From NCBI GenBank assembly GCA_963764625.1, contig CAVXTH010000006.1, forward strand, positions 1,085 through 65,084: a stretch of 64,000 nt of DNA, written 5' to 3'. Positions 1-64,000 of the stretch are shown piece after piece. Under the pieces are notes generated by a model, which was not told where the DNA came from, did no database searches, and saw only the letters and a program-made list of their open reading frames with translations. The position numbers were made by a program, and so were the translations under genes. Source of the DNA: Candidatus Krumholzibacteriota bacterium. Its GTDB lineage: Bacteria > Krumholzibacteriota > Krumholzibacteriia > JAJRXK01. Numbering within the stretch: position 1 is the stretch's first letter; each line of letters starts with the position of its first letter.

Positions 1-480
1 GTGGGTATCGACCACCACGCCGTCGGGGTTGTCGAAGGCGTTTCCCAGGACGACGTTGGCGGTCTTGCGGCCCACTCCGGCCAGGGCGTGGAGCTGCTCC
101 ATGTCGTTGGGAATGACTCCGTCGTAATCCTCCACCAGACTCTTGCAGGCGGCGCGGATGTTCTTGGCCTTGTTGCGGAAGAAGCCGGTGGAGCGAATCG
201 CGTCCTCGATTTCCTCTTGGGTGGCTTCCGCGAAGGCCTGGGGATCGGGGTACTTCCGGAAGAGATCTTCGCATACCAGGTTCACCCGCACGTCGGTGCA
301 CTGCGCCGAGAGAATGGTGGCGATGAGCAGCTGGAAGGGGTCGTCGTGCACCAGGGCGCAATCGGCGGCGGGGTAGAGGCGTTGCAGTTCTTTGTCGATC
401 GCCTTCCAATGGGGATTCGGAACTTTGGAGCCGAAACTCTTGGGAGAGCGTTGCGAGCTGGTTTTCTTCTTGGTGGGCAT
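1..480 (-). CDS. nth: endonuclease III (Nth, HhH-GPD base-excision glycosylase); start codon at 478-480, 3' part runs off window start
   Basis: Minus-strand translation MPTKKKTSS...LHALAGVGRKTANVVLGNAF shows the classic EndoIII HhH-GPD motif. The listed +strand ORF 1..504 is its antisense shadow. Confidence 0.85.
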   Translation of the reverse strand, partial: MPTKKKTSSQRSPKSFGSKVPNPHWKAIDKELQRLYPAADCALVHDDPFQLLIATILSAQCTDVRVNLVCEDLFRKYPDPQAFAEATQEEIEDAIRSTGFFRNKAKNIRAACKSLVEDYDGVIPNDMEQLHALAGVGRKTANVVLGNAFDNPDGVVVDTH

Positions 481-641
481 GGTGCACGTGGGGCCAGAGA
501 GTGAGAGTCGGGTGAGCGGCCAGAATAAGGGAAACGATCTTCGAGAGCCAGAGTGAGTGACGGTGGATCCTCCTTGCACTGGCCGCAGAGCCCGTGCTAC
601 GGTGCATTCACGCCCTGGTCCCCCGTGGGCTTCAGTTTTTC

Positions 642-1235
642 ATGCGTCCACTTCGAATCCTATTTCTGTCCGCACTTGTGACCGGGCTCGTCGTGAGTTC
701 GGTTCTTGCTGGCACCTTGTGCGGGACAGTCCGTGACGCGCAGACTCTGAATCCCGTTCCAGCTGCCGGTATTTTCCTCTACCAATCGAACGTCTACACC
801 GGTCTGAACACCGCCAGTGATAACGCGGGCCAGTACTGCCTCAGCGCGGTTCCTCCCGGCACCTATGACATCGAAGTGCGCGTCGATGACTACCAGACTG
901 CGTGGGTCACTGGGGTCGAAGTTCCAGACGACGCCACTGCGGTCGATCTCTTTTCCTCGGTTCCTGCGGAGCTCGATGCGCCCTGGCCCAATCCCTCGGG
1001 CTCTCAGGTGTTCTTCCGCTATCGCTTGGGCACCACGGTTCCGGTGCGCTTGCTCGTCTACGACGTCCGCGGACGAGTGATCCGCGGATGGGCCGGTCGC
1101 GGCGGTACCGGTGAAACGGAACTTCGCTGGGATTTCCGTGACGACACCGGTCACCCCGTCGCGTCCGGTCTCTACTTCGTCCAGCTGCACGCGGGAGAGC
1201 GTGTTCTCACCCGCCGTCTCGTGCGGATTCGTTAG
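642..1235 (+). CDS. secreted carboxypeptidase-regulatory-like (CarbopepD_reg) domain protein with FlgD-Ig/T9SS-type C-terminal domain
   Basis: ATG at 642 begins a signal-peptide-like N-terminus (MRPLRILFLSALVTGLVVSSVLAG). CTVRD...GTYDIEVR is a CarbopepD_reg-like fold. The C-terminus ...ASGLYFVQLHAGERVLTRRLVRIR matches the Por_Secre_tail pattern. Terminates with tandem TAG-TGA. Confidence 0.6.
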   Translation: MRPLRILFLSALVTGLVVSSVLAGTLCGTVRDAQTLNPVPAAGIFLYQSNVYTGLNTASDNAGQYCLSAVPPGTYDIEVRVDDYQTAWVTGVEVPDDATAVDLFSSVPAELDAPWPNPSGSQVFFRYRLGTTVPVRLLVYDVRGRVIRGWAGRGGTGETELRWDFRDDTGHPVASGLYFVQLHAGERVLTRRLVRIR

Positions 1236-1249
1236 TGAAAGGAATCTCC

Positions 1250-3595
1250 ATGCGCTCGGCATCCTTGATTCTCGCCTTTTTGATTTTGGTGGTGCTTCCT
1301 CTGGGATGTGGTCAAGAGCAAGGCACGCTCGATCCGCTTCCCGCTTCCAAGGAGCTCGTGGTGGCTGGGACGGTGCGCGATGAGACGGGGGCGCCTCTCG
1401 CCGGCGCCACCGTCGGCTTGGAAGTGGCGACGAATGGAATCGTCGCGAGCGTGCAGGAGCTGATGGATCAGAGGCCCGCAGCGGTCGCGGTGAATCAGCC
1501 GACTTCGTCCAAGCTGGCCGACGCGCCATTCGCGAAGAGTCTGCTCAGTGCGGCTTCGAAGCAGCGGGTGTTGAGCGATACCAACGGGCGTTACGTATTC
1601 GGCGATCTGTCTCGTGGTGTCTACGCGCTGGAAGGCAGCCTCGAGGATCATCTGGCCTCGAGCCAGCGCATTGACTTGATGCTGGCGGCGGCGGGCACGA
1701 CCTACGTCGACATCGATCTCACCCCCACCGGATCCTTCTGGGGCAACGCCCAGCTGGAGAACACCAGCAATCATCAGGGAAGCGTGGTCTACGTCGAAGG
1801 AACCTCCTATGTGGCGGTGACGGATCCGGCGGGGGACTATCACATCGCGGGGGTGCCCACCGGCAGCTGGACCGTGCGGGCCCAGCATCCCGGCTATCTA
1901 GAGGATTCCACCAGTGGGATGATCACAGCGGCGGGGGATTCGATTCCCTTGAGCCAGTTGTATCTGCCGCTCGACGCGAACATTCCGCCGGTGGCCGGCA
2001 TCTCGGGCCTCATCGGTCCTTTCACGCAGAACGAAGTCATCAACTTCGATGGGAGCGGCAGCGATGCCGATGGCTCGGTGGTGTATTACGAATGGGACTT
2101 CGAGGATGACGGCGTCTTCGACTGGTCCGATTCCAATTCCGCCGCGACCACCCACGCGTATCCCGACACGGGGATGGTCCGCGTCAAGTTGCGGGTGACT
2201 GACGATAAGGGTGCCACCGGGCTCGCGGCGGCGAGCTTCGACATCGTCGAGACTCCCACCATCTATGTTTCGACCAGCGGTTCGCCCGGTGGAAGTGGTA
2301 GCTCTGCCGATCCACTGGGCTCGATCAACGCGGGAATTGCGGAAGCTCAAAATCAGGGGATTCAATACGTTCTGGTTTCCGAGGGAACATTCGCGGAGGC
2401 GGTCAATCTGGTCGATGGAATTTCCGTGCTGGGGGGCCGTGTGCCGACGAGTGGCTGGGCCGAGAGTGCGCTCGGCTTCACCGTGTGTAATTCACCCAGT
2501 GGAACCTCCTCGACCGCCAATGGAATCACCGCGGGCACGATCGTGCGCCGCCTGCACTTCGTCGCGCCCAGCTCGGCCAGTGGGAATTCAATCGGCCTGT
2601 ACAGCAAGAACTGCGGTGCCGCGCTCGAGTTTCAGGAGTGCAACTTCGCATCCGGGAACGGTGCCGCGGGTACGCCCGGCGTGGCCGGCGCGATCGGGAC
2701 CATCACCGGCAGCTCGGGTGCTGCGGGCTTGGCGGGAAGTTGCGACAGCTCGAACGGGGCCGGAGGGAGCGGTGGCTCGGGTGCTTGTTATGGTGGACAT
2801 GGTGGGGCAGGAGGGGCTGAAGGGGCCAACCCTGGTTCATCCGGTTTCACCGGCGGTTGTGGTGGCGGCGGTGGCGGTAGTGGTGGGGCTGCGAGCAACA
2901 ATGGCACGCTCTCCTGCAACGATGCGGGGAATCCCGGGTACGGCGGAGGGGCGGGTGCGAGCGGGTCGTATGGGCCGACCGGTTTGGCGGGAAGTCCTGC
3001 TGGGAGCGTGGTGTCCGAGAACTGGCTGCCTTTCGATTCGTCGGACGGCGGCAACGGTACCGACGGTCGTGGTGGTGGTGGTGGCGGTGGCGGTGGAGGC
3101 CAAGGCGGCACGGTCTGCAATGATGGCGGTGGCAACGGCGGTGGTGGCGGCGGTGGCGGTGGGGGTCACGGATACGGTGGCCACGGAGGCGGCGGCGGCT
3201 ATGGGTCGTTCGGAGTGTTCATGTACAATTCCTCGCCTTCGTTCAACAGCTGTGTCTTCCAGAGCGGGAACGGTGGAAACGGCGGGAGTGGTGGCAGCGG
3301 AGGCGCAGGCAGGCCGGGTGGGTCGGGCGGATCTGGCGCGACCGTATGTACCTCCGAAGTCGGGCGCGGTGGCAACGGCGGTCATGGTGGAAGCGGTGGC
3401 GGAGGCGGTGGTGGCGCCGGAGGTCCGGGAGGGCCGAGTTGGGGGGTCTACCAGGCGGGCAGCAGCACCGCGACGATCCTCTCGCCGACCTACTCGGTTG
3501 GCACTTCCGGTCAGGGCGGTGCGGGCGGCGCGACTCCTGGTGGACCTGTGGCTCCCAGCGGCGCCAACGGTCTCTCCGGCAACGTCGGGCCCTGA
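1250..3595 (+). CDS. large secreted (lipobox LGCG) multidomain protein: CarbopepD_reg-like repeats, PKD domain, beta-helix-like region and ~300-aa Gly-rich low-complexity tail
   Basis: RBS aaagga precedes ATG 1250. Signal/lipobox MRSASLILAFLILVVLPLGCG. The PKD-like segment is FDGSGSDADGSVVYYEWDFEDDGVFDW...VRVKLRVTDDKGATG. Residues ~480-780 are poly-G/S/A/N. Confidence 0.6.
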   Translation: MRSASLILAFLILVVLPLGCGQEQGTLDPLPASKELVVAGTVRDETGAPLAGATVGLEVATNGIVASVQELMDQRPAAVAVNQPTSSKLADAPFAKSLLSAASKQRVLSDTNGRYVFGDLSRGVYALEGSLEDHLASSQRIDLMLAAAGTTYVDIDLTPTGSFWGNAQLENTSNHQGSVVYVEGTSYVAVTDPAGDYHIAGVPTGSWTVRAQHPGYLEDSTSGMITAAGDSIPLSQLYLPLDANIPPVAGISGLIGPFTQNEVINFDGSGSDADGSVVYYEWDFEDDGVFDWSDSNSAATTHAYPDTGMVRVKLRVTDDKGATGLAAASFDIVETPTIYVSTSGSPGGSGSSADPLGSINAGIAEAQNQGIQYVLVSEGTFAEAVNLVDGISVLGGRVPTSGWAESALGFTVCNSPSGTSSTANGITAGTIVRRLHFVAPSSASGNSIGLYSKNCGAALEFQECNFASGNGAAGTPGVAGAIGTITGSSGAAGLAGSCDSSNGAGGSGGSGACYGGHGGAGGAEGANPGSSGFTGGCGGGGGGSGGAASNNGTLSCNDAGNPGYGGGAGASGSYGPTGLAGSPAGSVVSENWLPFDSSDGGNGTDGRGGGGGGGGGGQGGTVCNDGGGNGGGGGGGGGGHGYGGHGGGGGYGSFGVFMYNSSPSFNSCVFQSGNGGNGGSGGSGGAGRPGGSGGSGATVCTSEVGRGGNGGHGGSGGGGGGGAGGPGGPSWGVYQAGSSTATILSPTYSVGTSGQGGAGGATPGGPVAPSGANGLSGNVGP
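2650..3590 (+). repeat. GGN-codon-rich low-complexity DNA tract encoding the glycine-rich tail; generates long spurious ORFs in other frames
   Basis: Runs of ggcggtggcggtgg... The overlapping six-frame ORFs 2211..3629(+), 2788..3135(-) and 2837..3385(-) are proline/alanine-rich artefacts. Confidence 0.5.
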
Positions 3596-3606
3596 GGGGC
3601 CTGCGC

Positions 3607-3635
3607 TTGACAGCTCGCAGCGAGGTTGATAGATT
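3607..3635 (+). promoter_or_regulatory. sigma70-like promoter TTGACA-N17-TAGATT upstream of tRNA-Lys
   Basis: TTGACA at 3607-3612, a 17-nt spacer, then TAGATT at 3630-3635. The same arrangement recurs upstream of tRNA-Asp. Confidence 0.5.
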
Positions 3636-3719
3636 GCCTCTCCGCTTGGCAGGCGACGCCGCTCCGGACCTCCTCGAGCTCCTTCCCGGTCCGGTCGGCT
3701 CGCGCCACACTTTTAGGGT

Positions 3720-3795
<76 letters not shown>

Positions 3796-3996
3796 GATAA
3801 CTCCCACCGACAGAGAATCTTAGAGAACCGTTAAGGAAGGACCAACAGGTACGGTTGGTTCATTAGGTTACTCTGAGGTTACTCCTCGGCTCCTGGACCT
3901 TCAAGTTTCGATCCACTTCTACCCATCTTCAGGCTGTCCTTACCAAAAACTCCATCGGCCTTGCCTGACTTGAACTTACAGCGTCCGGGCTGCTAG

Positions 3997-5022
3997 GCTT
4001 TTTGGACGCTAAATCTGATCCTACACCTGCTTGCCACCGCATTTCGATCCCGCCGTTCGCTCATCCTGGAAAATATCGCCCTCCGCCATCAGCTTCAGGT
4101 CCTGGGTCGTCGGAAACAGCGTCCTCTCTTGAAGGACCGGGATCGAACCGTTTGGATTCTCCTGCGACGAATGTGGCCCGACTGGCGAGGCTCTCTGGTC
4201 ATGGTCCGGCCCGAAACAGTGATCGGATGGCATCGGCGGGGATTCCGAGCGTTCTGGGCACGAAAGAGCCGCAAAGGCCAGCAGGGTAGACCACAGCTCT
4301 GGCGCGAGACGCGCGAACTCATCCGGCAAATGGCTCACGACAACCCCACCTGGGGAGCGCCGCGGATTCATGGGGAACTGTTGAAGCTGGGAATCGAGCT
4401 CAGTCCCACCACCGTCGCCAAATACATGAAGCGAACCGGGCCACCATCTCAGAGCTGGAAGACCTTTCTCGAGAATCACGCCAAGGAAATCGTCTCGGTG
4501 GACTTCTTCACGGTTCCAACCATTACCTGCCGGGTTCTTTACGTCTTTCTGATGGTTCACAATGCTTCGCGGAGGATCGTGCACTTCAACGTTACGGATC
4601 ATCCGACAATGGACTGGGCCGCTCAGCAGCTTGTGGAGGCGTTTCCTTGGGATTCGGCTCCCAAGTATTTGCTACGCGATAACGACAAAATCTACGGTTG
4701 GGACTTCACTTCGCAGGTGGAGATACTGGGTATCGAGGACTGCTCGACCTCGTACCGCTCCCCCTGGCAGAATCCATAGATAGAGCGGCTGATAGGGTCG
4801 GTCCGCAGGGAGTGCCTCGATCGTGTGATCATCATGGGAGAGTGGCACTTGTGCCGAGTGATGCGCCAGTATGTCGAATACTACAATGGAAGCCGCACGC
4901 ACCTTGGACTGGCGAAGGACTGTCCGATCACGCGAGAGGTCGAGCCTCCAGATATTGGGCCGATCAGGCAGCGTCCCATGGTTGGCGGGTTGCATCACCG
5001 GTACCATCGGGAGGCAGCCTAA
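3997..5022 (+). mobile_element. degenerate insertion-sequence remnant (rve/DDE transposase family) adjacent to tRNA-Lys
   Basis: The open frame from 3997 encodes ...ILENIALRHQLQVLGRRKQRPLL...WGAPRIHGELLKLGIELSPTTVAKYM...SPWQNP*IERLIGSVRRECLDRV...YYNGSRTHLGL, i.e. HTH plus integrase-core motifs. There is no canonical start, and the frame holds an in-frame TAG. Confidence 0.6.
4021..5022 (+). pseudogene. DDE transposase (integrase core domain) pseudogene: in-frame TAG at 4777-4779 directly before the catalytic-Glu motif, no ATG start
   Basis: ORFs 4129..4779 and 4825..5022 are in the same frame, separated only by TAG. Homology is continuous across the stop. Confidence 0.65.
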
Positions 5023-5363
5023 GCGTGGATTCGAGGCCGGATGGAGTTAGTGGTAGCGACAGTTGCGGGGTTCTGGCGGACGGGGCCGGAATCTCTGTTT
5101 CGAGAGCGAGAGTTTGGGGGTCGGTGGGAACCGGTAGGGGTCACGATCGGACCCCGTTGGGTGGTCGAAAAACTCTCGGTTTCTCTGTTTTACGACCCTC
5201 TCGGATTTGACAGCGGGGTTCCGGGTGCGGCCCAGGTGTAACCCAGGCGGAGTGTGCCCAGTTTCGACGAAGACATGAAAGATAGCCATCGCATAGTTCG
5301 ATGAGGTATCGTAGACGCAATAGAATCGCGATTAAGATGTGTCCTTGATAGGAGAGAGGTACC

Positions 5364-6260
5364 TTGCGGATTCTTCAACATTTCAGTGCAAACCAGCTCA
5401 GGCTTTCTCCATTTCCTTTCCGGCGTGAGCTTTCGATGGAGTCATATCTTGTCGATAATCCTGATGTTCTGACTCTTGATGATGTGACCTACTGTGACCC
5501 GCAGATTCTCGATTCCGAATTCCATGTGAAAGGAGGGCGTGGAAGTCAGGGCGCTGACGGACGGATTGATATTCTCCTGAATTTCGGTGCTGAAACCATT
5601 GGCATCGCGGAACTGAAGCTCGGTGAACTACGGTCCGAGCACCTGGTCCAGCTTGAAGACTATTTGGCAGAAAAGGACCAGATTCTCCAAGGAGTCCCCG
5701 GGCTCAATGACCCAGATACGATTTCCGAACCAGGTTGGATCGGGTTGCTTGTTGGTGAGTCCATCTGCCCAGAACTATCCCTAAAATTGAGCCGAGGACA
5801 TCTGTCACCCGGAGGCATACCGGTTGCCGGCCTGACCCTGCGACGGTACATCTGCCCGCAGGGGAAAGACGTATATGTCGTCACCGATAGCTATTTCCCA
5901 ATGAAGACTCGTGATATGACGAAATACGAGTTCGACGGCAAGACCTATGGAAAAGGTCGATTGGTTCTTGCCGTTGTTAAGAAGCATGTCGAAAAGAACC
6001 CAGACTGTTCTTTTGCTGACCTAGAGGGACTCTTTCCGCCTTCTATTCAGGGAAGTCAGGGTGTCTTTACCAGTGAGGTTGGTGCCCGAGAGGTTTTTTC
6101 AAACTCAGGTAGAACGAGACACTTCTTGAAACCGGAAGAGATTGTGCAGCTCAGCGACGAGCGGATTGCTGTATGCAACCAGTGGGGTATTGGAAACATC
6201 GACAATTTCATTTCTGCGGCCGAAATCCACGGATATAGGATCGAAGTTGCGAGGTCGTGA
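5364..6260 (+). CDS. hypothetical protein with PD-(D/E)xK-type nuclease motif (restriction-endonuclease-like fold), unknown family
   Basis: Strong RBS ggagagagg precedes TTG 5364, with an alternative ATG at 5436 (MESYLV...). The motif DGRIDILLNF-x12-IGIAELKLGEL fits D...E-x-K. The gene sits in the low-GC island. Confidence 0.5.
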   Translation: MRILQHFSANQLRLSPFPFRRELSMESYLVDNPDVLTLDDVTYCDPQILDSEFHVKGGRGSQGADGRIDILLNFGAETIGIAELKLGELRSEHLVQLEDYLAEKDQILQGVPGLNDPDTISEPGWIGLLVGESICPELSLKLSRGHLSPGGIPVAGLTLRRYICPQGKDVYVVTDSYFPMKTRDMTKYEFDGKTYGKGRLVLAVVKKHVEKNPDCSFADLEGLFPPSIQGSQGVFTSEVGAREVFSNSGRTRHFLKPEEIVQLSDERIAVCNQWGIGNIDNFISAAEIHGYRIEVARS

Positions 6261-6308
6261 TTGCGATTCGGTCATACATGTATTCTACAGTGATCGAAGG
6301 GGTGGGAA

Positions 6309-8246
6309 ATGCCTGAAAAACCACGGTATCTGTCGAAGGGGCGATTTAAGATCGGAAGTGAATGCCCACGAAAACTCTACTATCTATCCCACCGAGACCA
6401 ATACGCGAATCAAAACGACCACGATGAATTCCTGAAGGCTCTGGCCGAAGGCGGGCACCAGGTAGGTGCCTTAGCTCAGGCGTATTTTCCTGGCGGCACA
6501 CTGATTTCTACCCTCGACTATGAAGAGTCGGTGGCACAAACGCTCAAGTTGATAGAGCAAGACAACGTCGTCATATATGAGCCGGCATTTTTGCTAGACG
6601 ACTTTTTCATCCGAGTGGATGTGCTTGTAAAAAGCGGTGATCAGGTTCAGTTAATCGAGGTCAAGGCCAAGTCATTTGATCGAGGGCGGGGTTTTCTAAC
6701 CAACAGGGGATTCCCGCGAGCTGGCAAAGAAAGCTATCTCGATGATGTGGCGTTCCAGACATGGGTCGTCCGTCAGTTCCGACCAGAGTGGGAAGTGATA
6801 CCGTACCTGATGTTGGTGGATAAAGACCGAATGGCAACCGTGGATGGGCTGCACCAACTGTTTCGAATTTCCCAGGACGATCAGGGAAGAACGGACGTGG
6901 TTCTGACTGAACCCGTGACCGCGGAGAGGCTGGGTCGCGAGCTTCTCACATTGGAGGATATGACGGAGTTCGTCGACCGCATTGAGGCGGGCACCATGCG
7001 CGACCTAACCAAGGTTCCCCCATACCAAGGAAATCCCATTGCTGAGCGAGCGGAAATGTTGGCCAGCATTTACCGCGATGGGACTCGTGTGCCGGCGGAA
7101 ATCGGCCAGAAGTGTAAAAAGTGTGAATATCGAAACAGTCCGAAGTCTGCGGCTATGGGGCTAAAAAGTGGCTTTGAAGAGTGCTGGGCGGAGAGCTTGG
7201 GGCCGGAGTTTAACCCAGATGTGCCTCTTGTCACTGATATTTGGAGCTTCACGAAAATAGGGAGGATGCTGGACCAAGGAGTCTGGAAAATGGCGGACGT
7301 TCCAGACATTGAATTGTCGGAATTCCACCGGCCTCAAGTTCGCGTCACCCTCGGCCAAGGGGAGGATGAGTGGGCCGCTCCCGCGCTGAGGGATGAGTTA
7401 GCTACATGGACCTATCCCCTGCATTTCTTGGATTTTGAAACCATCAGCCCAGCGATTCCATTCCACAAGGATCTCCATCCCTATGAGAGCGAGGGGTTCC
7501 AGTTTAGCTGCCACCATGTGGCGCAAGATGGGAGCATCACTCATGACCAGCACATAGCTAGGGAACCAGGGAAGTACCCCAGCTACGATTTCCTCGTCGA
7601 GTTGGAAAGGGTTTTGGGGCGGGACGAAGGCACAATTTTACGGTACTCGCCGCATGAGAACACGATTCTCAGGCACTTACGAAGAAACCTAGTCGGTCAG
7701 AGACCAGCTGTACCCGCGACGGTCGGTGTGGACGGCCTGATCGCGTTTATCGATAGCATTACGGCAAGCACGGGCCGTGAGCCCAATCACTTGGGGCCCC
7801 GCTGTATGGTGGATATGTATCCTATTGTGAAGAACCACTACTACCACCGGCGTATGGGTGGCAAGAAATCCATAAAGGCGGTGTTGGATGCGATGATATC
7901 CACGAGTCCAGTATTGAAGGAGCGATACTCGAAACCGCTGGAATTCGGGACGAACCTCCGGGGCATGGTTATGCACCAAGTGGACCCGGAGACCGGAATG
8001 ACCAGAGATCCCTATAGTTTGTTGCCTCCTGTATTTCAAGACGTGGAGCCAAGCCTCTTGAGCTTTTTTGAAGAAGACGAAAATTTGAAGGATGGCGGTG
8101 CCGCCATGACGGCCTTTGCGAAGATGCAGTTCACCGAGATGGGGGACGATGAACGAGAGGCCACAGTTCAAGCGCTGTTGAAGTACTGTGAGTTGGATAC
8201 GTTGGCGATGGTCATGGTTTGGGAAGGATGGGGAGGGTTGCAATAA
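6309..8246 (+). CDS. DUF2779-like two-domain nuclease: N-terminal Cas4/RecB-like PD-(D/E)xK domain with 4-Cys (Fe-S) signature fused to C-terminal DEDD (DnaQ-like) exonuclease-like domain
   Basis: N-term LSKGRFKIGSECPRKLYY. Motifs FIRVDVLVK...LIEVKAKS fit the D/E-x-K pattern. Cys cluster is C(19)...CKKCEYRN-x17-FEECW. Exo-I-like motif is LHFLDFETISP. The gene ends ...CELDTLAMVMVWE and lies in the low-GC island. Confidence 0.6.
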   Translation: MPEKPRYLSKGRFKIGSECPRKLYYLSHRDQYANQNDHDEFLKALAEGGHQVGALAQAYFPGGTLISTLDYEESVAQTLKLIEQDNVVIYEPAFLLDDFFIRVDVLVKSGDQVQLIEVKAKSFDRGRGFLTNRGFPRAGKESYLDDVAFQTWVVRQFRPEWEVIPYLMLVDKDRMATVDGLHQLFRISQDDQGRTDVVLTEPVTAERLGRELLTLEDMTEFVDRIEAGTMRDLTKVPPYQGNPIAERAEMLASIYRDGTRVPAEIGQKCKKCEYRNSPKSAAMGLKSGFEECWAESLGPEFNPDVPLVTDIWSFTKIGRMLDQGVWKMADVPDIELSEFHRPQVRVTLGQGEDEWAAPALRDELATWTYPLHFLDFETISPAIPFHKDLHPYESEGFQFSCHHVAQDGSITHDQHIAREPGKYPSYDFLVELERVLGRDEGTILRYSPHENTILRHLRRNLVGQRPAVPATVGVDGLIAFIDSITASTGREPNHLGPRCMVDMYPIVKNHYYHRRMGGKKSIKAVLDAMISTSPVLKERYSKPLEFGTNLRGMVMHQVDPETGMTRDPYSLLPPVFQDVEPSLLSFFEEDENLKDGGAAMTAFAKMQFTEMGDDEREATVQALLKYCELDTLAMVMVWEGWGGLQ

Positions 8247-8282
8247 GGCAAGAGTCTCGAATTCGCCGGGATACGAGAATCC

Positions 8283-8897
8283 TCATCTGAACCCGATCGT
8301 ACGCTCCAAAGCGTTGTCCGTGCCGACCGTTGAAAATTCTTTAACGACTTCTTCTACTACAAGTGCATGCCCTACTTTGATGGTCTCCGCCATCATCATT
8401 CTTCTGCGCACGAACATCAAAGGTACCGCGTTCCTATAGCGGAGAAGAACGAGTACGCACAGCAGGCAGAAGAACAGGCGCCAGAGCGATCCTTGAGCGA
8501 ATATCGCCACCAACGCTTGGGAGGCTGCTGGACTGTAAGTGTCGAGGGGGATGCCATCTGCCCCCTGAGCCGTGGAATAGCCGCTGAAGATGATGGCCAG
8601 ACTTTGGGCCGCTTTCATCCCGACCACTAGCCCGAAGAGCCAGAGCGCGAGCTTGTTGGCCCGATACTCGTTGCTCAGGTGCCGCGGGAGAAGCTTGTCG
8701 AGCATTACCGAACCTCCAAAGTGGCCCTTTATCTCTCTTCGGGGACCGACGAGAGAGAGTTGAGGCTCGTTATCCGAAAACACCGCAAGCCAGATGTCGC
8801 TGATCAAAGGGACCATCAACGGCTGCGAAACAACCCTCACTGTGACACGACTATGCTCCAGCATGACCCTTGTTGCAAACCAGAACAGGTCCCCCAA
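8283..8897 (-). CDS. hypothetical membrane protein (start uncertain)
   Basis: ORF holds 3-4 hydrophobic helices (LALWLFGLVVGM..., LWRLFFCLLCVLVLL). No recognisable family. Lower-GC context. Confidence 0.3.
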   Translation of the reverse strand: MGDLFWFATRVMLEHSRVTVRVVSQPLMVPLISDIWLAVFSDNEPQLSLVGPRREIKGHFGGSVMLDKLLPRHLSNEYRANKLALWLFGLVVGMKAAQSLAIIFSGYSTAQGADGIPLDTYSPAASQALVAIFAQGSLWRLFFCLLCVLVLLRYRNAVPLMFVRRRMMMAETIKVGHALVVEEVVKEFSTVGTDNALERTIGFR

Positions 8898-8951
8898 GCC
8901 CCCCCAAGACCAGTCCGGTGCCAGGTTCTTGGTGTAGGGTAGTCAGACCTT

Positions 8952-9922
8952 CCGAGACACTTCAGCTGCTAGAATAGCGCACACTGAAGGAGGTCTCGAT
9001 ATGAACCAAGAAGTGAAGGACATACTGGAAGCCCGGCGCAGATTCATCGTCCTGGAGTTCGCGCTGAAGAGCGGCAACATCGCCAAGGAATGCCGTGAGT
9101 TCGAAGTGCCAAGGTCTTCATTCTACAGGTGGAAGAAAGCCTACGAGGCAGGCGGGAAAGACGCCCTGCTCCGTAAACGCCCCGTAGCAAAACGTCACCC
9201 GCGGCAAATCCCACCAGAGTACGTCGAGAAGATTCTCCACCTGAAATCGACCTACCATCTCGGGCCTCAACGGATCGCCTGGTATCTCGAGCGCTACCAT
9301 GACTTCAAGACCTCCTGTTCAAGCGTCTACCGCACGCTCAAGCGCAACGGCGCGGTCCCCTGCCGCGACATGTTGGCCGCCGTGCAATCCACACCCGCCG
9401 CTACGCCAAAAGGGTCCCTGGCCATCAGATCCAGGTAGACGTGAAGTTCCTGAATCTGAGAACAGAGGATGACCGTAAGATCCGCCGCTATCAATTCACG
9501 GCCATTGATGATGCCACTCGCGTCCGTGCTCTGAAGATCTACCAGAGACATAACCAGAAGAGCGCCATCGACTTCATCGATTACGTGGTCGAGAAGTTCC
9601 CCTTTCGGATCCCCACCGTCAGGACGGATCGCGGCCACGAGTGGCAGGCTCAGTTTCACTGGCACGTCGAGGACAAAGGCATGCGGCACGTGTACATCAA
9701 ACCACGGTCCCCACAGTTGAACGGCAAGGTTGAGAGGTCGCACAGGACAGACCAGGAGGAGTTCTACCAGCTCCTGACGTACACGGATGATGTGGATCTG
9801 AATGCAAAGCTGAGGGAGTGGGAGAAGTTCTACAACCTCAGCCGGCCTCACGGAGCTCACAACGGGAAGACACCTTACGAAGCCCTGAAACGTCTGTTAG
9901 AATAGCGGCAGACTTGTCTCGG
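8952..9922 (+). mobile_element. IS481-family-like insertion sequence (~970 bp) with short terminal inverted repeats
   Basis: CCGAGACA at 8952-8959 is an inverted match to TGTCTCGG at 9915-9922. These flank the transposase. The size fits IS481-like elements. Confidence 0.55.
9001..9905 (+). pseudogene. IS481-family transposase (HTH + rve DDE) split by a frameshift near 9355-9362 (CCCC run)
   Basis: ORF1 ends ...YRTLKRNGAV. The frame of ORF2 read upstream gives PLPRHVGRRAIHTRRYAKRVPGHQIQVDVKFL...YQFTAIDDATR, contiguous IS481 homology. A 1-nt shift is therefore required. Confidence 0.65.
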
Positions 9923-9981
9923 GGGGTCCGGCATATCACAGCGGCATTCAAGTGGTCTCAGGAGCTCAGAAAGGTACCAAA

Positions 9982-10659
9982 ATGAAGATAGCAATCTCTC
10001 TCGCCATAGCATTGGGCAGCCTGCTCTCCTTCTCTACAGCGTTCGCCCAGAATATCGCCTTGACCTTTGACGAAGCTGGAACAACAAACATCCTTGATGG
10101 CCGCTCCGATCTCGTTCCCAACCCAGACATGTTCAATTATCCCTCTGTGATCGTATGGGTCATCGCGTATGACATTCCTGAACTCTCTGGATATGAGTAT
10201 AACCTGACCTCAACGGACGCATCTGCGATTGCGAGCACGCCGACCACTTATCCCTCCGAGGGTTCGGATTACGCTACCCTTCCCGGTGATGTTCGTGTCG
10301 ATACTGGGATCTGCTTCCAAGCGGGCGGCGCTGAAGCGGGACCCGACCCTACTCATATCCGCCTGGCGAAGCATCAGTTCACCTGGTTCTCACCCCCGGC
10401 CGTGGATGTGATCTACTGCATCAATCCTTCGCAGGCTTCGGTGAATCTGAGCGGCGCGACGGCTCCACAGTACACCCAGTGTATCTCGAACCCGCCTTCG
10501 AAGCTCTTCGGAATCGCCCGTGAGTCGTCCTTCAGCCCATGTCCTCCCGAAGGCTGCACATGGCTATACTTCGAGTGGGATCCAGATGGCAGGCCCACGA
10601 ATGGATGCATAATACCTACCGAAGCCCAGAGCTGGGGAACACTGAAGGCGGCATACTAG
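9982..10659 (+). CDS. secreted protein; founding member of a paralog family with conserved extreme C-terminal motif (...QSWGTLKAAY)
   Basis: RBS gaaagg precedes ATG 9982. Signal peptide MKIAISLAIALGSLLSFSTAFAQN. Ends with tandem TAG-TGA. A paralog sits at 47777-48455. Confidence 0.6.
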   Translation: MKIAISLAIALGSLLSFSTAFAQNIALTFDEAGTTNILDGRSDLVPNPDMFNYPSVIVWVIAYDIPELSGYEYNLTSTDASAIASTPTTYPSEGSDYATLPGDVRVDTGICFQAGGAEAGPDPTHIRLAKHQFTWFSPPAVDVIYCINPSQASVNLSGATAPQYTQCISNPPSKLFGIARESSFSPCPPEGCTWLYFEWDPDGRPTNGCIIPTEAQSWGTLKAAY

Positions 10660-11047
10660 TGAGAGAACAGGACAAGCAAGATAGTTTCGCCACGGTTGCC
10701 CAAGAGATCGAAAGCGGGTTTTTCGATAAGGGTCTTTGGGCAAGGGCCCACGTTCCGATGGGGGGACGACTTGGGGAGCTCCGAAGTCCAGGTTTTAGTG
10801 GACGCTGGCTGCAGACCTTCCCGAGGCTACCGGTGATTCGGGTATGGAAGGATCGAGTGTACCCGGGTATACAGGTACCTAGGTGGACGAGCAACCTGGT
10901 GACTCCGTAGCACCACCGCCGCCACTTCCTTCGAGAGAACTCTCCGCTAGAACTGCGAAATCACGAATCCACATGTCACATTCCTTCTTCCTAGCTCGTC
11001 TTGAGGGCGTAACACCCCACGACGAGTACGAACCAAGGAGTTGGGAC

Positions 11048-11524
11048 ATGAATATGCGACTAGACCCTCAGAAAGCCGCTCCCCAGGCAATCGCGGCGAT
11101 GCTGAAGCTCGAGGCTTACCTTAAGCATGTAGAACTCGAGGACGATCTGATTCACCTGGTGCAGATCCGCGCCTCGCAAATCAACGGATGTGCTTTCTGC
11201 TTGAACATGCACACCATCGAAGCGCAGGAGAGTGGGATGCCCGGAGAGAAGCTGGCTCTGTTGCCCGTATGGCAAGAGTCCTCACTCTTCAGCCCGCGCG
11301 AGCGGGCGGCGCTGGCCTGGACGGAGGCGCTGACCCTGCTTGCCGAGACGCATGCGCCGGACGAGGATTTCGACACCCTCAGCGAGCACTTTTCCGAAAA
11401 GGAGATCGTGGACCTGACGCTCTTGATCGGTGCCATCAACGTGTGGAATCGACTCAACGTCGGCTTCCGTACCCCTCCCGAACTCGCTCCCCAGGTGATC
11501 GAGGCTCTCGCGGTCGCCGGCTAG
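11048..11524 (+). CDS. carboxymuconolactone decarboxylase family protein (AhpD-like)
   Basis: RBS aaggag precedes ATG 11048. The motif INGCAFCLNMHT is characteristic of the CMD/AhpD family. Confidence 0.75.
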   Translation: MNMRLDPQKAAPQAIAAMLKLEAYLKHVELEDDLIHLVQIRASQINGCAFCLNMHTIEAQESGMPGEKLALLPVWQESSLFSPRERAALAWTEALTLLAETHAPDEDFDTLSEHFSEKEIVDLTLLIGAINVWNRLNVGFRTPPELAPQVIEALAVAG

Positions 11525-11537
11525 GGAGGGGCTGAGC

Positions 11538-12434
11538 ATGGGAATCGAAGCGACACGCACATTCGAAGAGCATCGGAGCCTTCTTACCGGCCTGGCCTAT
11601 CGAATGCTCGGCTCGGTGGCCGATGCCGAGGATGTCGTGCAGGACACTTACCTGCGCTGGCATCGCACCGACCGTGACTCGGTGCAGAATCCCCGCGCGT
11701 TTCTTTCGACCGTGGTTACGCGTCTCTGCCTGGACCGGCTCAAGGAGGCGCGTCACCGCCGCGAGACCTATGTGGGGACCTGGCTGCCCGAACCCCTGCT
11801 CGCCGAATCGGCGGCAGGGGAGACTCCGGCGGAAGAGGTGGCAATCGACGCCTCGGTCGCTCTCATGCTGGCGCTCGAACGGCTCTCGCCGCTCGAACGC
11901 GCAGCCTTCCTTCTGCACGATGTGTTCGACATGGGCTTCTCTGAGGTTGCGGCCACCCTGGATCGCGACGAAGCCGCCTGCCGGAAGTTGGCCAGTCGCG
12001 CGCGCATCCACGTGCGCGACTCCCGCCCGCGCTTCGAAGTGGACAAAGCCGAGAGCACGCGAGTGGCCGAGGCCTTCTTCACCGCCAGCCGCAGCGGCGA
12101 CAGCAGTCAACTTCGCGCGATGTTGGCCGAAGATGCCGTGCTGAGCAGCGATGGGGGAGGCAAGAAGGTGGCGGTGCTGCGCCCCATCGAGGGGGCCGAC
12201 AGAATCAATCGTTTCTTCACGGTACTGGCCAAGAAGATGGGCCACGCCATGCCTCTGTGGCGTCACTCTATGCTCATCAATGGTATGCCGGGCTGGGTTT
12301 CGGTGGAACCCGATGGAACGCTTCAAACCACTGCGCTGGAGATCGCAGATGGCAGGGTGGTCGCGATCTATATCACGCGCAATCCGGAAAAATTGCGCCA
12401 TGTGGCCCACCTGGTACCGAAGGGATTGATCTAG
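11538..12434 (+). CDS. ECF sigma factor, ECF41/SigJ-like, with C-terminal SnoaL/NTF2-like extension
   Basis: Sigma70 region 2 is LLTGLAYRMLGSVADAEDVVQDTYLRW. Region 4 is LSPLERAAFLLHDVFDMGFSEVA. A ~110-aa C-terminal extension follows. Neighbouring a CMD gene is the typical ECF41 context. Confidence 0.8.
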   Translation: MGIEATRTFEEHRSLLTGLAYRMLGSVADAEDVVQDTYLRWHRTDRDSVQNPRAFLSTVVTRLCLDRLKEARHRRETYVGTWLPEPLLAESAAGETPAEEVAIDASVALMLALERLSPLERAAFLLHDVFDMGFSEVAATLDRDEAACRKLASRARIHVRDSRPRFEVDKAESTRVAEAFFTASRSGDSSQLRAMLAEDAVLSSDGGGKKVAVLRPIEGADRINRFFTVLAKKMGHAMPLWRHSMLINGMPGWVSVEPDGTLQTTALEIADGRVVAIYITRNPEKLRHVAHLVPKGLI

Positions 12435-12463
12435 GCCCGGCCACGAAGCACCAGTCCCTCGCC

Positions 12464-13312
12464 TCAGGGCTGCTCCACGAGCGTGAAGTCGTTGCCGCTG
12501 TTCTCGACGCCGGCCTGCACCATGATCCCCGTCTTCGTGGAATCGTTGTATCCGGGCGCAAACGCGGTCAGATCCCAGCCGCCTGGGCGTAGAGCCTGCA
12601 GCACGTAGCCACCGCTCACCGGATCGACCTGGGTGATCGAAGTGTCGGCCAAGTCCGAGGAGACGCCCATCACGTTCGCCCCGATATCCAGCGGCACGAC
12701 GGTTCCAGAAATGCTGCCCGCAAGCCGAGATTCCATGATCTTGATCGTCGGCTTCAGCTTCCAGATGGCGCTTCCGGGAGGCGTCTCGACAAGGGAACGG
12801 CAGGCATCCCAATCGAGAGTGAGCTCCGTGAGCAGGCCGGGGCTGATGGTGAATCCGTGGACGAGCTTCAAACCCGACTGCATTCCGCTGGGGACGGTCA
12901 GACCCAGTGAATCTCCGTCGATGACGATCCAGGACTTCTCGAGCTGCAGACGAACCTGCGAGTAGAAATCACTGGGGAGGTCTTCCTCGCCCAAAATCAG
13001 CGATGCCCCGTTCACGTAGTCGAGCAGGTCGATGGTGCGTTGCTCCTCCGTGAGCGTGTCCGGCATGACCGAGAACCACTCGCCAGAATCTCCCGTGTCC
13101 TCCGCACCGCGATGGACCGTCACATCACTCAGCACGAGATACAGGTGCTCGAGTCCATCGACGCACTGGGGAGCATCCACAAGTTTCAGGCGTAGTGTGC
13201 CGGGGCCGGTGTTGGGTTCGGTGGAATCCCCGCAGCCGCTGCTGCTCAGCAGAACAGCGGCGAGGGCGACAAAACCCAGAAGCAAGAGGTTCCGGAAATT
13301 GGTTCGACGCAT
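12464..13312 (-). CDS. DUF4382-like lipoprotein
   Basis: ATG at 13312. Signal/lipobox MRRTNFRNLLLLGFVALAAVLLSSSGCG. LKLVDAPQ...LEHLYLVL...TIDLLDYVNG resembles DUF4382. Confidence 0.55.
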   Translation of the reverse strand: MRRTNFRNLLLLGFVALAAVLLSSSGCGDSTEPNTGPGTLRLKLVDAPQCVDGLEHLYLVLSDVTVHRGAEDTGDSGEWFSVMPDTLTEEQRTIDLLDYVNGASLILGEEDLPSDFYSQVRLQLEKSWIVIDGDSLGLTVPSGMQSGLKLVHGFTISPGLLTELTLDWDACRSLVETPPGSAIWKLKPTIKIMESRLAGSISGTVVPLDIGANVMGVSSDLADTSITQVDPVSGGYVLQALRPGGWDLTAFAPGYNDSTKTGIMVQAGVENSGNDFTLVEQP

Positions 13313-13542
13313 GGTGGAATTCCTTTGATGCTCAGAGAGCTCACGCTGAGCCAAGAGTGGCCCCGATCAGGTCTCAAAGATACACAAGATCGGAAGGGTC
13401 AGCCTCCGGACCTCATGAATTGATGCCGAATGCCTTTGGAGGAGGGCGGTTCCGGCTTTCATCCCCGTCCCGCGTGGCTGTGCAGGAGATTGAGCGAATC
13501 CCGCCTCCGTCGCGTCATGCGTTTTCGTACCCCACGGCTCAA

Positions 13543-14199
13543 TCAGTGGAACAGGGCCTTCACCGCACCCCAAGATTCCTCGCCCGTGGAGACGGGCCTG
13601 GTTTGTCCCGTCACCCGCATGGTGGCCTGGCCTGAGTTGTTCGAAATCCAAGAGCCGGGGTTGCCCCAAAACTCGTGCCATCCCGCTGCGAGGCCCGTGT
13701 AGCCCACCGTGTTCGAGTTCCACACGACCTGGGAGTCATTCGGGCCCGAGGCGGACACGATCACCCAGTACTGCGCGCCGTCGGTCAACGAGAAGCTATT
13801 GATGTAGACGGTGATCGGGGCGCCGACGCCAGGATAGCTCGGCAAGGCCCCGCTGACATGCCAGGTTTGGAGCACCGTTCCCGGAACGCCGGCATTGTCA
13901 TCGGCCACGGATATGTCGACCTCGTTGTCGCCGTAATCGAGGGTCAGACCCAACTCGAACTTGTACGAATCGTAACCGGTGCCACTGACGGTGAAGGCCA
14001 TGGCCACGTCCGAATCGGACGTGCCCAGCCCCATGGACAAGTAGTCGTTGATCCAGTGGGAGAAGACACCCGCCGTCGAATCGTAGGTGTCTCCCGTATC
14101 GAAGTTGTCGAAGAAGAAGGTGGTTGCGCTCGCGACGGAGGTGATTGATGACACGAGCAGGGTGGCCGCGATGGCCCGCGCCAGGGATCGAAGCTGCAT
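13543..14199 (-). CDS. secreted protein with C-terminal ...ESWGAVKALFH motif (same terminal tag family)
   Basis: Signal peptide MQLRSLARAIAATLLVSSITSVASA. Soluble-looking Ser/Thr/Gly/Asp-rich body. Shares the terminal decapeptide with five other proteins in the window. Confidence 0.55.
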   Translation of the reverse strand: MQLRSLARAIAATLLVSSITSVASATTFFFDNFDTGDTYDSTAGVFSHWINDYLSMGLGTSDSDVAMAFTVSGTGYDSYKFELGLTLDYGDNEVDISVADDNAGVPGTVLQTWHVSGALPSYPGVGAPITVYINSFSLTDGAQYWVIVSASGPNDSQVVWNSNTVGYTGLAAGWHEFWGNPGSWISNNSGQATMRVTGQTRPVSTGEESWGAVKALFH

Positions 14200-14439
14200 G
14201 AAACGAATCCAATCGGTGATGGGGAGCCCCGAGGGGTTTTGCAGTATAGCATAGCGGGCCGGGGTTTCCGGCCCTCCGAATTGGGAAAGTCTGAGGAACC
14301 ACCCTCCCTCACGCGGTATCTTCCGTTACCCGACGGAATCTGGTATTATACACATCCTCTGGACTCGACTTGCGGTGAGCCACGCTCATTTCGCCGCTTG
14401 GACCATGTGCCGGAGTACATCAACAGAGCCCGCAGCCCC

Positions 14440-15198
14440 ATGAAGATGCAACGAGAGTACGACCCAAAATTATATTGGGATGAGAAGGCCCGGCGCGCCG
14501 GTCGGAACTTCGAAGCCGCGGTCTGCTACGACAACCCCGTCTCCAATGAGATCATCGGCAAAGTGCAGCGACGGTTTCTGCGCATGGCCCTGGGACAAAT
14601 CGGGCAGCGTATGGACTTGAACGGCAGAAAAGTCCTCGACTACGGTTGCGGCACCGGTCGCTGGGTGAAGTTCTTTCGGGGCTACGGGCTCGAGTACGCC
14701 GGGGTCGATCTATCCACCGAGATGGTTCGCATCGCTTCGGAGCGATTCCCGGAGACCGATTTTCAGGCGCTTGTCGCGGACGACATTCCGTTCGCTCCGC
14801 TGAGTTTCGACCTGGTGTGTTCGATTGCGGTGATCCACCACAATTTCTACCAGCAGCAGCAGTCGATCCTTCTTCGCCTGAATCGCGTGCTCAGGCCGGG
14901 CGGCTTCCTCGTTCTCTTCGAGAGCGTCGGTCCGCTGGAACCCGAGGGTGCCCTCGAGTTTCCACGGCCCCAGCATGACTGGAACGCGAGCTTGGCTGAA
15001 CTCGGGATGAAGCCACTTTGGTCGCGCCAGACCCGGTATTTCGCTACCCAGGACATCATGGGCAGGCTGGTGGGAGAGAAGCGCCTACCGGCGGTCTCGG
15101 GCAAGCTCGGCGTTCTTTTGGATCCCTATCTCGGGAGCATGCTGCCGAGGCGATTTCGAACCCGCGGCGCCATGGTGTTTGAGAAGCAGGGCAAGTAG
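14440..15198 (+). CDS. class I SAM-dependent methyltransferase
   Basis: ATG 14440 (MKMQREY). Motif I is VLDYGCGTGRW, followed by the post-I acidic LVCSIAVIHH. Confidence 0.75.
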   Translation: MKMQREYDPKLYWDEKARRAGRNFEAAVCYDNPVSNEIIGKVQRRFLRMALGQIGQRMDLNGRKVLDYGCGTGRWVKFFRGYGLEYAGVDLSTEMVRIASERFPETDFQALVADDIPFAPLSFDLVCSIAVIHHNFYQQQQSILLRLNRVLRPGGFLVLFESVGPLEPEGALEFPRPQHDWNASLAELGMKPLWSRQTRYFATQDIMGRLVGEKRLPAVSGKLGVLLDPYLGSMLPRRFRTRGAMVFEKQGK

Positions 15199-15263
15199 AC
15201 CGCGCTCGCGCGGCGTTCGGACGCCGCGAGCCAGCCTGAGAGTTCGCCGGGGTGCCGAGTGTG

Positions 15264-17984
15264 CTATTCCTCGCGCTTGACCTTGCGCTGCAGCTCCTTG
15301 AACCAATTCGTGACGAGCACGATCTGGGATTTGCCCTCGACACTCTGGTCCTCGGCCGAGATCGGCGGCGCCATGACGATGGCGCGCTTCCCATCAGGAG
15401 TCGTCATCGAAGTGCGCCAGTTGATGGAGCGAACGAAGGCATCCCGTTGGGTCAATTGGGGAACTTCCGCCTGGACGCCCCCACCGCTGTACACCAGAGG
15501 AATGCGCAAGAAGCCACGGGCATCGCGCGCGTAGAAAACCTTGTCTTCGGCTCCCCAATCGTCCGACTGGATCTGAGTTTTCGACTGTAGGATCTCCCAA
15601 CGGCCCGGGGTCACCGGGAAATGACGCAGGTAGATTTGCCATTCGTCGCCACGGTTTTGCACGTAGGCCAACCACTTTCCGTCGTGAGAGAACTGTCCAC
15701 TGAATTGCTGGTCGGGACCACCCGCTACGAGGGTGGGTTCGGCGTCGAGGTTGGTGAGATCCAAAAGATAGGCGTCCCACTGATCGCCTCCTTGCCAAAA
15801 GGTCGTGAGCATCCAGCGGCCATCTGGCGAGACGGAATCGGCGAGGAGGGTGTTGCGTCTGCTGAACAAATCGACTTCTTCGCCCGATCCGTCGGCGGGT
15901 TTGCGATAGAGCACATACTCGCCGCTCTTCGACGGGCGAGTGTAGTAGTAGAACTTGCTGTCGGGCGACCAACAGCCGGCGATGTCTCCCCCCGAATCGA
16001 AGGTGAGACGATTTTCGACTCCGCTTGCCAGATTCACGATGTAGATCTCGCGCGCGGCGTCGGTTCCCCGCATCACGGCGACCGATTCCTGGTCGGGAGA
16101 AATCGCGGGAGCCATCAGGTTCGCCAGGGTTCCGATCCGGCGAAGGTCTCCCGTCTGAAGATCGAACCAGGCGAGCTGGGAGCGTTGGTCGATTTGAGCT
16201 GCGGTCTGGTAGACCAGAGTTCCGTTGGGTGCGAAGGCGAACTGGGCCGAGCCATCGTCGGTTTCCTGATCGCCGATGGAGGTTCTCACGTTATCCAGCA
16301 CCGGCGTGGCCAGCCCCGCGGTGGTTCCTGCATTGGGATCCATGGGGATGGCAAACACCGTGCTCTTGCGGGCGAAGAGCAGGTAGCCGCTCTGGACGTA
16401 GCGCGGCGAGGCGCCGCCATGGTAGACGGTGCGACGCTTCTTCGTTGCCAGGTCTACCAGGTCGATGTCCCCCTCGTCGTAGTTGCGTCCGAAGAACTGG
16501 CACATGAACAGCACCGAGTGTCCATCGGGCATCGCAAAGGGCCAACGGTGGGAGCGCTCGGCGCGAGTGGTATCCAGAGTGGTGAGAGATTGCGGGATCC
16601 CGTCGCTGAGGGAGACCACCGAGAGCCCCGAGCTGAAGTTGGAGGAGAAGACGATGGTGGATTCGTCCACCCAGGCAACTCCGCGCGAATCCACCGCATC
16701 GCAGATCTCGACGGGAGTGCCGCCGGTCACGCTGACGCGCTCCAGTTTTCCGTCAGCGGTGAAGCCAAGCCACTCGCCATTGGGGCTGTAGCAGGCGATC
16801 TTCGCCGAGTGTGTTCCGTCCAGAGTGCGGCTCTGTAGGATGTCCAAGCGGCGCAGGTGAATCCGATCGCCGGCGAGATAGGCCAGTTCATTGCCGCCAG
16901 GAGAGAGAAAGACGTTGGTCGCGACGTCCGTCTGCAGTTTGTCCTGCTGGTCGAGCTGGATCGAGAGCTGAAGCGAAGGGAGCGTCTCACTTCCCTTGCG
17001 GGAAGGCCAGAGCCACGCGGCCGCGGCCAAGAGCACGGCGACGGCAGTAAGTGCCCACGGCAGGATGATTCTCGCGCGCGAACGGGGGGCTTCCATCATC
17101 AGCGAAGTTTCGGTCTCAAGGAGAGCGGACGGGTCCTCTTTCCACCGTTCCAGGCGCACCCTGGCCTCGCCGATGTCGCGCAGACGCTTGCGGGGATCGC
17201 GTTCGAGGCAACGCTCGAGCAGGCGCCGTACTACGGCCGGTGTCTCCTCCGGCAGCGCATCGTAAGGCGGGTGATCACGCAGCACCGCGGCGAGGGTGTC
17301 GCTTACCGTTTCACCCTCGAAGAGACGCTGACCGGTCAACATCTCCCACAGAATTACGCCGAAGGACCAGAGGTCGGCGCGACGATCGACGCTCTTGCCC
17401 TTGGCTTGCTCGGGACTCATGTAGGCTGCCGTACCCAGAATGACACCTTGTTGGGTCATGGCGGCGGTGATGGTAGGGGAGTTTTGCAGGTCTTCTTCCG
17501 CGTTCGACTCGCCCACGTAGGCGCGGGCTAGACCGAAGTCGAGAATCTTCACCTTGCCGTCGCTGGCGAGTTTCACGTTGGCCGGTTTGAGGTCGCGGTG
17601 CACGATGCCCTTCTCGTGCGCCTCCTCCAGGCCCTCGGCGATCTGCCGCGCGACATCGAGAGCGTCATCGATGGGTAGCGGTCCCTTGGCAATGCGCTGT
17701 GAGAGGTCCTCGCCCTCGGCGAGTTCCATCACCAGGAAGTTCTTTCCCTCCGATTCTTCCAAACCGTAGATGGCGGCGATGTTGGGATGGTTGAGCGAAG
17801 CCAGGACCTTGGCTTCGCGCTTGAAGCGCGCCAGGCGCTCGGGGTTGGTGGCCAAATCCAGGGGCAGGAACTTCAGCGCCACTTCACGACCCAGCTTGGT
17901 GTCGCGAGCACGGAACACTTCGCCCATGCCGCCGCGGCCGAGCAGTTCCTCGATTTCGTAGTGCGAGAAAGTCTTGCCGATCAA
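15264..17984 (-). CDS. Ser/Thr protein kinase fused to TM segment and TolB-like (PD40) beta-propeller
   Basis: Starts with TTG (LIGKTFSHYEIEELLGRGGMGEVFRA). Kinase motifs HRDLKPANV and DFGLA are present. A TM helix is followed by WD40/PD40-like repeats. Confidence 0.85.
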   Translation of the reverse strand: MIGKTFSHYEIEELLGRGGMGEVFRARDTKLGREVALKFLPLDLATNPERLARFKREAKVLASLNHPNIAAIYGLEESEGKNFLVMELAEGEDLSQRIAKGPLPIDDALDVARQIAEGLEEAHEKGIVHRDLKPANVKLASDGKVKILDFGLARAYVGESNAEEDLQNSPTITAAMTQQGVILGTAAYMSPEQAKGKSVDRRADLWSFGVILWEMLTGQRLFEGETVSDTLAAVLRDHPPYDALPEETPAVVRRLLERCLERDPRKRLRDIGEARVRLERWKEDPSALLETETSLMMEAPRSRARIILPWALTAVAVLLAAAAWLWPSRKGSETLPSLQLSIQLDQQDKLQTDVATNVFLSPGGNELAYLAGDRIHLRRLDILQSRTLDGTHSAKIACYSPNGEWLGFTADGKLERVSVTGGTPVEICDAVDSRGVAWVDESTIVFSSNFSSGLSVVSLSDGIPQSLTTLDTTRAERSHRWPFAMPDGHSVLFMCQFFGRNYDEGDIDLVDLATKKRRTVYHGGASPRYVQSGYLLFARKSTVFAIPMDPNAGTTAGLATPVLDNVRTSIGDQETDDGSAQFAFAPNGTLVYQTAAQIDQRSQLAWFDLQTGDLRRIGTLANLMAPAISPDQESVAVMRGTDAAREIYIVNLASGVENRLTFDSGGDIAGCWSPDSKFYYYTRPSKSGEYVLYRKPADGSGEEVDLFSRRNTLLADSVSPDGRWMLTTFWQGGDQWDAYLLDLTNLDAEPTLVAGGPDQQFSGQFSHDGKWLAYVQNRGDEWQIYLRHFPVTPGRWEILQSKTQIQSDDWGAEDKVFYARDARGFLRIPLVYSGGGVQAEVPQLTQRDAFVRSINWRTSMTTPDGKRAIVMAPPISAEDQSVEGKSQIVLVTNWFKELQRKVKREE

Positions 17985-18041
17985 TGACGTATTTCCTGGA
18001 TAGAGGTGGCATGGAGGGGAACGGGCTCAGCAGATCCTATC

Positions 18042-20750
18042 TCAGCGATTCAAATTCGTCCAGCCCATGACCATGTGCAGGGGCCGGTGATCGTCGGTCG
18101 CGCCCGCATCGCTCACCAGGAAACGTTGTCCGTCGGGCGTCACGCAGAACTCGTGGCCTACGGTCAGAGGAGGGGGAAAACTCGAGTTGACCAGAACCGC
18201 CTTCTCCGGACGCGGAATCTCGCCGCCAAGATCCAGCTCGGTCGCAAAGAGCCGGTTGTCGAATCCCTGGCTGTAGATCCGCTTTCCATCGGGACTCCAG
18301 CGCAGGAAGAAGCTGGGCTGCGTCGTGACCTGCCACTTGCGATTGGTGGGAGGAAAGCTCTTCAAGAAGGGCTGCAAGGAGTTGGACGAAACCACGATGA
18401 AGGCAATCCACTTGCCGTCGGGCGAGAAGTACCCGCCCACCGTGTTCTTGGAGCTCGCGTCGAGTACGATGGGTGGAGTGCTCAGATCCACTGGAGTGAT
18501 TTCTACCCGTATGATGGCTTTCCCATCCAGGCTGTCCCGTACCGTATACGAGAGGTACTTACCGTCCGGACTCACATCCACAACCTGGACGATGTCCTTG
18601 CGGTTGTACACGGGACGCGGATCTTCCTTCCCATCGGGCTCGATCGCGAAGATTGCCGTGCTGTCAGCCGACGTAACCTTGTAGTAGATGACTTTGCCGT
18701 CGCGCGACCAAACTGGAGCTTGTTCACTCGTTGCGGCGAAGGTGAGCCGGCTGTCCACTCCCGAATCCACCTGGTGTAGCCACAGATCACCGAAACCGGT
18801 GCGGCTATCCCACTTGGTGAACACCACTCGCTTGCCATCGGGCGAAATGTCGAATCCTCCCAGACCGCCCGCGGAATCGAGTTGGCCGAGACTCTTGCCC
18901 TCTCGGTCGACCCAGACCAGGCGCGTGCCGGCGGTTTCAGCATAGCCCGGATGATACACGAGGGTTCCGTTGGCGCTGGCCGAGAACAGGGCCAAGGACG
19001 CGCCAGGAATCAAGCCACAGTCCTTCGCGATCAGAATGGGACTTCCGGTGAACTCGCCCCTCGCAAGATCGAAAGCCCGCGCGAAGATGTTTCCGTTTTT
19101 CCGGTAGAGGATCTTGCCCGCGAGGTACTCGGCCTGCCCCGTGCTGTGGAGGATCGTCTTGGGCTCGCCCCCTTCGAGGTCCCCCAGCATGATGGCCACT
19201 GGCTCCTCGTTGCTCGAATCGGCGGTGCGCGCGGCAAAGAGGAAATGCCGCCCATCGTGCATACTTCTTGGGAGCCGGTGTGAATTCGCAGGCGTGCCCT
19301 GCGAAAGGTCGGTGACCGCCTTGGGCTTGCCACCCTTCAAATCGACGCGAAAGATCGGAGTCGAGGAATCCGGAGCAAAGAGGATGGTATCGTCCTTTAG
19401 CCAGCAACCTCCCTTGCCGTTGCTCGCATCAGCAATCACGCGGGTGCTCCCGCTCTCCATGTCGTAGATGTTCAGAGTTTGATTGCCAAAAAAGCCGATG
19501 GAGCGGCCGTCGGGGGCCCAGAAGGGGTACTGACTGTCTTCGGTCCCCACCAACTGGACCGGTTCTGCCTGATTGAGCTTGCGTAGCCACAGCGTATGCG
19601 TACCGCTGGAGTCACGGGCACCGAAGACGATGGAGCGGCCGTCGGGGGAGACGGCGGCGGGCGCCGGGTTCGCTCCGTTCAAGTGGAAGCCGGTATTTTC
19701 CGGCGGCTCGATGGAGCTGCGGAGCACTCCCGCGTTCTCGCCTTCGCCACGCTCGCCATCGCCGTGGCCCAGGGCGAGCGAGACCACCAAGGCCAGCGCG
19801 AACACCGCGGCGAGCCCCCAGGGGATCCACCGCGTTCGTTTCGCGACCACGGACACGCTTTCCTGCGCTTGCTGCGCCAGGGAAGCGTTGAGCGTCAGGC
19901 TGCTTGCCGGATCTTCGAGTAGAATGCGTGCTTCGCCCATGTCCCGCAGGCGCAGCTTCGGGTCGCGTTGCAGGCAGCGCTGGAGAAGCAGAGTGAGGGC
20001 GGGCGTCAGATCATCCGGTAGGCGATCGAAGTCGAGGTTTTCCTTGAGCACTCCGGCCAGGATCTCCGAGACGGAATCGCCCTGAAAGAGCGGCGCGCCA
20101 CAGAGCATCTCGAACAGAATGACCCCGAAGGCCCAGATGTCCGCCCGGCGATCGACCCGCTTGCCCTTGGCCTGTTCGGGGCTCATGTAGGCCGCGGTGC
20201 CCAAAATGGTGCCTGCCTGGGTCATGGCGGCGGTGATGGTGGGCGAGTTGGCCAGGTCGTCGTCGATCCCACTGTCCCCGGAGTAAGCGCGGGCCAGACC
20301 GAAGTCGAGGATCTTCACCGTACCGTCCGACGCGAGCTTCACGTTGGCCGGCTTGAGATCGCGGTGGACCACTCCCTTCTCGTGCGCGTCTTCCAGCCCC
20401 AGGGCCATCTGACGGGCAATTTCGGTCACTTCCTCCACCGGAATGGGCCCTCGGGCGATGCGCGCGCTGAGGTCCTCACCCTCGGCCAGCTCCATGGCGA
20501 GAAAGCTCTGCCCCTTGTCCTCCTCGAAGCCGTAGATCGCCGCGATGTTGGGGTGATTCAGGGACGCCAGCACTTTCGCCTCGCGGCGGAAACGCGCCAT
20601 GCGCTCGGCGTCGCTGGCCAAATCCAGAGGGAGGAGTTTGAGCGCAACCTCGCGATCGAGAGCGGTGTCCCGCGCGCGCCACACCTCGCCCATGCCTCCC
20701 TGGCCCAGCTTCTCCAGGATCTCGTAGTGGGAGAGCGTCTTACCGATCAC
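18042..20750 (-). CDS. Ser/Thr protein kinase fused to TolB-like beta-propeller (tandem paralog of 15264..17984)
   Basis: GTG start (VIGKTLSHYEILEKLGQGGMGEVWRA). HRDLKPANVKL and DFGLARA are present. Same architecture as the upstream paralog. Confidence 0.85.
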   Translation of the reverse strand: MIGKTLSHYEILEKLGQGGMGEVWRARDTALDREVALKLLPLDLASDAERMARFRREAKVLASLNHPNIAAIYGFEEDKGQSFLAMELAEGEDLSARIARGPIPVEEVTEIARQMALGLEDAHEKGVVHRDLKPANVKLASDGTVKILDFGLARAYSGDSGIDDDLANSPTITAAMTQAGTILGTAAYMSPEQAKGKRVDRRADIWAFGVILFEMLCGAPLFQGDSVSEILAGVLKENLDFDRLPDDLTPALTLLLQRCLQRDPKLRLRDMGEARILLEDPASSLTLNASLAQQAQESVSVVAKRTRWIPWGLAAVFALALVVSLALGHGDGERGEGENAGVLRSSIEPPENTGFHLNGANPAPAAVSPDGRSIVFGARDSSGTHTLWLRKLNQAEPVQLVGTEDSQYPFWAPDGRSIGFFGNQTLNIYDMESGSTRVIADASNGKGGCWLKDDTILFAPDSSTPIFRVDLKGGKPKAVTDLSQGTPANSHRLPRSMHDGRHFLFAARTADSSNEEPVAIMLGDLEGGEPKTILHSTGQAEYLAGKILYRKNGNIFARAFDLARGEFTGSPILIAKDCGLIPGASLALFSASANGTLVYHPGYAETAGTRLVWVDREGKSLGQLDSAGGLGGFDISPDGKRVVFTKWDSRTGFGDLWLHQVDSGVDSRLTFAATSEQAPVWSRDGKVIYYKVTSADSTAIFAIEPDGKEDPRPVYNRKDIVQVVDVSPDGKYLSYTVRDSLDGKAIIRVEITPVDLSTPPIVLDASSKNTVGGYFSPDGKWIAFIVVSSNSLQPFLKSFPPTNRKWQVTTQPSFFLRWSPDGKRIYSQGFDNRLFATELDLGGEIPRPEKAVLVNSSFPPPLTVGHEFCVTPDGQRFLVSDAGATDDHRPLHMVMGWTNLNR

Positions 20751-20901
20751 GGGATCATCCGATGGTGTTCAGGGGGAAATCCTCAAGAAATTCTAGCTTC
20801 GGCAAGGCGCATTCGCCGGGGGAAATATGCTACGCTACATCCGCCTACCCGTCCATGTGGCACAACGGGGATGTCCCAAACCCCTAAAGGAAGGTTCATT
20901 C

Positions 20902-21735
20902 ATGAGAAGATATCTAGTGCTATCGCTTCTCACTTTGTTCGTGCTCGCCGCGGCTAGCCCGGCCCTGGCGAACCACTTCACAGACTTCACGCCCGCTGCG
21001 GACTGTTCGGGCTGGAGTGTCTCGGGATCGGTCGATCTGGTCGGGGATCCCTACTCGGACCTGAACTACAGTGTCGTGCTCAACGACGGAACTTCGGATA
21101 TCAAGACCTTCTCCGACACGATTCACTTCACGCCCGAAAGCCTGGACTTCTCGATCGGCTCCGATTGGGGGATGGAACTGTGCGGAGATTTCACGGCCAC
21201 CGGAACTTTCAATCTGGTGGGACCACAGGGTGGAGATGACAGGAGCTTCGAGATCACCTTCACCTGCGATTGTCCGCCGCCACCGCCTCCTCCTTCGGAG
21301 GGATGCACGCGGACGCCCGGCTACTGGAAGACGCATCCGGACGATTGGCCGGTTAGCGGTCTGACGGTGGGCTGCGTCGACTACACCGAGGCGCAGATCC
21401 TCGAGATCATGTGGATGCCCACGCGGGGTGATGCCACGATCAAGCTGTTCCATCACCTCGTTGCCGCCAAATTGAATGTTCTGAACGGGGCCAGCGACTC
21501 CATTTCGGACGACATCGATGCGGCGGACGACTTTCTGTGTGACCATGCTCTCTTCAGCCGGCCCGCGGGCGATCTGAAGACGACGTGCAACGACCTGAAG
21601 GACACCTTGGAGTACTACAACCAGGCGTCCGACTGCGATGGTGGCTACGAGAGTAGCGTGGTGACCCAACGCTGGTCCGCCATGACTCCGGCGCAGTCGA
21701 AGAGTTGGGGCTCGGTAAAAGCCTCGTTCAAGTAG
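20902..21735 (+). CDS. secreted protein with poly-Pro linker and C-terminal ...KSWGSVKASFK motif (terminal tag family)
   Basis: RBS aaaggaagg precedes ATG 20902. Signal peptide MRRYLVLSLLTLFVLAAASPALA. CDCPPPPPPPSEGC linker. Confidence 0.55.
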   Translation: MRRYLVLSLLTLFVLAAASPALANHFTDFTPAADCSGWSVSGSVDLVGDPYSDLNYSVVLNDGTSDIKTFSDTIHFTPESLDFSIGSDWGMELCGDFTATGTFNLVGPQGGDDRSFEITFTCDCPPPPPPPSEGCTRTPGYWKTHPDDWPVSGLTVGCVDYTEAQILEIMWMPTRGDATIKLFHHLVAAKLNVLNGASDSISDDIDAADDFLCDHALFSRPAGDLKTTCNDLKDTLEYYNQASDCDGGYESSVVTQRWSAMTPAQSKSWGSVKASFK

Positions 21736-21842
21736 TCAGGATTCTTTAGGAAAATTGCGGCTTGTCGGCTCGGGGAAAGGTGATTTCCCCGAGCCTTTTT
21801 TGTCAGCAGACGGAGCTGAGCCGTCCGGTCGGGCCGAGCCCT

Positions 21843-22784
21843 CTACTGCCCACCGCCATTCGCGTCCTTGAGGAAGCGGTAGAACTCCCCCTTGGTGGAA
21901 AGCACGAGCAGACTCTTCGGGTCGATCGTCGTCTCGTAGCTCTTCATGGTCTGTGTGAACTCGAACAAGCTTCGCGTGTCGGGAGAGCGATCATAGGCCG
22001 AGGCATAGATCGCGGTGGCCTTGGCGTCGGCCTTTCCCTTGATTTCCTGGGCCTGGCGATACGCTTCGGACTGGATGCGCAACAGCTCGCGGTCCTTCTC
22101 CCCGCGAATGCGCGAGGCTTCTCCCTGCCCTTCGCTGCGGAAGCGATCCGCGATGCGATTACGCTCGGCGATCATGCGCTCGTAGACCTTCTGCTGGACT
22201 TCTTCGACGTAGTTGATGCGCTTGAATTCGATGTCCAGAATCTCGATTCCCAGGTCACCCGTACGCGCGCGTGCGTTTTCCAAAACCTCTTTCCGCACCT
22301 GATCACGGCCGAACTTGATGGGCGTGAGCTTGATCTCGTCCTCGGGAAGGGTGTCCCCCTCTTCGGGAACTCGATTCGTGCTGCGCACCACCTCGACCAC
22401 GTCGTACTTGGCGATGGCATTGCGCGTCTCACCGTCGAGGATGTCATCGAGCCGGGTCTGGGCCCCGCGCTCATCTCGCAGCCTCTGGAAGTAGAGAAGG
22501 GGGTCGGTGATACGCCAGCGGGCATAGGTGTCCACCCAGATGAAGCGTTTGTCCTTGGTGGGAAGCTGATTTGCGTCACCGTCCCATTCGAGGAATCTCT
22601 TCTCGAAACGGTGGACTTTCTGGATGAGGGGCACTTTCAGCTTCAGGCCGGGAGTGGTGATGGGTTCGCCCACCGGCTTGCCGAACTGGGTGATGATGAC
22701 CTGCTCGTACTCCTTGACCACGTAGAAGGGATTCGCGATCGACAAGATGATGAGGGCAGCGATGAGGATGACGAAGATACGCAT
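21843..22784 (-). CDS. hflC: HflC (SPFH/band-7 protease modulator)
   Basis: N-terminal TM segment plus band-7 domain. The start overlaps the hflK stop (ATGA). GTG-ATG start region at 22782-22787. Confidence 0.85.
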   Translation of the reverse strand: MRIFVILIAALIILSIANPFYVVKEYEQVIITQFGKPVGEPITTPGLKLKVPLIQKVHRFEKRFLEWDGDANQLPTKDKRFIWVDTYARWRITDPLLYFQRLRDERGAQTRLDDILDGETRNAIAKYDVVEVVRSTNRVPEEGDTLPEDEIKLTPIKFGRDQVRKEVLENARARTGDLGIEILDIEFKRINYVEEVQQKVYERMIAERNRIADRFRSEGQGEASRIRGEKDRELLRIQSEAYRQAQEIKGKADAKATAIYASAYDRSPDTRSLFEFTQTMKSYETTIDPKSLLVLSTKGEFYRFLKDANGGGQ

Positions 22785-23779
22785 CACTGATCACCTTCCT
22801 TCGCCGCACCGAGTTCTTGCAGATTGAGCAAAGGCAGAACTCCCTTGACCGCGTCGTCGACCACGATCTTGCGTTCGACTTGGGGCAGAATCTTGGTCAT
22901 CGTTTCGATGTAGATGCGCTTGCGGGTGACTTCCGGCGCCTTGCGATACGCTTCGTAGAGAGAGTTGAACCGCGTGGCGTCACCCTGGGACCGGTTCACC
23001 CGGTTGAGAGCGTAACCTTCGGCCTCCTGGATGGTCTGTTGGGCTTCGCCCTGCGCGCGCGGAATGACCTTGTTGTACTCGCTCTGCGCCACATTGATGA
23101 GCCTCTCGCGCTCCTGCTGGGCTTGGTTGACCGCGTTGAACGAGGGCTTCACCGGGTCGGGTGGATTGACGTCTTGAAGCACGACCTGCTCGATCTTGAT
23201 CCCGGTCTCGTAATGTTGGCAGAGATCCTGCAGCCGCTTGTCCACCTCGAGGGCGACCTCGGCACGGCCCACCGTGAGTACCTCGTTCACGGTGCGGTCG
23301 CCGACCACGCTGCGCATGACCGCTTCGCTCATGTCCCTCAGCGTGTCGTCCACGTTCCGGACTCGAAACAGGTATTTGTAGGGGTCGACGATCCGGTACT
23401 GAATGACCCACTCGACGACCGCGGCATTGAGATCTCCGGTGAGCATGTTCGACTCGTCGGTATAGCCACGGGTGGTGAACTGGCTGTTCACTCCGGCACT
23501 GAGGGTCCGGAATCCGAACTCGGCCTTGAGCTGGCGTTGGATCGGAACCTTGAGCGCGGTTTCGACTCCGAAGGGGATTTTCATGTGTAGACCCGGATCG
23601 GCAGTTCGAACGTACTTGCCGAAGCGCAGGACAAGAGCGACCTCTTCGGGCTCGACGGTATAGAAGCTCGTCGAGACGAAAATGAGGGCGATCACGACGA
23701 GCACGATGATCCGGAAGACGTTTGCGCTGGGTCCCCTGGGCATTCGACTCTTGATTTCTTCAAACACTTCATCGGTCAT
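22784..23779 (-). CDS. hflK: HflK (SPFH/band-7 protease modulator)
   Basis: N-terminal TM segment and SPFH domain (PGLHMKIPFGVE...). Operonic with hflC. Confidence 0.85.
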   Translation of the reverse strand: MTDEVFEEIKSRMPRGPSANVFRIIVLVVIALIFVSTSFYTVEPEEVALVLRFGKYVRTADPGLHMKIPFGVETALKVPIQRQLKAEFGFRTLSAGVNSQFTTRGYTDESNMLTGDLNAAVVEWVIQYRIVDPYKYLFRVRNVDDTLRDMSEAVMRSVVGDRTVNEVLTVGRAEVALEVDKRLQDLCQHYETGIKIEQVVLQDVNPPDPVKPSFNAVNQAQQERERLINVAQSEYNKVIPRAQGEAQQTIQEAEGYALNRVNRSQGDATRFNSLYEAYRKAPEVTRKRIYIETMTKILPQVERKIVVDDAVKGVLPLLNLQELGAAKEGDQ

Positions 23780-23986
23780 GCTGGCTTCCTCCGAGGGCGT
23801 AGGCGGGATCGCGGGGCGGATCCCGCGGCTGAACTGGCGGGCGCGAGTGGCAGTCTACATGCAGAAGACGGCTGAGGACACAGAAAGAGTGAATTCGACC
23901 CCCGGTGCCCACTCCGTGCCCCTGGTTGACTTGGAACCGCGATTCTGGCAGCCTTAGAGGGTCTCCTCCCCCGATCTCGTCGAATC

Positions 23987-24379
23987 GTGGCATCTCGTCG
24001 TTCCGATCAACCTCGTCTCCCGCCACCGTGTCGCGTGCGTACGCTCGCAGCGGTCGTGAATTCGCTCGACCCTACGCGCGCGATCGATCGGCATCAACTC
24101 TCCAAGGGTGACGCGGTAGTGGTCCAGACCCGGAATTCTCTCTATCGCCTCATGACCCTGGCCGACGGCAGCTTCGTGGTGGAGGGTGGGTGGTTCTCAC
24201 AACAGGGAAGTGGCCCCAGCCGGGTGGGGGTGGCCGGCTGCAGCTTCGGGGGCAGCGCCATCTGGAGCCGGGTCGTGGCGGCCCCCGGACTTTTCCTGGA
24301 GTTTGGTAACGGGGTGCGGACCACGCGGATTCAGTCCACTTGGGTTGAGCACCCGGGAGCCCGTTCCTCGATCAACTAG
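23987..24379 (+). CDS. hypothetical protein (weak)
   Basis: Only an ORF in an otherwise empty 600-bp gap. Non-ATG start. No family recognised. Confidence 0.2.
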   Translation: MASRRSDQPRLPPPCRVRTLAAVVNSLDPTRAIDRHQLSKGDAVVVQTRNSLYRLMTLADGSFVVEGGWFSQQGSGPSRVGVAGCSFGGSAIWSRVVAAPGLFLEFGNGVRTTRIQSTWVEHPGARSSIN

Positions 24380-24393
24380 CTTTCCACCGGCAG

Positions 24394-24801
24394 TTAGATG
24401 CCCGCGTGGCGGTCGTAGCCCTTGAGCAGGGTATGGGACGCCTTTTCCAATGCCGCGCGCCATTCTCCCGCGAGCTCATCGTTCCAATTTTCTCCAAGAA
24501 CCTTCTGCAGAGTGACGAGCATGGCGTCGCACCACATCGGATAGAGGTCGGGAGGGATCGTCCAGCGGTGGTGCCGGGTTCCCAGGTGGCGCAGGTAGTG
24601 ATCGATGGCCGCGTGATCCTTGACGGTGTGCTGCACGATGGTAGACAGCGCCATGGTGAGCACCAGCTCCTGCCGTGCCATGTCGATCCCCTCGAAGTAG
24701 GGCACCACGGTGGGATTGTTCAAGAGGAAGTACTCGTAGAAGCTCTTCCCGAAGAGCTCCTTGGACTCGAGAATGAGGTCGAGACTCTCGGAGATGTTCA
24801 T
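24394..24801 (-). CDS. globin-like protein (single-domain bacterial globin/protoglobin-like)
   Basis: ATG 24801 (MNISESL...). FYEYFLLNNPTVVPYF...HLGTRHH is a helical globin-like pattern with candidate proximal His. Confidence 0.55.
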   Translation of the reverse strand: MNISESLDLILESKELFGKSFYEYFLLNNPTVVPYFEGIDMARQELVLTMALSTIVQHTVKDHAAIDHYLRHLGTRHHRWTIPPDLYPMWCDAMLVTLQKVLGENWNDELAGEWRAALEKASHTLLKGYDRHAGI

Positions 24802-24811
24802 ACTTTCATCC

Positions 24812-27610
24812 TCACGATTTCTGCTTCAGAAGTGCCTGGAAGCGCGCATTGTCCCGCAGGGGATCGTAGTCGGGAGAGCTCTTCAGTAGGGCCAGAGAGG
24901 TCGCATCCTGGGGCTGGCTCAACAACTCCTCCAGGATCGAAACTGCACGGTCACTATCACCGACCCTCGCGTAGATCAGAGCGAGGTCGTGTTGGCGAAA
25001 AACCCGCGTCCAGGCGTCGACGCGCGCGGGGAAAGCGTCCAGTGCCTTCTTGCCCTCACTGATCGCAGCCTCCTTTTCGCCCAGACCCGCCAGTGCGAGG
25101 CCGAGGGCGCTGTGGAGCGTGGAGGTGTCGGGGGCTTTCTCGAGGGCATGGCTCAGGAGATCGCGCGCGCGCTCGAATTCCGACTTTGATTTCCCGGATT
25201 GATCCATCGCACTGTACACCATGGCTCGCAACAGGGGACCACAGAGGGCTTGGAATTGCCCGCCAGCGAGATCGGGTACCTGCTGGGCCACCGAGAGCGC
25301 CCCCGCGTAGTCGTGAGTGGTGAAGGCGCTCGCATAGGTGACGAACCGCAAATCGCTGGTATCAGTCTGCGGACTGGCCGACAGGTCTTCCTTGGCCTGG
25401 GCGAAATCGCCTTTGAGTAGGGACGCCCATGCCTTGGATTCGTAGAGAGTGGCACTGCTCGGATCGAGCCCGATCGCGCGGGTGTAGAAATCTTCGGCTT
25501 CCTGGTATCGGCCCAGAACCTGGAGGGTCTGGGCCATGTCGAAGCAGGTTGTGGAGCTCTTCGGCGCGAGCTTCGAGACCCTTTGAAAGGTATCGAGTGC
25601 ATCCTGAAATCGTCCCTGGCGCCGCCGAATATAGCCAATCACCGAGAGGGTTTTCGCGTCTTGCGGACGGCTCTTCAGGGCTTCATCGAACGCGGCAAGT
25701 GCCGGCTCGTAGTCTTTCAATCCCCAATAGTAGAAATAGCCGCGCGCGACATACGAGTCGGGGGAATCCGGAGCGAGGAGAAAGGCCTTGTCGACCGCGG
25801 CCTTCGACTGCGCCAGTCGCACTTCAGATCGGTCCCAGCCGAAGTGCACGAAGCCGGCATTCGCCTGTGCGATCTGCACGTAGGCCAATTGGAACTCGGG
25901 ATCGAGTTCGACAGCGCGTCGCAGCAGACGGAGAGCTTCCTCCCACACGCCCTGCGTGTATTGGACCCTGCCCTCGAGAAGTTCCCAGGCACGCAGATAC
26001 GCGTGATAGGCGTCCATGTTTTGGGTGGGAACCGAGGCGAGCACCTCTTCATCCTTTTGCACCAGCGTCACATCGAGTTTGCGCACCACTGCTTCGGCGA
26101 TCTCACTCTGGACTTTGAAGACCTCATCCATGGAGCGGTCGTAGTTTTCCGCCCATACGTAGGAATCGTCTTTGGCTTTGATGAGTTGCGGGGAGATGCG
26201 AACCCGGCTCGCACCCTCCTTCGTGCGCTCCCAGCGGATGGAGCCTTCCAGCACGTAGTCGATGCCCAGGTCCTTCGCCACCTGGTCCATGGTTTTCCCG
26301 TTGCGGTCATACTGTTGCGCGCTGGTGCGGGAGAGCACTGACAACCCCGCGATGCCGGCCAATCGCGTGGTGATCTCGTCGGTCATGCCGGCCGCGAAGT
26401 ACTGGTCGTCGGCGGAACCCAAATTCTCGAAGGGGAAGACCACGATGGTGGGCTTGTGACCGGTGGCTTCGGGACTCGTGGCCGCGGACGGCGAGCTCAG
26501 GCCTTTGGTCGTTTCGCCCGGCGGGCCCACGCGACGCGACTGCATCCAGACCACGACCAGAGCGAGGACGACCACGATGCCGATGGTGGAGAGCCAGAGG
26601 ACGCGGGCTTTGGACGAGCGCGGTGGCCCCGCCGTCTCGAAAGAGGGGGCGGAACCCTGCGAGGGGCGGCTTACCTCGGCGGAACTCTGAGCCGGCGGGT
26701 ACGAAGCGCCGGCTGCCGCGGTTGCCGGCGCGACTTCCGGCGCGGCGTGTTCCCCCGAGAGAACTTCCTCGCGCAGAATTTCCAGATCGTAGCGAAGCCC
26801 TTTAGCCGACTCGTAGCGCCGATCGGGATTCTTCTCCAGGCAGCGGCGAATGATGCGGCTGAGCTGACGTGGCAGACCCGGCTTGATGTTGGACACGGGA
26901 GTGGGATCGTCGCGGAGCACTGAACTGATGGTGGACATGCTCGTGTCGCCGGAGAAGGGTCGCGTCCCCGTGATCATCTGGTAGAAGATGATCCCCAGCG
27001 AAAAGACATCCGAGCGCGAGTCCACCGCTTTGCCTTCCGCCTGCTCGGGGGACATGTAAGCCGCGGTTCCCAGGATGTTCCCTTCACGCGTCATGTCCTT
27101 TCCGACGGCCAGGGTTGCCTCGGACCCGTCGAAGGCCTCTTCGAGCAGTTTCGCCAGGCCGAAATCGAGAATCTTTACCCGGCCGTCTTGGTCGAGCATG
27201 ATGTTGTCGGGTTTCAAATCGCGATGTGTGATCCCTTTCGCGTGGGCCGCGCTTACTGCCCCCGCAATGGGAATGGCCAGGTTCAGGAACTCGCGCAGCT
27301 GCATTCCCTCCTGGCGAATGTGTTCCCGGAGAGTGGATCCCTCCACCAGCTCCATGATCAGAAGCAGCTGATTCTCGACCTCCTCCACCGCGTGGATCGT
27401 CACGACGTTGGGATGGTTGAGGGCGGCGATGGCACGCGCCTCACGTTCAAAGCGGGCCTTGCGATGCGCATCCTTCGCGAAATCGGGGGGCAAGACCTTC
27501 AATGCGACCTCGCGGCCCAACTTCGTGTCGCGTGCGCGGTAGACGTTTCCCATGCCTCCTTGACCCAGGAGCGCGAGGATCTCGTAATGGGAGATGGTTT
27601 TGCCGATCAA
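24812..27610 (-). CDS. Ser/Thr protein kinase with TM segment, TolB-N-like domain and TPR repeats
   Basis: TTG start (LIGKTISHYEILALLGQGGMGNVYRA). HRDLKPDNIML and DFGLAK are present. A TM helix is followed by PTIVVFPFENLGSADDQYFAAGMTDEITTRLAGIAGLSVLSRTS and TPR-like repeats. Confidence 0.85.
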   Translation of the reverse strand: MIGKTISHYEILALLGQGGMGNVYRARDTKLGREVALKVLPPDFAKDAHRKARFEREARAIAALNHPNVVTIHAVEEVENQLLLIMELVEGSTLREHIRQEGMQLREFLNLAIPIAGAVSAAHAKGITHRDLKPDNIMLDQDGRVKILDFGLAKLLEEAFDGSEATLAVGKDMTREGNILGTAAYMSPEQAEGKAVDSRSDVFSLGIIFYQMITGTRPFSGDTSMSTISSVLRDDPTPVSNIKPGLPRQLSRIIRRCLEKNPDRRYESAKGLRYDLEILREEVLSGEHAAPEVAPATAAAGASYPPAQSSAEVSRPSQGSAPSFETAGPPRSSKARVLWLSTIGIVVVLALVVVWMQSRRVGPPGETTKGLSSPSAATSPEATGHKPTIVVFPFENLGSADDQYFAAGMTDEITTRLAGIAGLSVLSRTSAQQYDRNGKTMDQVAKDLGIDYVLEGSIRWERTKEGASRVRISPQLIKAKDDSYVWAENYDRSMDEVFKVQSEIAEAVVRKLDVTLVQKDEEVLASVPTQNMDAYHAYLRAWELLEGRVQYTQGVWEEALRLLRRAVELDPEFQLAYVQIAQANAGFVHFGWDRSEVRLAQSKAAVDKAFLLAPDSPDSYVARGYFYYWGLKDYEPALAAFDEALKSRPQDAKTLSVIGYIRRRQGRFQDALDTFQRVSKLAPKSSTTCFDMAQTLQVLGRYQEAEDFYTRAIGLDPSSATLYESKAWASLLKGDFAQAKEDLSASPQTDTSDLRFVTYASAFTTHDYAGALSVAQQVPDLAGGQFQALCGPLLRAMVYSAMDQSGKSKSEFERARDLLSHALEKAPDTSTLHSALGLALAGLGEKEAAISEGKKALDAFPARVDAWTRVFRQHDLALIYARVGDSDRAVSILEELLSQPQDATSLALLKSSPDYDPLRDNARFQALLKQKS

Positions 27611-27753
27611 TGAGGTATCTTCTGGAATGGGGGAGAGACTATCCTAGACGCTTCGGCCCGCAGGGGCAATGCTAAGCAGCGCTCGCGCAGGAGAGAGTTA
27701 GCTCTTCCAGTGGGGAAGCGAGGACTTCCGCGGAAAGGAGGGAGGGTCTGACC

Positions 27754-28401
27754 ATGCCCCGACGATTCTATTCAGACCTGGGTTTGGCCGCGGCGCTAGC
27801 TCTGGCCCTGAGCGCTCTCGGTGCGGGTCGAAGCAACCGCACGATGGGTCCGTTTCCGGGTTCCAGTGCCCAATCCGATTCGCTGGAGGAGAACCCTCAG
27901 ACCTGGCCGGTCGTCTTCAGTCGGGTGCTGCGGGTGGTGCCGGGGGCGGCGCGCCAGATCACTCTCGACTGGGACGGCCTGAAGGCGCGGCAATTCTACC
28001 TGCGACTCGATGCGGTGGAACCATTCGACGCTTCGCTCGTGCGCAAGTTCGACGGTTCGATCCTCTACAGCGGACACATGGAATCTCATCACGAGGCTCT
28101 CATCCCCTGGGGCAAGGGCGAGGCCGCCGACCTAAGCCTGAGCACGCACAAAGCCCATCGGGTGGAGGATCAGGACCAAGCCCTGTACGTCACTCTGACT
28201 CTGGCGAGAGACAAGGACGAGGAGAGACTGGCCATCTACTCCTTCCAACTGAATCGCTTCCTCTGGTTTTACCGGCTGCATGATCTCGTGGCCGCCAAGC
28301 GAGCCCTGGACAAGGCGGTCATGGAAGATCCGCAGGACAGCGTGGCGCTCGCTCTCTGGCAACGAATTTCCCAGGAATCGGAATCGTGGCAAAAGCACTG
28401 A
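27754..28401 (+). CDS. hypothetical secreted protein
   Basis: Signal-like N-terminus MPRRFYSDLGLAAALALALSALGAG. No family recognised. Confidence 0.45.
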   Translation: MPRRFYSDLGLAAALALALSALGAGRSNRTMGPFPGSSAQSDSLEENPQTWPVVFSRVLRVVPGAARQITLDWDGLKARQFYLRLDAVEPFDASLVRKFDGSILYSGHMESHHEALIPWGKGEAADLSLSTHKAHRVEDQDQALYVTLTLARDKDEERLAIYSFQLNRFLWFYRLHDLVAAKRALDKAVMEDPQDSVALALWQRISQESESWQKH

Positions 28402-29204
28402 AGTCGTTGCTCGGAGAGCCCCTCGTTCACTTTCTTCTGCTCGGCGCATTGCTCTTCGCGGGGTACTCCATTTTCAAGCCCGGTTCGCAGCGGCGCGTCG
28501 TGCTCTCGCAGAAAGAACTACAAGAGAGAGTGCAGGAACGGCAGAAGACCCTGGGGCATCCTCTCAGCGACGAAGAACGCAAGGCCATTGTGGACGAGTA
28601 CGCCGAAGAGATGATCCTCTTGAACGAAGCCAAGCTTCTGAATCTGAATCACGGCGACGAACCGAAGCGCGATCGCTTGCTGCAACTGGCGCGCGAACGC
28701 TTGGATGAAGTTGTCCCCGAACCGACTCGTCAGCAGCTCGAGAGCTACTTCCAGCAGCACTCTTCTCAGTATCGCATGGGGGCGTGGGTCAGCTTCGACC
28801 AGGTGTTCTTCGCGCCCAAATCTCCGGCCACTCCCGCGAACCCGGACTCGTTCCTCGCTCTGCTCGCGAGCAAGGACGACGCCTCCTCACTGGGAGAGGC
28901 TGACCCCGTTATGGGCAACCACCTGAGTGAGCTCACCCGCTCGCAGCTCAAAGCGCTGTTCGGGGAGGCCTTCGCGGACACCCTGTTCGCTCTTCCCGAA
29001 TCGGTTTGGCGCGGACCTCTCGGCTCGAAGTACGGGACGCATTACGTGCGCGTGGTGGAGCACCATGAAGCCCCAATGCCTCGTTTCGAAGACGTCCAGG
29101 CTTTCTTGCGCAAGGACTGGAAGGCCATGAAGCACCGCGAAATCCAGGACGAAAAACTTCAAGAGTTGAGGCACGAATACACCATCGTTTCCAGAAAGGA
29201 TTGA
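28386..29204 (+). CDS. parvulin-type peptidyl-prolyl isomerase-like protein (SurA/PpiD-like)
   Basis: GTG start and a TM anchor. The C-terminal GPLGSKYGTHYVRVVEHHEAPMP resembles the parvulin fold end. Confidence 0.5.
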   Translation: MAKALKSLLGEPLVHFLLLGALLFAGYSIFKPGSQRRVVLSQKELQERVQERQKTLGHPLSDEERKAIVDEYAEEMILLNEAKLLNLNHGDEPKRDRLLQLARERLDEVVPEPTRQQLESYFQQHSSQYRMGAWVSFDQVFFAPKSPATPANPDSFLALLASKDDASSLGEADPVMGNHLSELTRSQLKALFGEAFADTLFALPESVWRGPLGSKYGTHYVRVVEHHEAPMPRFEDVQAFLRKDWKAMKHREIQDEKLQELRHEYTIVSRKD

Positions 29205-29211
29205 GTCGGCG

Positions 29212-31005
29212 ATGGACTCCCTCTCTGCGGCAGTAGCGCTGGCTCTGACCACGCCACTCAGCTGGCTTCTGGCGGGCGCGATCCTCGTTTCCTCAAAGGG
29301 TCCACGAGCGCTCTTGGGTTTGGTGGCCTTCGGCGCGGGTAATGCGCTCGCACTGGTGGGCGCCGATCTCGGCCTGCGTCTGGGAACACCGGCCTTCGCC
29401 GGCGTCTGGATTGCCTGCGCCTGTGTCGTCGTGTTCGGCGCTCGAGCGCGGGGCCGCGAAGCGAGTGGATTCTTTTCCGTCTTTCTCATGGTGGGCGTGC
29501 TCTCAGGGCTTGCGCTGGCGTCCTCTCCTTCCTTCGAGGATTCGTCGCAGCCGCTCGCGTGGTTGTTCGGGCAAACCCTGGGAATCCAGCTGGCGGTGGG
29601 GGCGACAGCCCTCGTGCTGGGGGCGGCAGGGGTCGCTCTTTCCCACGTCGCGCCCGGGTCCAGGTCGCGCGCGAGCGGCGCCGGTGAACCGTTGCCCCGG
29701 CCGGCAAGCGGCTGGTCCCTCCTGGGGCTCGCCCTGGCGGGGATTCTCGCCGTCGGGCTGGGAGCGCTCGCGTTTCAGACCTCGCTGCGTCCGCGCCCCC
29801 TACAGCCCGCAAGCATCTTTTCCACCGCGGCCGAAGCGGCGGCGGTGCAACGGCAATCGACCCGAGCGCCTCTCTTCCAAAGTCTCGAGGAACCCGCCGT
29901 CGCGTTCCTGACTCTCCAGCCCTATCAGCTGCGCGTAGAGGTTTTGGTCCGCGCGAAGGATCTCGGCTCCTGGCTGAAGGGAGAGTTCCCGCTGGGGAAG
30001 ACCATCGACCCCTCCGCGCAAGAGCCGCTACTGGAGAAACTCTCCCGGCGCATCGGGAGCGGGTTCTCTCTCACTCTCGACGGACAAGAGCCGAGTCCGG
30101 CCTCGGTGAAGCGGGAATTCGTCAGCATCGATCCCGCCGGGATACTGAGTCGTCCCACGCCCACCGTCGAAACCGTCGCCGACGCTCGCATCGGTCTGAA
30201 GTGGCTCTACGACCTGGCGAGTTATCCTCGGGAGCTGAGCTTTCGCTGGCAACTCTTCTCCGGTGTGGTTCAAAAGCTCTCCCTCAGCGCCACCACTCCC
30301 CGGGGCGATTCGCAGACCGTGCTTACGCCCGACTCCGCCGCCTTCCATCTACACCAGGATCCAGCCCTTCTTCACCTTCCTTCGGTCCAACGCGTGCAGG
30401 TGCGACCGCGCACCTGGCCCCTGGCTTCCACCCTTTTTCTGCTCCTGGGCGGGGCCATGTTCCTGGGGCGCAAGTTCTTGCTGCACAAGGGTTCTCGGCG
30501 TGTAGTCTTGAACTGGACGATTGTCCTCAGCCTGGCTCTCGCCTATGGGCTCTACCCCTTCGCGCGGGTCGAGGCCGAGGTGCTTCCGGCCCGTATGGAC
30601 GCGCGGCAGGCTGAGGGAATACTCCAAAGCCTTCTTGGCAACCTCTACCACTCCTTCGATCTACGGGAAGAGAGCGCGGTCTATGACCGTCTTGCGATGA
30701 GCGTCGAGGGGGACCAGTTGGAGGACATCTACCTGGCGAATCGCAAGGCCTTGGAACTGCAAAAGCGCGGGGGCGCGCAAGCGCATGTGGACGCAGTGCG
30801 AATCTTGAAGATCAAATCGGTGCGGCGACTGAAGGAGGGGCACTTCGCACTCGATGCGCTGTGGACCATCTCCGGTTCAGTAACTCACTTCGGGCACACT
30901 CACTATCGACGGAACCGCAATCACGCGGTAGTCGAAATCGCTCCCGTGAAGGGCGCGTGGAAAATCTTGAAGATCACCGTCTTGAATGAAGAGAGAGTTG
31001 TCTGA
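29212..31005 (+). CDS. hypothetical polytopic membrane protein
   Basis: Multiple hydrophobic helices in the N-terminal half and a soluble C-terminal half. No family recognised. Confidence 0.5.
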   Translation: MDSLSAAVALALTTPLSWLLAGAILVSSKGPRALLGLVAFGAGNALALVGADLGLRLGTPAFAGVWIACACVVVFGARARGREASGFFSVFLMVGVLSGLALASSPSFEDSSQPLAWLFGQTLGIQLAVGATALVLGAAGVALSHVAPGSRSRASGAGEPLPRPASGWSLLGLALAGILAVGLGALAFQTSLRPRPLQPASIFSTAAEAAAVQRQSTRAPLFQSLEEPAVAFLTLQPYQLRVEVLVRAKDLGSWLKGEFPLGKTIDPSAQEPLLEKLSRRIGSGFSLTLDGQEPSPASVKREFVSIDPAGILSRPTPTVETVADARIGLKWLYDLASYPRELSFRWQLFSGVVQKLSLSATTPRGDSQTVLTPDSAAFHLHQDPALLHLPSVQRVQVRPRTWPLASTLFLLLGGAMFLGRKFLLHKGSRRVVLNWTIVLSLALAYGLYPFARVEAEVLPARMDARQAEGILQSLLGNLYHSFDLREESAVYDRLAMSVEGDQLEDIYLANRKALELQKRGGAQAHVDAVRILKIKSVRRLKEGHFALDALWTISGSVTHFGHTHYRRNRNHAVVEIAPVKGAWKILKITVLNEERVV

Positions 31006-31567
31006 AGGCAGCGCTTTCATTTCGCCCAAACGAAAGTGGCCGTGTCATGTAACACGGCCACTGCTGTCAGAGTACTTTGGGGGTTGTGGATTCGACTCAG
31101 CCCTGACGATTGAAGTGAGCTAGCAACGCGAGCTCCTTGAGACCTTGTTGCTTCTTCACTTCGGGCGCTTTGTAGATCCTCCGTTTTGGGGAAGGGCTGG
31201 CCGCTTGTTGATCCTTCATCGTTGCGGGTCCTTGCTACTGTGGGGCGTGGCGAGCCTCACTTGGAGACTCGCAGGGACTTAAAAATCCTAGCAGATCTTT
31301 GCGCCTCAGCTCAAGCTACTCCGCCCCCTTTTTTTCACCTGCCCTCCTGAGGAGTTTTGGGGCCCTATGCTCCTCGATTCGCCCACCTTTTGCGTTTGGT
31401 CAAGAGCTTCACTCGTTGTCCTCCGGTTCCCGGCGGCCCGCGTTTTTTTTCGAGGCTTGCTCGGCTGATATTAAAATGATATGGTAACGATACCAGCGGG
31501 CACGGCTCGTCTCGACCCTTTCCGAGCGAAGCCAGGTCGTCACAGTCCTTCGAGTTGGAGGTCATCC

Positions 31568-32434
31568 ATGAAACAGGAACGCGCCATCTCCACCGCGCCC
31601 GGCGGTGGCATGATTGTCCTCGTTCTTATTCTCTACGCGGCTTTCGTCGCGCTCTTCATCTTGGGCGCGGTGGGTGGGGATCTGCCAATGCTCTTGATTG
31701 GCATCGGCCTGGGCCTCGTCGCGATTCTCGCGACGATTGGTTTTTTCATCATCAATCCCAACGAAGCAGCGGTCCTGCTTCTGTTCGGAAAATACAAGGG
31801 GACGTCTCACGCGAACGGATTCCGTTGGACCAACCCGTTCATGACGAAACGCAAGGTCTCGTTGCGCGCGCGAAATCTCAATGGGGATCGTCTCAAGGTG
31901 AACGACAAGAGCGCCAATCCGATCGAGATTGCTGCCGTGGTGGTGTGGCGGGTCAAGGACACTTTCAAGGCTCTATTCGAGGTGGACGACTACGAAGACT
32001 ACGTACGCATTCAGAGCGAGTCGGCCTTACGCCATCTCGCGAGCTCGTATCCCTACGACGGGGACGGGGACGAGCTGAGCCTGCGTGGCTCCACCGACGA
32101 GATCAACGAGCACCTTCGGACGGAAATCTCCGAACGCCTCGATCTGGCCGGAATCCAGGTCATCGAAGCTCGTTTCAGCCATATGGCCTACGCACCGGAA
32201 ATCGCCAGCGCCATGCTGCAGCGGCAGCAGGCGGCGGCCGTGGTGCAGGCGCGCCGCCTGATTGTCGACGGCGCGGTGGGCATGGTCGAGATGGCCCTCG
32301 ATCGGCTGAAGGCCCAGGAGGTTATTCATCTGGACGAGGACAAGAAGGCCACCATGGTGAGCAATCTGCTCGTCGTTCTCTGCAGTGAGAAGGCGGCGCA
32401 ACCGGTGGTGAACACGGGGACTCTCTACCAGTAA
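31568..32434 (+). CDS. SPFH/band-7 (stomatin/flotillin-like) domain protein
   Basis: ATG 31568 (MKQERAIS). TM region followed by an SPFH domain (NPNEAAVLLLFGKYKG...). Confidence 0.8.
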   Translation: MKQERAISTAPGGGMIVLVLILYAAFVALFILGAVGGDLPMLLIGIGLGLVAILATIGFFIINPNEAAVLLLFGKYKGTSHANGFRWTNPFMTKRKVSLRARNLNGDRLKVNDKSANPIEIAAVVVWRVKDTFKALFEVDDYEDYVRIQSESALRHLASSYPYDGDGDELSLRGSTDEINEHLRTEISERLDLAGIQVIEARFSHMAYAPEIASAMLQRQQAAAVVQARRLIVDGAVGMVEMALDRLKAQEVIHLDEDKKATMVSNLLVVLCSEKAAQPVVNTGTLYQ

Positions 32435-32453
32435 GAGTCGATGGGGAGACTCG

Positions 32454-32666
32454 ATGGCTCAGAAGAAGGCATTTGCGCTGCGGATCGATACGAAACTCTA
32501 TCGCGAGTTACGTGCGTGGGCGGATTCGGAGTTCCGCAGCGTGAACGGGCAGATAGAATTTCTTCTGAGTCGGGCGGTGAGCGAAAACCATCGCGGGACA
32601 ACGCGCGACAAGAGCGGCAAGAAGCTCAGTGAGAAAACCCCGCCCCGAAACGCCGGTGATAGATGA
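32454..32666 (+). CDS. Arc-family ribbon-helix-helix DNA-binding protein
   Basis: KKAFALRIDTKLYRELRAWADSEFRSVNGQIEFLL matches the Arc/MetJ RHH pattern. Confidence 0.7.
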   Translation: MAQKKAFALRIDTKLYRELRAWADSEFRSVNGQIEFLLSRAVSENHRGTTRDKSGKKLSEKTPPRNAGDR

Positions 32667-33876
32667 GGGCGAGAAGAGTTGCCACGCCAAGGATGACTCC
32701 GGCAACCAGGAAGGGCGCGCCCGGACTGAAGTACTCAAAGGCTGCCGCGCCCAGCAGGGGTCCCAGGACGCGAGCCAAACTACCCATCGATTGATTCAGA
32801 CCCAAGAACGCACCCTGGCGTTGCGCCGGGGTGGCGCGACTCAGCAGAGAGTTGAGGCTGGGGTTGTTCACGCCGAAGCCAAAGGGCATCAGCACGCAGG
32901 CCACTAGGACGAAGCTCCAAGTGGAAGCGATCCCGATGAGGGTCATGGCGACACCCAAAGCCAGGGGACCGATGATGATCAGCTTGGTCTCACCGAAACG
33001 CGGCACCAGGCGTCGGATGAGACCCCCCTGCACGAGGGCGGCCATGAGACCGATGAAGAACATGTAGCGGCCGGCGATGGGGGCCGACGCCATGATCTGA
33101 TCCATGGTTGCCTTACCAACGCTGGTGTCCATTCCGAAGCTGCCGGGAAAGCGCGCCAGGCCGAAGCGGATGAACATCGATTCGAAGCCCGAGAAACTCA
33201 GGATTGCCAGAAAGTAGAGCAGGATGATCAAGCCGATGCGCGGCTGACGGAGTGCATTGCCCAAGGTCTCGAAGCCGAAGATCCGGGTGATCCGATCGCG
33301 AGCGTGCGTCGTGGGTTCGATCAAGAGGCGGAAACCGACGATCGCGGCCAGGAGGCTCAAGCTGGCGGCGACGAAACCAGGCACGCCCATTCCCACTCCC
33401 ACCAGTTCTCCCCCGATGAGGGGGCCGAAGGTGAAGCCGAGTCCGAACGCGGCGCCGATGAGCCCCATGCCCTTGGCCCGGTTCTCGGGGGTGGTGATGT
33501 CGGCGATGTAGGCCTGCGCAGTGGGGACGTTTGCCCCGAAGAATCCGGCGAGCAGACGCGAGGCGAAAAGCATGGGCATGCCGTGGGCCAGTCCGAAGAG
33601 GACGTAGGCGGCGGAAGTTCCCAGGAGTCCACCGATGAGAATCGGACGCCGGCCGAAGCGATCGGAGAGTCGTCCCCAGAACGGCGCGAAGATGAGCTGC
33701 ATGGCGGAGAACGATGCGAAGAGCAGACCGAGGGTCATCTCATTCGCGCCGTAGGCTTCGCTGTAGATGGGCAAGAGGGGGATGACGATTCCGAAACCCA
33801 GGAGGTCGATGAAGACCGTGAGGATGACCGCCAGTAGCGCGCCTCGTTGACCCGGATTCTTCGCGACATCGTTCAT
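32626..33876 (-). CDS. MFS transporter (DHA1/TetA-like efflux family)
   Basis: Twelve predicted TM segments. MFS motif GRLSDRFGRRPIL. Confidence 0.85.
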   Translation of the reverse strand: MNDVAKNPGQRGALLAVILTVFIDLLGFGIVIPLLPIYSEAYGANEMTLGLLFASFSAMQLIFAPFWGRLSDRFGRRPILIGGLLGTSAAYVLFGLAHGMPMLFASRLLAGFFGANVPTAQAYIADITTPENRAKGMGLIGAAFGLGFTFGPLIGGELVGVGMGVPGFVAASLSLLAAIVGFRLLIEPTTHARDRITRIFGFETLGNALRQPRIGLIILLYFLAILSFSGFESMFIRFGLARFPGSFGMDTSVGKATMDQIMASAPIAGRYMFFIGLMAALVQGGLIRRLVPRFGETKLIIIGPLALGVAMTLIGIASTWSFVLVACVLMPFGFGVNNPSLNSLLSRATPAQRQGAFLGLNQSMGSLARVLGPLLGAAAFEYFSPGAPFLVAGVILGVATLLALIYHRRFGAGFSH

Positions 33877-34040
33877 GGAGCACGCACGATAGCAAAGAAA
33901 TCGCAGCTTCGCCTATCCTTTTCCCTCGCGCGCGAAGGCGCGTCCCCTGGTCTTGACACCCCGCTCCAGTTGTGCACCCTTGCGCGAGTGAGCCGTCGCG
34001 CGAAGTTCCACCCCTGCGCTGGCTCGGAAGGGGCTTCAAG

Positions 34041-34343
34041 GTGAAGAGAATCATCCTGCCAGTGGTCGCCATCATCCTGTTCGGATTTCTACTCTTCGCC
34101 TGCGCGAAGCAAACCCTTCCCGAACCCGAGAGCCAGGGCGCCCAGCTCTACTCGAAGTACTGTTCGAATTCGGGTTGCCACAGCGCGATCCCTCCGCAGG
34201 AGTCTTCCTTCCCCTACTGGCGCAATCAGTACGCGCGGTGGAGCGCGAACTTGAAGCAGAAGGGCATGGCGTACCCCTCGCCCCAGGAAGACGAGGTCAT
34301 CCTGGCCTACCTGAAGAAACACGCGCGCAAATCGAACTACTGA
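34041..34343 (+). CDS. small lipoprotein with unusual CX4CH heme-like motif
   Basis: GTG 34041 (VKRIILPVVAIILFGFLLFACAKQ, lipobox LFAC). Motif YSKYCSNSGCHS. Confidence 0.4.
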   Translation: MKRIILPVVAIILFGFLLFACAKQTLPEPESQGAQLYSKYCSNSGCHSAIPPQESSFPYWRNQYARWSANLKQKGMAYPSPQEDEVILAYLKKHARKSNY

Positions 34344-34552
34344 GGCGCCCAAGCTTCCCTGTCTTATCCCATCGCGGTCCTTCGAAAAAAAGACCTCCGA
34401 CTCCTCTCTTGCGAAGAGGCTCCTCTTGTGCCAGCCTGTGGATGGGTCTGGGCGAAGCGGAGTGGCAAAGGACTTCGAATGGGCACCTGCCTTCCCTGTG
34501 ACTGGCACCCCGGAAATCACCCAGGCCCCACCCGTCTTCCCGGTCTGGCCGC

Positions 34553-34580
34553 TTGCGGACGCCGGGCCGCGGGCTAGATT
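34553..34580 (+). promoter_or_regulatory. putative tmRNA promoter (TTGCGG-N16-TAGATT)
   Basis: The -10 TAGATT at 34575-34580 lies 11 nt upstream of tmRNA 5' end (34592). Same -10 hexamer as the tRNA promoters. Confidence 0.4.
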
Positions 34581-34591
34581 GGAAAAGCCAA

Positions 34592-34946
34592 GGGGGCGAA
34601 GGGTTTCGACGGGAGCGGTTGGGCCCCGGATGGCGTGCCGACCACCTCATCAATGTCGTTAAAGTGGTGGGAAAACATAACTGACGAGCCTATGGCTCTT
34701 GCTGCCTAACTAAAGAGGTAGCCGTTCGCCGCGGATCGGGTCTCCGGGATCTGCGATGCGGGCGTCATATACCGGTGACTGGGCGTGGACCCGTCGTCTC
34801 AGGGAAAGCGTCGAGAACCAATGGGACTGGCGTCGCGCGGATCTCGTTCCCAGAGTTACGCGACGCGAGATTATCTGGGAACTACGCACGTAGAGGTCCG
34901 TGGTCGTCGTTTTCGGACGCGGGTTCGATTCCCGCCGCCTCCACCA
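34592..34946 (+). ncRNA. ssrA: tmRNA (SsrA), standard one-piece form
   Basis: 5' GGGGGCGAAGGGTTTCGACGGG with G3-U. The 3' tRNA-like end is GGACGCGGGTTCGATTCCCGCCGCCTCCACCA. The tag reading frame ends ...gct ctt gct gcc TAA (ALAA*) at 34695-34709. Confidence 0.9.
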
Positions 34947-34992
34947 ACATCCCTCTCTGGGAGTTCCCCAGGACACTCCTTCGCATTCGTTC

Positions 34993-35682
34993 ATGACCAC
35001 CGACCTTCGGCATCGACTCGCCAGCGTGCGTGAGCGCATCGCCGATGCCTGCGCCCGTGCGGGGCGAAATCCCCAAGAAATCCAAATCCTCGCCGTGACC
35101 AAAACCCACCCGGTGGAGGTTCTTTTGCAAGCGCTTCAGGAAGGACTCGTGGACCTGGGGGAGAACCGGGTGCAGGAAGCTCTGCCGAAACTCGCGAAAC
35201 TTCCCGCGTCCGCGCGCGTTCATCTCATCGGTCGTTTGCAGAGCAACAAAGTGAACAAGGCGGTGGGCGCGTTCGCTTCGATCGAGTCGGTGGATCAACT
35301 CGATCTGCTCGCGAAGATCGCGCGCCAGGCATCCAAGCTCGGGCTGGTGCAGCCGGTCTGGGTCGAGGTGGACATCGCCGAGGAGGAACAGAAAGGGGGG
35401 TGCGTCCCGGGTGAGGTGGACGAGCTGTGGGAGAAAGGACTTGCAGAAAGTTCTCTGCAAATGGAGGGGTTGATGGGTATGGTGCGCCTTGGCGACGACG
35501 AACGGTCCGCGCGCGCGCGTTTCGCCCGTCTGCGCGGTCTGGCCGAAGCTCTCCGGCGTAAGGACGCGCGGCCGGCTCTGCTCTCGATGGGGATGAGCCG
35601 CGACTTCGAGTGGGCGGTGCAGGAGGGCAGCCATCAGCTCCGTCTGGGGAGCGTGCTCTTCGGGTCGCGCCACCCCCGCTGA
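34993..35682 (+). CDS. yggS: YggS-family PLP-binding protein (PLP homeostasis)
   Basis: ATG 34993 (MTTDLRHRL...). ILAVTKTHPVE lysine motif. Upstream ORF extension overlaps tmRNA and is rejected. Confidence 0.85.
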   Translation: MTTDLRHRLASVRERIADACARAGRNPQEIQILAVTKTHPVEVLLQALQEGLVDLGENRVQEALPKLAKLPASARVHLIGRLQSNKVNKAVGAFASIESVDQLDLLAKIARQASKLGLVQPVWVEVDIAEEEQKGGCVPGEVDELWEKGLAESSLQMEGLMGMVRLGDDERSARARFARLRGLAEALRRKDARPALLSMGMSRDFEWAVQEGSHQLRLGSVLFGSRHPR

Positions 35683-35861
35683 GCTCCGGCGCGGGCCGAA
35701 GCGGGGGCGGAAGACGGAAAGATCCTGGCGGGACCGGGTTCGCTTCCTGGAAGGAATCTGGGCACCGTGGCCCCGGGACGGCCAGATCCACGCCCCATGG
35801 GCCCGGAAAGATCCCTGGCCGGGGTGGACGCGGGCCGCGCAAGCGCCGAAAGGAGTTTGGC

Positions 35862-36113
35862 TTGCAGATTGCAAATCTGCTGACGACGCTGCTGGATCTG
35901 TACATGCTGGTCCTGCTCGCCCGAGTCCTTTTGAGCTGGGTGAGTCTGGACCGGCGGCATCCGGTAGCGCTTTGGATCTGGCGGGCCACCGAGCCCGTTC
36001 TCGGACCCATTCGCTCGGTTCTCGGCATCTGGGGCGGGTTGGACTTCAGCCCGATCGTGGCCATCCTGATCCTGTCCTTTTTGCGCCGACTGATCGTGAG
36101 GATCTTACTGTAA
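35862..36113 (+). CDS. YggT-family membrane protein
   Basis: RBS aaaggag precedes TTG 35862. LLARVLLSWV...TEPVLGPIR pattern. Confidence 0.7.
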   Translation: MQIANLLTTLLDLYMLVLLARVLLSWVSLDRRHPVALWIWRATEPVLGPIRSVLGIWGGLDFSPIVAILILSFLRRLIVRILL

Positions 36114-36146
36114 GGAGCCCGCCGAGTTCGGGCATGAGGAGGCAGA

Positions 36147-37169
36147 ATGCGCATCACGCCGCTGGACGTTCGCAAACAAGAATTCCGCAAGGGCATGCGT
36201 GGTCTTGACCCTGAAGAGGTCTACGCGTTCCTCGCTACCGTCGCCGACGAGTACGAAACCGTTCTGACCGACAACCGGCAGCTGCGTGATCGAGTGTTGG
36301 AACTGGACGAAAAGGTCTCCGAGTACCGCAACATGGAGAAGACTCTGCGCGACACTCTGCTCACGGCCGAGCGAGTCATGGGCGAAGCTCGAGAGAATGC
36401 GCGCAAGGAGGCCGAGCTCATTCTGCGGGATGCGCGCGGCCAGGCTCAGCATGAATCTCAAAGCAGCGTGGCCAAGGCCGAAGCGCTGCGCGCGCAACTG
36501 CGCGAACTGCGCTCGCATCGAGATGCGTTCTTGGCGCGTCTGCGCGGATTGGCCGAAACGCAGATCGGCTTGGTGGAGTCGTTCGCGCATGACTTCGAGG
36601 AAGACGATCGCGGGCGGACCGCCTCCGCGATGCCCGAGGCCGACACCTACTCGCAGCCGCAGTCTCCTGCACCATCCCAGAAACTCTCTGGGCCCCAGGG
36701 CTACTCCAATCCTCAGGATGTCTCTGGGTCCCAGCCTCTCACGGAGCCGCAGGATTACTCCGGGCCCCAAAACTCCTTCGAAGCGCGCGCGCAGCGAGGG
36801 GCCGAGACCTACTCCGAGCCGAGTTCGCCTCACGTGCCCGATTCCGCGCTCTCCGCCGAGGATCACTGGCGCGAATACAAGGCCGGGGCGGCGAGCGTGA
36901 TCTCCAGCGGCGATTCCGTGCGTGAAGTGGAGGAGCACGTCGCGCGGACCGTGGCGGAAATGGCCCAGGCCGCGGGTGCCGAGTCTGGACAAGGGCTGCA
37001 ATCTATGCCACCTTCCCCGGACTCTGGCGCGGAGCTCTCTTCGAGTTTCGGGGCTGGAATGCCCGAGGAGGAGCCGGTGCCGGAGGTTTCCGCCGAGGGG
37101 TCCGAGGATGGCCAACGGGGTTCGCGCTGGTCCATCTCCCGTTTCACGCGGAGCTTGAGCGAGTTCTAG
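36147..37169 (+). CDS. divIVA: DivIVA domain protein with low-complexity Pro/Gln/Ser-rich C-terminal tail
   Basis: RBS gaggagg. ITPLDVRKQEFRKGMRGLDPEEV is a DivIVA N-terminal domain. Coiled-coil region follows, then PQ/SG repeats. Confidence 0.8.
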   Translation: MRITPLDVRKQEFRKGMRGLDPEEVYAFLATVADEYETVLTDNRQLRDRVLELDEKVSEYRNMEKTLRDTLLTAERVMGEARENARKEAELILRDARGQAQHESQSSVAKAEALRAQLRELRSHRDAFLARLRGLAETQIGLVESFAHDFEEDDRGRTASAMPEADTYSQPQSPAPSQKLSGPQGYSNPQDVSGSQPLTEPQDYSGPQNSFEARAQRGAETYSEPSSPHVPDSALSAEDHWREYKAGAASVISSGDSVREVEEHVARTVAEMAQAAGAESGQGLQSMPPSPDSGAELSSSFGAGMPEEEPVPEVSAEGSEDGQRGSRWSISRFTRSLSEF

Positions 37170-37280
37170 GCTTCTCTACCGCCTCCGCTCGAACTCCACG
37201 GCCGGGCCCTCGGGTCCGGTCGTTCCTTTTACTACTGACCGCGCCGGGGCTTTCCGGCGATGGCGCCCGGGAGGGCGGAG

Positions 37281-38099
37281 ATGACACTGAGGGACAAGAT
37301 CCAGACTGCCGCCGATTTCCTGCACGAGCGCTGCTCGAGCAAGCCGGAGTACGGACTCATTTTGGGGACGGGTCTGGGTAGTCTCGCCGACAAGGTCGAC
37401 GCGGAATTAGTGCTGCCTTACGACGAAATCCCTGGCTTCGTCAAGAGCACTGCGCTGAGTCACGCGGGCAACCTCGTCATGGGAACTCTCGGGGGGAAGC
37501 AGGTCATGGCCATGCAGGGCCGTGTCCACTACTACGAGGGTTACTCCATGCAGGAGATCACGCTGCCGGTCCGCGTGATGCGTGCCATGGGTTGTCATTC
37601 GCTCATCATGAGCAATGCAGTGGGCAGCATGAACCCCAACATCGTGCCGGGTCAGATCGGCATCCTGGTGGATCACATCAACCTCATGGGAGACAACCCG
37701 CTCATCGGTCCCAACGACGACGAGCTTGGCCCGCGCTTTCCCGACATGTCCCAGCCCTACGATCGTGAATACATCGAGCGGGCGGTCGAGGTCGCGCTCA
37801 CCCTGAAGTTGCCGGTGCAGAAAGCGATCTACGCTGCGGTCGCCGGCCCCAACCTCGAGACCGCAGCCGAGTATCGTTTCTTGCGCGCGGCCGGCGCCGA
37901 TCTAGTGGGGATGTCCATGGTTCCCGAAAACCTGGTGGCCATCCACGGGGGCATGCGTGTGCTGGGACTGAGCGTTGTGACCGACATGGGTCTGGCCGAC
38001 GCCCTCAAGCCGGCCGAAGTGGAGAAGATCATCGAGATCGCCAACCTCACCGAACCGCGGCTCTCGGAATTCGTCACGCGGTTTCTCCAGGACTCCTGA
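37281..38099 (+). CDS. punA: purine nucleoside phosphorylase (PunA/PNP family)
   Basis: ATG 37281. Conserved PNP motifs GTGLGSLAD, MQGRVHYYEGY, SNAVGS. Confidence 0.85.
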   Translation: MTLRDKIQTAADFLHERCSSKPEYGLILGTGLGSLADKVDAELVLPYDEIPGFVKSTALSHAGNLVMGTLGGKQVMAMQGRVHYYEGYSMQEITLPVRVMRAMGCHSLIMSNAVGSMNPNIVPGQIGILVDHINLMGDNPLIGPNDDELGPRFPDMSQPYDREYIERAVEVALTLKLPVQKAIYAAVAGPNLETAAEYRFLRAAGADLVGMSMVPENLVAIHGGMRVLGLSVVTDMGLADALKPAEVEKIIEIANLTEPRLSEFVTRFLQDS

Positions 38100-38110
38100 A
38101 GGAAATCCGG

Positions 38111-41100
38111 ATGAAACAGGCCCGGGGCCAATTCACTCGCTATCCCGAGACGCTGGGAGGGAACGACACTCCGGGCGCCGAGGAGGATGTGCGTCGCTTC
38201 TGGCGGGAGCGCGACGTCTTCGTGCGTAGCGAGCGAGGCAGGAGGGATCGCCCCGACTTCGTGTTCTACGAAGGTCCTCCGACCGCCAACGGCCGTCCCG
38301 GGGTGCACCACGTGATCAGCCGTCTCATCAAGGACATCTTTTGCCGCTACAAGACCATGACGGGCCACCACGTGCTCCGCAAGGCGGGGTGGGACACGCA
38401 CGGTCTGCCGGTGGAAATCGAAGTGGAGCGGCAGCTGGGACTCAAGAACAAGGAAGCGGTCGAGGAATTCGGGATCGAGGAGTTCAACGCCCGTTGCCGC
38501 GAGTCGGTCTTCACCTACAAACGCGAGTGGGACGAGTTCACCGCCGGTATCGGTTTCTGGCTCGACCTGGACAATCCCTACATCACTTACGAGAACGATT
38601 ACATCGAATCGGTGTGGTGGTTGCTCAAGGCGATCTGGGACAAAGATCTGCTCTACCGCGGCTACAAAGTGGTTCCGTACTGCACCCGCTGCGAAACCGC
38701 GCTCTCGAGTCACGAAGTCGCGCAGGGGTATAAGGACGTCGACGACCCCTCCGTGACGGTTCGCATGAAAGTGAAGGGATTCGCGGATCGCTACTTCCTG
38801 GTGTGGACGACTACGCCCTGGACTTTGCCTGCTAACGTGGCGCTCGCGGTGGGTGAGGACATCGACTACGTGGCGGTGCGCCACCAGGACCAGACGCTCA
38901 TTCTGGCCGGGGCGAGACTGAGCGATCTCTTTGGCGATGAGACTCCCGAAATCGTGGAGCGGATGAAAGGGAAGGAGCTCCTCGGGCTCGAGTACGAACA
39001 GCTCATTCCCATTCTTTCGACCGACCGTCCGGCCTTCCGCGTGGTTTCCGCCGATTTCGTCAGCACCGAGGACGGCACCGGGATCGTTCACATGGCGCCT
39101 GCCTACGGCGAGGACGACTACCGCATCGGCCAGCAGGAAGACCTGCCTACTCTGCACCCGGTCGGCAAAGACGGCCGCTTCACCGAGGAGCTGACTCCCT
39201 ACGCGGGGATTTTCGTCAAGGACGCGGACAAGAGGATCATCGCCGATCTCAAGTCGGACGGACGTCTCTTTCAGCAGAAACAGATTCGCCACAGCTATCC
39301 GCACTGTTGGCGCTGTCACACTCCCTTGCTGTACTACGCTCGCGATTCCTGGTACATCCGCACCACCGCGGTGAAGGACGAGCTGATGGCCGCCAACGCG
39401 GCGGTCAATTGGGTCCCCACCGGGGTCGGGCGTGAACGCTTCGGAGATTGGCTCGAAAACAACGTCGACTGGGCGCTCTCCCGCGACCGCTTCTGGGGAA
39501 CGCCGCTTCCGATCTGGGAGTGTGAGTGCGGCGAACGCGCGTGCATCGGTTCGAGGGAGGAGCTGCGCGCCGCCGGGGGCAAGGTGCCCGAAGATCTCCA
39601 CCGGCCCTTCATCGACCGCGTGATCTTCCCGTGTTCCAACTGCGGGAAAGAAATGAGGCGTACCCCGGAGGTCATTGACGTCTGGTTCGATTCCGGCGCG
39701 ATGCCCTACGCGCAGTGGCACTATCCCTTCGAGAACCAGGAACAATTCAATCGACAATTCCCGGCCGACTTCATCTCCGAGGGAATGGATCAGACGCGCG
39801 GGTGGTTCTACAGCCTCTTGGCCATCGCGACCATGGTGAGCGGAAGGAGTTCCTACAAAAACGTGCTCACCATCGGACTGATTCTGGACAAGAACGGTCA
39901 CAAGATGTCCAAGAGCCGCGGCAACGCGGTCGACCCGGCGGCGATTCTCAAGAAGGAAGGCGCCGACCCGTTGCGTTGGTACCTGGTCACCGTTTCCCCC
40001 GCGTACGCGCCGACTCGTTTCGATCTGGACGGAGTTCACGAGAGTCGCCGGAAAGTCCTGGGCACCCTGGAGAACGTCTTCGCCTTCTTCACGCTCTACG
40101 CGAACCTGGAACGCTATCGGGCCAAGGCGGTGGAGGACCCGGCCGGTCTTTCCGAGCAACTCGACCGCTGGATCCTCAGCCGCTACCACGCGATCGTCGA
40201 AGAGGTGAGCGAGAGTCTCGAGACCTGGGACGCCACGCGCGCGGCGCGTTCGCTGGGAAATTTCATCGTCGACGAATTGAGCAACTGGTACGTGCGCAGG
40301 AGCCGCCGCCGTTTCTGGAAGGGCGAGATGGGTCCGGATAAGCAGGCAGCCTTCGATACCCTGTACACCGTACTGGAAGGGGTCTCGCGTCTTTTGGCGC
40401 CGTTTCTCCCCTTCATGGCGGAGAGGCTCTATCGCGGTCTGCATCCCGAAGAAGAGAGTTCGCAGTTCGAGAGCGTCCATCTGGCGGCCTGGCCCTCGTC
40501 TTTTTCCTCCTCGCGTGCGCGGGAGCTCGAGGAGAGCATGGCCGCCGTGCTCCAGGTGGTGGGACTGGGTCGCAGTCTGCGCAGCGCGCACGAGCTGCGG
40601 GTGCGCCAACCGCTGCGCGAGGGCCTGGTCTTCGGGCGGAGTGCGGTCTTGCGCCGAGCGGTGGAAAAACACGAATATGCTGATCTGATCACCGACGAGT
40701 TGAATCTGAAGCGCATTGCCTGGCTCGACGATCCCACCCGGGTGGCCAAGGTCACGGCCAAGGCCAACTTCCGCGAGCTGGGGGCGCGCTTTGGCAAGAA
40801 GACCCCGCTGATCGCCAAGCAGATCGCTGCTCTCACCCCCGAGGCCCTGGCCGGCCTGCGGGACCGAAAGGCCCTGTTCCTCACGGTTGAGGGCGAGGAA
40901 ATCGAATTGCGTCCCGAGGAGGTCTTCATCCAGGAGGAGGGCCTGAAAGGCTATGTGACGGCCAGCGAGCGGGATTGCATGCTGGCCCTGAACATCCAGC
41001 TCGACGAGTCCCTGCGCCGGGAGGGCCTGGCACGAGAATTGGTAAACCGCATCCAGAATTTGCGTAAGGAAGCGGGACTCGCGGTTTCGGACCGGATCTC

Positions 41101-41278
41101 CTTATATGTGGGCGGCGAAGGAGAAGTGGAATCGGCTTTTTCCGACCACCGGCTCCATGTTTGCGAGGAGACCTTGGCCAGCGAAGTGGCGGAGACGGTG
41201 CCCGAGGGCGCCGCGAGTGACAGTTTCGAAATCGACGGTCATCGGGCCGTCATAGCTTTGATCCGGGCCGAATCTTGA
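38111..41278 (+). CDS. ileS: isoleucine--tRNA ligase
   Basis: 1055 aa. HIGH-region PGVHH. KMSKS loop present. Editing domain and C-terminal extension present. Confidence 0.95.
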   Translation: MKQARGQFTRYPETLGGNDTPGAEEDVRRFWRERDVFVRSERGRRDRPDFVFYEGPPTANGRPGVHHVISRLIKDIFCRYKTMTGHHVLRKAGWDTHGLPVEIEVERQLGLKNKEAVEEFGIEEFNARCRESVFTYKREWDEFTAGIGFWLDLDNPYITYENDYIESVWWLLKAIWDKDLLYRGYKVVPYCTRCETALSSHEVAQGYKDVDDPSVTVRMKVKGFADRYFLVWTTTPWTLPANVALAVGEDIDYVAVRHQDQTLILAGARLSDLFGDETPEIVERMKGKELLGLEYEQLIPILSTDRPAFRVVSADFVSTEDGTGIVHMAPAYGEDDYRIGQQEDLPTLHPVGKDGRFTEELTPYAGIFVKDADKRIIADLKSDGRLFQQKQIRHSYPHCWRCHTPLLYYARDSWYIRTTAVKDELMAANAAVNWVPTGVGRERFGDWLENNVDWALSRDRFWGTPLPIWECECGERACIGSREELRAAGGKVPEDLHRPFIDRVIFPCSNCGKEMRRTPEVIDVWFDSGAMPYAQWHYPFENQEQFNRQFPADFISEGMDQTRGWFYSLLAIATMVSGRSSYKNVLTIGLILDKNGHKMSKSRGNAVDPAAILKKEGADPLRWYLVTVSPAYAPTRFDLDGVHESRRKVLGTLENVFAFFTLYANLERYRAKAVEDPAGLSEQLDRWILSRYHAIVEEVSESLETWDATRAARSLGNFIVDELSNWYVRRSRRRFWKGEMGPDKQAAFDTLYTVLEGVSRLLAPFLPFMAERLYRGLHPEEESSQFESVHLAAWPSSFSSSRARELEESMAAVLQVVGLGRSLRSAHELRVRQPLREGLVFGRSAVLRRAVEKHEYADLITDELNLKRIAWLDDPTRVAKVTAKANFRELGARFGKKTPLIAKQIAALTPEALAGLRDRKALFLTVEGEEIELRPEEVFIQEEGLKGYVTASERDCMLALNIQLDESLRREGLARELVNRIQNLRKEAGLAVSDRISLYVGGEGEVESAFSDHRLHVCEETLASEVAETVPEGAASDSFEIDGHRAVIALIRAES

Positions 41279-41312
41279 GGCCCGCCATCCGGGAACGGCT
41301 TTAAGGAGAACC

Positions 41313-41678
41313 ATGCGCACGCGAGATCTGGAGAAGTACCGCGGCCTCCTCCTCGAGGAGCGGGAACGTATTCTCGAGAGCATCAAGGAGCACGATACCC
41401 AGGTTCGTCAGTACGATGAGATCGAGGGTCGAGTACACAGCAACCACATGGCCGATCAGGGAACCGACGAGTTCCGGCACGAACAGGCCATTCGCCTGTT
41501 GCAGAGCGAGAATCGCTATCTCTACCGTATCGAAGATGCGATCCAGCGCATCGAGGATGGCACTTACGGCAAGTGCGAACTCTGCGGCACGGTCATTGGC
41601 GCCAAACGTCTGACCGCTCTGCCTTACACTCGTTTCTGCATCGACTGCGCGGAAAAGGAAGACGCCAAACGCGGATGA
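41313..41678 (+). CDS. DksA/TraR-family C4 zinc-finger protein
   Basis: CELCGTVIGAKRL...FCIDCAE C4 finger with a coiled-coil N-terminus. Confidence 0.8.
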   Translation: MRTRDLEKYRGLLLEERERILESIKEHDTQVRQYDEIEGRVHSNHMADQGTDEFRHEQAIRLLQSENRYLYRIEDAIQRIEDGTYGKCELCGTVIGAKRLTALPYTRFCIDCAEKEDAKRG

Positions 41679-42166
41679 TCCGCATGCGCTCCACCAGCAG
41701 CTACGGGCTTGCCGCCGGGCTGCTCGTGCTCGACTTTTGCGCCAAGAGGTTCGTGCTGGCGCACCAAGAGACGTTTCGCGCCGGCATTCCGCTGATCGAC
41801 GGCATTCTGCGCTTCACCTACGTGCGCAACGCGGGCGCTGCCTTCGGAATTCTGCAAGGCGGCCGCTGGCCTTTCGTCGTGGTGTCGATCGCCGCGATCG
41901 TGGCCCTCGTCTTGGTGTTGCGGCGAGGAAGCCGTTCGCGACTGCGCGGAGTTTCCTACGCGCTCATTCTTGGAGGCGCCGCGGGCAATCTCGTCGACCG
42001 GCTGTTCTATGCCGGAAGAGTGGTCGACTTCATCGAAATGAGCTGGCGGGGCCATGTCTTCCCCGTCTACAACTTCGCTGACATGGGAGTCAGTATCGGA
42101 GCCGTTCTTCTCATCCTCGCGTTGCTTTCGGGCGAGGATGAGGAGGCCAACACTCATGACGGATGA
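41675..42166 (+). CDS. lspA: lipoprotein signal peptidase II
   Basis: ATG 41675 overlaps the dksA stop (ATGA). FNFADMGVSIG-type motif (VYNFADMGVSIG). Confidence 0.85.
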   Translation: MIRMRSTSSYGLAAGLLVLDFCAKRFVLAHQETFRAGIPLIDGILRFTYVRNAGAAFGILQGGRWPFVVVSIAAIVALVLVLRRGSRSRLRGVSYALILGGAAGNLVDRLFYAGRVVDFIEMSWRGHVFPVYNFADMGVSIGAVLLILALLSGEDEEANTHDG

Positions 42167-43125
42167 ATCCGCGAAACGACGAGCCGTCGTCGGCGAGGAA
42201 GCCGAGGGAGAACGGCTCGATCTCTGGCTCGCCCGCAGTGACGGAGAGCTCTCACGCTCCCGCGCTCAGAAACTCATCGCGGCCGGCTTGGTGCGGGTGA
42301 AGGGAGAATTGAGACCTTCCCGCCACCGCCTCTCACTCGGGGATGTCGTGGAGTGGGAGGTGCCGCCGCCAGCCCCCACCATCATGGAAGCCGAAGCGCA
42401 GGTCGCGTTCCGGATCGTTCACGAAGACGAGGATCTCGCGGTGATCGACAAGCCGGCCGGGCTAGTCGTACACCCGGCGCCGGGCCACCCCGCGGGAACC
42501 CTGGTGCATGGGCTTCTGGCGCAGCTGGAGGGTCTGAGCGCGGTGGGTGGGGTGCAGCGCCCCGGGATCGTCCACCGGCTCGACAAGGATACTTCCGGAC
42601 TCATGGTGGTGGCCAAGAACGATCGCTGCCATCAAGCGCTCCAGGCTCAGCTCAAGGACCACAGCCTACGAAGAATCTACCGGGCGATCTGTTGGGGAGT
42701 TCCTTCGCCTTTGGAGGGAACCATCGAGGCGCCGCTGGGGCGTCACCCGCGGGACCGCAAGCGGCAGGCGGTGGTCCGCGGCGGGCGATCCTGCTCTTAC
42801 CCACTACAGGGTGGAGGAGGAGCTGCGCGGCGCCGCCTTACTACGTCTGCGGCTGGAGACGGGAAGGACCCACCAGATCCGCGTCCATCTCGCGCACCAG
42901 GGTCACCCCGTATTGGCGGACGAGCTCTACGGCGGGGGCGCTCGAAGGCTCAAGGGCGCGCAACCCTCCCGGCGGAGCGCGCTGCAGGCGGCGCTCGCCG
43001 CTGTAGGGCGCCAGGCTCTTCACGCCTCCGAGCTGATCTTCGTCCATCCGGGAAGTGGAGAGTCGGTTCGCTACGATTCTCCATTGCCGGACGGATTCCT
43101 GGCCGCGCTGAACTGTCTCCGCTAG
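42156..43125 (+). CDS. rluD: 23S rRNA pseudouridine synthase RluD (RluA family), interrupted by an apparent 1-nt frameshift near 42776-42786
   Basis: N-part frame reads ...HRLDKDTSGLMVVAK...RKRQAVV. C-part frame reads DPALTHYRVEE...LETGRTHQIRVHLAHQGHPVLAD. The junction is a GC run (cgcggcgggcg). Confidence 0.7.
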
Positions 43126-43305
43126 GCGCGAGGGCTCCCCGGGCGCCCCTCGCGGCACCAGCCGTGGGGCTGGACAGTGTCTGCCGCACCCGCTACGCTC
43201 CTCGTCCGCCCCTCGGCCCACGGGCCGGGGTCGAGCTGAACTGAAAGTTTTGTACCGCTCCCGGGGGATCCGGGCATTCAGAGTGAGCGGAAAGGACGTA
43301 GGTCG

Positions 43306-43650
43306 ATGAAGATCAAGGAGCGCGAACGTGACGGTGTGATGGTTCTCGAGGTCAGTGGGAAGATCATGGGGGGACCGGATTCGGAGCTCTTCTCCACGAC
43401 GCTGAAGTCTCTGGTTCACGAGGAGAAGCTCAGGGTGCTCGTGGACCTGGGGAGCGTCACCTGGGTGAATTCCACCGGGCTTGGCATCCTGATTTCGGGC
43501 TATTCCACTCTGAAACGTAACAACGGTGAGATGAAACTGGTCAACGTTTCCGACCGTATCGACAGTATCTTCATGGTGACCAAGCTGTACTCGGTCTTCG
43601 ATTCGTTCAAGACCGAGGACGAAGCCATCGCCAGTTTCGCGGTCGAGTAG
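43306..43650 (+). CDS. STAS-domain anti-sigma-factor antagonist
   Basis: SpoIIAA-like 114-aa protein with a conserved Ser in the VTWVNSTGLG motif. Confidence 0.8.
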   Translation: MKIKERERDGVMVLEVSGKIMGGPDSELFSTTLKSLVHEEKLRVLVDLGSVTWVNSTGLGILISGYSTLKRNNGEMKLVNVSDRIDSIFMVTKLYSVFDSFKTEDEAIASFAVE

Positions 43651-43690
43651 AAGCCATCGTATCCCGGTCCCCCTGCTGAAGAAGAGACGC

Positions 43691-44119
43691 GTGAAGATCG
43701 AACTGACGATTCCAAGCTCCCATATGATGTTGGGGATTCCCGACGCGGTGATCCAAGAACTTGGTTCCGAGCTGTCCTTCTCGCAATCAGAGTTGGATGA
43801 GCTTTCCACCTCGGTGATCGAGGGATGCACCAACGCACTCGAACACGGCAATCACATGAAGAGCGAAAAACCGGTTCGCCTCAGCATCGACTTCGAGCGC
43901 ACGCGAATCGAGGTGACGATCTTCGACAACGGTCCCGGCTTCGACTTCGAGACCATCGACTTCTCCAAAGAACCAGCCGACTTGATGCAGGAGAGGGGCC
44001 GCGGGATCTACATCATGTTCACCTACTGCGACGAGTTGAGCTTCTTCCGCAGCGATGGAACGTTCGCGGTCAAAATGGTCAAGAAGGCCAAGGAGACCTC
44101 CGTCGAGAACGGGAATTGA
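43691..44119 (+). CDS. anti-sigma regulatory factor Ser-protein kinase (RsbW/SpoIIAB-like, HATPase_c)
   Basis: GTG start. N/G1/G2 boxes NALEHGNH, DNGPGFD, GRGIYIM. Confidence 0.75.
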   Translation: MKIELTIPSSHMMLGIPDAVIQELGSELSFSQSELDELSTSVIEGCTNALEHGNHMKSEKPVRLSIDFERTRIEVTIFDNGPGFDFETIDFSKEPADLMQERGRGIYIMFTYCDELSFFRSDGTFAVKMVKKAKETSVENGN

Positions 44120-44138
44120 GGCCTGCCCGGAGGATGGC

Positions 44139-44582
44139 ATGGCAGTGATCCTGGCTCTCGATCCCGGACTTAGACGAACCGGCCTTGCGCTGTGTGATCC
44201 CACCGGCACGCTCGCCCGCCCCCTGATGACTCACGATCGTCGAAGCGATGGTTCGTTGCTGGAACTGGTGGCATCTCTGTGCGAGGAACATGCGGTCGAA
44301 AGGATCTTGGTCGGGCTGCCGTTGACCCAGATGAACGAAGAGGGATCGACGGCGAGCGCGGCCAGGGTCTTGGCGGAGAAGCTGAGGACTCGCCTGCGGC
44401 TTCCCGTCTAGCTCGTGGATGAGCGGTACAGCAGCCGCGAGGCCGACCGGGTGCTGGCCGGGAAGAAAGCGGCCAAGGGGCGGCGCGACGCAGTGGCGGC
44501 GGCTCTCATTCTACAGACCTGGCTGGACGGTCCGGGTTGCGGGGACTCGAACTCTCCACCGAGCGAGCCCGATCCATGCTGA
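44139..44582 (+). CDS. ruvX: Holliday-junction resolvase-like RuvX/YqgF, containing an in-frame TAG at 44409-44411
   Basis: MAVILALDPGLRRTGLALCD...VGLPL...LPV*LVDERYSSREA...AAALILQTWLDG. Homology is continuous across the TAG, which replaces a conserved K/E position before the DER motif. Confidence 0.7.
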
Positions 44583-45619
44583 GATCACGCGGCCAGATTC
44601 TTCTCCTCTGCGTTCTCTTTTTCCTCCTGCTCTGTATCGCCGTGATCCACGTGTCTCTCTACCGCGGGCGCACTTCACCTGAGCTCGGCACGCGAAGAGT
44701 CGAGATCCCCCAGGGCACCAGCGTGCGCGGCGCCGCCACGCGACTCGCCGAGGCGGGACTACTCGATGCGCCGTGGAAGCTACGTGCAGTCTACTTGCTG
44801 CAGGGAGAGGAGCGCACCATCAAGGCCGGAACCTACGAGATTCGTCCGGGGCATAGCGCGGCGGCCCTGCTGTCGATCCTTCAGTCCGGACGCGTGGCTA
44901 CGGTCGAGCTCACCATCCCCGAAGGGTGGACGATTGGCAGCACCTGTCAGAACCTCGCGCAGAGCCTCGCTCTGAGCCAGGATAGCTTGCTCGCTCTCTG
45001 CAAGACTCCGACCCGGGCGTGGCGTGAGGAGTTGGGGTTGCCCGAAGGGGCGAGTCTGGAAGGTTATCTCTATCCAGAGACCTATCGCTTCGAGGTGGGG
45101 GTGAGCGCATCGGAGGTCATCGGGACCCTCGTGCGGACTTTTCTTCGGACCTTCGACGAAGCTCTCCGTGCCGCGGCGGACAGCATGGGATTGAGCCTCC
45201 ATCAGGTCGTGACTCTCGCCTCCATCGTGGAGGCGGAAACGAGCGTGCCCGAAGAACGGGCCAAGGTGGCGGCGGTGTACCTCAATCGACTGGCGAAACA
45301 CTGGAAGCTCGAGGCCGATCCTACCGTCGCCTACGCGACGGGAATTCCCGGAGAGAAGCTCAGTACCGGGGACCTCAGGTTCGATTCGCCGTACAATACC
45401 TATCGCTATGCCGGACTTCCTCCCGGGCCCATCAACAGTCCTGGCCGGGCGGCTCTGGAGGCGACGGTGCACCCCGAGAGGAACTTTCCGGCCATGTACT
45501 TCGTGGCGGATGGAAAGGGTGGGCACGTGTTCAGCCGCACTTGGGCCGAACATCGAGAGGCGGTTCGCGCCTACCGGTCCGCGCGACGCGCGGACCAGGG
45601 TCCACTGATTCAGGGGTGA
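44576..45619 (+). CDS. mltG: endolytic murein transglycosylase MltG (YceG family)
   Basis: ATG 44576 begins a signal anchor. YceG-like domain follows. Conserved ruvX-mltG pairing. Confidence 0.85.
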   Translation: MLRSRGQILLLCVLFFLLLCIAVIHVSLYRGRTSPELGTRRVEIPQGTSVRGAATRLAEAGLLDAPWKLRAVYLLQGEERTIKAGTYEIRPGHSAAALLSILQSGRVATVELTIPEGWTIGSTCQNLAQSLALSQDSLLALCKTPTRAWREELGLPEGASLEGYLYPETYRFEVGVSASEVIGTLVRTFLRTFDEALRAAADSMGLSLHQVVTLASIVEAETSVPEERAKVAAVYLNRLAKHWKLEADPTVAYATGIPGEKLSTGDLRFDSPYNTYRYAGLPPGPINSPGRAALEATVHPERNFPAMYFVADGKGGHVFSRTWAEHREAVRAYRSARRADQGPLIQG

Positions 45620-45678
45620 GCTTGACGGCCGGCCCCGCTTTCTCTAGCGTGACGGCCTCACCAGGAGGGAACTCGGCG

Positions 45679-45855
45679 ATGAATTGGAAGCGAGATCACT
45701 GGCTCATTCTGGGCCTCGTTTCGATCATGGCGGGCTTCACGCTTCTGGGGTTCTTCCAGAGTATGACGCTCTCCTCCATTCTCCTGGTGGGTGGATACTG
45801 TGTGCTCGTACCGGCCTATTTGTGGACGCGCTACCGGGGAGACGTGGGCGAATAG
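45679..45855 (+). CDS. small hypothetical membrane protein (58 aa); its last codons overlap tRNA-Val
   Basis: RBS aggaggg precedes ATG 45679. Two hydrophobic helices. Stop TAG at 45853-45855 lies inside the tRNA acceptor stem. Confidence 0.35.
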   Translation: MNWKRDHWLILGLVSIMAGFTLLGFFQSMTLSSILLVGGYCVLVPAYLWTRYRGDVGE

Positions 45856-45922
45856 CTCAGCTGGTTAGAGCACCTGCCTTACAAGCAGGGGGTCACAGGT
45901 TCGAATCCTGTTTCGCCCACCA
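45846..45922 (+). tRNA. tRNA-Val (anticodon TAC)
   Basis: 77-nt cloverleaf: acceptor gggcgaa/ttcgccc, anticodon loop cuUACaa, T-loop ttcgaat, encoded CCA. Confidence 0.9.
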
Positions 45923-46131
45923 TCTCATCCCTTCACCTTGCGGCTGCGCCCTGCGACTCGAGCACTCGAGCATGCACCTGCCCCCCGCCAGATCAGGGCA
46001 AGGTAACTCGCGAAGAGCGCCAAAATCCCGGCCGGCGTTTGTCCGTCAGAGACTCTCACCGGCGCCCCGAGAACTCTCCTAAGTTTAACGAAACCTACAT
46101 GTTAGTTGACTGGTTGGCCGCATTTACGTGG

Positions 46132-46161
46132 TTGACAATCGGCCAAAAGCCGTGATAAACT
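46132..46161 (+). promoter_or_regulatory. candidate promoter TTGACA-N18-TAAACT upstream of the secreted-protein cluster
   Basis: Hexamers at 46132-46137 and 46156-46161, about 120 nt upstream of ATG 46283. Confidence 0.3.
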
Positions 46162-46282
46162 GGCTGCGTCGAGTATTGGATCGAAAGAGTGGAAGGAGGC
46201 TCGAGAGCAGGGAAAACGCAATTGTCCAAGCAGCCGGCCAATTCTACCGGTTGCAGATAGAACCGTTTAGGAGGTGTCCTAG

Positions 46283-46893
46283 ATGTTCAACAAGAGGCTA
46301 TTCAGTCTCGTACTTACTGCGGGCCTGATCTTAGGTCTCGCTGGCCTGGCAATGGCCGGTGTTCCCGATCCGGGAGCTAGCACTGTCTACACCAGTGGTG
46401 GGGAAGCAACTCTCACTCCGGGTGGTCTGGCCCAGAGTCTCGCGATCTACGGCGTGTCTGTCACAGTCACGGTTCGCGATGGCAATGGTCTGGCGATTCC
46501 GCGTTTCCGGCCCAGGATATCTGGCTGGATGACATTGGTGATGCCAACATCAATCTGTGCCAGTCCGGTAGCACGGCCGACGCGCAGACCAATGGTGATG
46601 GATTTACCACGATCTCCGGCGTCATGGCCGGTGGTGGTTGGACGCAGTCCGGTCTGTCCGTCTACGTCAGCGGCGTTGCCGTCACTGGCGGAATGGGCCC
46701 CAGTCTTAGCATCGACCTCAACAGCCCGGATATCACCGGCGACCGGATCGTGGACTTGGGCGACATCAGTATTTTCCAGTCTGATGTTCTTCCGCCAAGT
46801 AACGCATTCCGATCCGACTACACCCATGACGGGATTGTCGACCTCGGTGACATCAGTCTTTTCTCGTCTTGGATCGGTGACTCGTGTCCCTGA
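46283..46893 (+). pseudogene. secreted protein with two dockerin-like Ca-binding repeats; reading frame broken near 46498-46515
   Basis: RBS taggagg and a signal peptide MFNKRLFSLVLTAGLILGLAGLAMA. After ...GNGLAIP the homologous continuation (QDIWLDDIGDANINLC...DRIVDLGDISIF...DGIVDLGDISLF) lies in another frame (ORF 46624..46893). Confidence 0.5.
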
Positions 46894-46999
46894 GTAGGGC
46901 GTAGGAGGTTTGGGTGCGGCTTTCGCACTCGTTTTCGAGCAAGCGTGCGCCAGTGTTCGAACAACAACCATTGGCTCACCTCTCTAAAGGAGATGGCTC

Positions 47000-47566
47000 A
47001 TGCTTAAGAAGGCAATGTTTCTCACCCTCGCCTTGCTCGTGGGCGTCGTCGCGGGTGCTTCGGCACAACAATGCGCGATCGGCGTCTACGCGGATTCGCT
47101 GGGGACCCAGTCGGCCATTGCGCCGGTACGCGATCAGGGCAACCCTAACACGTTCATCGATGTGTACTACGTACTTAGAGTCGAGGACCTGGTGTTGGGT
47201 GCTGCATGGTATCGCGAAGTCACGGGCTTCAATGCCTCGACTTATGCGATCGACTGGGAGTCTTACGGTACCTTCCTCGATAATAAGCCGGAAGGCTGGC
47301 GTATCGGCTTGGGTACCTGTCAACTGGGGTTCGGTGGCGCTTCCATCACCCTGCTGAAGGAGACTCTGTTCTTGGTGGATGACTACTCGGGCGGTACCGG
47401 GTCCATCCAGGTCATCCCGAATACGTTGCAGAACGCCACGGGCACGGCTTACTCAGATTGTCTGGGTCAAGTGAAGCCGTGTGGCGTGGGTTCTTCTTTG
47501 ACGATCGAGAGCGTCATTCCCGCTCCGGGCAAGAGCTTCGGTGCGGTAAAGGCTCTCTTCGAGTAG
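47000..47566 (+). CDS. secreted protein with C-terminal ...KSFGAVKALFE motif (terminal tag family)
   Basis: RBS aaaggag precedes ATG 47000. Signal peptide MLKKAMFLTLALLVGVVAGASAQQ. Confidence 0.6.
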   Translation: MLKKAMFLTLALLVGVVAGASAQQCAIGVYADSLGTQSAIAPVRDQGNPNTFIDVYYVLRVEDLVLGAAWYREVTGFNASTYAIDWESYGTFLDNKPEGWRIGLGTCQLGFGGASITLLKETLFLVDDYSGGTGSIQVIPNTLQNATGTAYSDCLGQVKPCGVGSSLTIESVIPAPGKSFGAVKALFE

Positions 47567-47776
47567 CTTAGCTTGTAGCCCTCTGGGCTATTTGCTATCG
47601 CGATCGCAACGGGTGGGTGGCGGAACGTCCATAGATGGCCTAACGCCATCCGCCGAAAACCCCGCTGGAGATTTGCCCGATCAGGGGCACTTTGAAAGCG
47701 CAACAAAGGCACCTGTGGGTAGAGGTCGTTCGTGGCTCCCCACCGCCTTATTGTCATGACAACGGAGGACTTCTTC

Positions 47777-48455
47777 ATGAAGAAGCTAATGATTCTCGCC
47801 GCGGTTCTTGGCATCCTCGCCATGGCTTCCATGTCGTTTGCCCAGAACATCGGTATCACCTTTGATGAGGCCGGTACGCAGACCACTCTTGATGGCCGTA
47901 CGGGTCTCCTCCCAAACCCGGCCTTGGGGAATCTGCCGTCGGCGTTCGTGTATGTCGATCGCCTACGACATTCCCGAGGTCTTCGGGTACGAGTACATCT
48001 CAGTTCGACGATGGTACCGCAATCGCCGGCAGCTCCCGTCTTCTACCCCACCGCGACCAGTGCCAATTTCGGCGTCGGCGGTGACGTACGTGTGGGTACG
48101 GGTGTGTGCTTCGCGTGCGGGTAGCGCCGAAGCTGGCCCCGGTTGCGACCCAGATCCGTCTGGCCAGCACGTGTTCTCTTTCTTCGCCACTCCCGCCGAT
48201 GGATGTCATCTATACGATCGGCCCCATTCGACGGGAGCAGGATGGGACGGCCCCGCATTACACCGAGTGTGTCAGCAGTCCTACGCCGCTGGACTTCGGT
48301 CTCGCGAACCACTCCCTCAACCTCGGTTGCGCGCCTGATGGTGCCGCGGTCGTCGTTCTGCAGTGGGACGCCCAGAGGACACTCCTGCGCGCTGCAATCC
48401 TGAGATCGTAGGTTCGAAGGAGACGAGCTGGGGTGCTCTGAAGTCCGGCTTCTAA
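47777..48455 (+). pseudogene. paralog of the 9982..10659 secreted protein, disrupted by at least three frameshifts and an in-frame stop; retains terminal ...TSWGALKSGF
   Basis: MKKLMILAAVLGILAMASMSFAQNIGITFDEAGTQTTLDGR matches the 9982 protein. Continuing homology (IAYDIPEVFGYEY / AGSAEAGPG / MDVIYTIGP / ETSWGALKSGF) hops between all three frames. Confidence 0.6.
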
Positions 48456-48831
48456 GCCAGGATTGAACGAATCCTCCTCCTGGAGGATGACAACGCGGCT
48501 CCGAGGACTCGGAGCCGCGTTTCTTCGTGCTCCCCTGAGCCTGAGGACTGTCGCTCGGGCCCGCGGCTTCGTATATTGCCAGCGCCGCATCCGGTCGAGT
48601 CCCAGAGTGTTCCCGGTAGGGCCGAAGACGGGAATTCACTTGACCTCCACGGGAGCGCATGGTACTGGAATTCAGATTCCATGGGGCGCGCGGCTTTCCA
48701 TTCTTGGCGAGGTGGGGTGGTGTGGGTTGTCCGCGGCGTGGAACTCTGGACAATCGAAAGCTCTTATCCAATCGGCCCTGCGTGCGAGTTCGCTGCGCGG
48801 ATGGGCCTGGGATCTTCAGGAGGAGTTAGGT

Positions 48832-49582
48832 ATGAAGAAGACGGCCATCGGCGTTCTGGTTGTGTTGGCGATGGCAGCGGGCTGGATTGCCCCCGCGGCA
48901 GCTACCGACGCGCCTTACAATCCTTGGGGCTGGATGTTCCTGAGTACGGACACGAAAAACTATGTGTGTAGTGGCACCTACGCCGGCAGCGCCACGCTAT
49001 CGATCTATCTCATCATCGAGGCGCCCAACTGGGGTGTCGCCGACAACTACTTCGGCATGGAGGCCGGAGTCGACTATCCGACGGCGCTGTTCAATACGCG
49101 GATGGGAACCGACGAGGCGCCCAATGGGGCCTTCTTTGCCGCATCCTGCGCCGCTGGACACTGCTCGTTCGCCGTGGGGACGCGGCACGCCGGTCCACAC
49201 GAATCCCTGGACCGCGGTGACTCTGGACTTCGTCGGGTTCAGTAACCTCGACAATCTCACCTTCAGTCTGGCGCCGTGGGACATCGGCAGCCCGCGCACC
49301 CTGGGCGGCCCCGGCTGGTCCTACTACGACAACCTCGACCCACCGGTTCTGCCGCTGCAGGCGGGCGATGGCACCGAGGGCCATCCCGGCTGGCAGCAGG
49401 GCTTCGTGGTGTTGAACTACAACCAGGGGACGGCGGCGTCGACGCCTTTCCCGGCCACCGTCTTCCGCGACGATGGCAGTGGGGTGCCCTGGCCGAACGC
49501 TGACGCGGGCGATCCTTGCCTGCGCACCAAGTTGGTTCCCGCGCAGGAGAAGTCCTGGGGCTCGCTGAAGGCGGCCTACTAG
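48832..49582 (+). pseudogene. secreted protein with C-terminal ...EKSWGSLKAAY motif, apparent frameshift near 49180-49215
   Basis: Signal peptide MKKTAIGVLVVLAMAAGWIAPAAA in frame 1 to ~49200. The C-terminal 130 aa, including the motif, are in frame 2 (ORF 48962..49582). Confidence 0.55.
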
Positions 49583-49841
49583 ACCCGGTCGTCGTCGGGC
49601 CGAACGGTCTGAACGCGAGAGAGGAGGGCCCCCTCGGGCTCTCCTTTTCGCATGAGAGGGGGAGGGGGCCTCGGAGGCGCCGAATTGACCCGGCCTTCCC
49701 CGTGCGACTATACTCTCTCAGAAGGCCGCTGGCCGGCCTGTAGGCTCTGGGCTCGCGCTGAGTGAGGAGTGGCTCCCGCGTTGGGTCCGTGTGGCAGTCC
49801 TCCCTCCCCTGAAGAAACCCCCCTGGGACAAGGAACGGCTC

Positions 49842-50864
49842 ATGCCGCGTCACATCCGTTTGCTCCTCTGCCTCACGGCGGTTCTGACCGCTTTCGTGCC
49901 CCCCGCAGCGGCCGCGACAATCGCGGGATGGCAGGTCCTGGAGAGCAGCCCCCAGCGGCTTCACCTGCGCATCGAGCTCCCTGTGGCCACGGTGGAGACG
50001 GTCGACGAGGGGAGCACCCGCTACCTGTCTCTGAGTCTGCCCGGTTTCCTGTCTCTGGCGGAACCGGGACTTCCCTTGCTTCCCCAGCAAGGGGCCTGGA
50101 TCGCAGTGCCCCCCGAAGGTGACGCGAGCCTGCGGGTCACGATCTTGAAGACGGAGCGTCTGCCCGCCGGGCGCCTTCTGCCCTCAGCTACCGCCGAGCC
50201 GCCGCTCCCCGGAGAGCATCCGAATCCCGCGAGCGTGCGCGAAGTCACCGTCGAGGGCCCGGGATACGCCACCTTTCGCTCCGGAAGCGGAAACCTCGCG
50301 ACGCTGGGTCAGCCGGTGTGGTCGCATGGGCAACGCATGGCGCCCCTGCGACTACGTCCGTTCCTGGTGAGCAATCCCGGCGCGCCGGTGGAGCAGGTCA
50401 CCTCCCTGGATCTCGTGGTCGAATTTCCGGCGGCTGGCGGAATTACCGGAGCTGGGGGAGAACTCGATACGGTCACGCTCTCGCGGCTTCTGAACCCCAA
50501 AGTTGCCGCCGGCTGGCATACCGAGAGCCCCCAGACGCGCCTGCGTCGTTCCTCCGCCCTGAAGAGCGCGCAGTTGAAGACATTCCCGAAGGCCGCGGCC
50601 GCCGATCAGATCGTTCCCATGGACCAGTTGACGCTGTTGAGCGACGAATACCGGATTCCGGTGAGCGCCAGTGGTTTGGTCCGCGTTCATCTGGCCGATC
50701 TCTTCGGCACCCTCGGGTTCCCCAGCGGGATCCGGCACGAACAGCTACGACTCTACCAGAAGCGTCCCTCGACTCCGGGCAGCGCCAGCTACCCGACGCC
50801 GCTGAGCGTGGACGTTCCCTTCCATTTCTACGGGAGTCCGGATCCCCAGAGCGAGATCACGTAG
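49842..50864 (+). CDS. secreted protein, possibly the N-terminal pro-region of the downstream C25 peptidase separated by a frameshift/stop
   Basis: Signal peptide MPRHIRLLLCLTAVLTAFVPPAAAA. Ends at TAG 50862-50864. The downstream gene's frame is open back to 50806 and reads ...SSDIIIFDAVPI. Confidence 0.45.
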   Translation: MPRHIRLLLCLTAVLTAFVPPAAAATIAGWQVLESSPQRLHLRIELPVATVETVDEGSTRYLSLSLPGFLSLAEPGLPLLPQQGAWIAVPPEGDASLRVTILKTERLPAGRLLPSATAEPPLPGEHPNPASVREVTVEGPGYATFRSGSGNLATLGQPVWSHGQRMAPLRLRPFLVSNPGAPVEQVTSLDLVVEFPAAGGITGAGGELDTVTLSRLLNPKVAAGWHTESPQTRLRRSSALKSAQLKTFPKAAAADQIVPMDQLTLLSDEYRIPVSASGLVRVHLADLFGTLGFPSGIRHEQLRLYQKRPSTPGSASYPTPLSVDVPFHFYGSPDPQSEIT

Positions 50865-50910
50865 CAGCGACATCATCATCTTCGATGCGGTTCCCATCGA
50901 CCGGGACAAC

Positions 50911-53900
50911 GTGGATCGTCAGTTACAAGGCGAGACCCTTCCCGCCGCCATGAGCGAGAGAGTCGACAACTACAACGCAAGTGACGTGTACTGGTTGGCC
51001 GCGATCGAGCCCAGCCTGGGCGCGTGGGCGCGAATGGATCGCGAGAGTTTCACCGCCGCCACCTCTGCCGCGCGCCAGTACTACGACTACGAGGAGTGGT
51101 TCAGCCAAGATGTCTTCTATCAACCGCATCCGGTCGACGTCGCGGACGCGCAGTACTTTTGGAACGGGCCGCTCACCACGGAGACGAGACTGCCTCTCCG
51201 GCTGCGCCCCATCGATCCGACCTCAGCCCTGATCGTGAGGTGGGTGTTCGCGAGCAGCCTGCACAGCTATAACCCCGATCCAGGGGGGCAGCTCGCCACC
51301 AGCTTCTATCTGGAATACGACGACGGCACCAACCGAACCCTCTTGAAGACCCTCGACATCAATGATGCCAGTGGAGAAAACGACCCCGGAACCTACGGCT
51401 CTCCGACCGCGGTGAGCGATACCCTCGCGGCCGGGTCTTTCAATGCGGGGGCGCTCCGTCTGCGCTTTCACAACGTGAACGAGAGTAGCGCGGTGTTCCA
51501 CTTCTCCCTGGTCGACAGCGTGAGTCTGCGCTACCGGGCGGCGTACGCGGCCGAGTTCAATCGGGCCGTGTTCAACACCGGCGTGGTGTCGCAGGAGGCC
51601 AGCCTCTCGATTCCCGGCTTCGACTCGTCGGAGATCTTTCTCGTGGACACGAGCGATCCGCGCGCGCCGCGTTGGATCGATCTCAGTCCCGAGAATCTGG
51701 TGAGCGGCGGAACCTCGACCACACTCAGTCTGCAAGTTCCGCCGCTTGGGCAGACTCCCCGGTCCTTTGTCGCGGTGGCCTCGGTGGAAATTCCCCGCGT
51801 GGCCCAGGCGGACATCACCCGCAGCTCGACGCCGATTCTCACCTCGAGCGTGGACGACCTTCAGGTCCTGGTGATCGGTCCGCAGCAATTCGAAACCGCG
51901 ATGCAGCCTTGGCTGCAGTGGCGGCGTGATCACGACCGTGACGGTTGGAATTACGCCTACGTCGACGTGCAGAAGATCTTCGACCAGTTCTCCGGCGGAC
52001 TGCGGGCGCCCTCCGCGGTCAAGGAATTCTTGCACTACGCCTATACCATGTGGGATGCGAAGGCCGTTTTGCTGGTGGGTGACGCCAACGAGGACCATCG
52101 CCGCATCACCCGGGTCGGACCTGACTATTCGGGAACGGAGGATTTCGTTCCCTGCCCGATCCATCTTCAGTACTTCAGCGACTTCGAAGCGGCGGCTTCG
52201 GACAAGTGGTATGTGCTGTTCGACATCAACGACAATCAGTATCCCAACTACCTCAACAAGGGCCCTGACATGCTCTTCGGCCGCCTGCCGGTTCATGATG
52301 CGGCCGAAGCCGCTTCCGCGGTGGCCAAGATCATCGCTTACGAGCAACCCACCGCGGCCCAAACCTGGCGGAAACGCGCGATCATGGTGAGTGACGACGC
52401 GTACAGCACGGGCAGTCTCTTGGGGGCTGCGGGCAGCGCGAGGTACTTCTTGAACAGCGCGGAACTGAGATTCCAGTCGGTGCAGGAGCAGATCGCCAAT
52501 CAGGCGAACGGTTTTCTGGACGGTACGGTGGACGGGATCTCTTGGGCTCTGGACGACTACACCTCGCAGATTCGTGGGCCGGATACCTCCTACGATCTCA
52601 GTTATCTCAACTTCGTGGTGCAGCAGGTCGCCACGACCGTCCGCCCTCAGTTTCTGGCGACCCTGGGGCAAGGCGCATTCATGGTCAACTATCAAGGTCA
52701 CGCGGCTTACAACGTCTTGGCGCACGAGAGACTGTTCGAACACCTTCCCGGCAATCCTTCCCCGGTCGGAACGATCGGAAACGACGGCAAGCCGTTCCTG
52801 TTCTTCGGGATGGGCTGCCATCTCTCCGACTTCATTCGTCCGTCCGAACTCTCGGCCAGCGATTCACGAAGCCTCGGTGAGTCGCTGCTACTGCATCCCA
52901 CCGCCGGCGCGATCGGTGTCTACGCCAGCAGCGCGTACGAGTTTCTCTCGCCGAACGTCGCGTTCGGTATCCTCATCGCCAACGAGTTCTTCGGTTCGAC
53001 CCGTAGCGGGCAGGTGTTGGGAGAGAACGATCCACAGTGGATCGTGGGCGACGTATTGGCGCAAGCCGAATGGAATCTCTTCGCGGCGCCGACCTCCCAG
53101 ATTCCGCAGATGATCTCGCAGTACGAGCTGCTCGGAGATCCGCTCTTGCGAGTGGACGCGGCGCCCCCGCGCGTCAGCGTTTCGGGCGACGGTCAACCGA
53201 TCGCCGAAGGCGCGTCGGTCCTTCCCGTCGTCGGCTCGCGTACACTCTCGTTGAGCGTGGGCGCGGTCGACGAGTCCGGAGTGGACCGCATCGAGTTGAG
53301 CGAGATCTCCGACGGGCAATCGACCGATCTGAGTCAGCTTCTGGTACCGCAGAGCGGAGCGGGTCTCGATGCGCGTAATTGGCTATCATTGGCTGACTTA
53401 GCTGTACAGGCGCGAGGTCTCGACGGCGGGGTCAGCTACCAAGTGAAGGTCTACGACCGGGCCTACCCGCAGCTTCGGCCGACCACCTTCAACTTCAAAG
53501 TTCCCTTCGATCTCACGGTGGACATCGATGGCCAGCCCCTTCCCAGCGAAGGGCACGCGATTCCCTCCGGCGCGTCGAGTGTGCTCTCGCTCGACTTCAC
53601 GAGCCCCATCTCGTTAGACGCTTCGGAAATCGAGGTGGAGCTCACCGGTCTCACTCTTCAAGGCAGCATCGACAAGCAGATGCAAGACTCCGATGGAAGA
53701 GAATGGATCGTGAGTTTCGAGGCTTCCGGCTCGAGCGGCACTCAACAAAGCGTCCTCTTGCGACTGGCGGGAAGCGAGACCGAGATTTCACTCGCCGGTT
53801 CTGTGGCTCCGCCGGAGTTGGCGATCAAAGCTCACTTTCCCATTCCGAATCCGGTCGATCCCTCCCAAGGTGGAACGAGGTTCGTGGTGGATCTGACGGC

Positions 53901-54129
53901 TCCCGCCGCCTGGGCTCGTGTGACGATCTACGATCTCAGCGGGAGGCCGGTGAAGAGCGTGAGGGAAGACGCTCCGGGCTCGGAAACCACGATCGTTCTC
54001 CACTGGGACGGACGAGACCGAAGGGGCGACGAGCTCGCCAACGGCACCTATCTCTACCGGATCGAAGTCGCGGGGCAAAATGGTGATGTGCACGGAAGCG
54101 GGGCGGGCCGTATCGTGGTGTTGCACTGA
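50911..54129 (+). CDS. peptidase C25 (gingipain-like cysteine protease) with Ig-like repeats and FlgD-Ig/T9SS-type C-terminal domain
   Basis: AVLLVGDANEDHRRI...GRLPVHDAAEAASAVAKIIAYE matches the C25 N-terminal pattern. Candidate His VNYQGHAAYN and Cys FFGMGCHLSDF. The C-terminus is GTYLYRIEVAGQNGDVHGSGAGRIVVLH. Confidence 0.65.
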   Translation: MDRQLQGETLPAAMSERVDNYNASDVYWLAAIEPSLGAWARMDRESFTAATSAARQYYDYEEWFSQDVFYQPHPVDVADAQYFWNGPLTTETRLPLRLRPIDPTSALIVRWVFASSLHSYNPDPGGQLATSFYLEYDDGTNRTLLKTLDINDASGENDPGTYGSPTAVSDTLAAGSFNAGALRLRFHNVNESSAVFHFSLVDSVSLRYRAAYAAEFNRAVFNTGVVSQEASLSIPGFDSSEIFLVDTSDPRAPRWIDLSPENLVSGGTSTTLSLQVPPLGQTPRSFVAVASVEIPRVAQADITRSSTPILTSSVDDLQVLVIGPQQFETAMQPWLQWRRDHDRDGWNYAYVDVQKIFDQFSGGLRAPSAVKEFLHYAYTMWDAKAVLLVGDANEDHRRITRVGPDYSGTEDFVPCPIHLQYFSDFEAAASDKWYVLFDINDNQYPNYLNKGPDMLFGRLPVHDAAEAASAVAKIIAYEQPTAAQTWRKRAIMVSDDAYSTGSLLGAAGSARYFLNSAELRFQSVQEQIANQANGFLDGTVDGISWALDDYTSQIRGPDTSYDLSYLNFVVQQVATTVRPQFLATLGQGAFMVNYQGHAAYNVLAHERLFEHLPGNPSPVGTIGNDGKPFLFFGMGCHLSDFIRPSELSASDSRSLGESLLLHPTAGAIGVYASSAYEFLSPNVAFGILIANEFFGSTRSGQVLGENDPQWIVGDVLAQAEWNLFAAPTSQIPQMISQYELLGDPLLRVDAAPPRVSVSGDGQPIAEGASVLPVVGSRTLSLSVGAVDESGVDRIELSEISDGQSTDLSQLLVPQSGAGLDARNWLSLADLAVQARGLDGGVSYQVKVYDRAYPQLRPTTFNFKVPFDLTVDIDGQPLPSEGHAIPSGASSVLSLDFTSPISLDASEIEVELTGLTLQGSIDKQMQDSDGREWIVSFEASGSSGTQQSVLLRLAGSETEISLAGSVAPPELAIKAHFPIPNPVDPSQGGTRFVVDLTAPAAWARVTIYDLSGRPVKSVREDAPGSETTIVLHWDGRDRRGDELANGTYLYRIEVAGQNGDVHGSGAGRIVVLH

Positions 54130-54241
54130 GGCCCTCACGCCACCGTCCAAGACCCCTCAGGGACGATCTCCCGGATTGCCGGAGGTGATTCCGCTGAAGA
54201 ATCCGCCCGATGATACCTCGCTGTTTTCGGCTCTGCGATCG

Positions 54242-55147
54242 TTGACCACCGAGGCCAGAAATCCCCGCACCATGGGGATCGATCTGGCGAGCACCGAGGA
54301 AGTGCTCTCCCTCATCCACCAGGAAGATCGTGGTGTCGCGGACTGCGTGCGCCAGGTCATCCCCGAATTGGCCAAGATCGTCGAGAGAGTCAGCGCGGCC
54401 TTCACCGCCGCCGGAAGCCTCTACTACGCCGGCGCCGGCACCTCCGGACGACTTGGCGTTCTGGACGCCGCCGAATGTCCTCCGACTTTCGGCACACCGC
54501 CAGAACTGGTGGTCGGGCTCATCGCCGGTGGCCACGAGACCCTGGTTCGCAGCCGGGAAGGGGTCGAGGACCAACCCATCGAGGGCGCCCACGCGGTCGA
54601 CGAGCACGAGCTGGGACCCCACGACGTACTCGTGGGAATCTCGGCCAGCCGCCGCACGCCGTTCGTGCACGGGGCACTGAAGAGAGCCAGGGAGAGAGGG
54701 GTGTGGACCGCGTTCTTGGTCTGCAACGCCGTCGCCGGAGAAGTCGAGGACGTCGCGGACCTGGTGGTCGAAATCGTGGTTGGGCCGGAGGCCATCACGG
54801 GCAGCACGAGAATGAAAGCGGCCCTCGCGCAGAAGATGGCGCTCACGATGATCACGACCGCTTCCATGGTTCGAATCGGCAAGGTGTACGAGAACCTCAT
54901 GGTCGATCTCAGGCCGACCAGCAAGAAGCTCATGGAACGGGCCAAGGGAATCGTCATGCATCTAGGTGGAGTCGAGTACGACGAAGCCGCGCGTCTGCTC
55001 CGTCTCACCGACTGGAACGTCAAGCCGGCAGTGATCATGGCGGCGCGTGGTGTCAGCTTCGAGAATGCGCAAGCACGATTGAAGGCGGCAAGCGGCTTCC
55101 TACGCCCGGCTCTCGTTGAGGAACCCACCGAGGAACGGTGGTCATGA
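54242..55147 (+). CDS. murQ: N-acetylmuramic acid 6-phosphate etherase MurQ (SIS domain); start uncertain (TTG 54242, GTG 54185 or ATG 54272)
   Basis: LTTEARNPRTMGIDLASTEEVLSLIHQED aligns with MurQ N-terminus. SIS motifs are present. Stop overlaps the next start (ATGA). Confidence 0.8.
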   Translation: MTTEARNPRTMGIDLASTEEVLSLIHQEDRGVADCVRQVIPELAKIVERVSAAFTAAGSLYYAGAGTSGRLGVLDAAECPPTFGTPPELVVGLIAGGHETLVRSREGVEDQPIEGAHAVDEHELGPHDVLVGISASRRTPFVHGALKRARERGVWTAFLVCNAVAGEVEDVADLVVEIVVGPEAITGSTRMKAALAQKMALTMITTASMVRIGKVYENLMVDLRPTSKKLMERAKGIVMHLGGVEYDEAARLLRLTDWNVKPAVIMAARGVSFENAQARLKAASGFLRPALVEEPTEERWS

Positions 55148-56208
55148 AGCGCGTACTCTTGCTCGGACTGCTGGCTCTGCTGGCGGCCTGCGGATCGAAG
55201 GAGGCAAAGGAGGAGGAGCAAACTCCTCGCACTCTGCCGGTGGAGAAACCGTTTCTGACGCTCTCGGTCCTGAGCGATTCTTCGACCGTGGCTCGGGCGG
55301 GCCGCGCCTGGTCCGAGCGTGAGGGAGTGGACTTGAAGCTCCTGCCCCGTGGCCCTCAGCAAGCGCCTGCCGCCGAGGTGGCCCTGGTCGAACGGCAGGA
55401 TGACGGCGGACGGCCTTGGCTCTTGGCCCCCTACGGACTTTTGGTGCGGCTCGATCTCCTACAGGACGCGGGACAGGCGACGAAGCCTCCCGCTTCGTGG
55501 CAAGCTCTCGCGGTGCTCGTGAGAACCATGGAACGCAAGGGGAGTGGCCTTGGAATTCCCGAGCCGAGCGAGGGCCTGCACCGCCTTTTCCTGCCCCTCT
55601 ACTGGGCCGCGCGCGACGAGGATTCCGGCCCGCCTCCCCGCCTGGACACCCCTGCGGCCGAGGGGGCGCTGGCCTTTCTCGTCGCGCTCTCGCAACAAGC
55701 TCTACGAAGTTCTCCGCGCGAACTCGAGGAGTCGTTTCTCGCGGGTAAGCTGGCATTTCTCAGCTGCGATCTCGCGTGCGCGCGCCGTATCCAGCGCCAG
55801 AGTCCCCAGTTTCGGCTCAAGCTCTGGCCCTGGCCGCCCGAGGAAGCGGGAGGGACAAAGGTAGCACTGGCGCGCACCCGTTCCTGGGAGGTGCCCAAGG
55901 AGTCCCCGCAGCCCCAGCTCGCCAACTCCCTGCTGAAGGAGTTCTACTCTCCACAGCTCGCCGAGGCCATCGGCGATTCCCTGGGCGAATGGACCCCGGC
56001 CGTGGGCAGCGAAGGTGGCGGGGCCTTGGACCTCACGGCCGAAGTGAGACCGCTCGTGCACCCCTGGCCGACAGGGGAGCACGCCCATCTCCTCTCCGAG
56101 GCTCTCGATCGCGCGTGCGACGCCGCTCTTGACCGCCGCCGCAGCCCGAAGGCGGCTCTCGCCGAGGCCGAGGCCGAGTTTGATTCGAAGGCTGACTTGT
56201 CCCGATGA
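55144..56208 (+). CDS. lipoprotein, possibly a solute-binding protein
   Basis: MKRVLLLGLLALLAACGS lipobox. No strong family signature. Confidence 0.45.
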   Translation: MKRVLLLGLLALLAACGSKEAKEEEQTPRTLPVEKPFLTLSVLSDSSTVARAGRAWSEREGVDLKLLPRGPQQAPAAEVALVERQDDGGRPWLLAPYGLLVRLDLLQDAGQATKPPASWQALAVLVRTMERKGSGLGIPEPSEGLHRLFLPLYWAARDEDSGPPPRLDTPAAEGALAFLVALSQQALRSSPRELEESFLAGKLAFLSCDLACARRIQRQSPQFRLKLWPWPPEEAGGTKVALARTRSWEVPKESPQPQLANSLLKEFYSPQLAEAIGDSLGEWTPAVGSEGGGALDLTAEVRPLVHPWPTGEHAHLLSEALDRACDAALDRRRSPKAALAEAEAEFDSKADLSR

Positions 56209-56231
56209 GCGTCTGCGTCTAGCATCTCGAC

Positions 56232-57434
56232 ATGCTTGCCGAGCTTCTCACAGAACGTCTCTCGGCGCGGCCATTGTTCGCCGCGGGACTCATGTCCGGC
56301 ACCAGTTTGGACGGAGTCGACGCGGTCCTCATGCGCCTCGACCCCCCCGAGGATCCGCGCCAGTGGCAGATCATGGCCTCCTGGAGTGGACCGTTCCAAG
56401 AGGTGGCGGCGGAGCGTTTGCGGGCCATCGCGGAAGGGGGGGCCACCGACGCGGGCGAGCTGAGCCGGATTCGCATGGCGGTCGCGCGCGACTACGAACG
56501 CGCCGTGCGAGAGGTGTGCCGCCAAGCGGTTCTCAAGCCCGAGGACCTGGCCTACGTCGCGGCGCATGGAGTCACCCTCTGGCATGCCCCCGCCAAAGGG
56601 GGTGGGCATACCTGGCAAATCCACGCGGGCCCCGCGCTAGCCACCTGGCTCTCCACCGTGGTCATCGACGACTTTCGTACCGCCGACGTGGCGGCGGGCG
56701 GCCACGGCGCGCCCCTGGCGCCGATCGCCGATCTCCGTCTGCGGGTTCATCCCACCGAAGATCGGGTCATCCTCAATTTCGGCGGGGTAGCCAACCTCAC
56801 CGCGCTGCCCGCTGGCGCCACGAGCAGCCATGAAATCTGCTGCGGCGACGTGGGTCCGGCGAATCTCCTGCTCGACGGACTCAAGCGACGTCAGACCGAG
56901 GGGCGCGAACACTTCGATCGTGACGGCAAACTGGGTCTCTCGGGTCACCCCGACCCCAGTCTGGTGCGCGCGATGTTGGAGGAGGGTTGGGCGCGCATGC
57001 CGCTACCTCGTTCCTTCGGGCGGGAGCAATTCGGGACCACCTATCTGGACAGTTTCCTGCATCGCGCGTCGCATCTGAGTCCGGCCGATCAAATGGCCAC
57101 TCTGGTCGCCATGGAAGCCGGCGGGGTGCGGATCTTTCTCGAAGAGCTCTGCGGGGGCTGGAGGCGCGGCCAGCAGACGAGACTCGGGATCTATCTCTGC
57201 GGAGGGGGACGGCACAATCACGCCCTGGTGGACGCGCTCGAGCTGGAGATGCCGTACGCCAAGATCGACGGTATCGAAGCTCTGGGGACGCCGGCCGATT
57301 TCAAGGAAGCCGTGGACTGGACTCTTCTGGGATGGCTGACCCTCAACGCGCAGGGAGCCGGTCTGCCCCATCTTACCGGGGCACAGCGCGATCTCGTCCT
57401 GGGCTCTCTCCACGCACCGACTCTTCTCCGATGA
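56232..57434 (+). CDS. anmK: anhydro-N-acetylmuramic acid kinase
   Basis: GLMSGTSLDGVDAVL N-terminal motif of AnmK. Confidence 0.85.
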   Translation: MLAELLTERLSARPLFAAGLMSGTSLDGVDAVLMRLDPPEDPRQWQIMASWSGPFQEVAAERLRAIAEGGATDAGELSRIRMAVARDYERAVREVCRQAVLKPEDLAYVAAHGVTLWHAPAKGGGHTWQIHAGPALATWLSTVVIDDFRTADVAAGGHGAPLAPIADLRLRVHPTEDRVILNFGGVANLTALPAGATSSHEICCGDVGPANLLLDGLKRRQTEGREHFDRDGKLGLSGHPDPSLVRAMLEEGWARMPLPRSFGREQFGTTYLDSFLHRASHLSPADQMATLVAMEAGGVRIFLEELCGGWRRGQQTRLGIYLCGGGRHNHALVDALELEMPYAKIDGIEALGTPADFKEAVDWTLLGWLTLNAQGAGLPHLTGAQRDLVLGSLHAPTLLR

Positions 57435-58873
57435 GCCGGGCTCTCTCCACCCGGCCGTGGCCTGCGCGGACGCGCGTACTTCGCATTTGCGGCCTGGTTC
57501 TTAGCCTCGTTCTTAGCCTCGTCTTTCTGTCGTGTTCGCATCCTCCCGCACCACGAATCGATGGCAAGACGATTGCACTCGACGCGAGTTCGCTGCCTCC
57601 GGTGGACGAAGAGGGGATTCCCTTGACCAAGGACGAGGTCGAGCCAAGCCCAGAGGAAGTTCTCTTTCTGCCCGGCGGGGACTCGGTTCGCATCGGACTG
57701 GAAAGTGGTGCCGAACACATCGAGCTGCACGCAGAAATTCCCATCGAGATTCTGGATCTTTCGGGCAAGCGCTACGGCACCAGTCTTCGTCCGGGACGAA
57801 TTCGGGTCACGGACAGTCGTCGTGGATTCCTCCTGGATGGGCCCGGCTTCGACGCGCTCGGAGTGGCGGGGCGAGGGGTTCTGATTCGCGGGAGAAAAGG
57901 AGAGATCTGCTTCTCTCACGAAGGAAACGTCTACACCGGTGACGCGCTGGTGGTGCGTCAAGCTGACGGTCGAATGGCGCTGGTGAACGTCGTTGATCTC
58001 GAGAGTTACCTTCGGGGCGTCATTCCCTGGGAGATCGGCCGGCCCGGCATGGAGTCGATCGAGGCGGTGAAGGCTCAGGCCATCGCCGCGCGCAGCTATA
58101 CCGTCGCCCACCTCGGACGGCGCGAAGAGCTTGGTTTCGATCTCTGGGACAACGTGGCCGACCAGGTCTACCGCGGACTGACCGGCATCAACCCGGTGAC
58201 GGATCGCGCGGTGCAGCAAACCAGAGCGCAAGTGCTGCGCTACGAGGGGGAGATCGTTCAGGCCTACTACTGTAGCACCTGCGGAGGGCATACCAGTTCC
58301 ATTCAAGATGTGTGGCCACGCGAGGCGGTGCCCTATCTGCAGGGCTTGCGAGACGCACCTCCGGGCGAAAGCGCGTGGTGCCGGGAGAGCCCGCATTTTC
58401 GCTGGACCGTGGTCTGGAGTGCACTGGAGTTGGGGGAGATCATCCGCGCACACTTGCCCGCGGAAGTCGATCCCCGATTGACCGCCCGCCAGGTCGGCGT
58501 GCTCGAGGGTCTGGAAGTTCTCGAGAGCGACAGCAGCGGTCGCGTGCATCGACTGAGAGTGAAGACGAGCACCGGAAGCTGGGAAGTGGTGGGGGACAGA
58601 ATTCGCTGGGTGCTCAGGCCGGCCCGCAGCCGATTCGACATTCTGCAGAGCACTCTTTTCCGACTGGAGGAATACCGGGACGAAAAGGGTGTCTTGATCG
58701 GAGTGCGGCTGCAGGGTGGTGGCTACGGTCACGGGATCGGGATGTGTCAGAGCGGCGCACTGGCCATGGCGCGTGCGGGGCGCAGCTGCGAGCAGATTCT
58801 CGAACACTACTATCCGGGCACCCGCATCCAGTCCCTGCGTGGGGGACGCGGCGATTGGGCGAAGACGCCATGA
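57431..58873 (+). CDS. SpoIID/LytB-domain protein (amidase enhancer-like)
   Basis: ATG overlaps the anmK stop. Signal anchor. YYCSTCGGHT and the SpoIID-domain pattern. Confidence 0.75.
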   Translation: MSRALSTRPWPARTRVLRICGLVLSLVLSLVFLSCSHPPAPRIDGKTIALDASSLPPVDEEGIPLTKDEVEPSPEEVLFLPGGDSVRIGLESGAEHIELHAEIPIEILDLSGKRYGTSLRPGRIRVTDSRRGFLLDGPGFDALGVAGRGVLIRGRKGEICFSHEGNVYTGDALVVRQADGRMALVNVVDLESYLRGVIPWEIGRPGMESIEAVKAQAIAARSYTVAHLGRREELGFDLWDNVADQVYRGLTGINPVTDRAVQQTRAQVLRYEGEIVQAYYCSTCGGHTSSIQDVWPREAVPYLQGLRDAPPGESAWCRESPHFRWTVVWSALELGEIIRAHLPAEVDPRLTARQVGVLEGLEVLESDSSGRVHRLRVKTSTGSWEVVGDRIRWVLRPARSRFDILQSTLFRLEEYRDEKGVLIGVRLQGGGYGHGIGMCQSGALAMARAGRSCEQILEHYYPGTRIQSLRGGRGDWAKTP

Positions 58874-60339
58874 GCACGCCGCTGCCCGTACTCGTAGGAC
58901 TTGACGGGCAGACTCTACTTCCCCGGGAACGAGAACTCCTGCTTCGGTTTCGTCCCCGCGGCGTCGTTCTCTTCAAGCGAAACGTCGATTCGCTCGCGCA
59001 ACTGCGCGCGCTCTGCGCTGAAGTCGAAACGCTTCTCGCCACCGAATCGGTCCTTCCGCTCATCGCGGCCGACCAAGAGGGGGGACCGGTCAGCGTGCTC
59101 GGCAGGGCCTTGGGGTGCCCTCCTTCCGCCCGTGCGCTGGGTCTGGCCGATGACCCCGAGCTCACGCGTCGGGTGCACCGGGAAACCGCGCGCCGGGCGC
59201 GGCACGCCGGAGTGAATTTTCTATTGGCCCCGGTGGCGGACGTAAACCGGCCACAAAATCCGGTGGTGGGGATTCGAGCCTTCGGCGAGCAGAGTGAAGA
59301 GGTCGCGGTTCACGCGGCGGCCGCGGTGCGTGGCTTGCGCGAGGGCGGCGTGTACGCCTGCGCGAAGCACTGGCCGGGACACGGTTCCCCCGTCCGTGAC
59401 AGTCACCGGGAACCCACCGATCTGAAGCTCGAACTTCAAACCTGGCAGAAAGTCGATCTGCCCCCCTTCAAAGCCACGGTTCGCGCGGGGATAGAGGCAC
59501 TCATGGTGGGTCACCTCGCTTTCTCCCAGCTCGATCGAAGTGGAACCGTGGCGCCCCTATCTCGAGCGATCCTGCAAGAGGCGAGAACGAGACTGGGCTT
59601 CACGGGGATCCTCGTGAGTGACGCGCTCGAAATGGCGGGCTTCGGCGGCGCCGACCCCACGCACGCGTTGCGGGCGGGGCTCGACCTCCTGCTCTATTCC
59701 CGACCTCTGCTGGAGATCGAAGATGGGTTGCATTCACTTCGCGAAGCATTGAGTGGGAAAGCGCAACCCTCCGTCGTCTCCATGGGAACCCTCCTTGCTC
59801 CCCCGGTCGCCGAAGACGGGGAAGCCTACTCCGAAGCGCGCCGACGGGGTCTTCACACTCAGGGTCAGCTGCGGTGGAACGAGACGTCGTGGGTCTTGTG
59901 GGATGGGGTGAGCCGCGATCGGCTCTACCCCTTTCCAGACCTCGGTCCGCGCGGTGGGTCCGATGCCGACGCGTCGCAAAACACGGCCGAGACCGCCATG
60001 GAAACCTCGCTGTCGGGAGTTCTGAACCTTCCTGCGAGGCAGGTCTTCTCCTGGAATCCCCACGCTCTCTCCGGCGGTGGAGATCCGATTCCAGCAGAAT
60101 CCTGGCCACGGGAGGGGGAAGGCCTGATTCTCGCGAGCCTGCGTCCCCTGCCGCAGGCGCTGTGCGAGGAGCTGGCAACCCGTACGGCTCGTGGCTCTTG
60201 GAGGCCGGCCTGGATCGTCTTTCTGGGTCTCGGTCTTCGGGGCTCTCTTCCGCCGGGCGAAGTGCCGTGGACACAGCTTCCGGGACTCTGTGAGGAGGAT
60301 TTCAGGCTGCTTCCGTCCCTCCTGACGGGGCAGCGTTGA
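58870..60339 (+). CDS. nagZ: beta-N-acetylhexosaminidase (GH3, NagZ-like)
   Basis: ATG overlaps the previous stop. GH3 motifs KHWPGHG and LVSDALEMAG. Confidence 0.8.
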   Translation: MSTPLPVLVGLDGQTLLPRERELLLRFRPRGVVLFKRNVDSLAQLRALCAEVETLLATESVLPLIAADQEGGPVSVLGRALGCPPSARALGLADDPELTRRVHRETARRARHAGVNFLLAPVADVNRPQNPVVGIRAFGEQSEEVAVHAAAAVRGLREGGVYACAKHWPGHGSPVRDSHREPTDLKLELQTWQKVDLPPFKATVRAGIEALMVGHLAFSQLDRSGTVAPLSRAILQEARTRLGFTGILVSDALEMAGFGGADPTHALRAGLDLLLYSRPLLEIEDGLHSLREALSGKAQPSVVSMGTLLAPPVAEDGEAYSEARRRGLHTQGQLRWNETSWVLWDGVSRDRLYPFPDLGPRGGSDADASQNTAETAMETSLSGVLNLPARQVFSWNPHALSGGGDPIPAESWPREGEGLILASLRPLPQALCEELATRTARGSWRPAWIVFLGLGLRGSLPPGEVPWTQLPGLCEEDFRLLPSLLTGQR

Positions 60340-60364
60340 CAGCGGCCAGTTGCGTTGCTAGATT
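60336..60364 (+). promoter_or_regulatory. sigma70-like promoter TTGACA-N17-TAGATT upstream of tRNA-Asp
   Basis: TTGACA at 60336-60341 and TAGATT at 60359-60364. Identical hexamers and spacing to the tRNA-Lys promoter. Confidence 0.5.
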
Positions 60365-60413
60365 CCCTCTCCGCTTCATCCTTGGGCGCCACAGTGCGCC
60401 CGTAGCGGCATTC

Positions 60414-60491
60414 GGGGGCGTAGTTCAGATTGGTTAGAACGCCGGCCTGTCAAGCCGGAGGTCGCGAGTTCGATCCTCGTCGCTCCCGCCA
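60414..60491 (+). tRNA. tRNA-Asp (anticodon GTC)
   Basis: 78-nt cloverleaf: acceptor gggggcg/cgctccc, anticodon loop cuGUCaa, T-loop ttcgatc, encoded CCA. Confidence 0.9.
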
Positions 60492-60502
60492 TTCGTCGCC
60501 AA

Positions 60503-60530
60503 GCCCGCCCCTTTCGGGGGGCGGGCTTTC
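60503..60530 (+). terminator. GC-rich hairpin terminator after tRNA-Asp
   Basis: gcccgcccc-tttc-ggggggcgggc followed by a short TTTC tract. Confidence 0.45.
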
Positions 60531-60706
60531 GCATGTCCCTTTGTTGCGGCCGAGAGACTGGCGGACGAGGGTCTTTTGTAACAGATTTAGTAACGGTGCT
60601 GGCGCTGCTCGACCCTCCACCTGGGCAAGCGTCGCACCATATGAGTGCGCTCCCCGGTGCCGTGCCGGGGAGCGCGATTTGTTTCCCGCCTTTTTCTCCT
60701 GCTGAT

Positions 60707-61288
60707 TCAATCGACGAGATCTTCGGGCGCATTCCAATTGCGCAGAACTGTTCGCTCGTCCACTTCGACTCTCCGCAGCTCGTGTGCATCCAGCTGTTGC
60801 AAGCTCGTGCGCAGCGATTCTTCGGGTTGGCTGCGGATCCGCTTCACGGCTTCCCGCGTAAGCGCGAGAGGATGGCCTCCCTTGCCCCGGTAGGTGGGCT
60901 TGACCACGAGGCAACCGCGGAGCGCGCTTTGCAGTTTGCGCAGGACTTCAGGGCCGGCCGGGCCGCTGTCGACCGGCTGCAAGAAGAACGCGGGATACTC
61001 CTGGGTCCAGGCGATGTCCAGCGCCCGCCGGACGGAATCCATCATGGGTGCCAGAGCGTCGGCTCCGCCATGGAGAATGAGTCCCGGTAGTGGGGGCTGG
61101 GCATTCAGGGCTTCAGCGACTTCGTCGTTGACCACGGCGTGCACCGAGCGAAGTCCGAAGTCGAGGTAGGCCCGCGCGACTTGATGGAGCAGAAACGAAC
61201 CGTCGAACTCAAGGAGCGCTTTGGAAACGCCCATGCGGCGTCCCCGGCCGGCCGCGAGGACAAGAGCGGTTTCGATTTCAAGCGCCAT
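60707..61288 (-). CDS. MobA-like NTP-transferase (molybdenum-cofactor cytidylyl/guanylyltransferase-like)
   Basis: N-terminal LVLAAGRGRRMG nucleotide-binding motif. Confidence 0.7.
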   Translation of the reverse strand: MALEIETALVLAAGRGRRMGVSKALLEFDGSFLLHQVARAYLDFGLRSVHAVVNDEVAEALNAQPPLPGLILHGGADALAPMMDSVRRALDIAWTQEYPAFFLQPVDSGPAGPEVLRKLQSALRGCLVVKPTYRGKGGHPLALTREAVKRIRSQPEESLRTSLQQLDAHELRRVEVDERTVLRNWNAPEDLVD

Positions 61289-62157
61289 CGTCCGCCGTCG
61301 GCAACGAGGTCGAGAGGGAGGAGTGAGGGTTCTTCGGAACCTCGCGCGTGGTGGATTCGATTCAGCGAGGCCATGCTGGCCGAAAAAACTCTCTCCTGGC
61401 GTCCACGGTGGTGAGCGATGAGTTCGGCCACGATGGCCACCGCGATTTCCTGAGGGGTGATCGCACCGATGTCCAGTCCGATGGGCATGTTCACTTGGCC
61501 GAGTTGATCCTCGTCGAAACCCTTTGCTTTACACCTCGAGATGGCACGCGTGACTTTCGAAAGACTCCCGATCACGCCCAGATAGGCCGGTGGCGATTTC
61601 AAGTAGTGTTCGAGAACGGCCTGATCCTGCTCGTGTCCGCGGGTGACCACGACCACGAAATCTCGTTCGCGAGTCGGGAGCTCCTCGATGGCTTCCTCGA
61701 CGCTCGAGTTGAGAATGCGCTTTACCGAGGGGTAACGTTTCGGGTTAGCCCACTCCTCGCGCTCGTCGATCACCGTCACCTGGAAGCCGCATTGCGCAGC
61801 CAGAGTCGCGGTGGGTTGCGCGACGTGTCCGGCGCCGTAGATGAGGAGCCGGCGAGTGGGTTCCAGGACCTCACAGAAGATTTGCATCACCCCTCCGCAA
61901 CACATTCCCAGTTCGGCGCTGAGCTTGTATTCGACGATTCCACTCTTTCGCTTTTCGAGCATGGCGGCGGCATCTTTCAGCGCGGCCGCTTCGACGGCGC
62001 CCCCACCGATAGTTCCCTCGAAGCTCCCGTCTTCTGACAGGAGCATCGAGGCTCCGACCTCCTGAGGTCCCGAACCGTCGACCCGGATCACCTTGAGGTG
62101 AGCCACGGTTTTGCCCCGCTCCAGGGCGTCTGTGATTCGGCGATAGAAATCGTGCAT
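61105..62157 (-). CDS. XdhC/CoxI-family accessory protein; the 3' ~180 nt of the ORF overlap the mobA-like gene, so the true end is uncertain
   Basis: ATG at 62157 (MHDFYRRITD...). XdhC_CoxI and Rossmann-like XdhC_C motifs run to ...AELIAHHRG. The last ~60 codons are low-complexity and lie in the shadow of the mobA-like frame. Confidence 0.65.
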   Translation of the reverse strand: MHDFYRRITDALERGKTVAHLKVIRVDGSGPQEVGASMLLSEDGSFEGTIGGGAVEAAALKDAAAMLEKRKSGIVEYKLSAELGMCCGGVMQIFCEVLEPTRRLLIYGAGHVAQPTATLAAQCGFQVTVIDEREEWANPKRYPSVKRILNSSVEEAIEELPTRERDFVVVVTRGHEQDQAVLEHYLKSPPAYLGVIGSLSKVTRAISRCKAKGFDEDQLGQVNMPIGLDIGAITPQEIAVAIVAELIAHHRGRQERVFSASMASLNRIHHARGSEEPSLLPLDLVADGGRWRLKSKPLLSSRPAGDAAWAFPKRSLSSTVRFCSIKSRGPTSTSDFARCTPWSTTKSLKP

Positions 62158-62300
62158 CTTCAGCCTCGATCTGCGGCACTGGTCCCGTGGGGAGCTTGAC
62201 TCTATTTTAACAGTCTCGGACCCTATTCGTCCGGCAGTATTCAAGGTAGGCGAGGGCGCGGTCAACTGCCCCTCCAGAGTCCCATTTTCACTCCGGAACC

Positions 62301-63272
62301 ATGTCGACGAAAGCTCGCTCCTACTGGGCCGCCTCCAAAGACCTTCGCCGGGAACTGGGAGAGGTCCTGGATCAAAACGAGTTGAAGCGCCTGCATCGCC
62401 GCAGCGCCCCCCGGCATTTCGCGGTGGCGTTGCGCCTGGTCGCGATCACGGTCTTGTGCATCGTGATCCTGCTGCGCTTCGACGCGCGCTACTGGTGGCC
62501 GCTTCCCGCCACTCTACTGGGCTTCTGCTATTTCGATTTTACCGTCCTGCTGCACGAGGTGGTGCACAAGACCGTTTTCAGCTCTTCGCGTCCACGATGG
62601 TTGCGCGCCCTGTCGGTGATGTACGCCGTGCCCAGCGGCATCTCGGCTTCGCAATTCACGCGCTGGCACCTCGATCATCACGACAATCTGGGAAGTGGGG
62701 TGGACGACCCCAAGCGACATTGGCTGAGTCCGAAGAAGCGTTCCCGTTTCGTGAAGCTGCTCTACTGGACTCCTTTCCTCATTCCCATCTACTTCACGGC
62801 GGCCAAGAGGGAAACCGCCTCGTACGAACCCGAGCTTCGACGCACCATCGCTCTCGAGCGAAGCCTGACCATCCTGGTCCATCTCGGATTCCTAGGGGCG
62901 CTCTGGTATTGGGGCGGATTCTCCCCAGCCCTGCGGGTGTACCTCGTCCCCTATCTGATCGTGTTTCCCATCGCTTTCAGTCTGAACCGTCTGGGTCAGC
63001 ACTACGCCATCGATCCTTCGGATGTCGCGCGTTGGAGCACCAGAATCGACGGGAATCCCTTTTGGCGGTGGATCTTCCTCTACTCGAATTACCATCTCGA
63101 GCATCACTACTTTCAGAACGTGCCATTCTACAATCTGCAGCGTTTGAATCGAATTCTGTGCGAGTTCTACACGGCCCACGGCATTCCCAACTACGGTTAT
63201 GGGCAGATCCTGCGAGCGTGGTTCGTGGACAACGAGGCGCCGCACACGCGCTGGGCTTGCGAAAACGAATGA
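62301..63272 (+). CDS. membrane fatty-acid desaturase family protein
   Basis: Three His boxes HEVVH, HLDHH, HLEHH with intervening TM segments. Confidence 0.8.
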   Translation: MSTKARSYWAASKDLRRELGEVLDQNELKRLHRRSAPRHFAVALRLVAITVLCIVILLRFDARYWWPLPATLLGFCYFDFTVLLHEVVHKTVFSSSRPRWLRALSVMYAVPSGISASQFTRWHLDHHDNLGSGVDDPKRHWLSPKKRSRFVKLLYWTPFLIPIYFTAAKRETASYEPELRRTIALERSLTILVHLGFLGALWYWGGFSPALRVYLVPYLIVFPIAFSLNRLGQHYAIDPSDVARWSTRIDGNPFWRWIFLYSNYHLEHHYFQNVPFYNLQRLNRILCEFYTAHGIPNYGYGQILRAWFVDNEAPHTRWACENE

Positions 63273-63305
63273 GGCCACCCAAATCCTGGGTGGCCTTTCC
63301 ATTTG
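63273..63305 (+). terminator. rho-independent terminator between desaturase and rpmB (convergent genes)
   Basis: ggccaccc-aaatcct-gggtggcc followed by tttccattt. Confidence 0.5.
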
Positions 63306-63329
63306 ATTCCCGAGCGTTTTTTCGTGAAC

Positions 63330-63566
63330 TCAGATCTTTACGCCCCGTGCCCGCATCTCGCGTAGCACGGTGGTGATGCCCTTCTTGGAGATGGTCTTCA
63401 TACCCTTGGCGCTGACCGTGAGGCTGATCCAGCGATTCTCCTCGGGGATCCAGAAACGCTTCTTGTGCAGATTGGGCAGGAAGCGGCGCTTGTTCAAATT
63501 GTGGGCGTGGGAGACCAAGTTGCCCGCCATGGGGCGCTTTCCCGTCACCTGACAGACTCGCGACAT
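63330..63566 (-). CDS. rpmB: 50S ribosomal protein L28
   Basis: [33 protein letters not shown] is a near-canonical L28 N-terminus. Confidence 0.9.
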
Positions 63567-63738
63567 GATCGAAACTCCTCTTTTACCTGCTCGCGGCGGC
63601 TCTCTCGCCTCGGCGCGCGATCGGGGGCTTGCTTTTCAGAACGCTGCGCGCGCTGATGGTTCTGCCCAGCCCAGCGGCCTACTAGTATATCGATGTGGAC
63701 GGCCTTGGCAAGGCTGGGGAGCCTTCAGGAGCGCGTGA

Positions 63739-64000
63739 GAGGCGCTCAGTCGTCGCCAAAGGGGCTCGCCGGGCCCTTGCGCTGGAAGTTCTGGAAATCG
63801 TCGTCCAGGGCGCTAATTCGTTTTTTCTTCGCCGGCTCCTCACCCTCACGAAACAGGGATTCCAGCTTGGCCTGTTCCTGCGCCATCTTCTGGTCGAAGG
63901 CCTTGATGTCCTCCGCCAGCCCGCTGTCGTCCTCGGCCCTAGGAAGGGTCTCCAGTTTGAGATGGTCGCGGATCTCGTAGCGTTCGTCGTAGGCCGAACC
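63739..64000 (-). CDS. hypothetical protein, C-terminal fragment (gene continues beyond window end)
   Basis: Minus-strand frame reads ...ERYEIRDHLKLETLPRAEDDSGLAEDIKAFDQKMAQEQAKLESLFREGEEPAKKKRISALDDDFQNFQRKGPASPFGDD*. It looks more protein-like than the +strand Ser/Ala-rich ORF 63693..63980. Confidence 0.3.

Follow-up and report, generated by a model that had tools for sequence, protein, structure and literature searches.

The closest described relatives of the protein reported here belong to the DUF2779 family (PF11074): MMSYN1_0389 of JCVI-syn3.0, Mbov_0804 and the Ureaplasma UU173 family share its Cas4-like plus DEDD(y) architecture and its published catalytic residues. This architecture is already known and has been published twice. 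Majorek et al. 2014 described DUF2779 as a fusion of a Cas4-like and a DEDD nuclease and placed it in the RNase H-like family F.17 (PMC3985635), and a 2026 mSphere paper on MMSYN1_0389 read it as the same two-nuclease protein (PMC13621843). The searchable literature yielded no biochemical data for any member. MMSYN1_0389 is quasi-essential in JCVI-syn3.0, a parasite-free minimal cell (PMC13621843), and an M. bovis DUF2779 mutant was recovered in a growth screen alongside recD, holA, nanoRNase and c-di-AMP phosphodiesterase mutants; together these observations suggest that, at least in that clade, the gene has a housekeeping function. Proteins of the COG2251/TM0106 type (PF13482 with DUF83) resemble the family in joining a Cas4-like PD-(D/E)xK domain to a clade-F RNase H-like exonuclease, and often carry tandem AAA domains (PMC3985635).

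The gene studied here lies in a window of 64,000 nucleotides, the whole stretch of DNA that was analysed:

6309-8246, plus strand: complete open reading frame for a DUF2779-family two-nuclease protein, 645 amino acids plus stop (from the ORF list, the translation and homologs)

The frame runs from an ATG to a stop through 645 codons, and its start and length match those of full-length homologs. An identical protein is present on a public contig, where the independently called gene agrees with our ORF. The Pfam match to PF11074 (E=5e-22, 78.9 bits against a gathering cut-off of 23.3 bits) covers amino acids 372-521 and profile positions 1-126 of 126, and the DUF2779 assignment, which a sequence-only reading of the locus had made, was right. 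More than 1,800 homologs were retrieved in one search, and an exhaustive homolog search (E≤1e-3) gave 5,758 clusters at 50% identity, which goes well beyond a chance resemblance. The best matches are nearly all full length (∼640 amino acids), and most of 120 homologs among the matches listed have 97-100% query coverage, so both halves of the protein are collinear with the family. The mollicute NCBIfam model UU173 matches only a 47-residue tail. Scans of Pfam and NCBIfam detected no helicase, ATPase or P-loop family in the protein. It is in all likelihood an ordinary, intact member of DUF2779, probably active, with two different nuclease domains in one chain.

A sequence search against PDB chains returned no match with either the single protein or a 38-sequence profile, so only fold comparison bridged the gap to known structures. 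The AF2 model of the protein has a pLDDT of 90 and a pTM of 0.87, and Foldseek ranks Cas4/RecB-type nuclease and DnaQ-like exonuclease families for it. As modelled, the N-terminal ∼305 residues are shown to have a Cas4/RecB-type PD-(D/E)xK fold and the C-terminal ∼280 residues a DnaQ-like RNase H fold. The N-terminal domain matches chains of Dna2, Exo5, MGME1, AdnAB and Cas4. RecE and phage-type exonucleases are also among the fold matches. Many of the matches on the DEDD side are RNases (ERI1, ERI2, RNase T, RNase D and ISG20), and several DEDD relatives, such as ERI1 and RNase T, act on RNA.

Residue conservation was read from two alignments, one of 38 homologs down to 40% identity, the other adding distant epsilonproteobacterial members of ∼490 amino acids at 27-29% identity. 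Twelve positions (C19, C269, C272, C292, E91, D104, E117, K119, Q150, D375, E377 and E450) are invariant in the 38 homologs, and D502, Y626 and D630 are kept in at least 90% of them. All of these residues, comprising the Cys and both catalytic sites, are retained in the distant members, against which our protein has insertions at approximately amino acids 185-245 and 535-600. In the N-terminal half the features are as follows:

6309-7223, plus strand: N-terminal Cas4/RecB-like PD-(D/E)xK domain, approximately amino acids 1-305, with E91, D104, E117-x-K119, Q150 and four Cys
6363-6365, plus strand: C19, first putative Fe-S ligand, invariant
6618-6665, plus strand: PD-(D/E)xK catalytic core, D104 (6618-6620), E117 (6657-6659) and K119 (6663-6665), invariant, distant members included
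7113-7184, plus strand: C269-x2-C272-x19-C292, the other three putative [4Fe-4S] ligands, invariant, positions verified

All the motifs that the sequence-only reading had quoted are present in the translation: SECPRK at amino acids 17-22 (with C19), RVDVLVK at 102-108 (D104), LIEVKAKS at 115-122 (E117 and K119), CKKCEYRN at 269-276 (C269 and C272), FEECW at 289-293 (C292) and LHFLDFETISP at 371-381 (D375 and E377). Residues equivalent to D104, E117 and K119 are reported to be conserved across PF11074 (PMC13621843). The proposed arrangement of one N-terminal and three more C-terminal Cys holds, all four being invariant. The interval between CKKCEYRN and FEECW had been given as 17 residues, which is wrong: it is 12 residues, and the Cys pattern is thus C19 ... 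C269-x2-C272-x19-C292. The Mycoplasma DUF2779 protein, in contrast, retains two of these Cys (PMC13621843), whereas all four are retained outside Mollicutes; the Aliarcobacter member L089 has the spacing C-x5-C-x5-C instead of C-x2-C-x19-C. Q150 is followed by an aromatic residue at position +2 (Q-x-W/Y-V), not +4. The motif of the RecB family is Q-h-x-x-Y.

The linker between the domains is variable and rich in gaps in the alignments. It and the C-terminal half comprise:

7224-7403, plus strand: helical linker between the nuclease domains, approximately amino acids 306-365, with AF2 helices at 317-322, 340-348 and 359-365
7404-8243, plus strand: RNase H-like DEDDy 3'-5' exonuclease domain (DUF2779/PF11074), approximately amino acids 366-645
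7431-7439, plus strand: Exo I, D375-F-E377, invariant, where strand beta-1 (371-379 in the AF2 model) ends
7656-7658, plus strand: E450, candidate carboxylate of Exo II, where the helix after strand 442-445 begins, invariant, in distant members too
7812-7814, plus strand: D502 (in MVDM), acidic residue after the 486-495 hairpin, kept in 37 of 38 homologs and invariant in the distant alignment
8184-8198, plus strand: Exo III, Y626-C-E-L-D630, located in the last long helix and showing the Y-x3-D signature of DEDDy enzymes, kept in at least 90% of homologs and invariant in the distant alignment

LHFLDFETISP had been proposed as an Exo I (DxE) motif, and both the invariance of D375-F-E377 and its position on the strand bear this out. 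The Y626-x3-D630 signature narrows the earlier 'DEDD-type' label to DEDDy; the only exception to its conservation among the 38 homologs is a truncated sequence, and the same Tyr was noted in MMSYN1_0389 (PMC13621843). For the third metal-binding carboxylate there are two conserved candidates. E450 may be the Exo II carboxylate, judging by its place in the modelled topology, and D502 could serve as the Exo II ligand instead or correspond to the 'D-T/S' Asp that positions the substrate in DnaQ-like enzymes. Searches by sequence gave little here: an hhalign comparison of the C-terminal sub-alignment with an approximate E. coli DnaQ sequence returned a probability of 0.14, and at E≤1 neither a Pfam DEDD model nor PF13482 (RNase_H_2) matched the protein. 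Taken together, fold comparison, which assigned both folds, and residue conservation, under which the Cys proved invariant and the acidic residues invariant or nearly so in the 38 homologs, support the reading of the protein as a fusion of a Cas4/RecB-like, putatively Fe-S-binding PD-(D/E)xK nuclease with a DEDD-type domain.

The RNases among the DEDD-side matches, and the nanoRNase and c-di-AMP phosphodiesterase mutants in the M. bovis screen, would fit a protein that works on RNA, as a 3'-end trimmer or nanoRNA degrader, or one in which a single domain is catalytic and the Cas4-like half serves for binding or as a scaffold. We regard this as very improbable. Both active sites, the PD-(D/E)xK triad included, and the four Cys are invariant down to 27% identity, an argument that selection maintains catalysis in the two domains alike.

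The comparison with Cas4 itself (PDB 7mi4, 8d3l, 4ic1 and 4r5q) shows several differences. The domain here has ∼305 amino acids, whereas the matched Cas4 chains have 202-218 residues, and a DEDDy exonuclease is joined to it. Its last Cys lies 19 residues past the CxxC, in contrast to 5 in the C-x2-C-x5-C spacing of Cas4 and AddB. The likeness in sequence is marginal: PADLOC-DB v2 has no model for DUF2779, which is therefore not a recognised defence gene, and its Cas4 models gave two marginal matches (E ∼0.006), one aligning amino acids 246-276. The reading as a true CRISPR-associated Cas4, one that would trim prespacers in adaptation and have a DEDD trimmer fused to it as in Cas2-DEDDh fusions, has next to no probability, since the Cas4 models match at this level only, the window holds no repeat array or tandem repeat, around the gene or elsewhere, no cas context is present, and no Cas1 or Cas2 cluster is found among the recurrent neighbours of the gene in 85 loci. 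For this locus a CRISPR role is effectively refuted.

Other systems resemble one half of the protein or the pairing of its activities. Family-B DNA polymerases have DEDDy proofreading exonuclease domains, and MrfB is a repair exonuclease of the DEDDh type (PDB 5mdn, 4flt and 8un9); our protein has no polymerase domain, and its Exo II region reads H-E-N, in contrast to the N-x2-3-(F/Y)-D of family-B polymerase exonucleases and MrfB. Dna2 and Exo5 carry Fe-S clusters. Dna2, Exo5 and MGME1, PD-(D/E)xK nucleases that process DNA ends in eukaryotes and mitochondria, are unrelated to our protein in sequence at the HMM level and have different domain partners. AddAB, RecBCD and AdnAB share with it, as predicted here, two nuclease activities of opposite polarity acting on one DNA end; AddB has an Fe-S-braced RecB-type nuclease, and AddAB and AdnAB are among the fold matches. 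Unlike these complexes, our protein is a single 645-residue chain with no motor, and its 3'-5' activity would come from a DEDD fold, not from a second RecB-type domain. The COG2251/TM0106 proteins, for their part, belong to another Pfam family, and the AAA domains frequent there are absent here.

The surroundings of the gene differ in composition from the rest of the window:

3720-3795, plus strand: tRNA-Lys(CTT), at the left edge of a low-GC island (ARAGORN and Rfam)
3800-10900, no strand assigned: low-GC island of ∼7 kb, approximate limits from the composition profile, with the nuclease gene, IS remnants and unannotated ORFs
5436-6260, plus strand: 274-amino-acid ORF upstream, 48 bp from the nuclease gene and on the same strand, its C-terminus resembling PADLOC PDC-S57

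The GC content is 51-58% inside the island and 61-64% outside, with a drop from 0.64 to 0.51-0.58 directly downstream of tRNA-Lys, and IS remnants flank the gene (transposase/integrase Pfam matches at 4129-4779 and 9001-9905). We found neither an att duplicate of the tRNA-Lys 3' end nor inverted or direct repeats flanking the island, which leaves GC content as the sole basis for its limits. Here the DUF2779 gene probably travels without partners in a low-GC island that was acquired horizontally and adjoins tRNA-Lys, unlike the quasi-essential Mycoplasma gene. The C-terminus of the 274-amino-acid ORF resembles the PADLOC defence candidate PDC-S57 (E=4e-8); in Pfam the ORF matches nothing, and in the PDB nothing meaningful. 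We rejected it as an operon partner because, besides locus L001, which is the sequence studied here, tblastn finds it in one related locus only, where the match is partial, ∼9 kb off and on the opposite strand.

The family is patchily distributed across many phyla at ∼40% identity, and its sequence clusters number in the thousands and cover most bacterial phyla. Its culturable carriers include Pseudoalteromonas lipolytica, Alteromonas lipolytica, Polaribacter irgensii and Chitinophaga agrisoli. No homolog was found in 50,697 phage records, a result that we judged neutral for a role in defence, and PHROGs gave no match for the protein; a phage origin is thus rejected. Plasmids carry a homolog in 31 of 72,556 records, 27 of them non-mobilizable; the conjugative plasmid pPAES01 carries one a few kb from an SOS-response-associated peptidase gene. 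An enzyme that serves its carrying mobile element and not the host, in plasmid or island maintenance, in recombination (as RecE and lambda Exo do for phages) or against host defences, would agree with an island that has IS remnants beside a tRNA gene, with the plasmid records, pPAES01 among them, with the recombinase and transposase that adjoin the gene in relatives and with RecE and phage-type exonucleases among the fold matches. The empty phage search and the small number of plasmids, mostly non-mobilizable, speak against it, as does the neighbour clustering, in which integrases, relaxases and SSAP/annealase genes were not recurrently linked to the gene. We consider it improbable.

Close relatives each have different neighbours, mostly restriction, Abi or BREX genes and not repair genes. 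One has BREX PglX-PglZ-BrxL 57 bp upstream of the DUF2779 gene and another has AbiEi/AbiEii plus a recombinase beside it; elsewhere the neighbours are WYL, AAA, MBL, SNF2 and a methyltransferase; TIR and AAA; a DUF4011 helicase with an MTES_1575 domain, ScoMcrA_N and GmrSD; a cysteine desulfurase with DUF4007; or McrBC. Ssp-like genes, too, lie beside relatives. Across 85 species-level loci a WYL regulator occurs in 16, a double-AAA IetA-like ATPase in 10, HKD plus SNF2 in 7 and a type I R subunit in 5, so that a WYL regulator or AAA ATPase is nearby in about 12-20% of loci (∼19% for WYL). The density of both drops with distance: 15 of 18 WYL genes and 11 of 11 AAA genes lie within 4 kb of the gene (binomial P = 0.003 and 0.0004). 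No partner is obligatory, and 52 of the 85 loci are without any recurrent one; in our 64-kb window there are no WYL, AAA or HKD-SNF2 partners. The ATPases beside distant plasmid-borne members belong to a different family from the AAA cluster of the close clade, and there is thus no single conserved ATPase partner. The argument from defence islands is by its nature one of guilt by association, with the internal distance gradient as its sole control.

The same neighbourhoods bear on a role in DNA repair or recombination and not in defence. The enzyme would clean or resect double-strand-break ends or damaged termini once a WYL regulator of the ssDNA-sensing PafBC/DriD type had activated it, as a compact, helicase-free counterpart of AddAB, RecJ or MrfB. 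In favour of this, the N-terminal domain resembles nucleases of repair or replication, namely Dna2, Exo5, MGME1 and AdnAB; the Mycoplasma homolog is quasi-essential although no parasite is present (PMC13621843), the M. bovis mutant was found together with recD and holA mutants, and WYL regulators and, on pPAES01, the SOS-response-associated peptidase lie near the gene. The patchy distribution, the setting of the gene between IS remnants in a low-GC island and the ever-changing restriction, Abi and BREX neighbours weigh against this role. WYL regulators (BrxR/CapW) also control defence islands, which we likewise count against it. Repair as the sole function is possible but, in our judgement, doubtful.

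The explanation that we favour overall, and hold to be somewhat probable, is a two-nuclease DUF2779 protein that degrades DNA ends in defence or in a damage response. By analogy with homologous folds, from which Fe-S binding, polarity and a DNA and not an RNA substrate are inferred, the Cas4-like domain would be braced, like Cas4, AddB, Dna2 and Exo5, by a [4Fe-4S] cluster coordinated by the four Cys. This domain would grip a free 5' single-stranded end and cut it exo- or endonucleolytically, and the DEDDy domain would use two-metal catalysis to strip the 3' end of nucleotides. Acting together, the two could trim or degrade both strands of a linear or frayed end with no motor, one small protein doing the job of the AddAB/RecBCD nuclease domains without the helicase. 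The sequence-only reading, a dedicated DNA-end-processing or degradation enzyme, is a plausible inference. The hypervariable restriction, BREX and Abi islands of the relatives, a minority of them near WYL, together with the position as an island passenger here, make end processing in defence or damage response the most likely role; that the protein destroys or processes foreign or broken DNA ends in this way we put forward tentatively, as a little short of probable.

The discovery value of the locus is small: the family is in Pfam and NCBI annotates its members as 'DUF2779 domain-containing protein'. Three leads were not found in the searchable literature, namely the distinct defence systems beside each close relative, the distance-dependent linkage to WYL and AAA genes and the four Cys outside Mollicutes. 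The biology is still of interest in a family with thousands of clusters and one member quasi-essential in JCVI-syn3.0. A bolder proposal, which we think unlikely as a whole, is that DUF2779 is a widespread, unrecognised defence-island effector, a helicase-free, dual-polarity 'DNA-end eraser' of linear phage and plasmid ends that would work by itself or back up RecBCD/AddAB once restriction has taken place, would in some loci be activated by a neighbouring AAA ATPase together with a WYL regulator that senses ssDNA or damage, and would have been co-opted as an essential end-processing nuclease in the RecBCD-poor Mollicutes. If the protein is a true motor-less nuclease working on both strand polarities, it could be a useful reagent.

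The gene is an ATG-initiated open reading frame of 645 codons. The ORF listing, the translation and the gene call on a public contig with an identical protein all agree on its extent, confirming the sequence-only reading:

6309-8246, plus strand, DUF2779 two-nuclease ORF

Overlapping opposite-strand ORFs (e.g. 7689-8243) are the usual by-product of GC-rich sequence. A motif check of the translation recovered every peptide quoted in that reading, in the order claimed:

aa 17-22, SECPRK, containing C19
aa 102-108, RVDVLVK, containing D104
aa 115-122, LIEVKAKS, containing E117 and K119
aa 269-276, CKKCEYRN, containing C269 and C272
aa 289-293, FEECW, containing C292
aa 371-381, LHFLDFETISP, containing D375 and E377

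The sole slip concerned the distance from CKKCEYRN to FEECW, where 12 residues intervene rather than the 17 claimed; the cysteine pattern is C19 ... C269-x2-C272-x19-C292.

The sequence-only assignment to DUF2779 holds: PF11074 is the single Pfam match of the protein (E=5e-22, aa 372-521). Among NCBIfam models, the mollicute UU173 family matches only the tail, below threshold, and PADLOC gives two marginal Cas4 matches (E about 0.006, aa 72-124 and 246-276). The PHROGs profiles gave no match, no PDB chain was detectable by sequence with either the single protein or the family profile as query, and Pfam and NCBIfam revealed no helicase, ATPase or other extra domain. Foldseek searches with the predicted model ranked the same nuclease fold families, with E-values that are not significant.

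Whether the cysteines and acidic residues might fail to be conserved was checked in an alignment of 38 homologs with identities down to 40%. In the N-terminal half C19, C269, C272, C292, E91, D104, E117, K119 and Q150 are invariant, as are H372, D375, E377, Q398, S400, H402, E450 and N451 in the C-terminal half; D502, Y626 and D630 are kept in at least 90% of the homologs, one exception being a C-terminally truncated sequence. The alignment was then extended by three plasmid-borne members, two of them epsilonproteobacterial proteins of ~490-510 aa with 27-29% identity that are missing about aa 185-245 and 535-600. All nine N-terminal residues remained invariant, and so were D375, E377, E450, D502, Y626 and D630; the lack of conservation that would have refuted the sequence-only reading is thus not seen. 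The cysteine spacing in the Aliarcobacter member is C-x5-C-x5-C.

The C-terminal domain belongs to the DEDDy subclass, because Y626-x3-D630 lies in the last helix and because family-B polymerases are among its matches. In the model secondary structure E450 starts the helix that follows strand 442-445; by topology it would occupy the canonical Exo II position and is a candidate third metal-binding carboxylate. D502, located after the 486-495 hairpin, is an alternative candidate, or may instead match the conserved 'D-T/S' residue of DnaQ-like enzymes. An hhalign comparison with a DnaQ sequence was uninformative on this choice. The protein combines two nuclease domains of different structure, both having a strongly conserved and apparently complete active site. 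It also carries a conserved four-cysteine set and lacks a motor domain.

This supports the proposed combination of a Cas4-like, putative Fe-S nuclease with a DEDD-like exonuclease, which had already been published for DUF2779. Majorek et al. 2014 (PMC3985635) assigned PF11074/DUF2779, as family F.17, to the exonuclease clade within the RNase H-like superfamily, predicted that it is a 3'-5' exonuclease and noted that it co-occurs with the Cas4-like DUF83 PD-(D/E)xK domain. A 2026 mSphere study of the quasi-essential JCVI-syn3.0 gene MMSYN1_0389 reported HHpred matches of the N-terminal half to 7MID and 4IC1 and of the C-terminal half to MrfB (8UN9), with conserved D/E/K and DEDD residues and a Tyr replacing the DEDDh His, and described DUF2779 as not functionally characterised (PMC13621843). 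The Mycoplasma protein keeps only two of the four cysteines (PMC13621843), whereas the clade studied here and the distant plasmid-borne members keep all four. A DUF2779 mutant is also among those listed in an M. bovis transposon screen. Literature searches for PF11074 and for Cas4+DEDD+WYL returned nothing beyond these studies. Since the two-nuclease reading is already in PMC3985635 and PMC13621843, its correct interpretation here is a rediscovery: the protein is an unremarkable member of a family already catalogued, and its architecture has been published.

One search recovered >1,800 homologs, nearly all of about 640 aa, and among the matches listed most cover 97-100% of the query. An exhaustive HMMER scan over 1.84 billion cluster representatives gave 5,758 clusters at E<=1e-3, of which 656 reach E<=1e-30. 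The species-level genomes carrying the gene, whose proteins share only about 38-45% identity with the query, span many groups, including Marinimicrobia, Bacteroidota, Gammaproteobacteria (Pseudoalteromonas, Alteromonas, Legionella), Bdellovibrionota, Clostridia, Cyanobacteria, Acidobacteriota, Planctomycetota and Leptospirales. This patchy cross-phylum distribution suggests horizontal spread. Homologs are encoded in 31 plasmid records and in none of the phage records searched.

The local setting looks like a degraded genomic island. About 7 kb around the gene (roughly 3800-10900) has a GC content of 0.51-0.58, whereas both flanks are at 0.61-0.64, and contains or adjoins the following features:

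3720-3795, tRNA-Lys(CTT), at the left edge of the low-GC stretch
4129-4779, truncated HTH/rve transposase fragment
5436-6260, plus strand, 274-aa ORF ending 48 bp before the nuclease gene, no Pfam match
8283-8897, minus strand, unmatched ORF of about 193-204 aa, hydrophobic or membrane-like by eye, also called on the public contig
9001-9438 and 9441-9905, plus strand, IS3/IS481-like transposase, split between an HTH ORF and, in another frame, an rve/rve_3 ORF
9952-10659, plus strand, unmatched 235-aa ORF whose start appears signal-peptide-like

The split transposase either results from a programmed frameshift or is a pseudogene. Neither a duplicate of the tRNA-Lys 3' end (att) nor flanking or terminal repeats were found around the low-GC stretch, and the island therefore appears old or degraded. 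Over aa 156-270, at its C-terminus, the 274-aa ORF matches PDC-S57, a defence candidate of PADLOC (E=4e-8); towards the N-terminus it contains 'GRIDILL...IGIAELK', a stretch that looks PD-(D/E)xK-like by eye. The ORF was rejected as a conserved partner: besides the public contig of the same sequence, only one related locus has anything similar, a partial match about 9 kb away. CRISPR arrays and tandem repeats are absent from the whole window, and a CRISPR-adaptation role was rejected for this locus. Just upstream of tRNA-Lys, in the higher-GC flank, lies a 786-aa ORF with CarboxypepD_reg and PKD domains (1235-3595, plus strand), unrelated to the DUF2779 gene. The window also holds a tmRNA gene (34592-34946, plus strand; Rfam 158 bits; predicted tag peptide DEPMALAA), tRNA-Val (45846-45922) and tRNA-Asp (60414-60491).

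Close relatives with usable flanks each have different neighbours. McrBC adjoins the 82%-identity relative. The 78%-identity relative lies by a divergent cysteine desulfurase, a DUF4007 protein and a 1,084-aa protein, which we take to be an Ssp/Dnd-type phosphorothioation arrangement. At 77% identity, a 1,567-aa DUF4011/AAA_11/AAA_12/MTES_1575 helicase lies upstream, and ScoMcrA_N, a UDG-like protein and GmrSD downstream. The 67%-identity relative has a WYL/WCX regulator, a double-AAA ATPase, a metallo-beta-lactamase (MBL), an SNF2 helicase, an N6/N4 methyltransferase and a transposase. The 62%-identity relative (L005, 1-9950) sits 57 bp downstream of BrxL, on the same strand, and closes a BREX PglX-PglZ-BrxL operon; the 61%-identity relative accompanies AbiEi/AbiEii and a serine recombinase. 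More distant relatives lie by an AAA ATPase and a TIR protein, or elsewhere by TerB-like proteins.

ORFs lying up to 6 kb from the gene at 85 species-level loci were clustered and the cluster representatives annotated, which identified recurrent neighbours: an HTH-WYL-WCX regulator (16 loci), a double-AAA, IetA/TRIP13-like ATPase (10), an HKD+SNF2 helicase (7), a type I restriction R subunit and an NT5C deoxynucleotidase (5 each), an MBL/RMMBL nuclease and DUF2130 (4 each) and an ADP-ribosylglycohydrolase (3). Their order and orientation vary between loci, 52 of the 85 loci have no recurrent partner, and none is present in the window. As an internal control, gene density was followed by distance and normalised for available sequence. 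WYL density is 3.7 per 100 kb at a distance of 0-1 kb and 0-0.5 at 6-10 kb; that of the AAA ATPase drops from 3.1 to 0. With near and far bins made roughly equal in size, 15 of the 18 WYL genes (binomial P = 0.003) and all 11 AAA genes (P = 0.0004) lie within 4 kb. The linkage is therefore real, yet limited to about 12-20% of loci. Several loci (L002, L017, L025, L039, L053 and others) share a loose module of WYL/WCX, double-AAA ATPase, sometimes NT5C, and DUF2779, sometimes ending with an MBL nuclease or ADP-ribosylglycohydrolase, in varying order and orientation; the searchable literature yielded no description of it.

The distant plasmid-borne genes sit inside ATPase-rich operons, whose ATPases are not homologous to the close-clade AAA cluster. 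On Aliarcobacter cryaerophilus plasmid pM830MA (L089, 1-12991) the order is an AAA family ATPase, a 954-aa ATP-binding protein, the ~490-aa DUF2779 member, which overlaps the preceding gene by 14 nt, a split Mokosh-type (MkoC-like) helicase and a dGTPase. This operon may be an undescribed multi-gene defence system. The Helicobacter member follows an AAA ATPase, with Fic/Doc genes nearby, and on conjugative pPAES01 the neighbour of DUF2779 is an H-NS gene, and genes for a thermonuclease and an SOS-response-associated peptidase lie no more than a few kb away.

Judging from homologous enzymes, the four cysteines would bind a [4Fe-4S] cluster, the Cas4-like domain would target 5' single-stranded ends and the DEDDy domain would degrade 3'-5' by two-metal catalysis; the whole protein might then work without ATP, trimming or destroying the two strands of a free DNA end. 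From its context, we infer that the gene is accessory and horizontally mobile, residing in defence-type islands and sometimes linked to WYL. This setting and the occasional WYL link fit destruction of foreign linear DNA, or damage-induced end-processing. The main rival is a repair enzyme. Regulators of the WYL type, PafBC and DriD among them, govern DNA-damage responses, which favours repair, as do the similarities to MrfB, Dna2 and Exo5 and the quasi-essentiality of the Mycoplasma member (PMC13621843). The remaining interest lies in these context leads for a widespread family; across so large a family, defence and repair roles are compatible and not mutually exclusive.

Follow-up and report, generated by a model that had tools for sequence, protein, structure and literature searches.

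A conserved C-terminal tail on unrelated Sec-exported proteins of Krumholzibacteriota: a candidate sorting or anchoring peptide

We analyzed a 64-kb stretch of DNA from a Candidatus Krumholzibacteriota genome (hereafter, the window) and found six genes whose products close with the same short tail. The tail has the consensus P-[TVS]-[AP]-V-[EQ]-x-T-[ST]-W-G-x-[ILV]-K-A-x-[FY] and in most cases includes the last residue of the protein. Modular and widely distributed, it occurs several times per genome on proteins with signal peptides and is absent from Pfam-A and NCBIfam. Sequence comparisons and structural models suggest that it is probably a receptor-recognised C-terminal sorting or anchoring peptide of Sec-exported surface proteins. 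A more specific version of this reading is possible, at a little short of even chances: the tail may serve as the address by which an as yet unknown post-Sec pathway of diderm bacteria sorts or anchors proteins, in which case its receptor would be soluble or located in the outer membrane and not a membrane-embedded sortase. Such a pathway would function alongside the T9SS in Krumholzibacteriota and in further uncultured lineages, with dozens of surface proteins per genome as its clients.

A six-frame translation of the whole window was searched with the expression [WF]-G-x-[LVIM]-K-x-x-[FYW], which gave six matches and no seventh. In 6/6 matches the stop codon follows 0-1 residues after the motif. 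Chance expectation, taken from 200 simulations of the window with a second-order Markov model, was a mean of 0.09 matches and 0.005 terminal matches. These are the six endings reported by the first-pass annotation, all present at their places, and the N-terminal signal peptides that it had assigned to the six proteins were confirmed as Sec-type in 6/6. Its distance of 0-1 residues to the stop holds for all six copies in the window, whereas up to 7 extra residues were observed elsewhere. With a loosened core, [ST][WF][GS]x[ILVM]K, there are 24 terminal and 3 non-terminal matches in the window and seven related loci; all three non-terminal matches have S replacing G, and none lies inside a long ORF. 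The motif codons vary among the six copies (Ser AGC, AGT, TCC or TCT; Gly GGA, GGC or GGT; Lys AAG or AAA). Thus, selection acts on the tail peptide rather than on a DNA element, and a DNA-level element was rejected as the conserved object.

Tagged gene 1 (9982..10659, plus strand) encodes a signal peptide, a cohesin-like beta-sandwich, and a flexible tail. Its tag, IIPTEAQSWGTLKAAY (10609..10656, plus strand), is directly followed by the stop codon and ends in QSWGTLKAAY, with the motif at 10633-10656. In a collection of 5.8 billion proteins, the gene 1 protein (9982-10656) has 21 homologs of 203-272 aa, and 21/21 end in SWGxLKxx[YF] at the last residue. Five cysteines, C111, C146, C167, C192, and C209, are invariant or nearly so in this family. 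Tagged gene 5 (47777..48455, plus strand) is a paralog of gene 1 with 52% identity; its tag is IVGSKETSWGALKSGF (48405-48452, plus strand), with the ending TSWGALKSGF (motif at 48429-48452). Tagged gene 4 (47000..47566, plus strand) is a remote homolog of the gene 1 family, the two families (A7 and A1, respectively) being matched by hhalign over 120 columns with a probability of 96.8% and an E-value of 2.9e-10. The gene 4 tag is VIPAPGKSFGAVKALF plus E (47513-47563, plus strand), and the ending is KSFGAVKALFE (motif at 47537-47560).

The remaining three tagged genes carry other cargoes. Gene 2 (13543..14199, minus strand) encodes a signal peptide and a domain of ~190 aa that has no Pfam or NCBIfam match and no BLAST similarity to the other five cargoes of the window; its tag is PVSTGEESWGAVKALF plus H (13546-13596, minus strand), with the ending ESWGAVKALFH (motif at 13572-13549, minus strand). 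The protein encoded by gene 3 (20902..21735, plus strand) consists of a signal peptide, an Ig-like beta-sandwich, a Pro linker, a helical 'PGYWK' domain, a disordered linker, and the tag MTPAQSKSWGSVKASF plus K (21682-21732, plus strand), which ends in KSWGSVKASFK (motif at 21706-21729). The tail is kept in >50 homologs of this protein. More distant homologs from other lineages have only the helical 'PGYWK' domain in common with it, end directly after this domain, and lack the tail. Since these homologs stop after the helical domain, the tail and the acidic, variable linker represent an add-on in the gene 3 protein. One of the tailless homologs is named Candidatus Chlorohelix. The cargo of gene 6 (48832..49582, plus strand) is unrelated to that of gene 1; its tag is LVPAQEKSWGSLKAAY (49532-49579, plus strand), with the ending KSWGSLKAAY (motif at 49556-49579).

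All six tails are present at the places named by the first-pass annotation, but two of its genes, 47777-48455 and 48832-49582, are frameshifted in the window. An intact ortholog of gene 5 (P0019) matches three reading frames of the window in a tblastn comparison, and gene 6 is split over two reading frames by a frameshift near 49178-49186 (tblastn). Intact orthologs of gene 6 are found in the related loci L003 and L005 and in the protein P0023; thus, the intact orthologs of the two frameshifted tagged genes comprise P0019, P0023, L003, and L005. A search of protein representatives (E<=1e-3) returned the window fragment itself (P0022), the ortholog P0023, and two more matches that are repeat artefacts. 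A blastn alignment of the frameshifted genes with L005 shows 78% identity and is too noisy to place the frameshifts.

By sequence comparison, the six window genes are assigned to four cargo classes. The mature regions had been described as unrelated. This holds between the four classes but not for genes 1, 4, and 5, which belong to one cohesin-like superfamily according to the identity and hhalign values above. The gene 3 family has the signal peptide alone in common with the gene 1 family on profile comparison, and the sole significant hhalign match between the gene 6 family (A8) and A1 covers the last 22 residues (probability 92%, E-value 5e-7). These comparisons bear on the simplest alternative, that the tail is the last element of one common C-terminal domain, or a product of chance. 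The fold shared by three of the six window proteins is in line with a common domain. On the other side, unrelated families align in the tail alone, information content is at background beyond position -16, and 14 Pfam families were found N-terminal of the tail among the matches listed; for chance, the expectation of 0.09 matches per window is far below the six observed. A single shared C-terminal domain, which the first-pass annotation had named among the results that would overturn its reading, is refuted by the profile comparisons, and the alternative as a whole is practically negligible.

To describe the anatomy of the tail, a logo was built from right-aligned tails weighted by cluster. In this logo, the conservation of positions -8 to 0 is partly enforced by the search pattern, whereas the S/T preference at -8 and all upstream conservation are not. 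Upstream to -16, information content stays at the background level of about 0.4-0.6 bit; it rises to ~1-1.4 bit at -15 to -9 and is high from -8 to 0. The pattern over -15 to -9 is P/G, T/V/S, A/P, V, E/Q, S/E, and T. The conserved block thus spans ~16 residues and not the ten originally proposed. In the families A1 and A6, both collected by whole-protein homology and not by the motif, W, G, and K are invariant or conserved in at least 90% of the members, and the logo of the pattern-seeded loci is in agreement. Homologs of the gene 3 protein have variant tails, such as …SSWGSIKKKHQ, …TWGAIKKLYEK, …STWSQLKANYR, and …VSFSGLKAMYR. In some lineages, the final aromatic residue of the proposed motif is replaced by His, as in the first of these variants. 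Judging from the variant endings, the firmest core of the tail is [ST]-W-G-x-[ILV]-K.

Among the matches listed, the protein ends exactly at the aromatic residue in 81/91 tagged ORFs, and 1-7 extra residues follow in 10/91; most members of the gene 3 family have 1-3 extra residues after the motif. The tolerance of 1-7 extra residues and the His for the aromatic in one family leave some latitude as to the exact recognition determinant. The same observations bear on the proposal that the tail is a ligand for a periplasmic PDZ protease or a C-terminal processing peptidase, that is, a signal for quality control, degradation, or maturation that the free C-terminus would present. A C-terminal PDZ ligand has to include the free carboxylate. 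A hydrophobic or aromatic last residue with Ala at -2, as seen in these 81/91 ORFs, resembles a Φ-x-Φ-like PDZ ligand. Several observations speak against such a ligand: the tolerated extra residues, the gene 3 family, which mostly ends 1-3 polar residues past the motif or has His for the aromatic, and conservation over 16 residues, a stretch much longer than a PDZ ligand. Nor is there an evident reason for one degron on dozens of unrelated surface-type proteins. We regard this proposal as very unlikely.

Structural models were obtained with AlphaFold2 for two unrelated cargoes. For the gene 1 protein (21 sequences), mean pLDDT is 86, with the beta-sandwich core at >90 and the tail at 61-73; a helix is modelled at W218-A224 in the tail. 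For the gene 3 protein (46 sequences), mean pLDDT is 88, and the model comprises the Ig-like sandwich and the helical domain, a disordered linker at 249-267 (pLDDT <50), and a terminal helix at 269-276. From these models we infer that a flexible linker leads into a short amphipathic helix made up of the last eight or nine residues of the tail; the confidence of the modelled helix is modest (pLDDT about 60). On a helical wheel, W(-7), Φ(-4), K(-3), and F/Y(0) would lie on one face and would be flanked by G(-6) and A(-2), with the variable positions -5 and -1 pointing away from the conserved face. This arrangement would explain which positions vary.

A helix of this kind might bind lipid directly, as an in-plane membrane anchor in a periplasm-facing leaflet or the outer membrane, with no receptor involved. 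The terminal helix modelled in both cargoes, its position on a flexible tether, and the interface-loving W and F/Y together with Lys on one helix face are consistent with such an anchor. Nevertheless, the helix has only about 8 residues and three hydrophobic side chains. The near-invariant G, K, and A and the S/T at -8 across 32 clusters exceed what amphipathicity needs, the upstream block P-x-x-V-E-x-T is conserved as well, and the cargo types suggest surface or extracellular proteins. A lipid anchor is thus quite unlikely, and recognition by a protein is preferred over simple lipid binding because small and charged residues are strictly conserved.

The models also bear on the suggestion of the first-pass annotation that the tail is a BAM-type beta-signal. 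The BAM or Omp85 beta-signal of outer-membrane beta-barrel proteins has a terminal aromatic residue and an upstream Gly. The tail has the terminal aromatic too, with Gly seven residues upstream, a superficial likeness. A barrel would end in a beta-strand, whereas the models show the tail as a helix that a disordered linker separates from the fold. The cargoes are soluble folds (a Cys-conserved beta-sandwich, a helical domain, a beta-helix, CBM, and Big_5), and the alternating hydrophobic pattern is absent. The suggestion is disfavoured on these grounds and comes close to being refuted.

Further tagged proteins were found in related genomes. A scan of species-representative genomes detected the gene 1 family in two Candidatus Krumholzibacteriota MAGs (loci L001-L007). 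In the 127 kb around these matches, 18/20 relaxed motif matches stand 0-4 aa from the stop, and the remaining 2/20, where Arg replaces Lys, look like chance. One further cargo in these loci is a right-handed beta-helix protein of ~385 aa that ends in …VPSEGTSFGKLKAKFQGQH. Relatives of the gene 3 protein carry the NCBI names Candidatus Krumholzibacteria and Krumholzibacteriia, and the named hosts of the tag are Krumholzibacteria only. In public records, the tagged proteins are named 'hypothetical protein [bacterium]'.

To scan larger collections, one DNA pattern was derived by back-translation of [ST..]-W-G-x-Φ-K-A-x-[FY]-stop. At least 120 loci in a metagenome collection match this pattern. 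Among the matches listed, the motif closes an ORF of at least 100 aa in 79 loci (GC 0.47-0.71). The other 41 listed loci are short-ORF chance matches, ORFs cut by contig ends, or occurrences of the internal motif 'GTDWWGE[IV]KAIFW'; the metagenome family with this motif was rejected as a carrier of the tag, being a distinct internal look-alike. Viral contigs (IMG/VR), used as a control, gave 4 DNA-pattern matches and 0 true tags: three matches stem from one low-GC element in which the frame is rich in stops, and the fourth is preceded by an in-frame stop.

The seed DNA pattern forces the terminal position, and a fair test is provided by matches beyond the seeds. Within 580 kb of the listed metagenome loci, 17/18 non-seed relaxed matches are terminal or near-terminal: 15 are located at 0-5 residues from the stop, and two at 6-7 residues, both in tagged lipoprotein paralogs arranged in tandem; the remaining one is a chance match. 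The first-pass annotation had advised a genome-wide check for internal occurrence; in the window, the related loci, and the listed metagenome loci covered here, the motif is predominantly terminal. On these sequence matches, the conserved tail occurs in many other environmental bacteria beyond the source organism.

The 91 tagged ORFs among the matches listed form 32 BLAST clusters. A signal peptide was detected by a strict heuristic in 69/91 of these ORFs, and most of the 22 negative ones are cut by a contig end or have a misplaced start. Pfam analysis of 80 tagged ORFs among the same matches revealed Big_5 (13), Beta_helix (4), NosD (3), CBM96 (2), CBM9 (2), and SusE (2), with single matches that include LTD, disaggregatase repeat, Chlam_PMP, PepSY, and SnoaL_2. 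NCBIfam models matched on tagged ORFs are DNRLRE (3), POMP repeats, choice-of-anchor J (3e-8), and choice-of-anchor R (3e-4). The choice-of-anchor families of NCBIfam are named for carrying alternative C-terminal anchors. The cargo types (CBMs, beta-helix proteins, Big_5, and choice-of-anchor domains) suggest that the tagged proteins are surface or extracellular proteins.

Tagged genes are scattered among housekeeping genes, often in tandem paralog arrays. A scan of 140 untagged ORFs located up to 4 kb from a tagged gene revealed no recurrent enzyme or sorting gene and identified no receptor, protease, transporter, or sorting enzyme; a conserved neighbouring sorting gene was rejected, since none recurs among these 140 neighbours. 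The sole recurrent Pfam families among them belong to T9SS CTDs (FlgD_ig, four times, and Por_Secre_tail, four times). Among the matches listed, T9SS-type CTD proteins are encoded in 8/79 tagged and 0/41 untagged loci, a weak association (Fisher p about 0.05).

In the window, tagged genes 4-6 are framed by two genes of interest. Directly upstream, a frameshifted gene (46283..46897, plus strand, read in three frames) encodes a secreted protein with two C-terminal repeats, D-x-x-x-D-G-I-V-D-L-G-D-I-S, that look dockerin-like by eye; the protein has no Pfam Dockerin_1 match at E<=0.01, and its intact ortholog is located at L005:8494-9105. Directly downstream, a frameshift-split gene (49791..54129, plus strand) encodes a PorU-like C25 peptidase/sortase of 1430 aa with its own T9SS CTD (24.3 bits with Por_Secre_tail). 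This protein matches the NCBIfam T9SS_sortase PorU model with an E-value of 2e-52 and 178 bits, against a curated cutoff of 420, and the scores across the window, L003, and L005 are 172-178 bits. The order of the dockerin-like gene, the three tagged genes, and the PorU-like gene is conserved in the window, L003, and L005. Its bearing on the tag is circumstantial, because the three genomes are close relatives.

This neighbourhood and the fold of the gene 1 family raise another alternative, that the tail is a docking peptide for non-covalent surface assembly, similar in function to a mini-dockerin, that inserts tagged proteins into a scaffold or an S-layer-like structure and does not direct translocation. 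In a Foldseek comparison with PDB, the top matches of the gene 1 model are cohesin modules (probability 1.0, E-value 3e-5, TM 0.4-0.65, 8-16% identity); dockerin binding would follow by analogy only. The dockerin-like gene, which immediately precedes three tagged genes in each of three genomes, agrees with this proposal, and the abundance of tagged paralogs in a genome would be suited to an assembly of many subunits. However, the dockerin-like repeats are without Pfam confirmation, the similarity to cohesins is at the fold level only, with no Pfam Cohesin match in the gene 1 family, and a scaffold with repeated receptor modules was not seen. A docking peptide is unlikely as a separate explanation; it overlaps the sorting or anchoring reading and is not separable from it with the present data.

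We therefore return to the sorting or anchoring peptide. The sequence data support a cargo-independent C-terminal tag, given that the tail is terminal, occurs in multiple copies per genome, and is accompanied by signal peptides. The targeting tag proposed at the outset agrees with the terminal position, the modularity, and the dissimilar cargo, with only the tail aligning between A1 and A8, whereas the sorting function itself, a receptor that reads the tail, and the final sorting or anchoring of the tagged proteins are our inference. In the mechanism that we propose, (i) the tail would be a compact modular recognition peptide appended via a flexible linker to unrelated Sec-exported proteins, (ii) a common envelope receptor protein would read the conserved helix face (W, I/L/V, K, and F/Y), and (iii) this receptor would give all tagged proteins one fate after Sec export, namely, transport to the cell surface or retention there. 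As a speculation, the invariant Lys might serve as a covalent attachment site.

No model of Pfam-A (2025) or NCBIfam 20.0 covers the tail. A full-text literature search of incomplete coverage, using the motif strings, Krumholzibacteriota, and related candidate phyla, found no description of it. A C-terminal tag on exported proteins is a known concept; the architecture of the present tail is not. The machines of sortase, exosortase, rhombosortase, myxosortase, and the T9SS were each discovered via a small C-terminal sorting signal. The tail has the hallmarks of such signals but another architecture, and the machine that reads it could not work like the known ones. It marks a large group of proteins that can be readily identified and are presumably surface-exposed, in phyla without cultured members. 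This group includes carbohydrate-binding modules, proteins with a beta-helix, and repeats that resemble adhesins, and all its members are now annotated as 'hypothetical protein'. A profile of the tail would improve the annotation of these genomes at once and would enable a phylogenetic-profiling search for its partner.

For small C-terminal sorting signals, Haft lists seven criteria (doi 10.1101/2023.06.07.544157). Five of the seven describe the tail: C-terminal position, several copies per genome, at least three near-invariant residues, a signal peptide, and dissimilar cargo. The other two, a transmembrane helix and a basic cluster, define the tripartite architecture and do not apply to it. 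The multiplicity is seen in six tags in 64 kb of the window and 18 more in 127 kb of the related MAGs. The tail resembles LPXTG/sortase, PEP-CTERM/exosortase, GlyGly-CTERM/rhombosortase, and MYXO-CTERM/myxosortase signals in being C-terminal, multiple per genome, and combined with a signal peptide and dissimilar surface-type cargo, and this cargo includes choice-of-anchor domains, which elsewhere carry tripartite sorting signals. Unlike the tripartite signals, the tail lacks a hydrophobic transmembrane segment and an Arg/Lys cluster. Only 0-7 residues separate the motif from the protein end, with no transmembrane helix after the motif; a terminal basic cluster is absent, and K-K-K occurs inside the motif only in the gene 3 family. 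Thus, a membrane-embedded sortase-type enzyme cannot read the tail in the same manner.

The tail shares with the T9SS type A CTD its C-terminal position on Sec-exported proteins of FCB-group bacteria, and the two occur in the same genomes and loci. The T9SS type A CTD, roughly 70-100 aa long, is a folded beta-sandwich (75-79 positions in the Pfam profiles), whereas the tag has ~16 aa with a helix of ~8 residues. The tagged proteins have no match to TIGR04183, PF18962, or PF13860, whereas positive controls in the same window do, such as an ordinary T9SS type A (FlgD-like) CTD protein (594..1235, plus strand; TIGR04183 with an E-value of 1.3e-8, PF13860, and PF18962). The tail was therefore rejected as a T9SS CTD, for which it is also far too short. 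Its sequence does not resemble the CTDs encoded in the same loci, and a relationship with the start of FlgD-type CTDs was likewise rejected. The contrast with LPXTG, PEP-CTERM, and the T9SS CTD drawn by the first-pass annotation therefore stands.

Two further systems share single features with the tail. Braun lipoprotein is linked to peptidoglycan by its C-terminal Lys, and the tail likewise has its invariant Lys close to the C-terminal end of exported proteins; in the tail, this Lys is located three residues before the motif end and is not the last residue, and the cargo looks extracellular. E. coli PBP5/6 and the MTS of MinD are C-terminal amphipathic membrane-targeting helices with aromatic and Lys residues, and the tail resembles them as a short terminal amphipathic helix with aromatic and Lys residues. 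Compared with these helices, the tail is shorter, is conserved much more strictly, including at small residues, is preceded by an acidic/Thr block, and is found on dozens of unrelated exported proteins.

Comparison of the C-terminal tag (ending in [ST]-W-G-x-[ILV]-K-A-x-[FY]) across its carriers revealed several departures from the consensus. At metagenome locus L069:1-1941, at least four paralogous SnoaL/NTF2-like lipoproteins are encoded in tandem; the tag is found at the end of each, and in two of them it is followed by extensions of 6-7 residues (…KALYWGGGDG and …KVMYGGGSDE). L004:2899-4068, from a related Krumholzibacteriota genome, encodes a beta-helix protein that is paralogous to a tagged one. 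Its C-terminal end, 'SSVSSLKAQFQRK', is a degenerate tail without W-G and could be either a variant of the tag or a tag in decay. One sublineage among the relatives of the 20902 protein (P0067-P0103) has K-K-K-H-[QN] in place of K-A-x-[FY] (…EESSWGSIKKKHQ), and thus the terminal aromatic residue is not universally required.

Two similar motifs were rejected as tags. The motif 'GTDWWGE[IVLM]KAIFW…' is common to 15 loci in GC-rich metagenome contigs (L019, L024, L030, L039, L040, L048, L057, L066, L073, L082, L099, L102, L103, L120, and L126); since the next codon is TGG, it is internal and belongs to another conserved protein family. The sequence V[TPS]TWGRIKA[AT]F* occurs in a conserved element of three giant viral contigs from IMG/VR (L008-L010; 94-357 kb, GC 0.36-0.37), where it is a chance look-alike lying in a stop-rich, non-coding frame of a conserved gene.

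The tagged protein P0026 (L132/L133, assemblies GCA_001875255.1 and GCA_002900505.1) is encoded on a 495-kb contig, where it is flanked on one side by a histidine-biosynthesis operon and on the other by a cluster of polysaccharide/O-antigen genes (Wzy_C, Polysacc_synt, DegT). In the window, the tagged gene 9982 is immediately preceded by two adjoining ORFs (9001-9905) whose sequence resembles that of an IS transposase in two pieces, with a putative HTH part followed by an rve/DDE-like part ('KPRSPQLNGKVERSHRT'). On the minus strand, three paralogous genes, each of about 900 codons (15264-17984, 18042-20750, and 24812-27610) were recognized by reading of the sequence; their products have a predicted N-terminal Ser/Thr kinase domain with an HRDLKPAN motif, and their long C-terminal parts may, as a guess, be beta-propellers.

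Four successive genes of the window (46283-54129) are frameshifted relative to their intact orthologs in L003 and L005: a dockerin-like gene (46283-46897), the tagged genes 47777-48455 and 48832-49582, and a PorU-like gene (49791-50864 plus 50911-54129). The breaks may be assembly errors, or the genes may be true pseudogenes. A truncated product, P0022, is present in a public protein collection. The PorU-like gene (window 49791-54129, L003:12048-16346, L005:12048-16361) encodes a divergent C25 sortase of about 1430 aa that has its own T9SS CTD and scores 172-178 bits with the NCBIfam PorU model, the cutoff being 420. The next gene is MurQ, and a putative AnmK-like gene lies two genes beyond it.

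The secreted dockerin-like protein (window 46283-46897, L005:8494-9105) ends in two D-x-x-x-D-G-I-V-D-L-G-D-I-S repeats that, judged by eye, look like a dockerin; it had no match to Pfam Dockerin_1 at E<=0.01. Its gene is directly upstream of those for tagged proteins with a cohesin-like fold. This arrangement may be a sign that a candidate phylum of diderm bacteria has a surface assembly of the cohesin-dockerin type.
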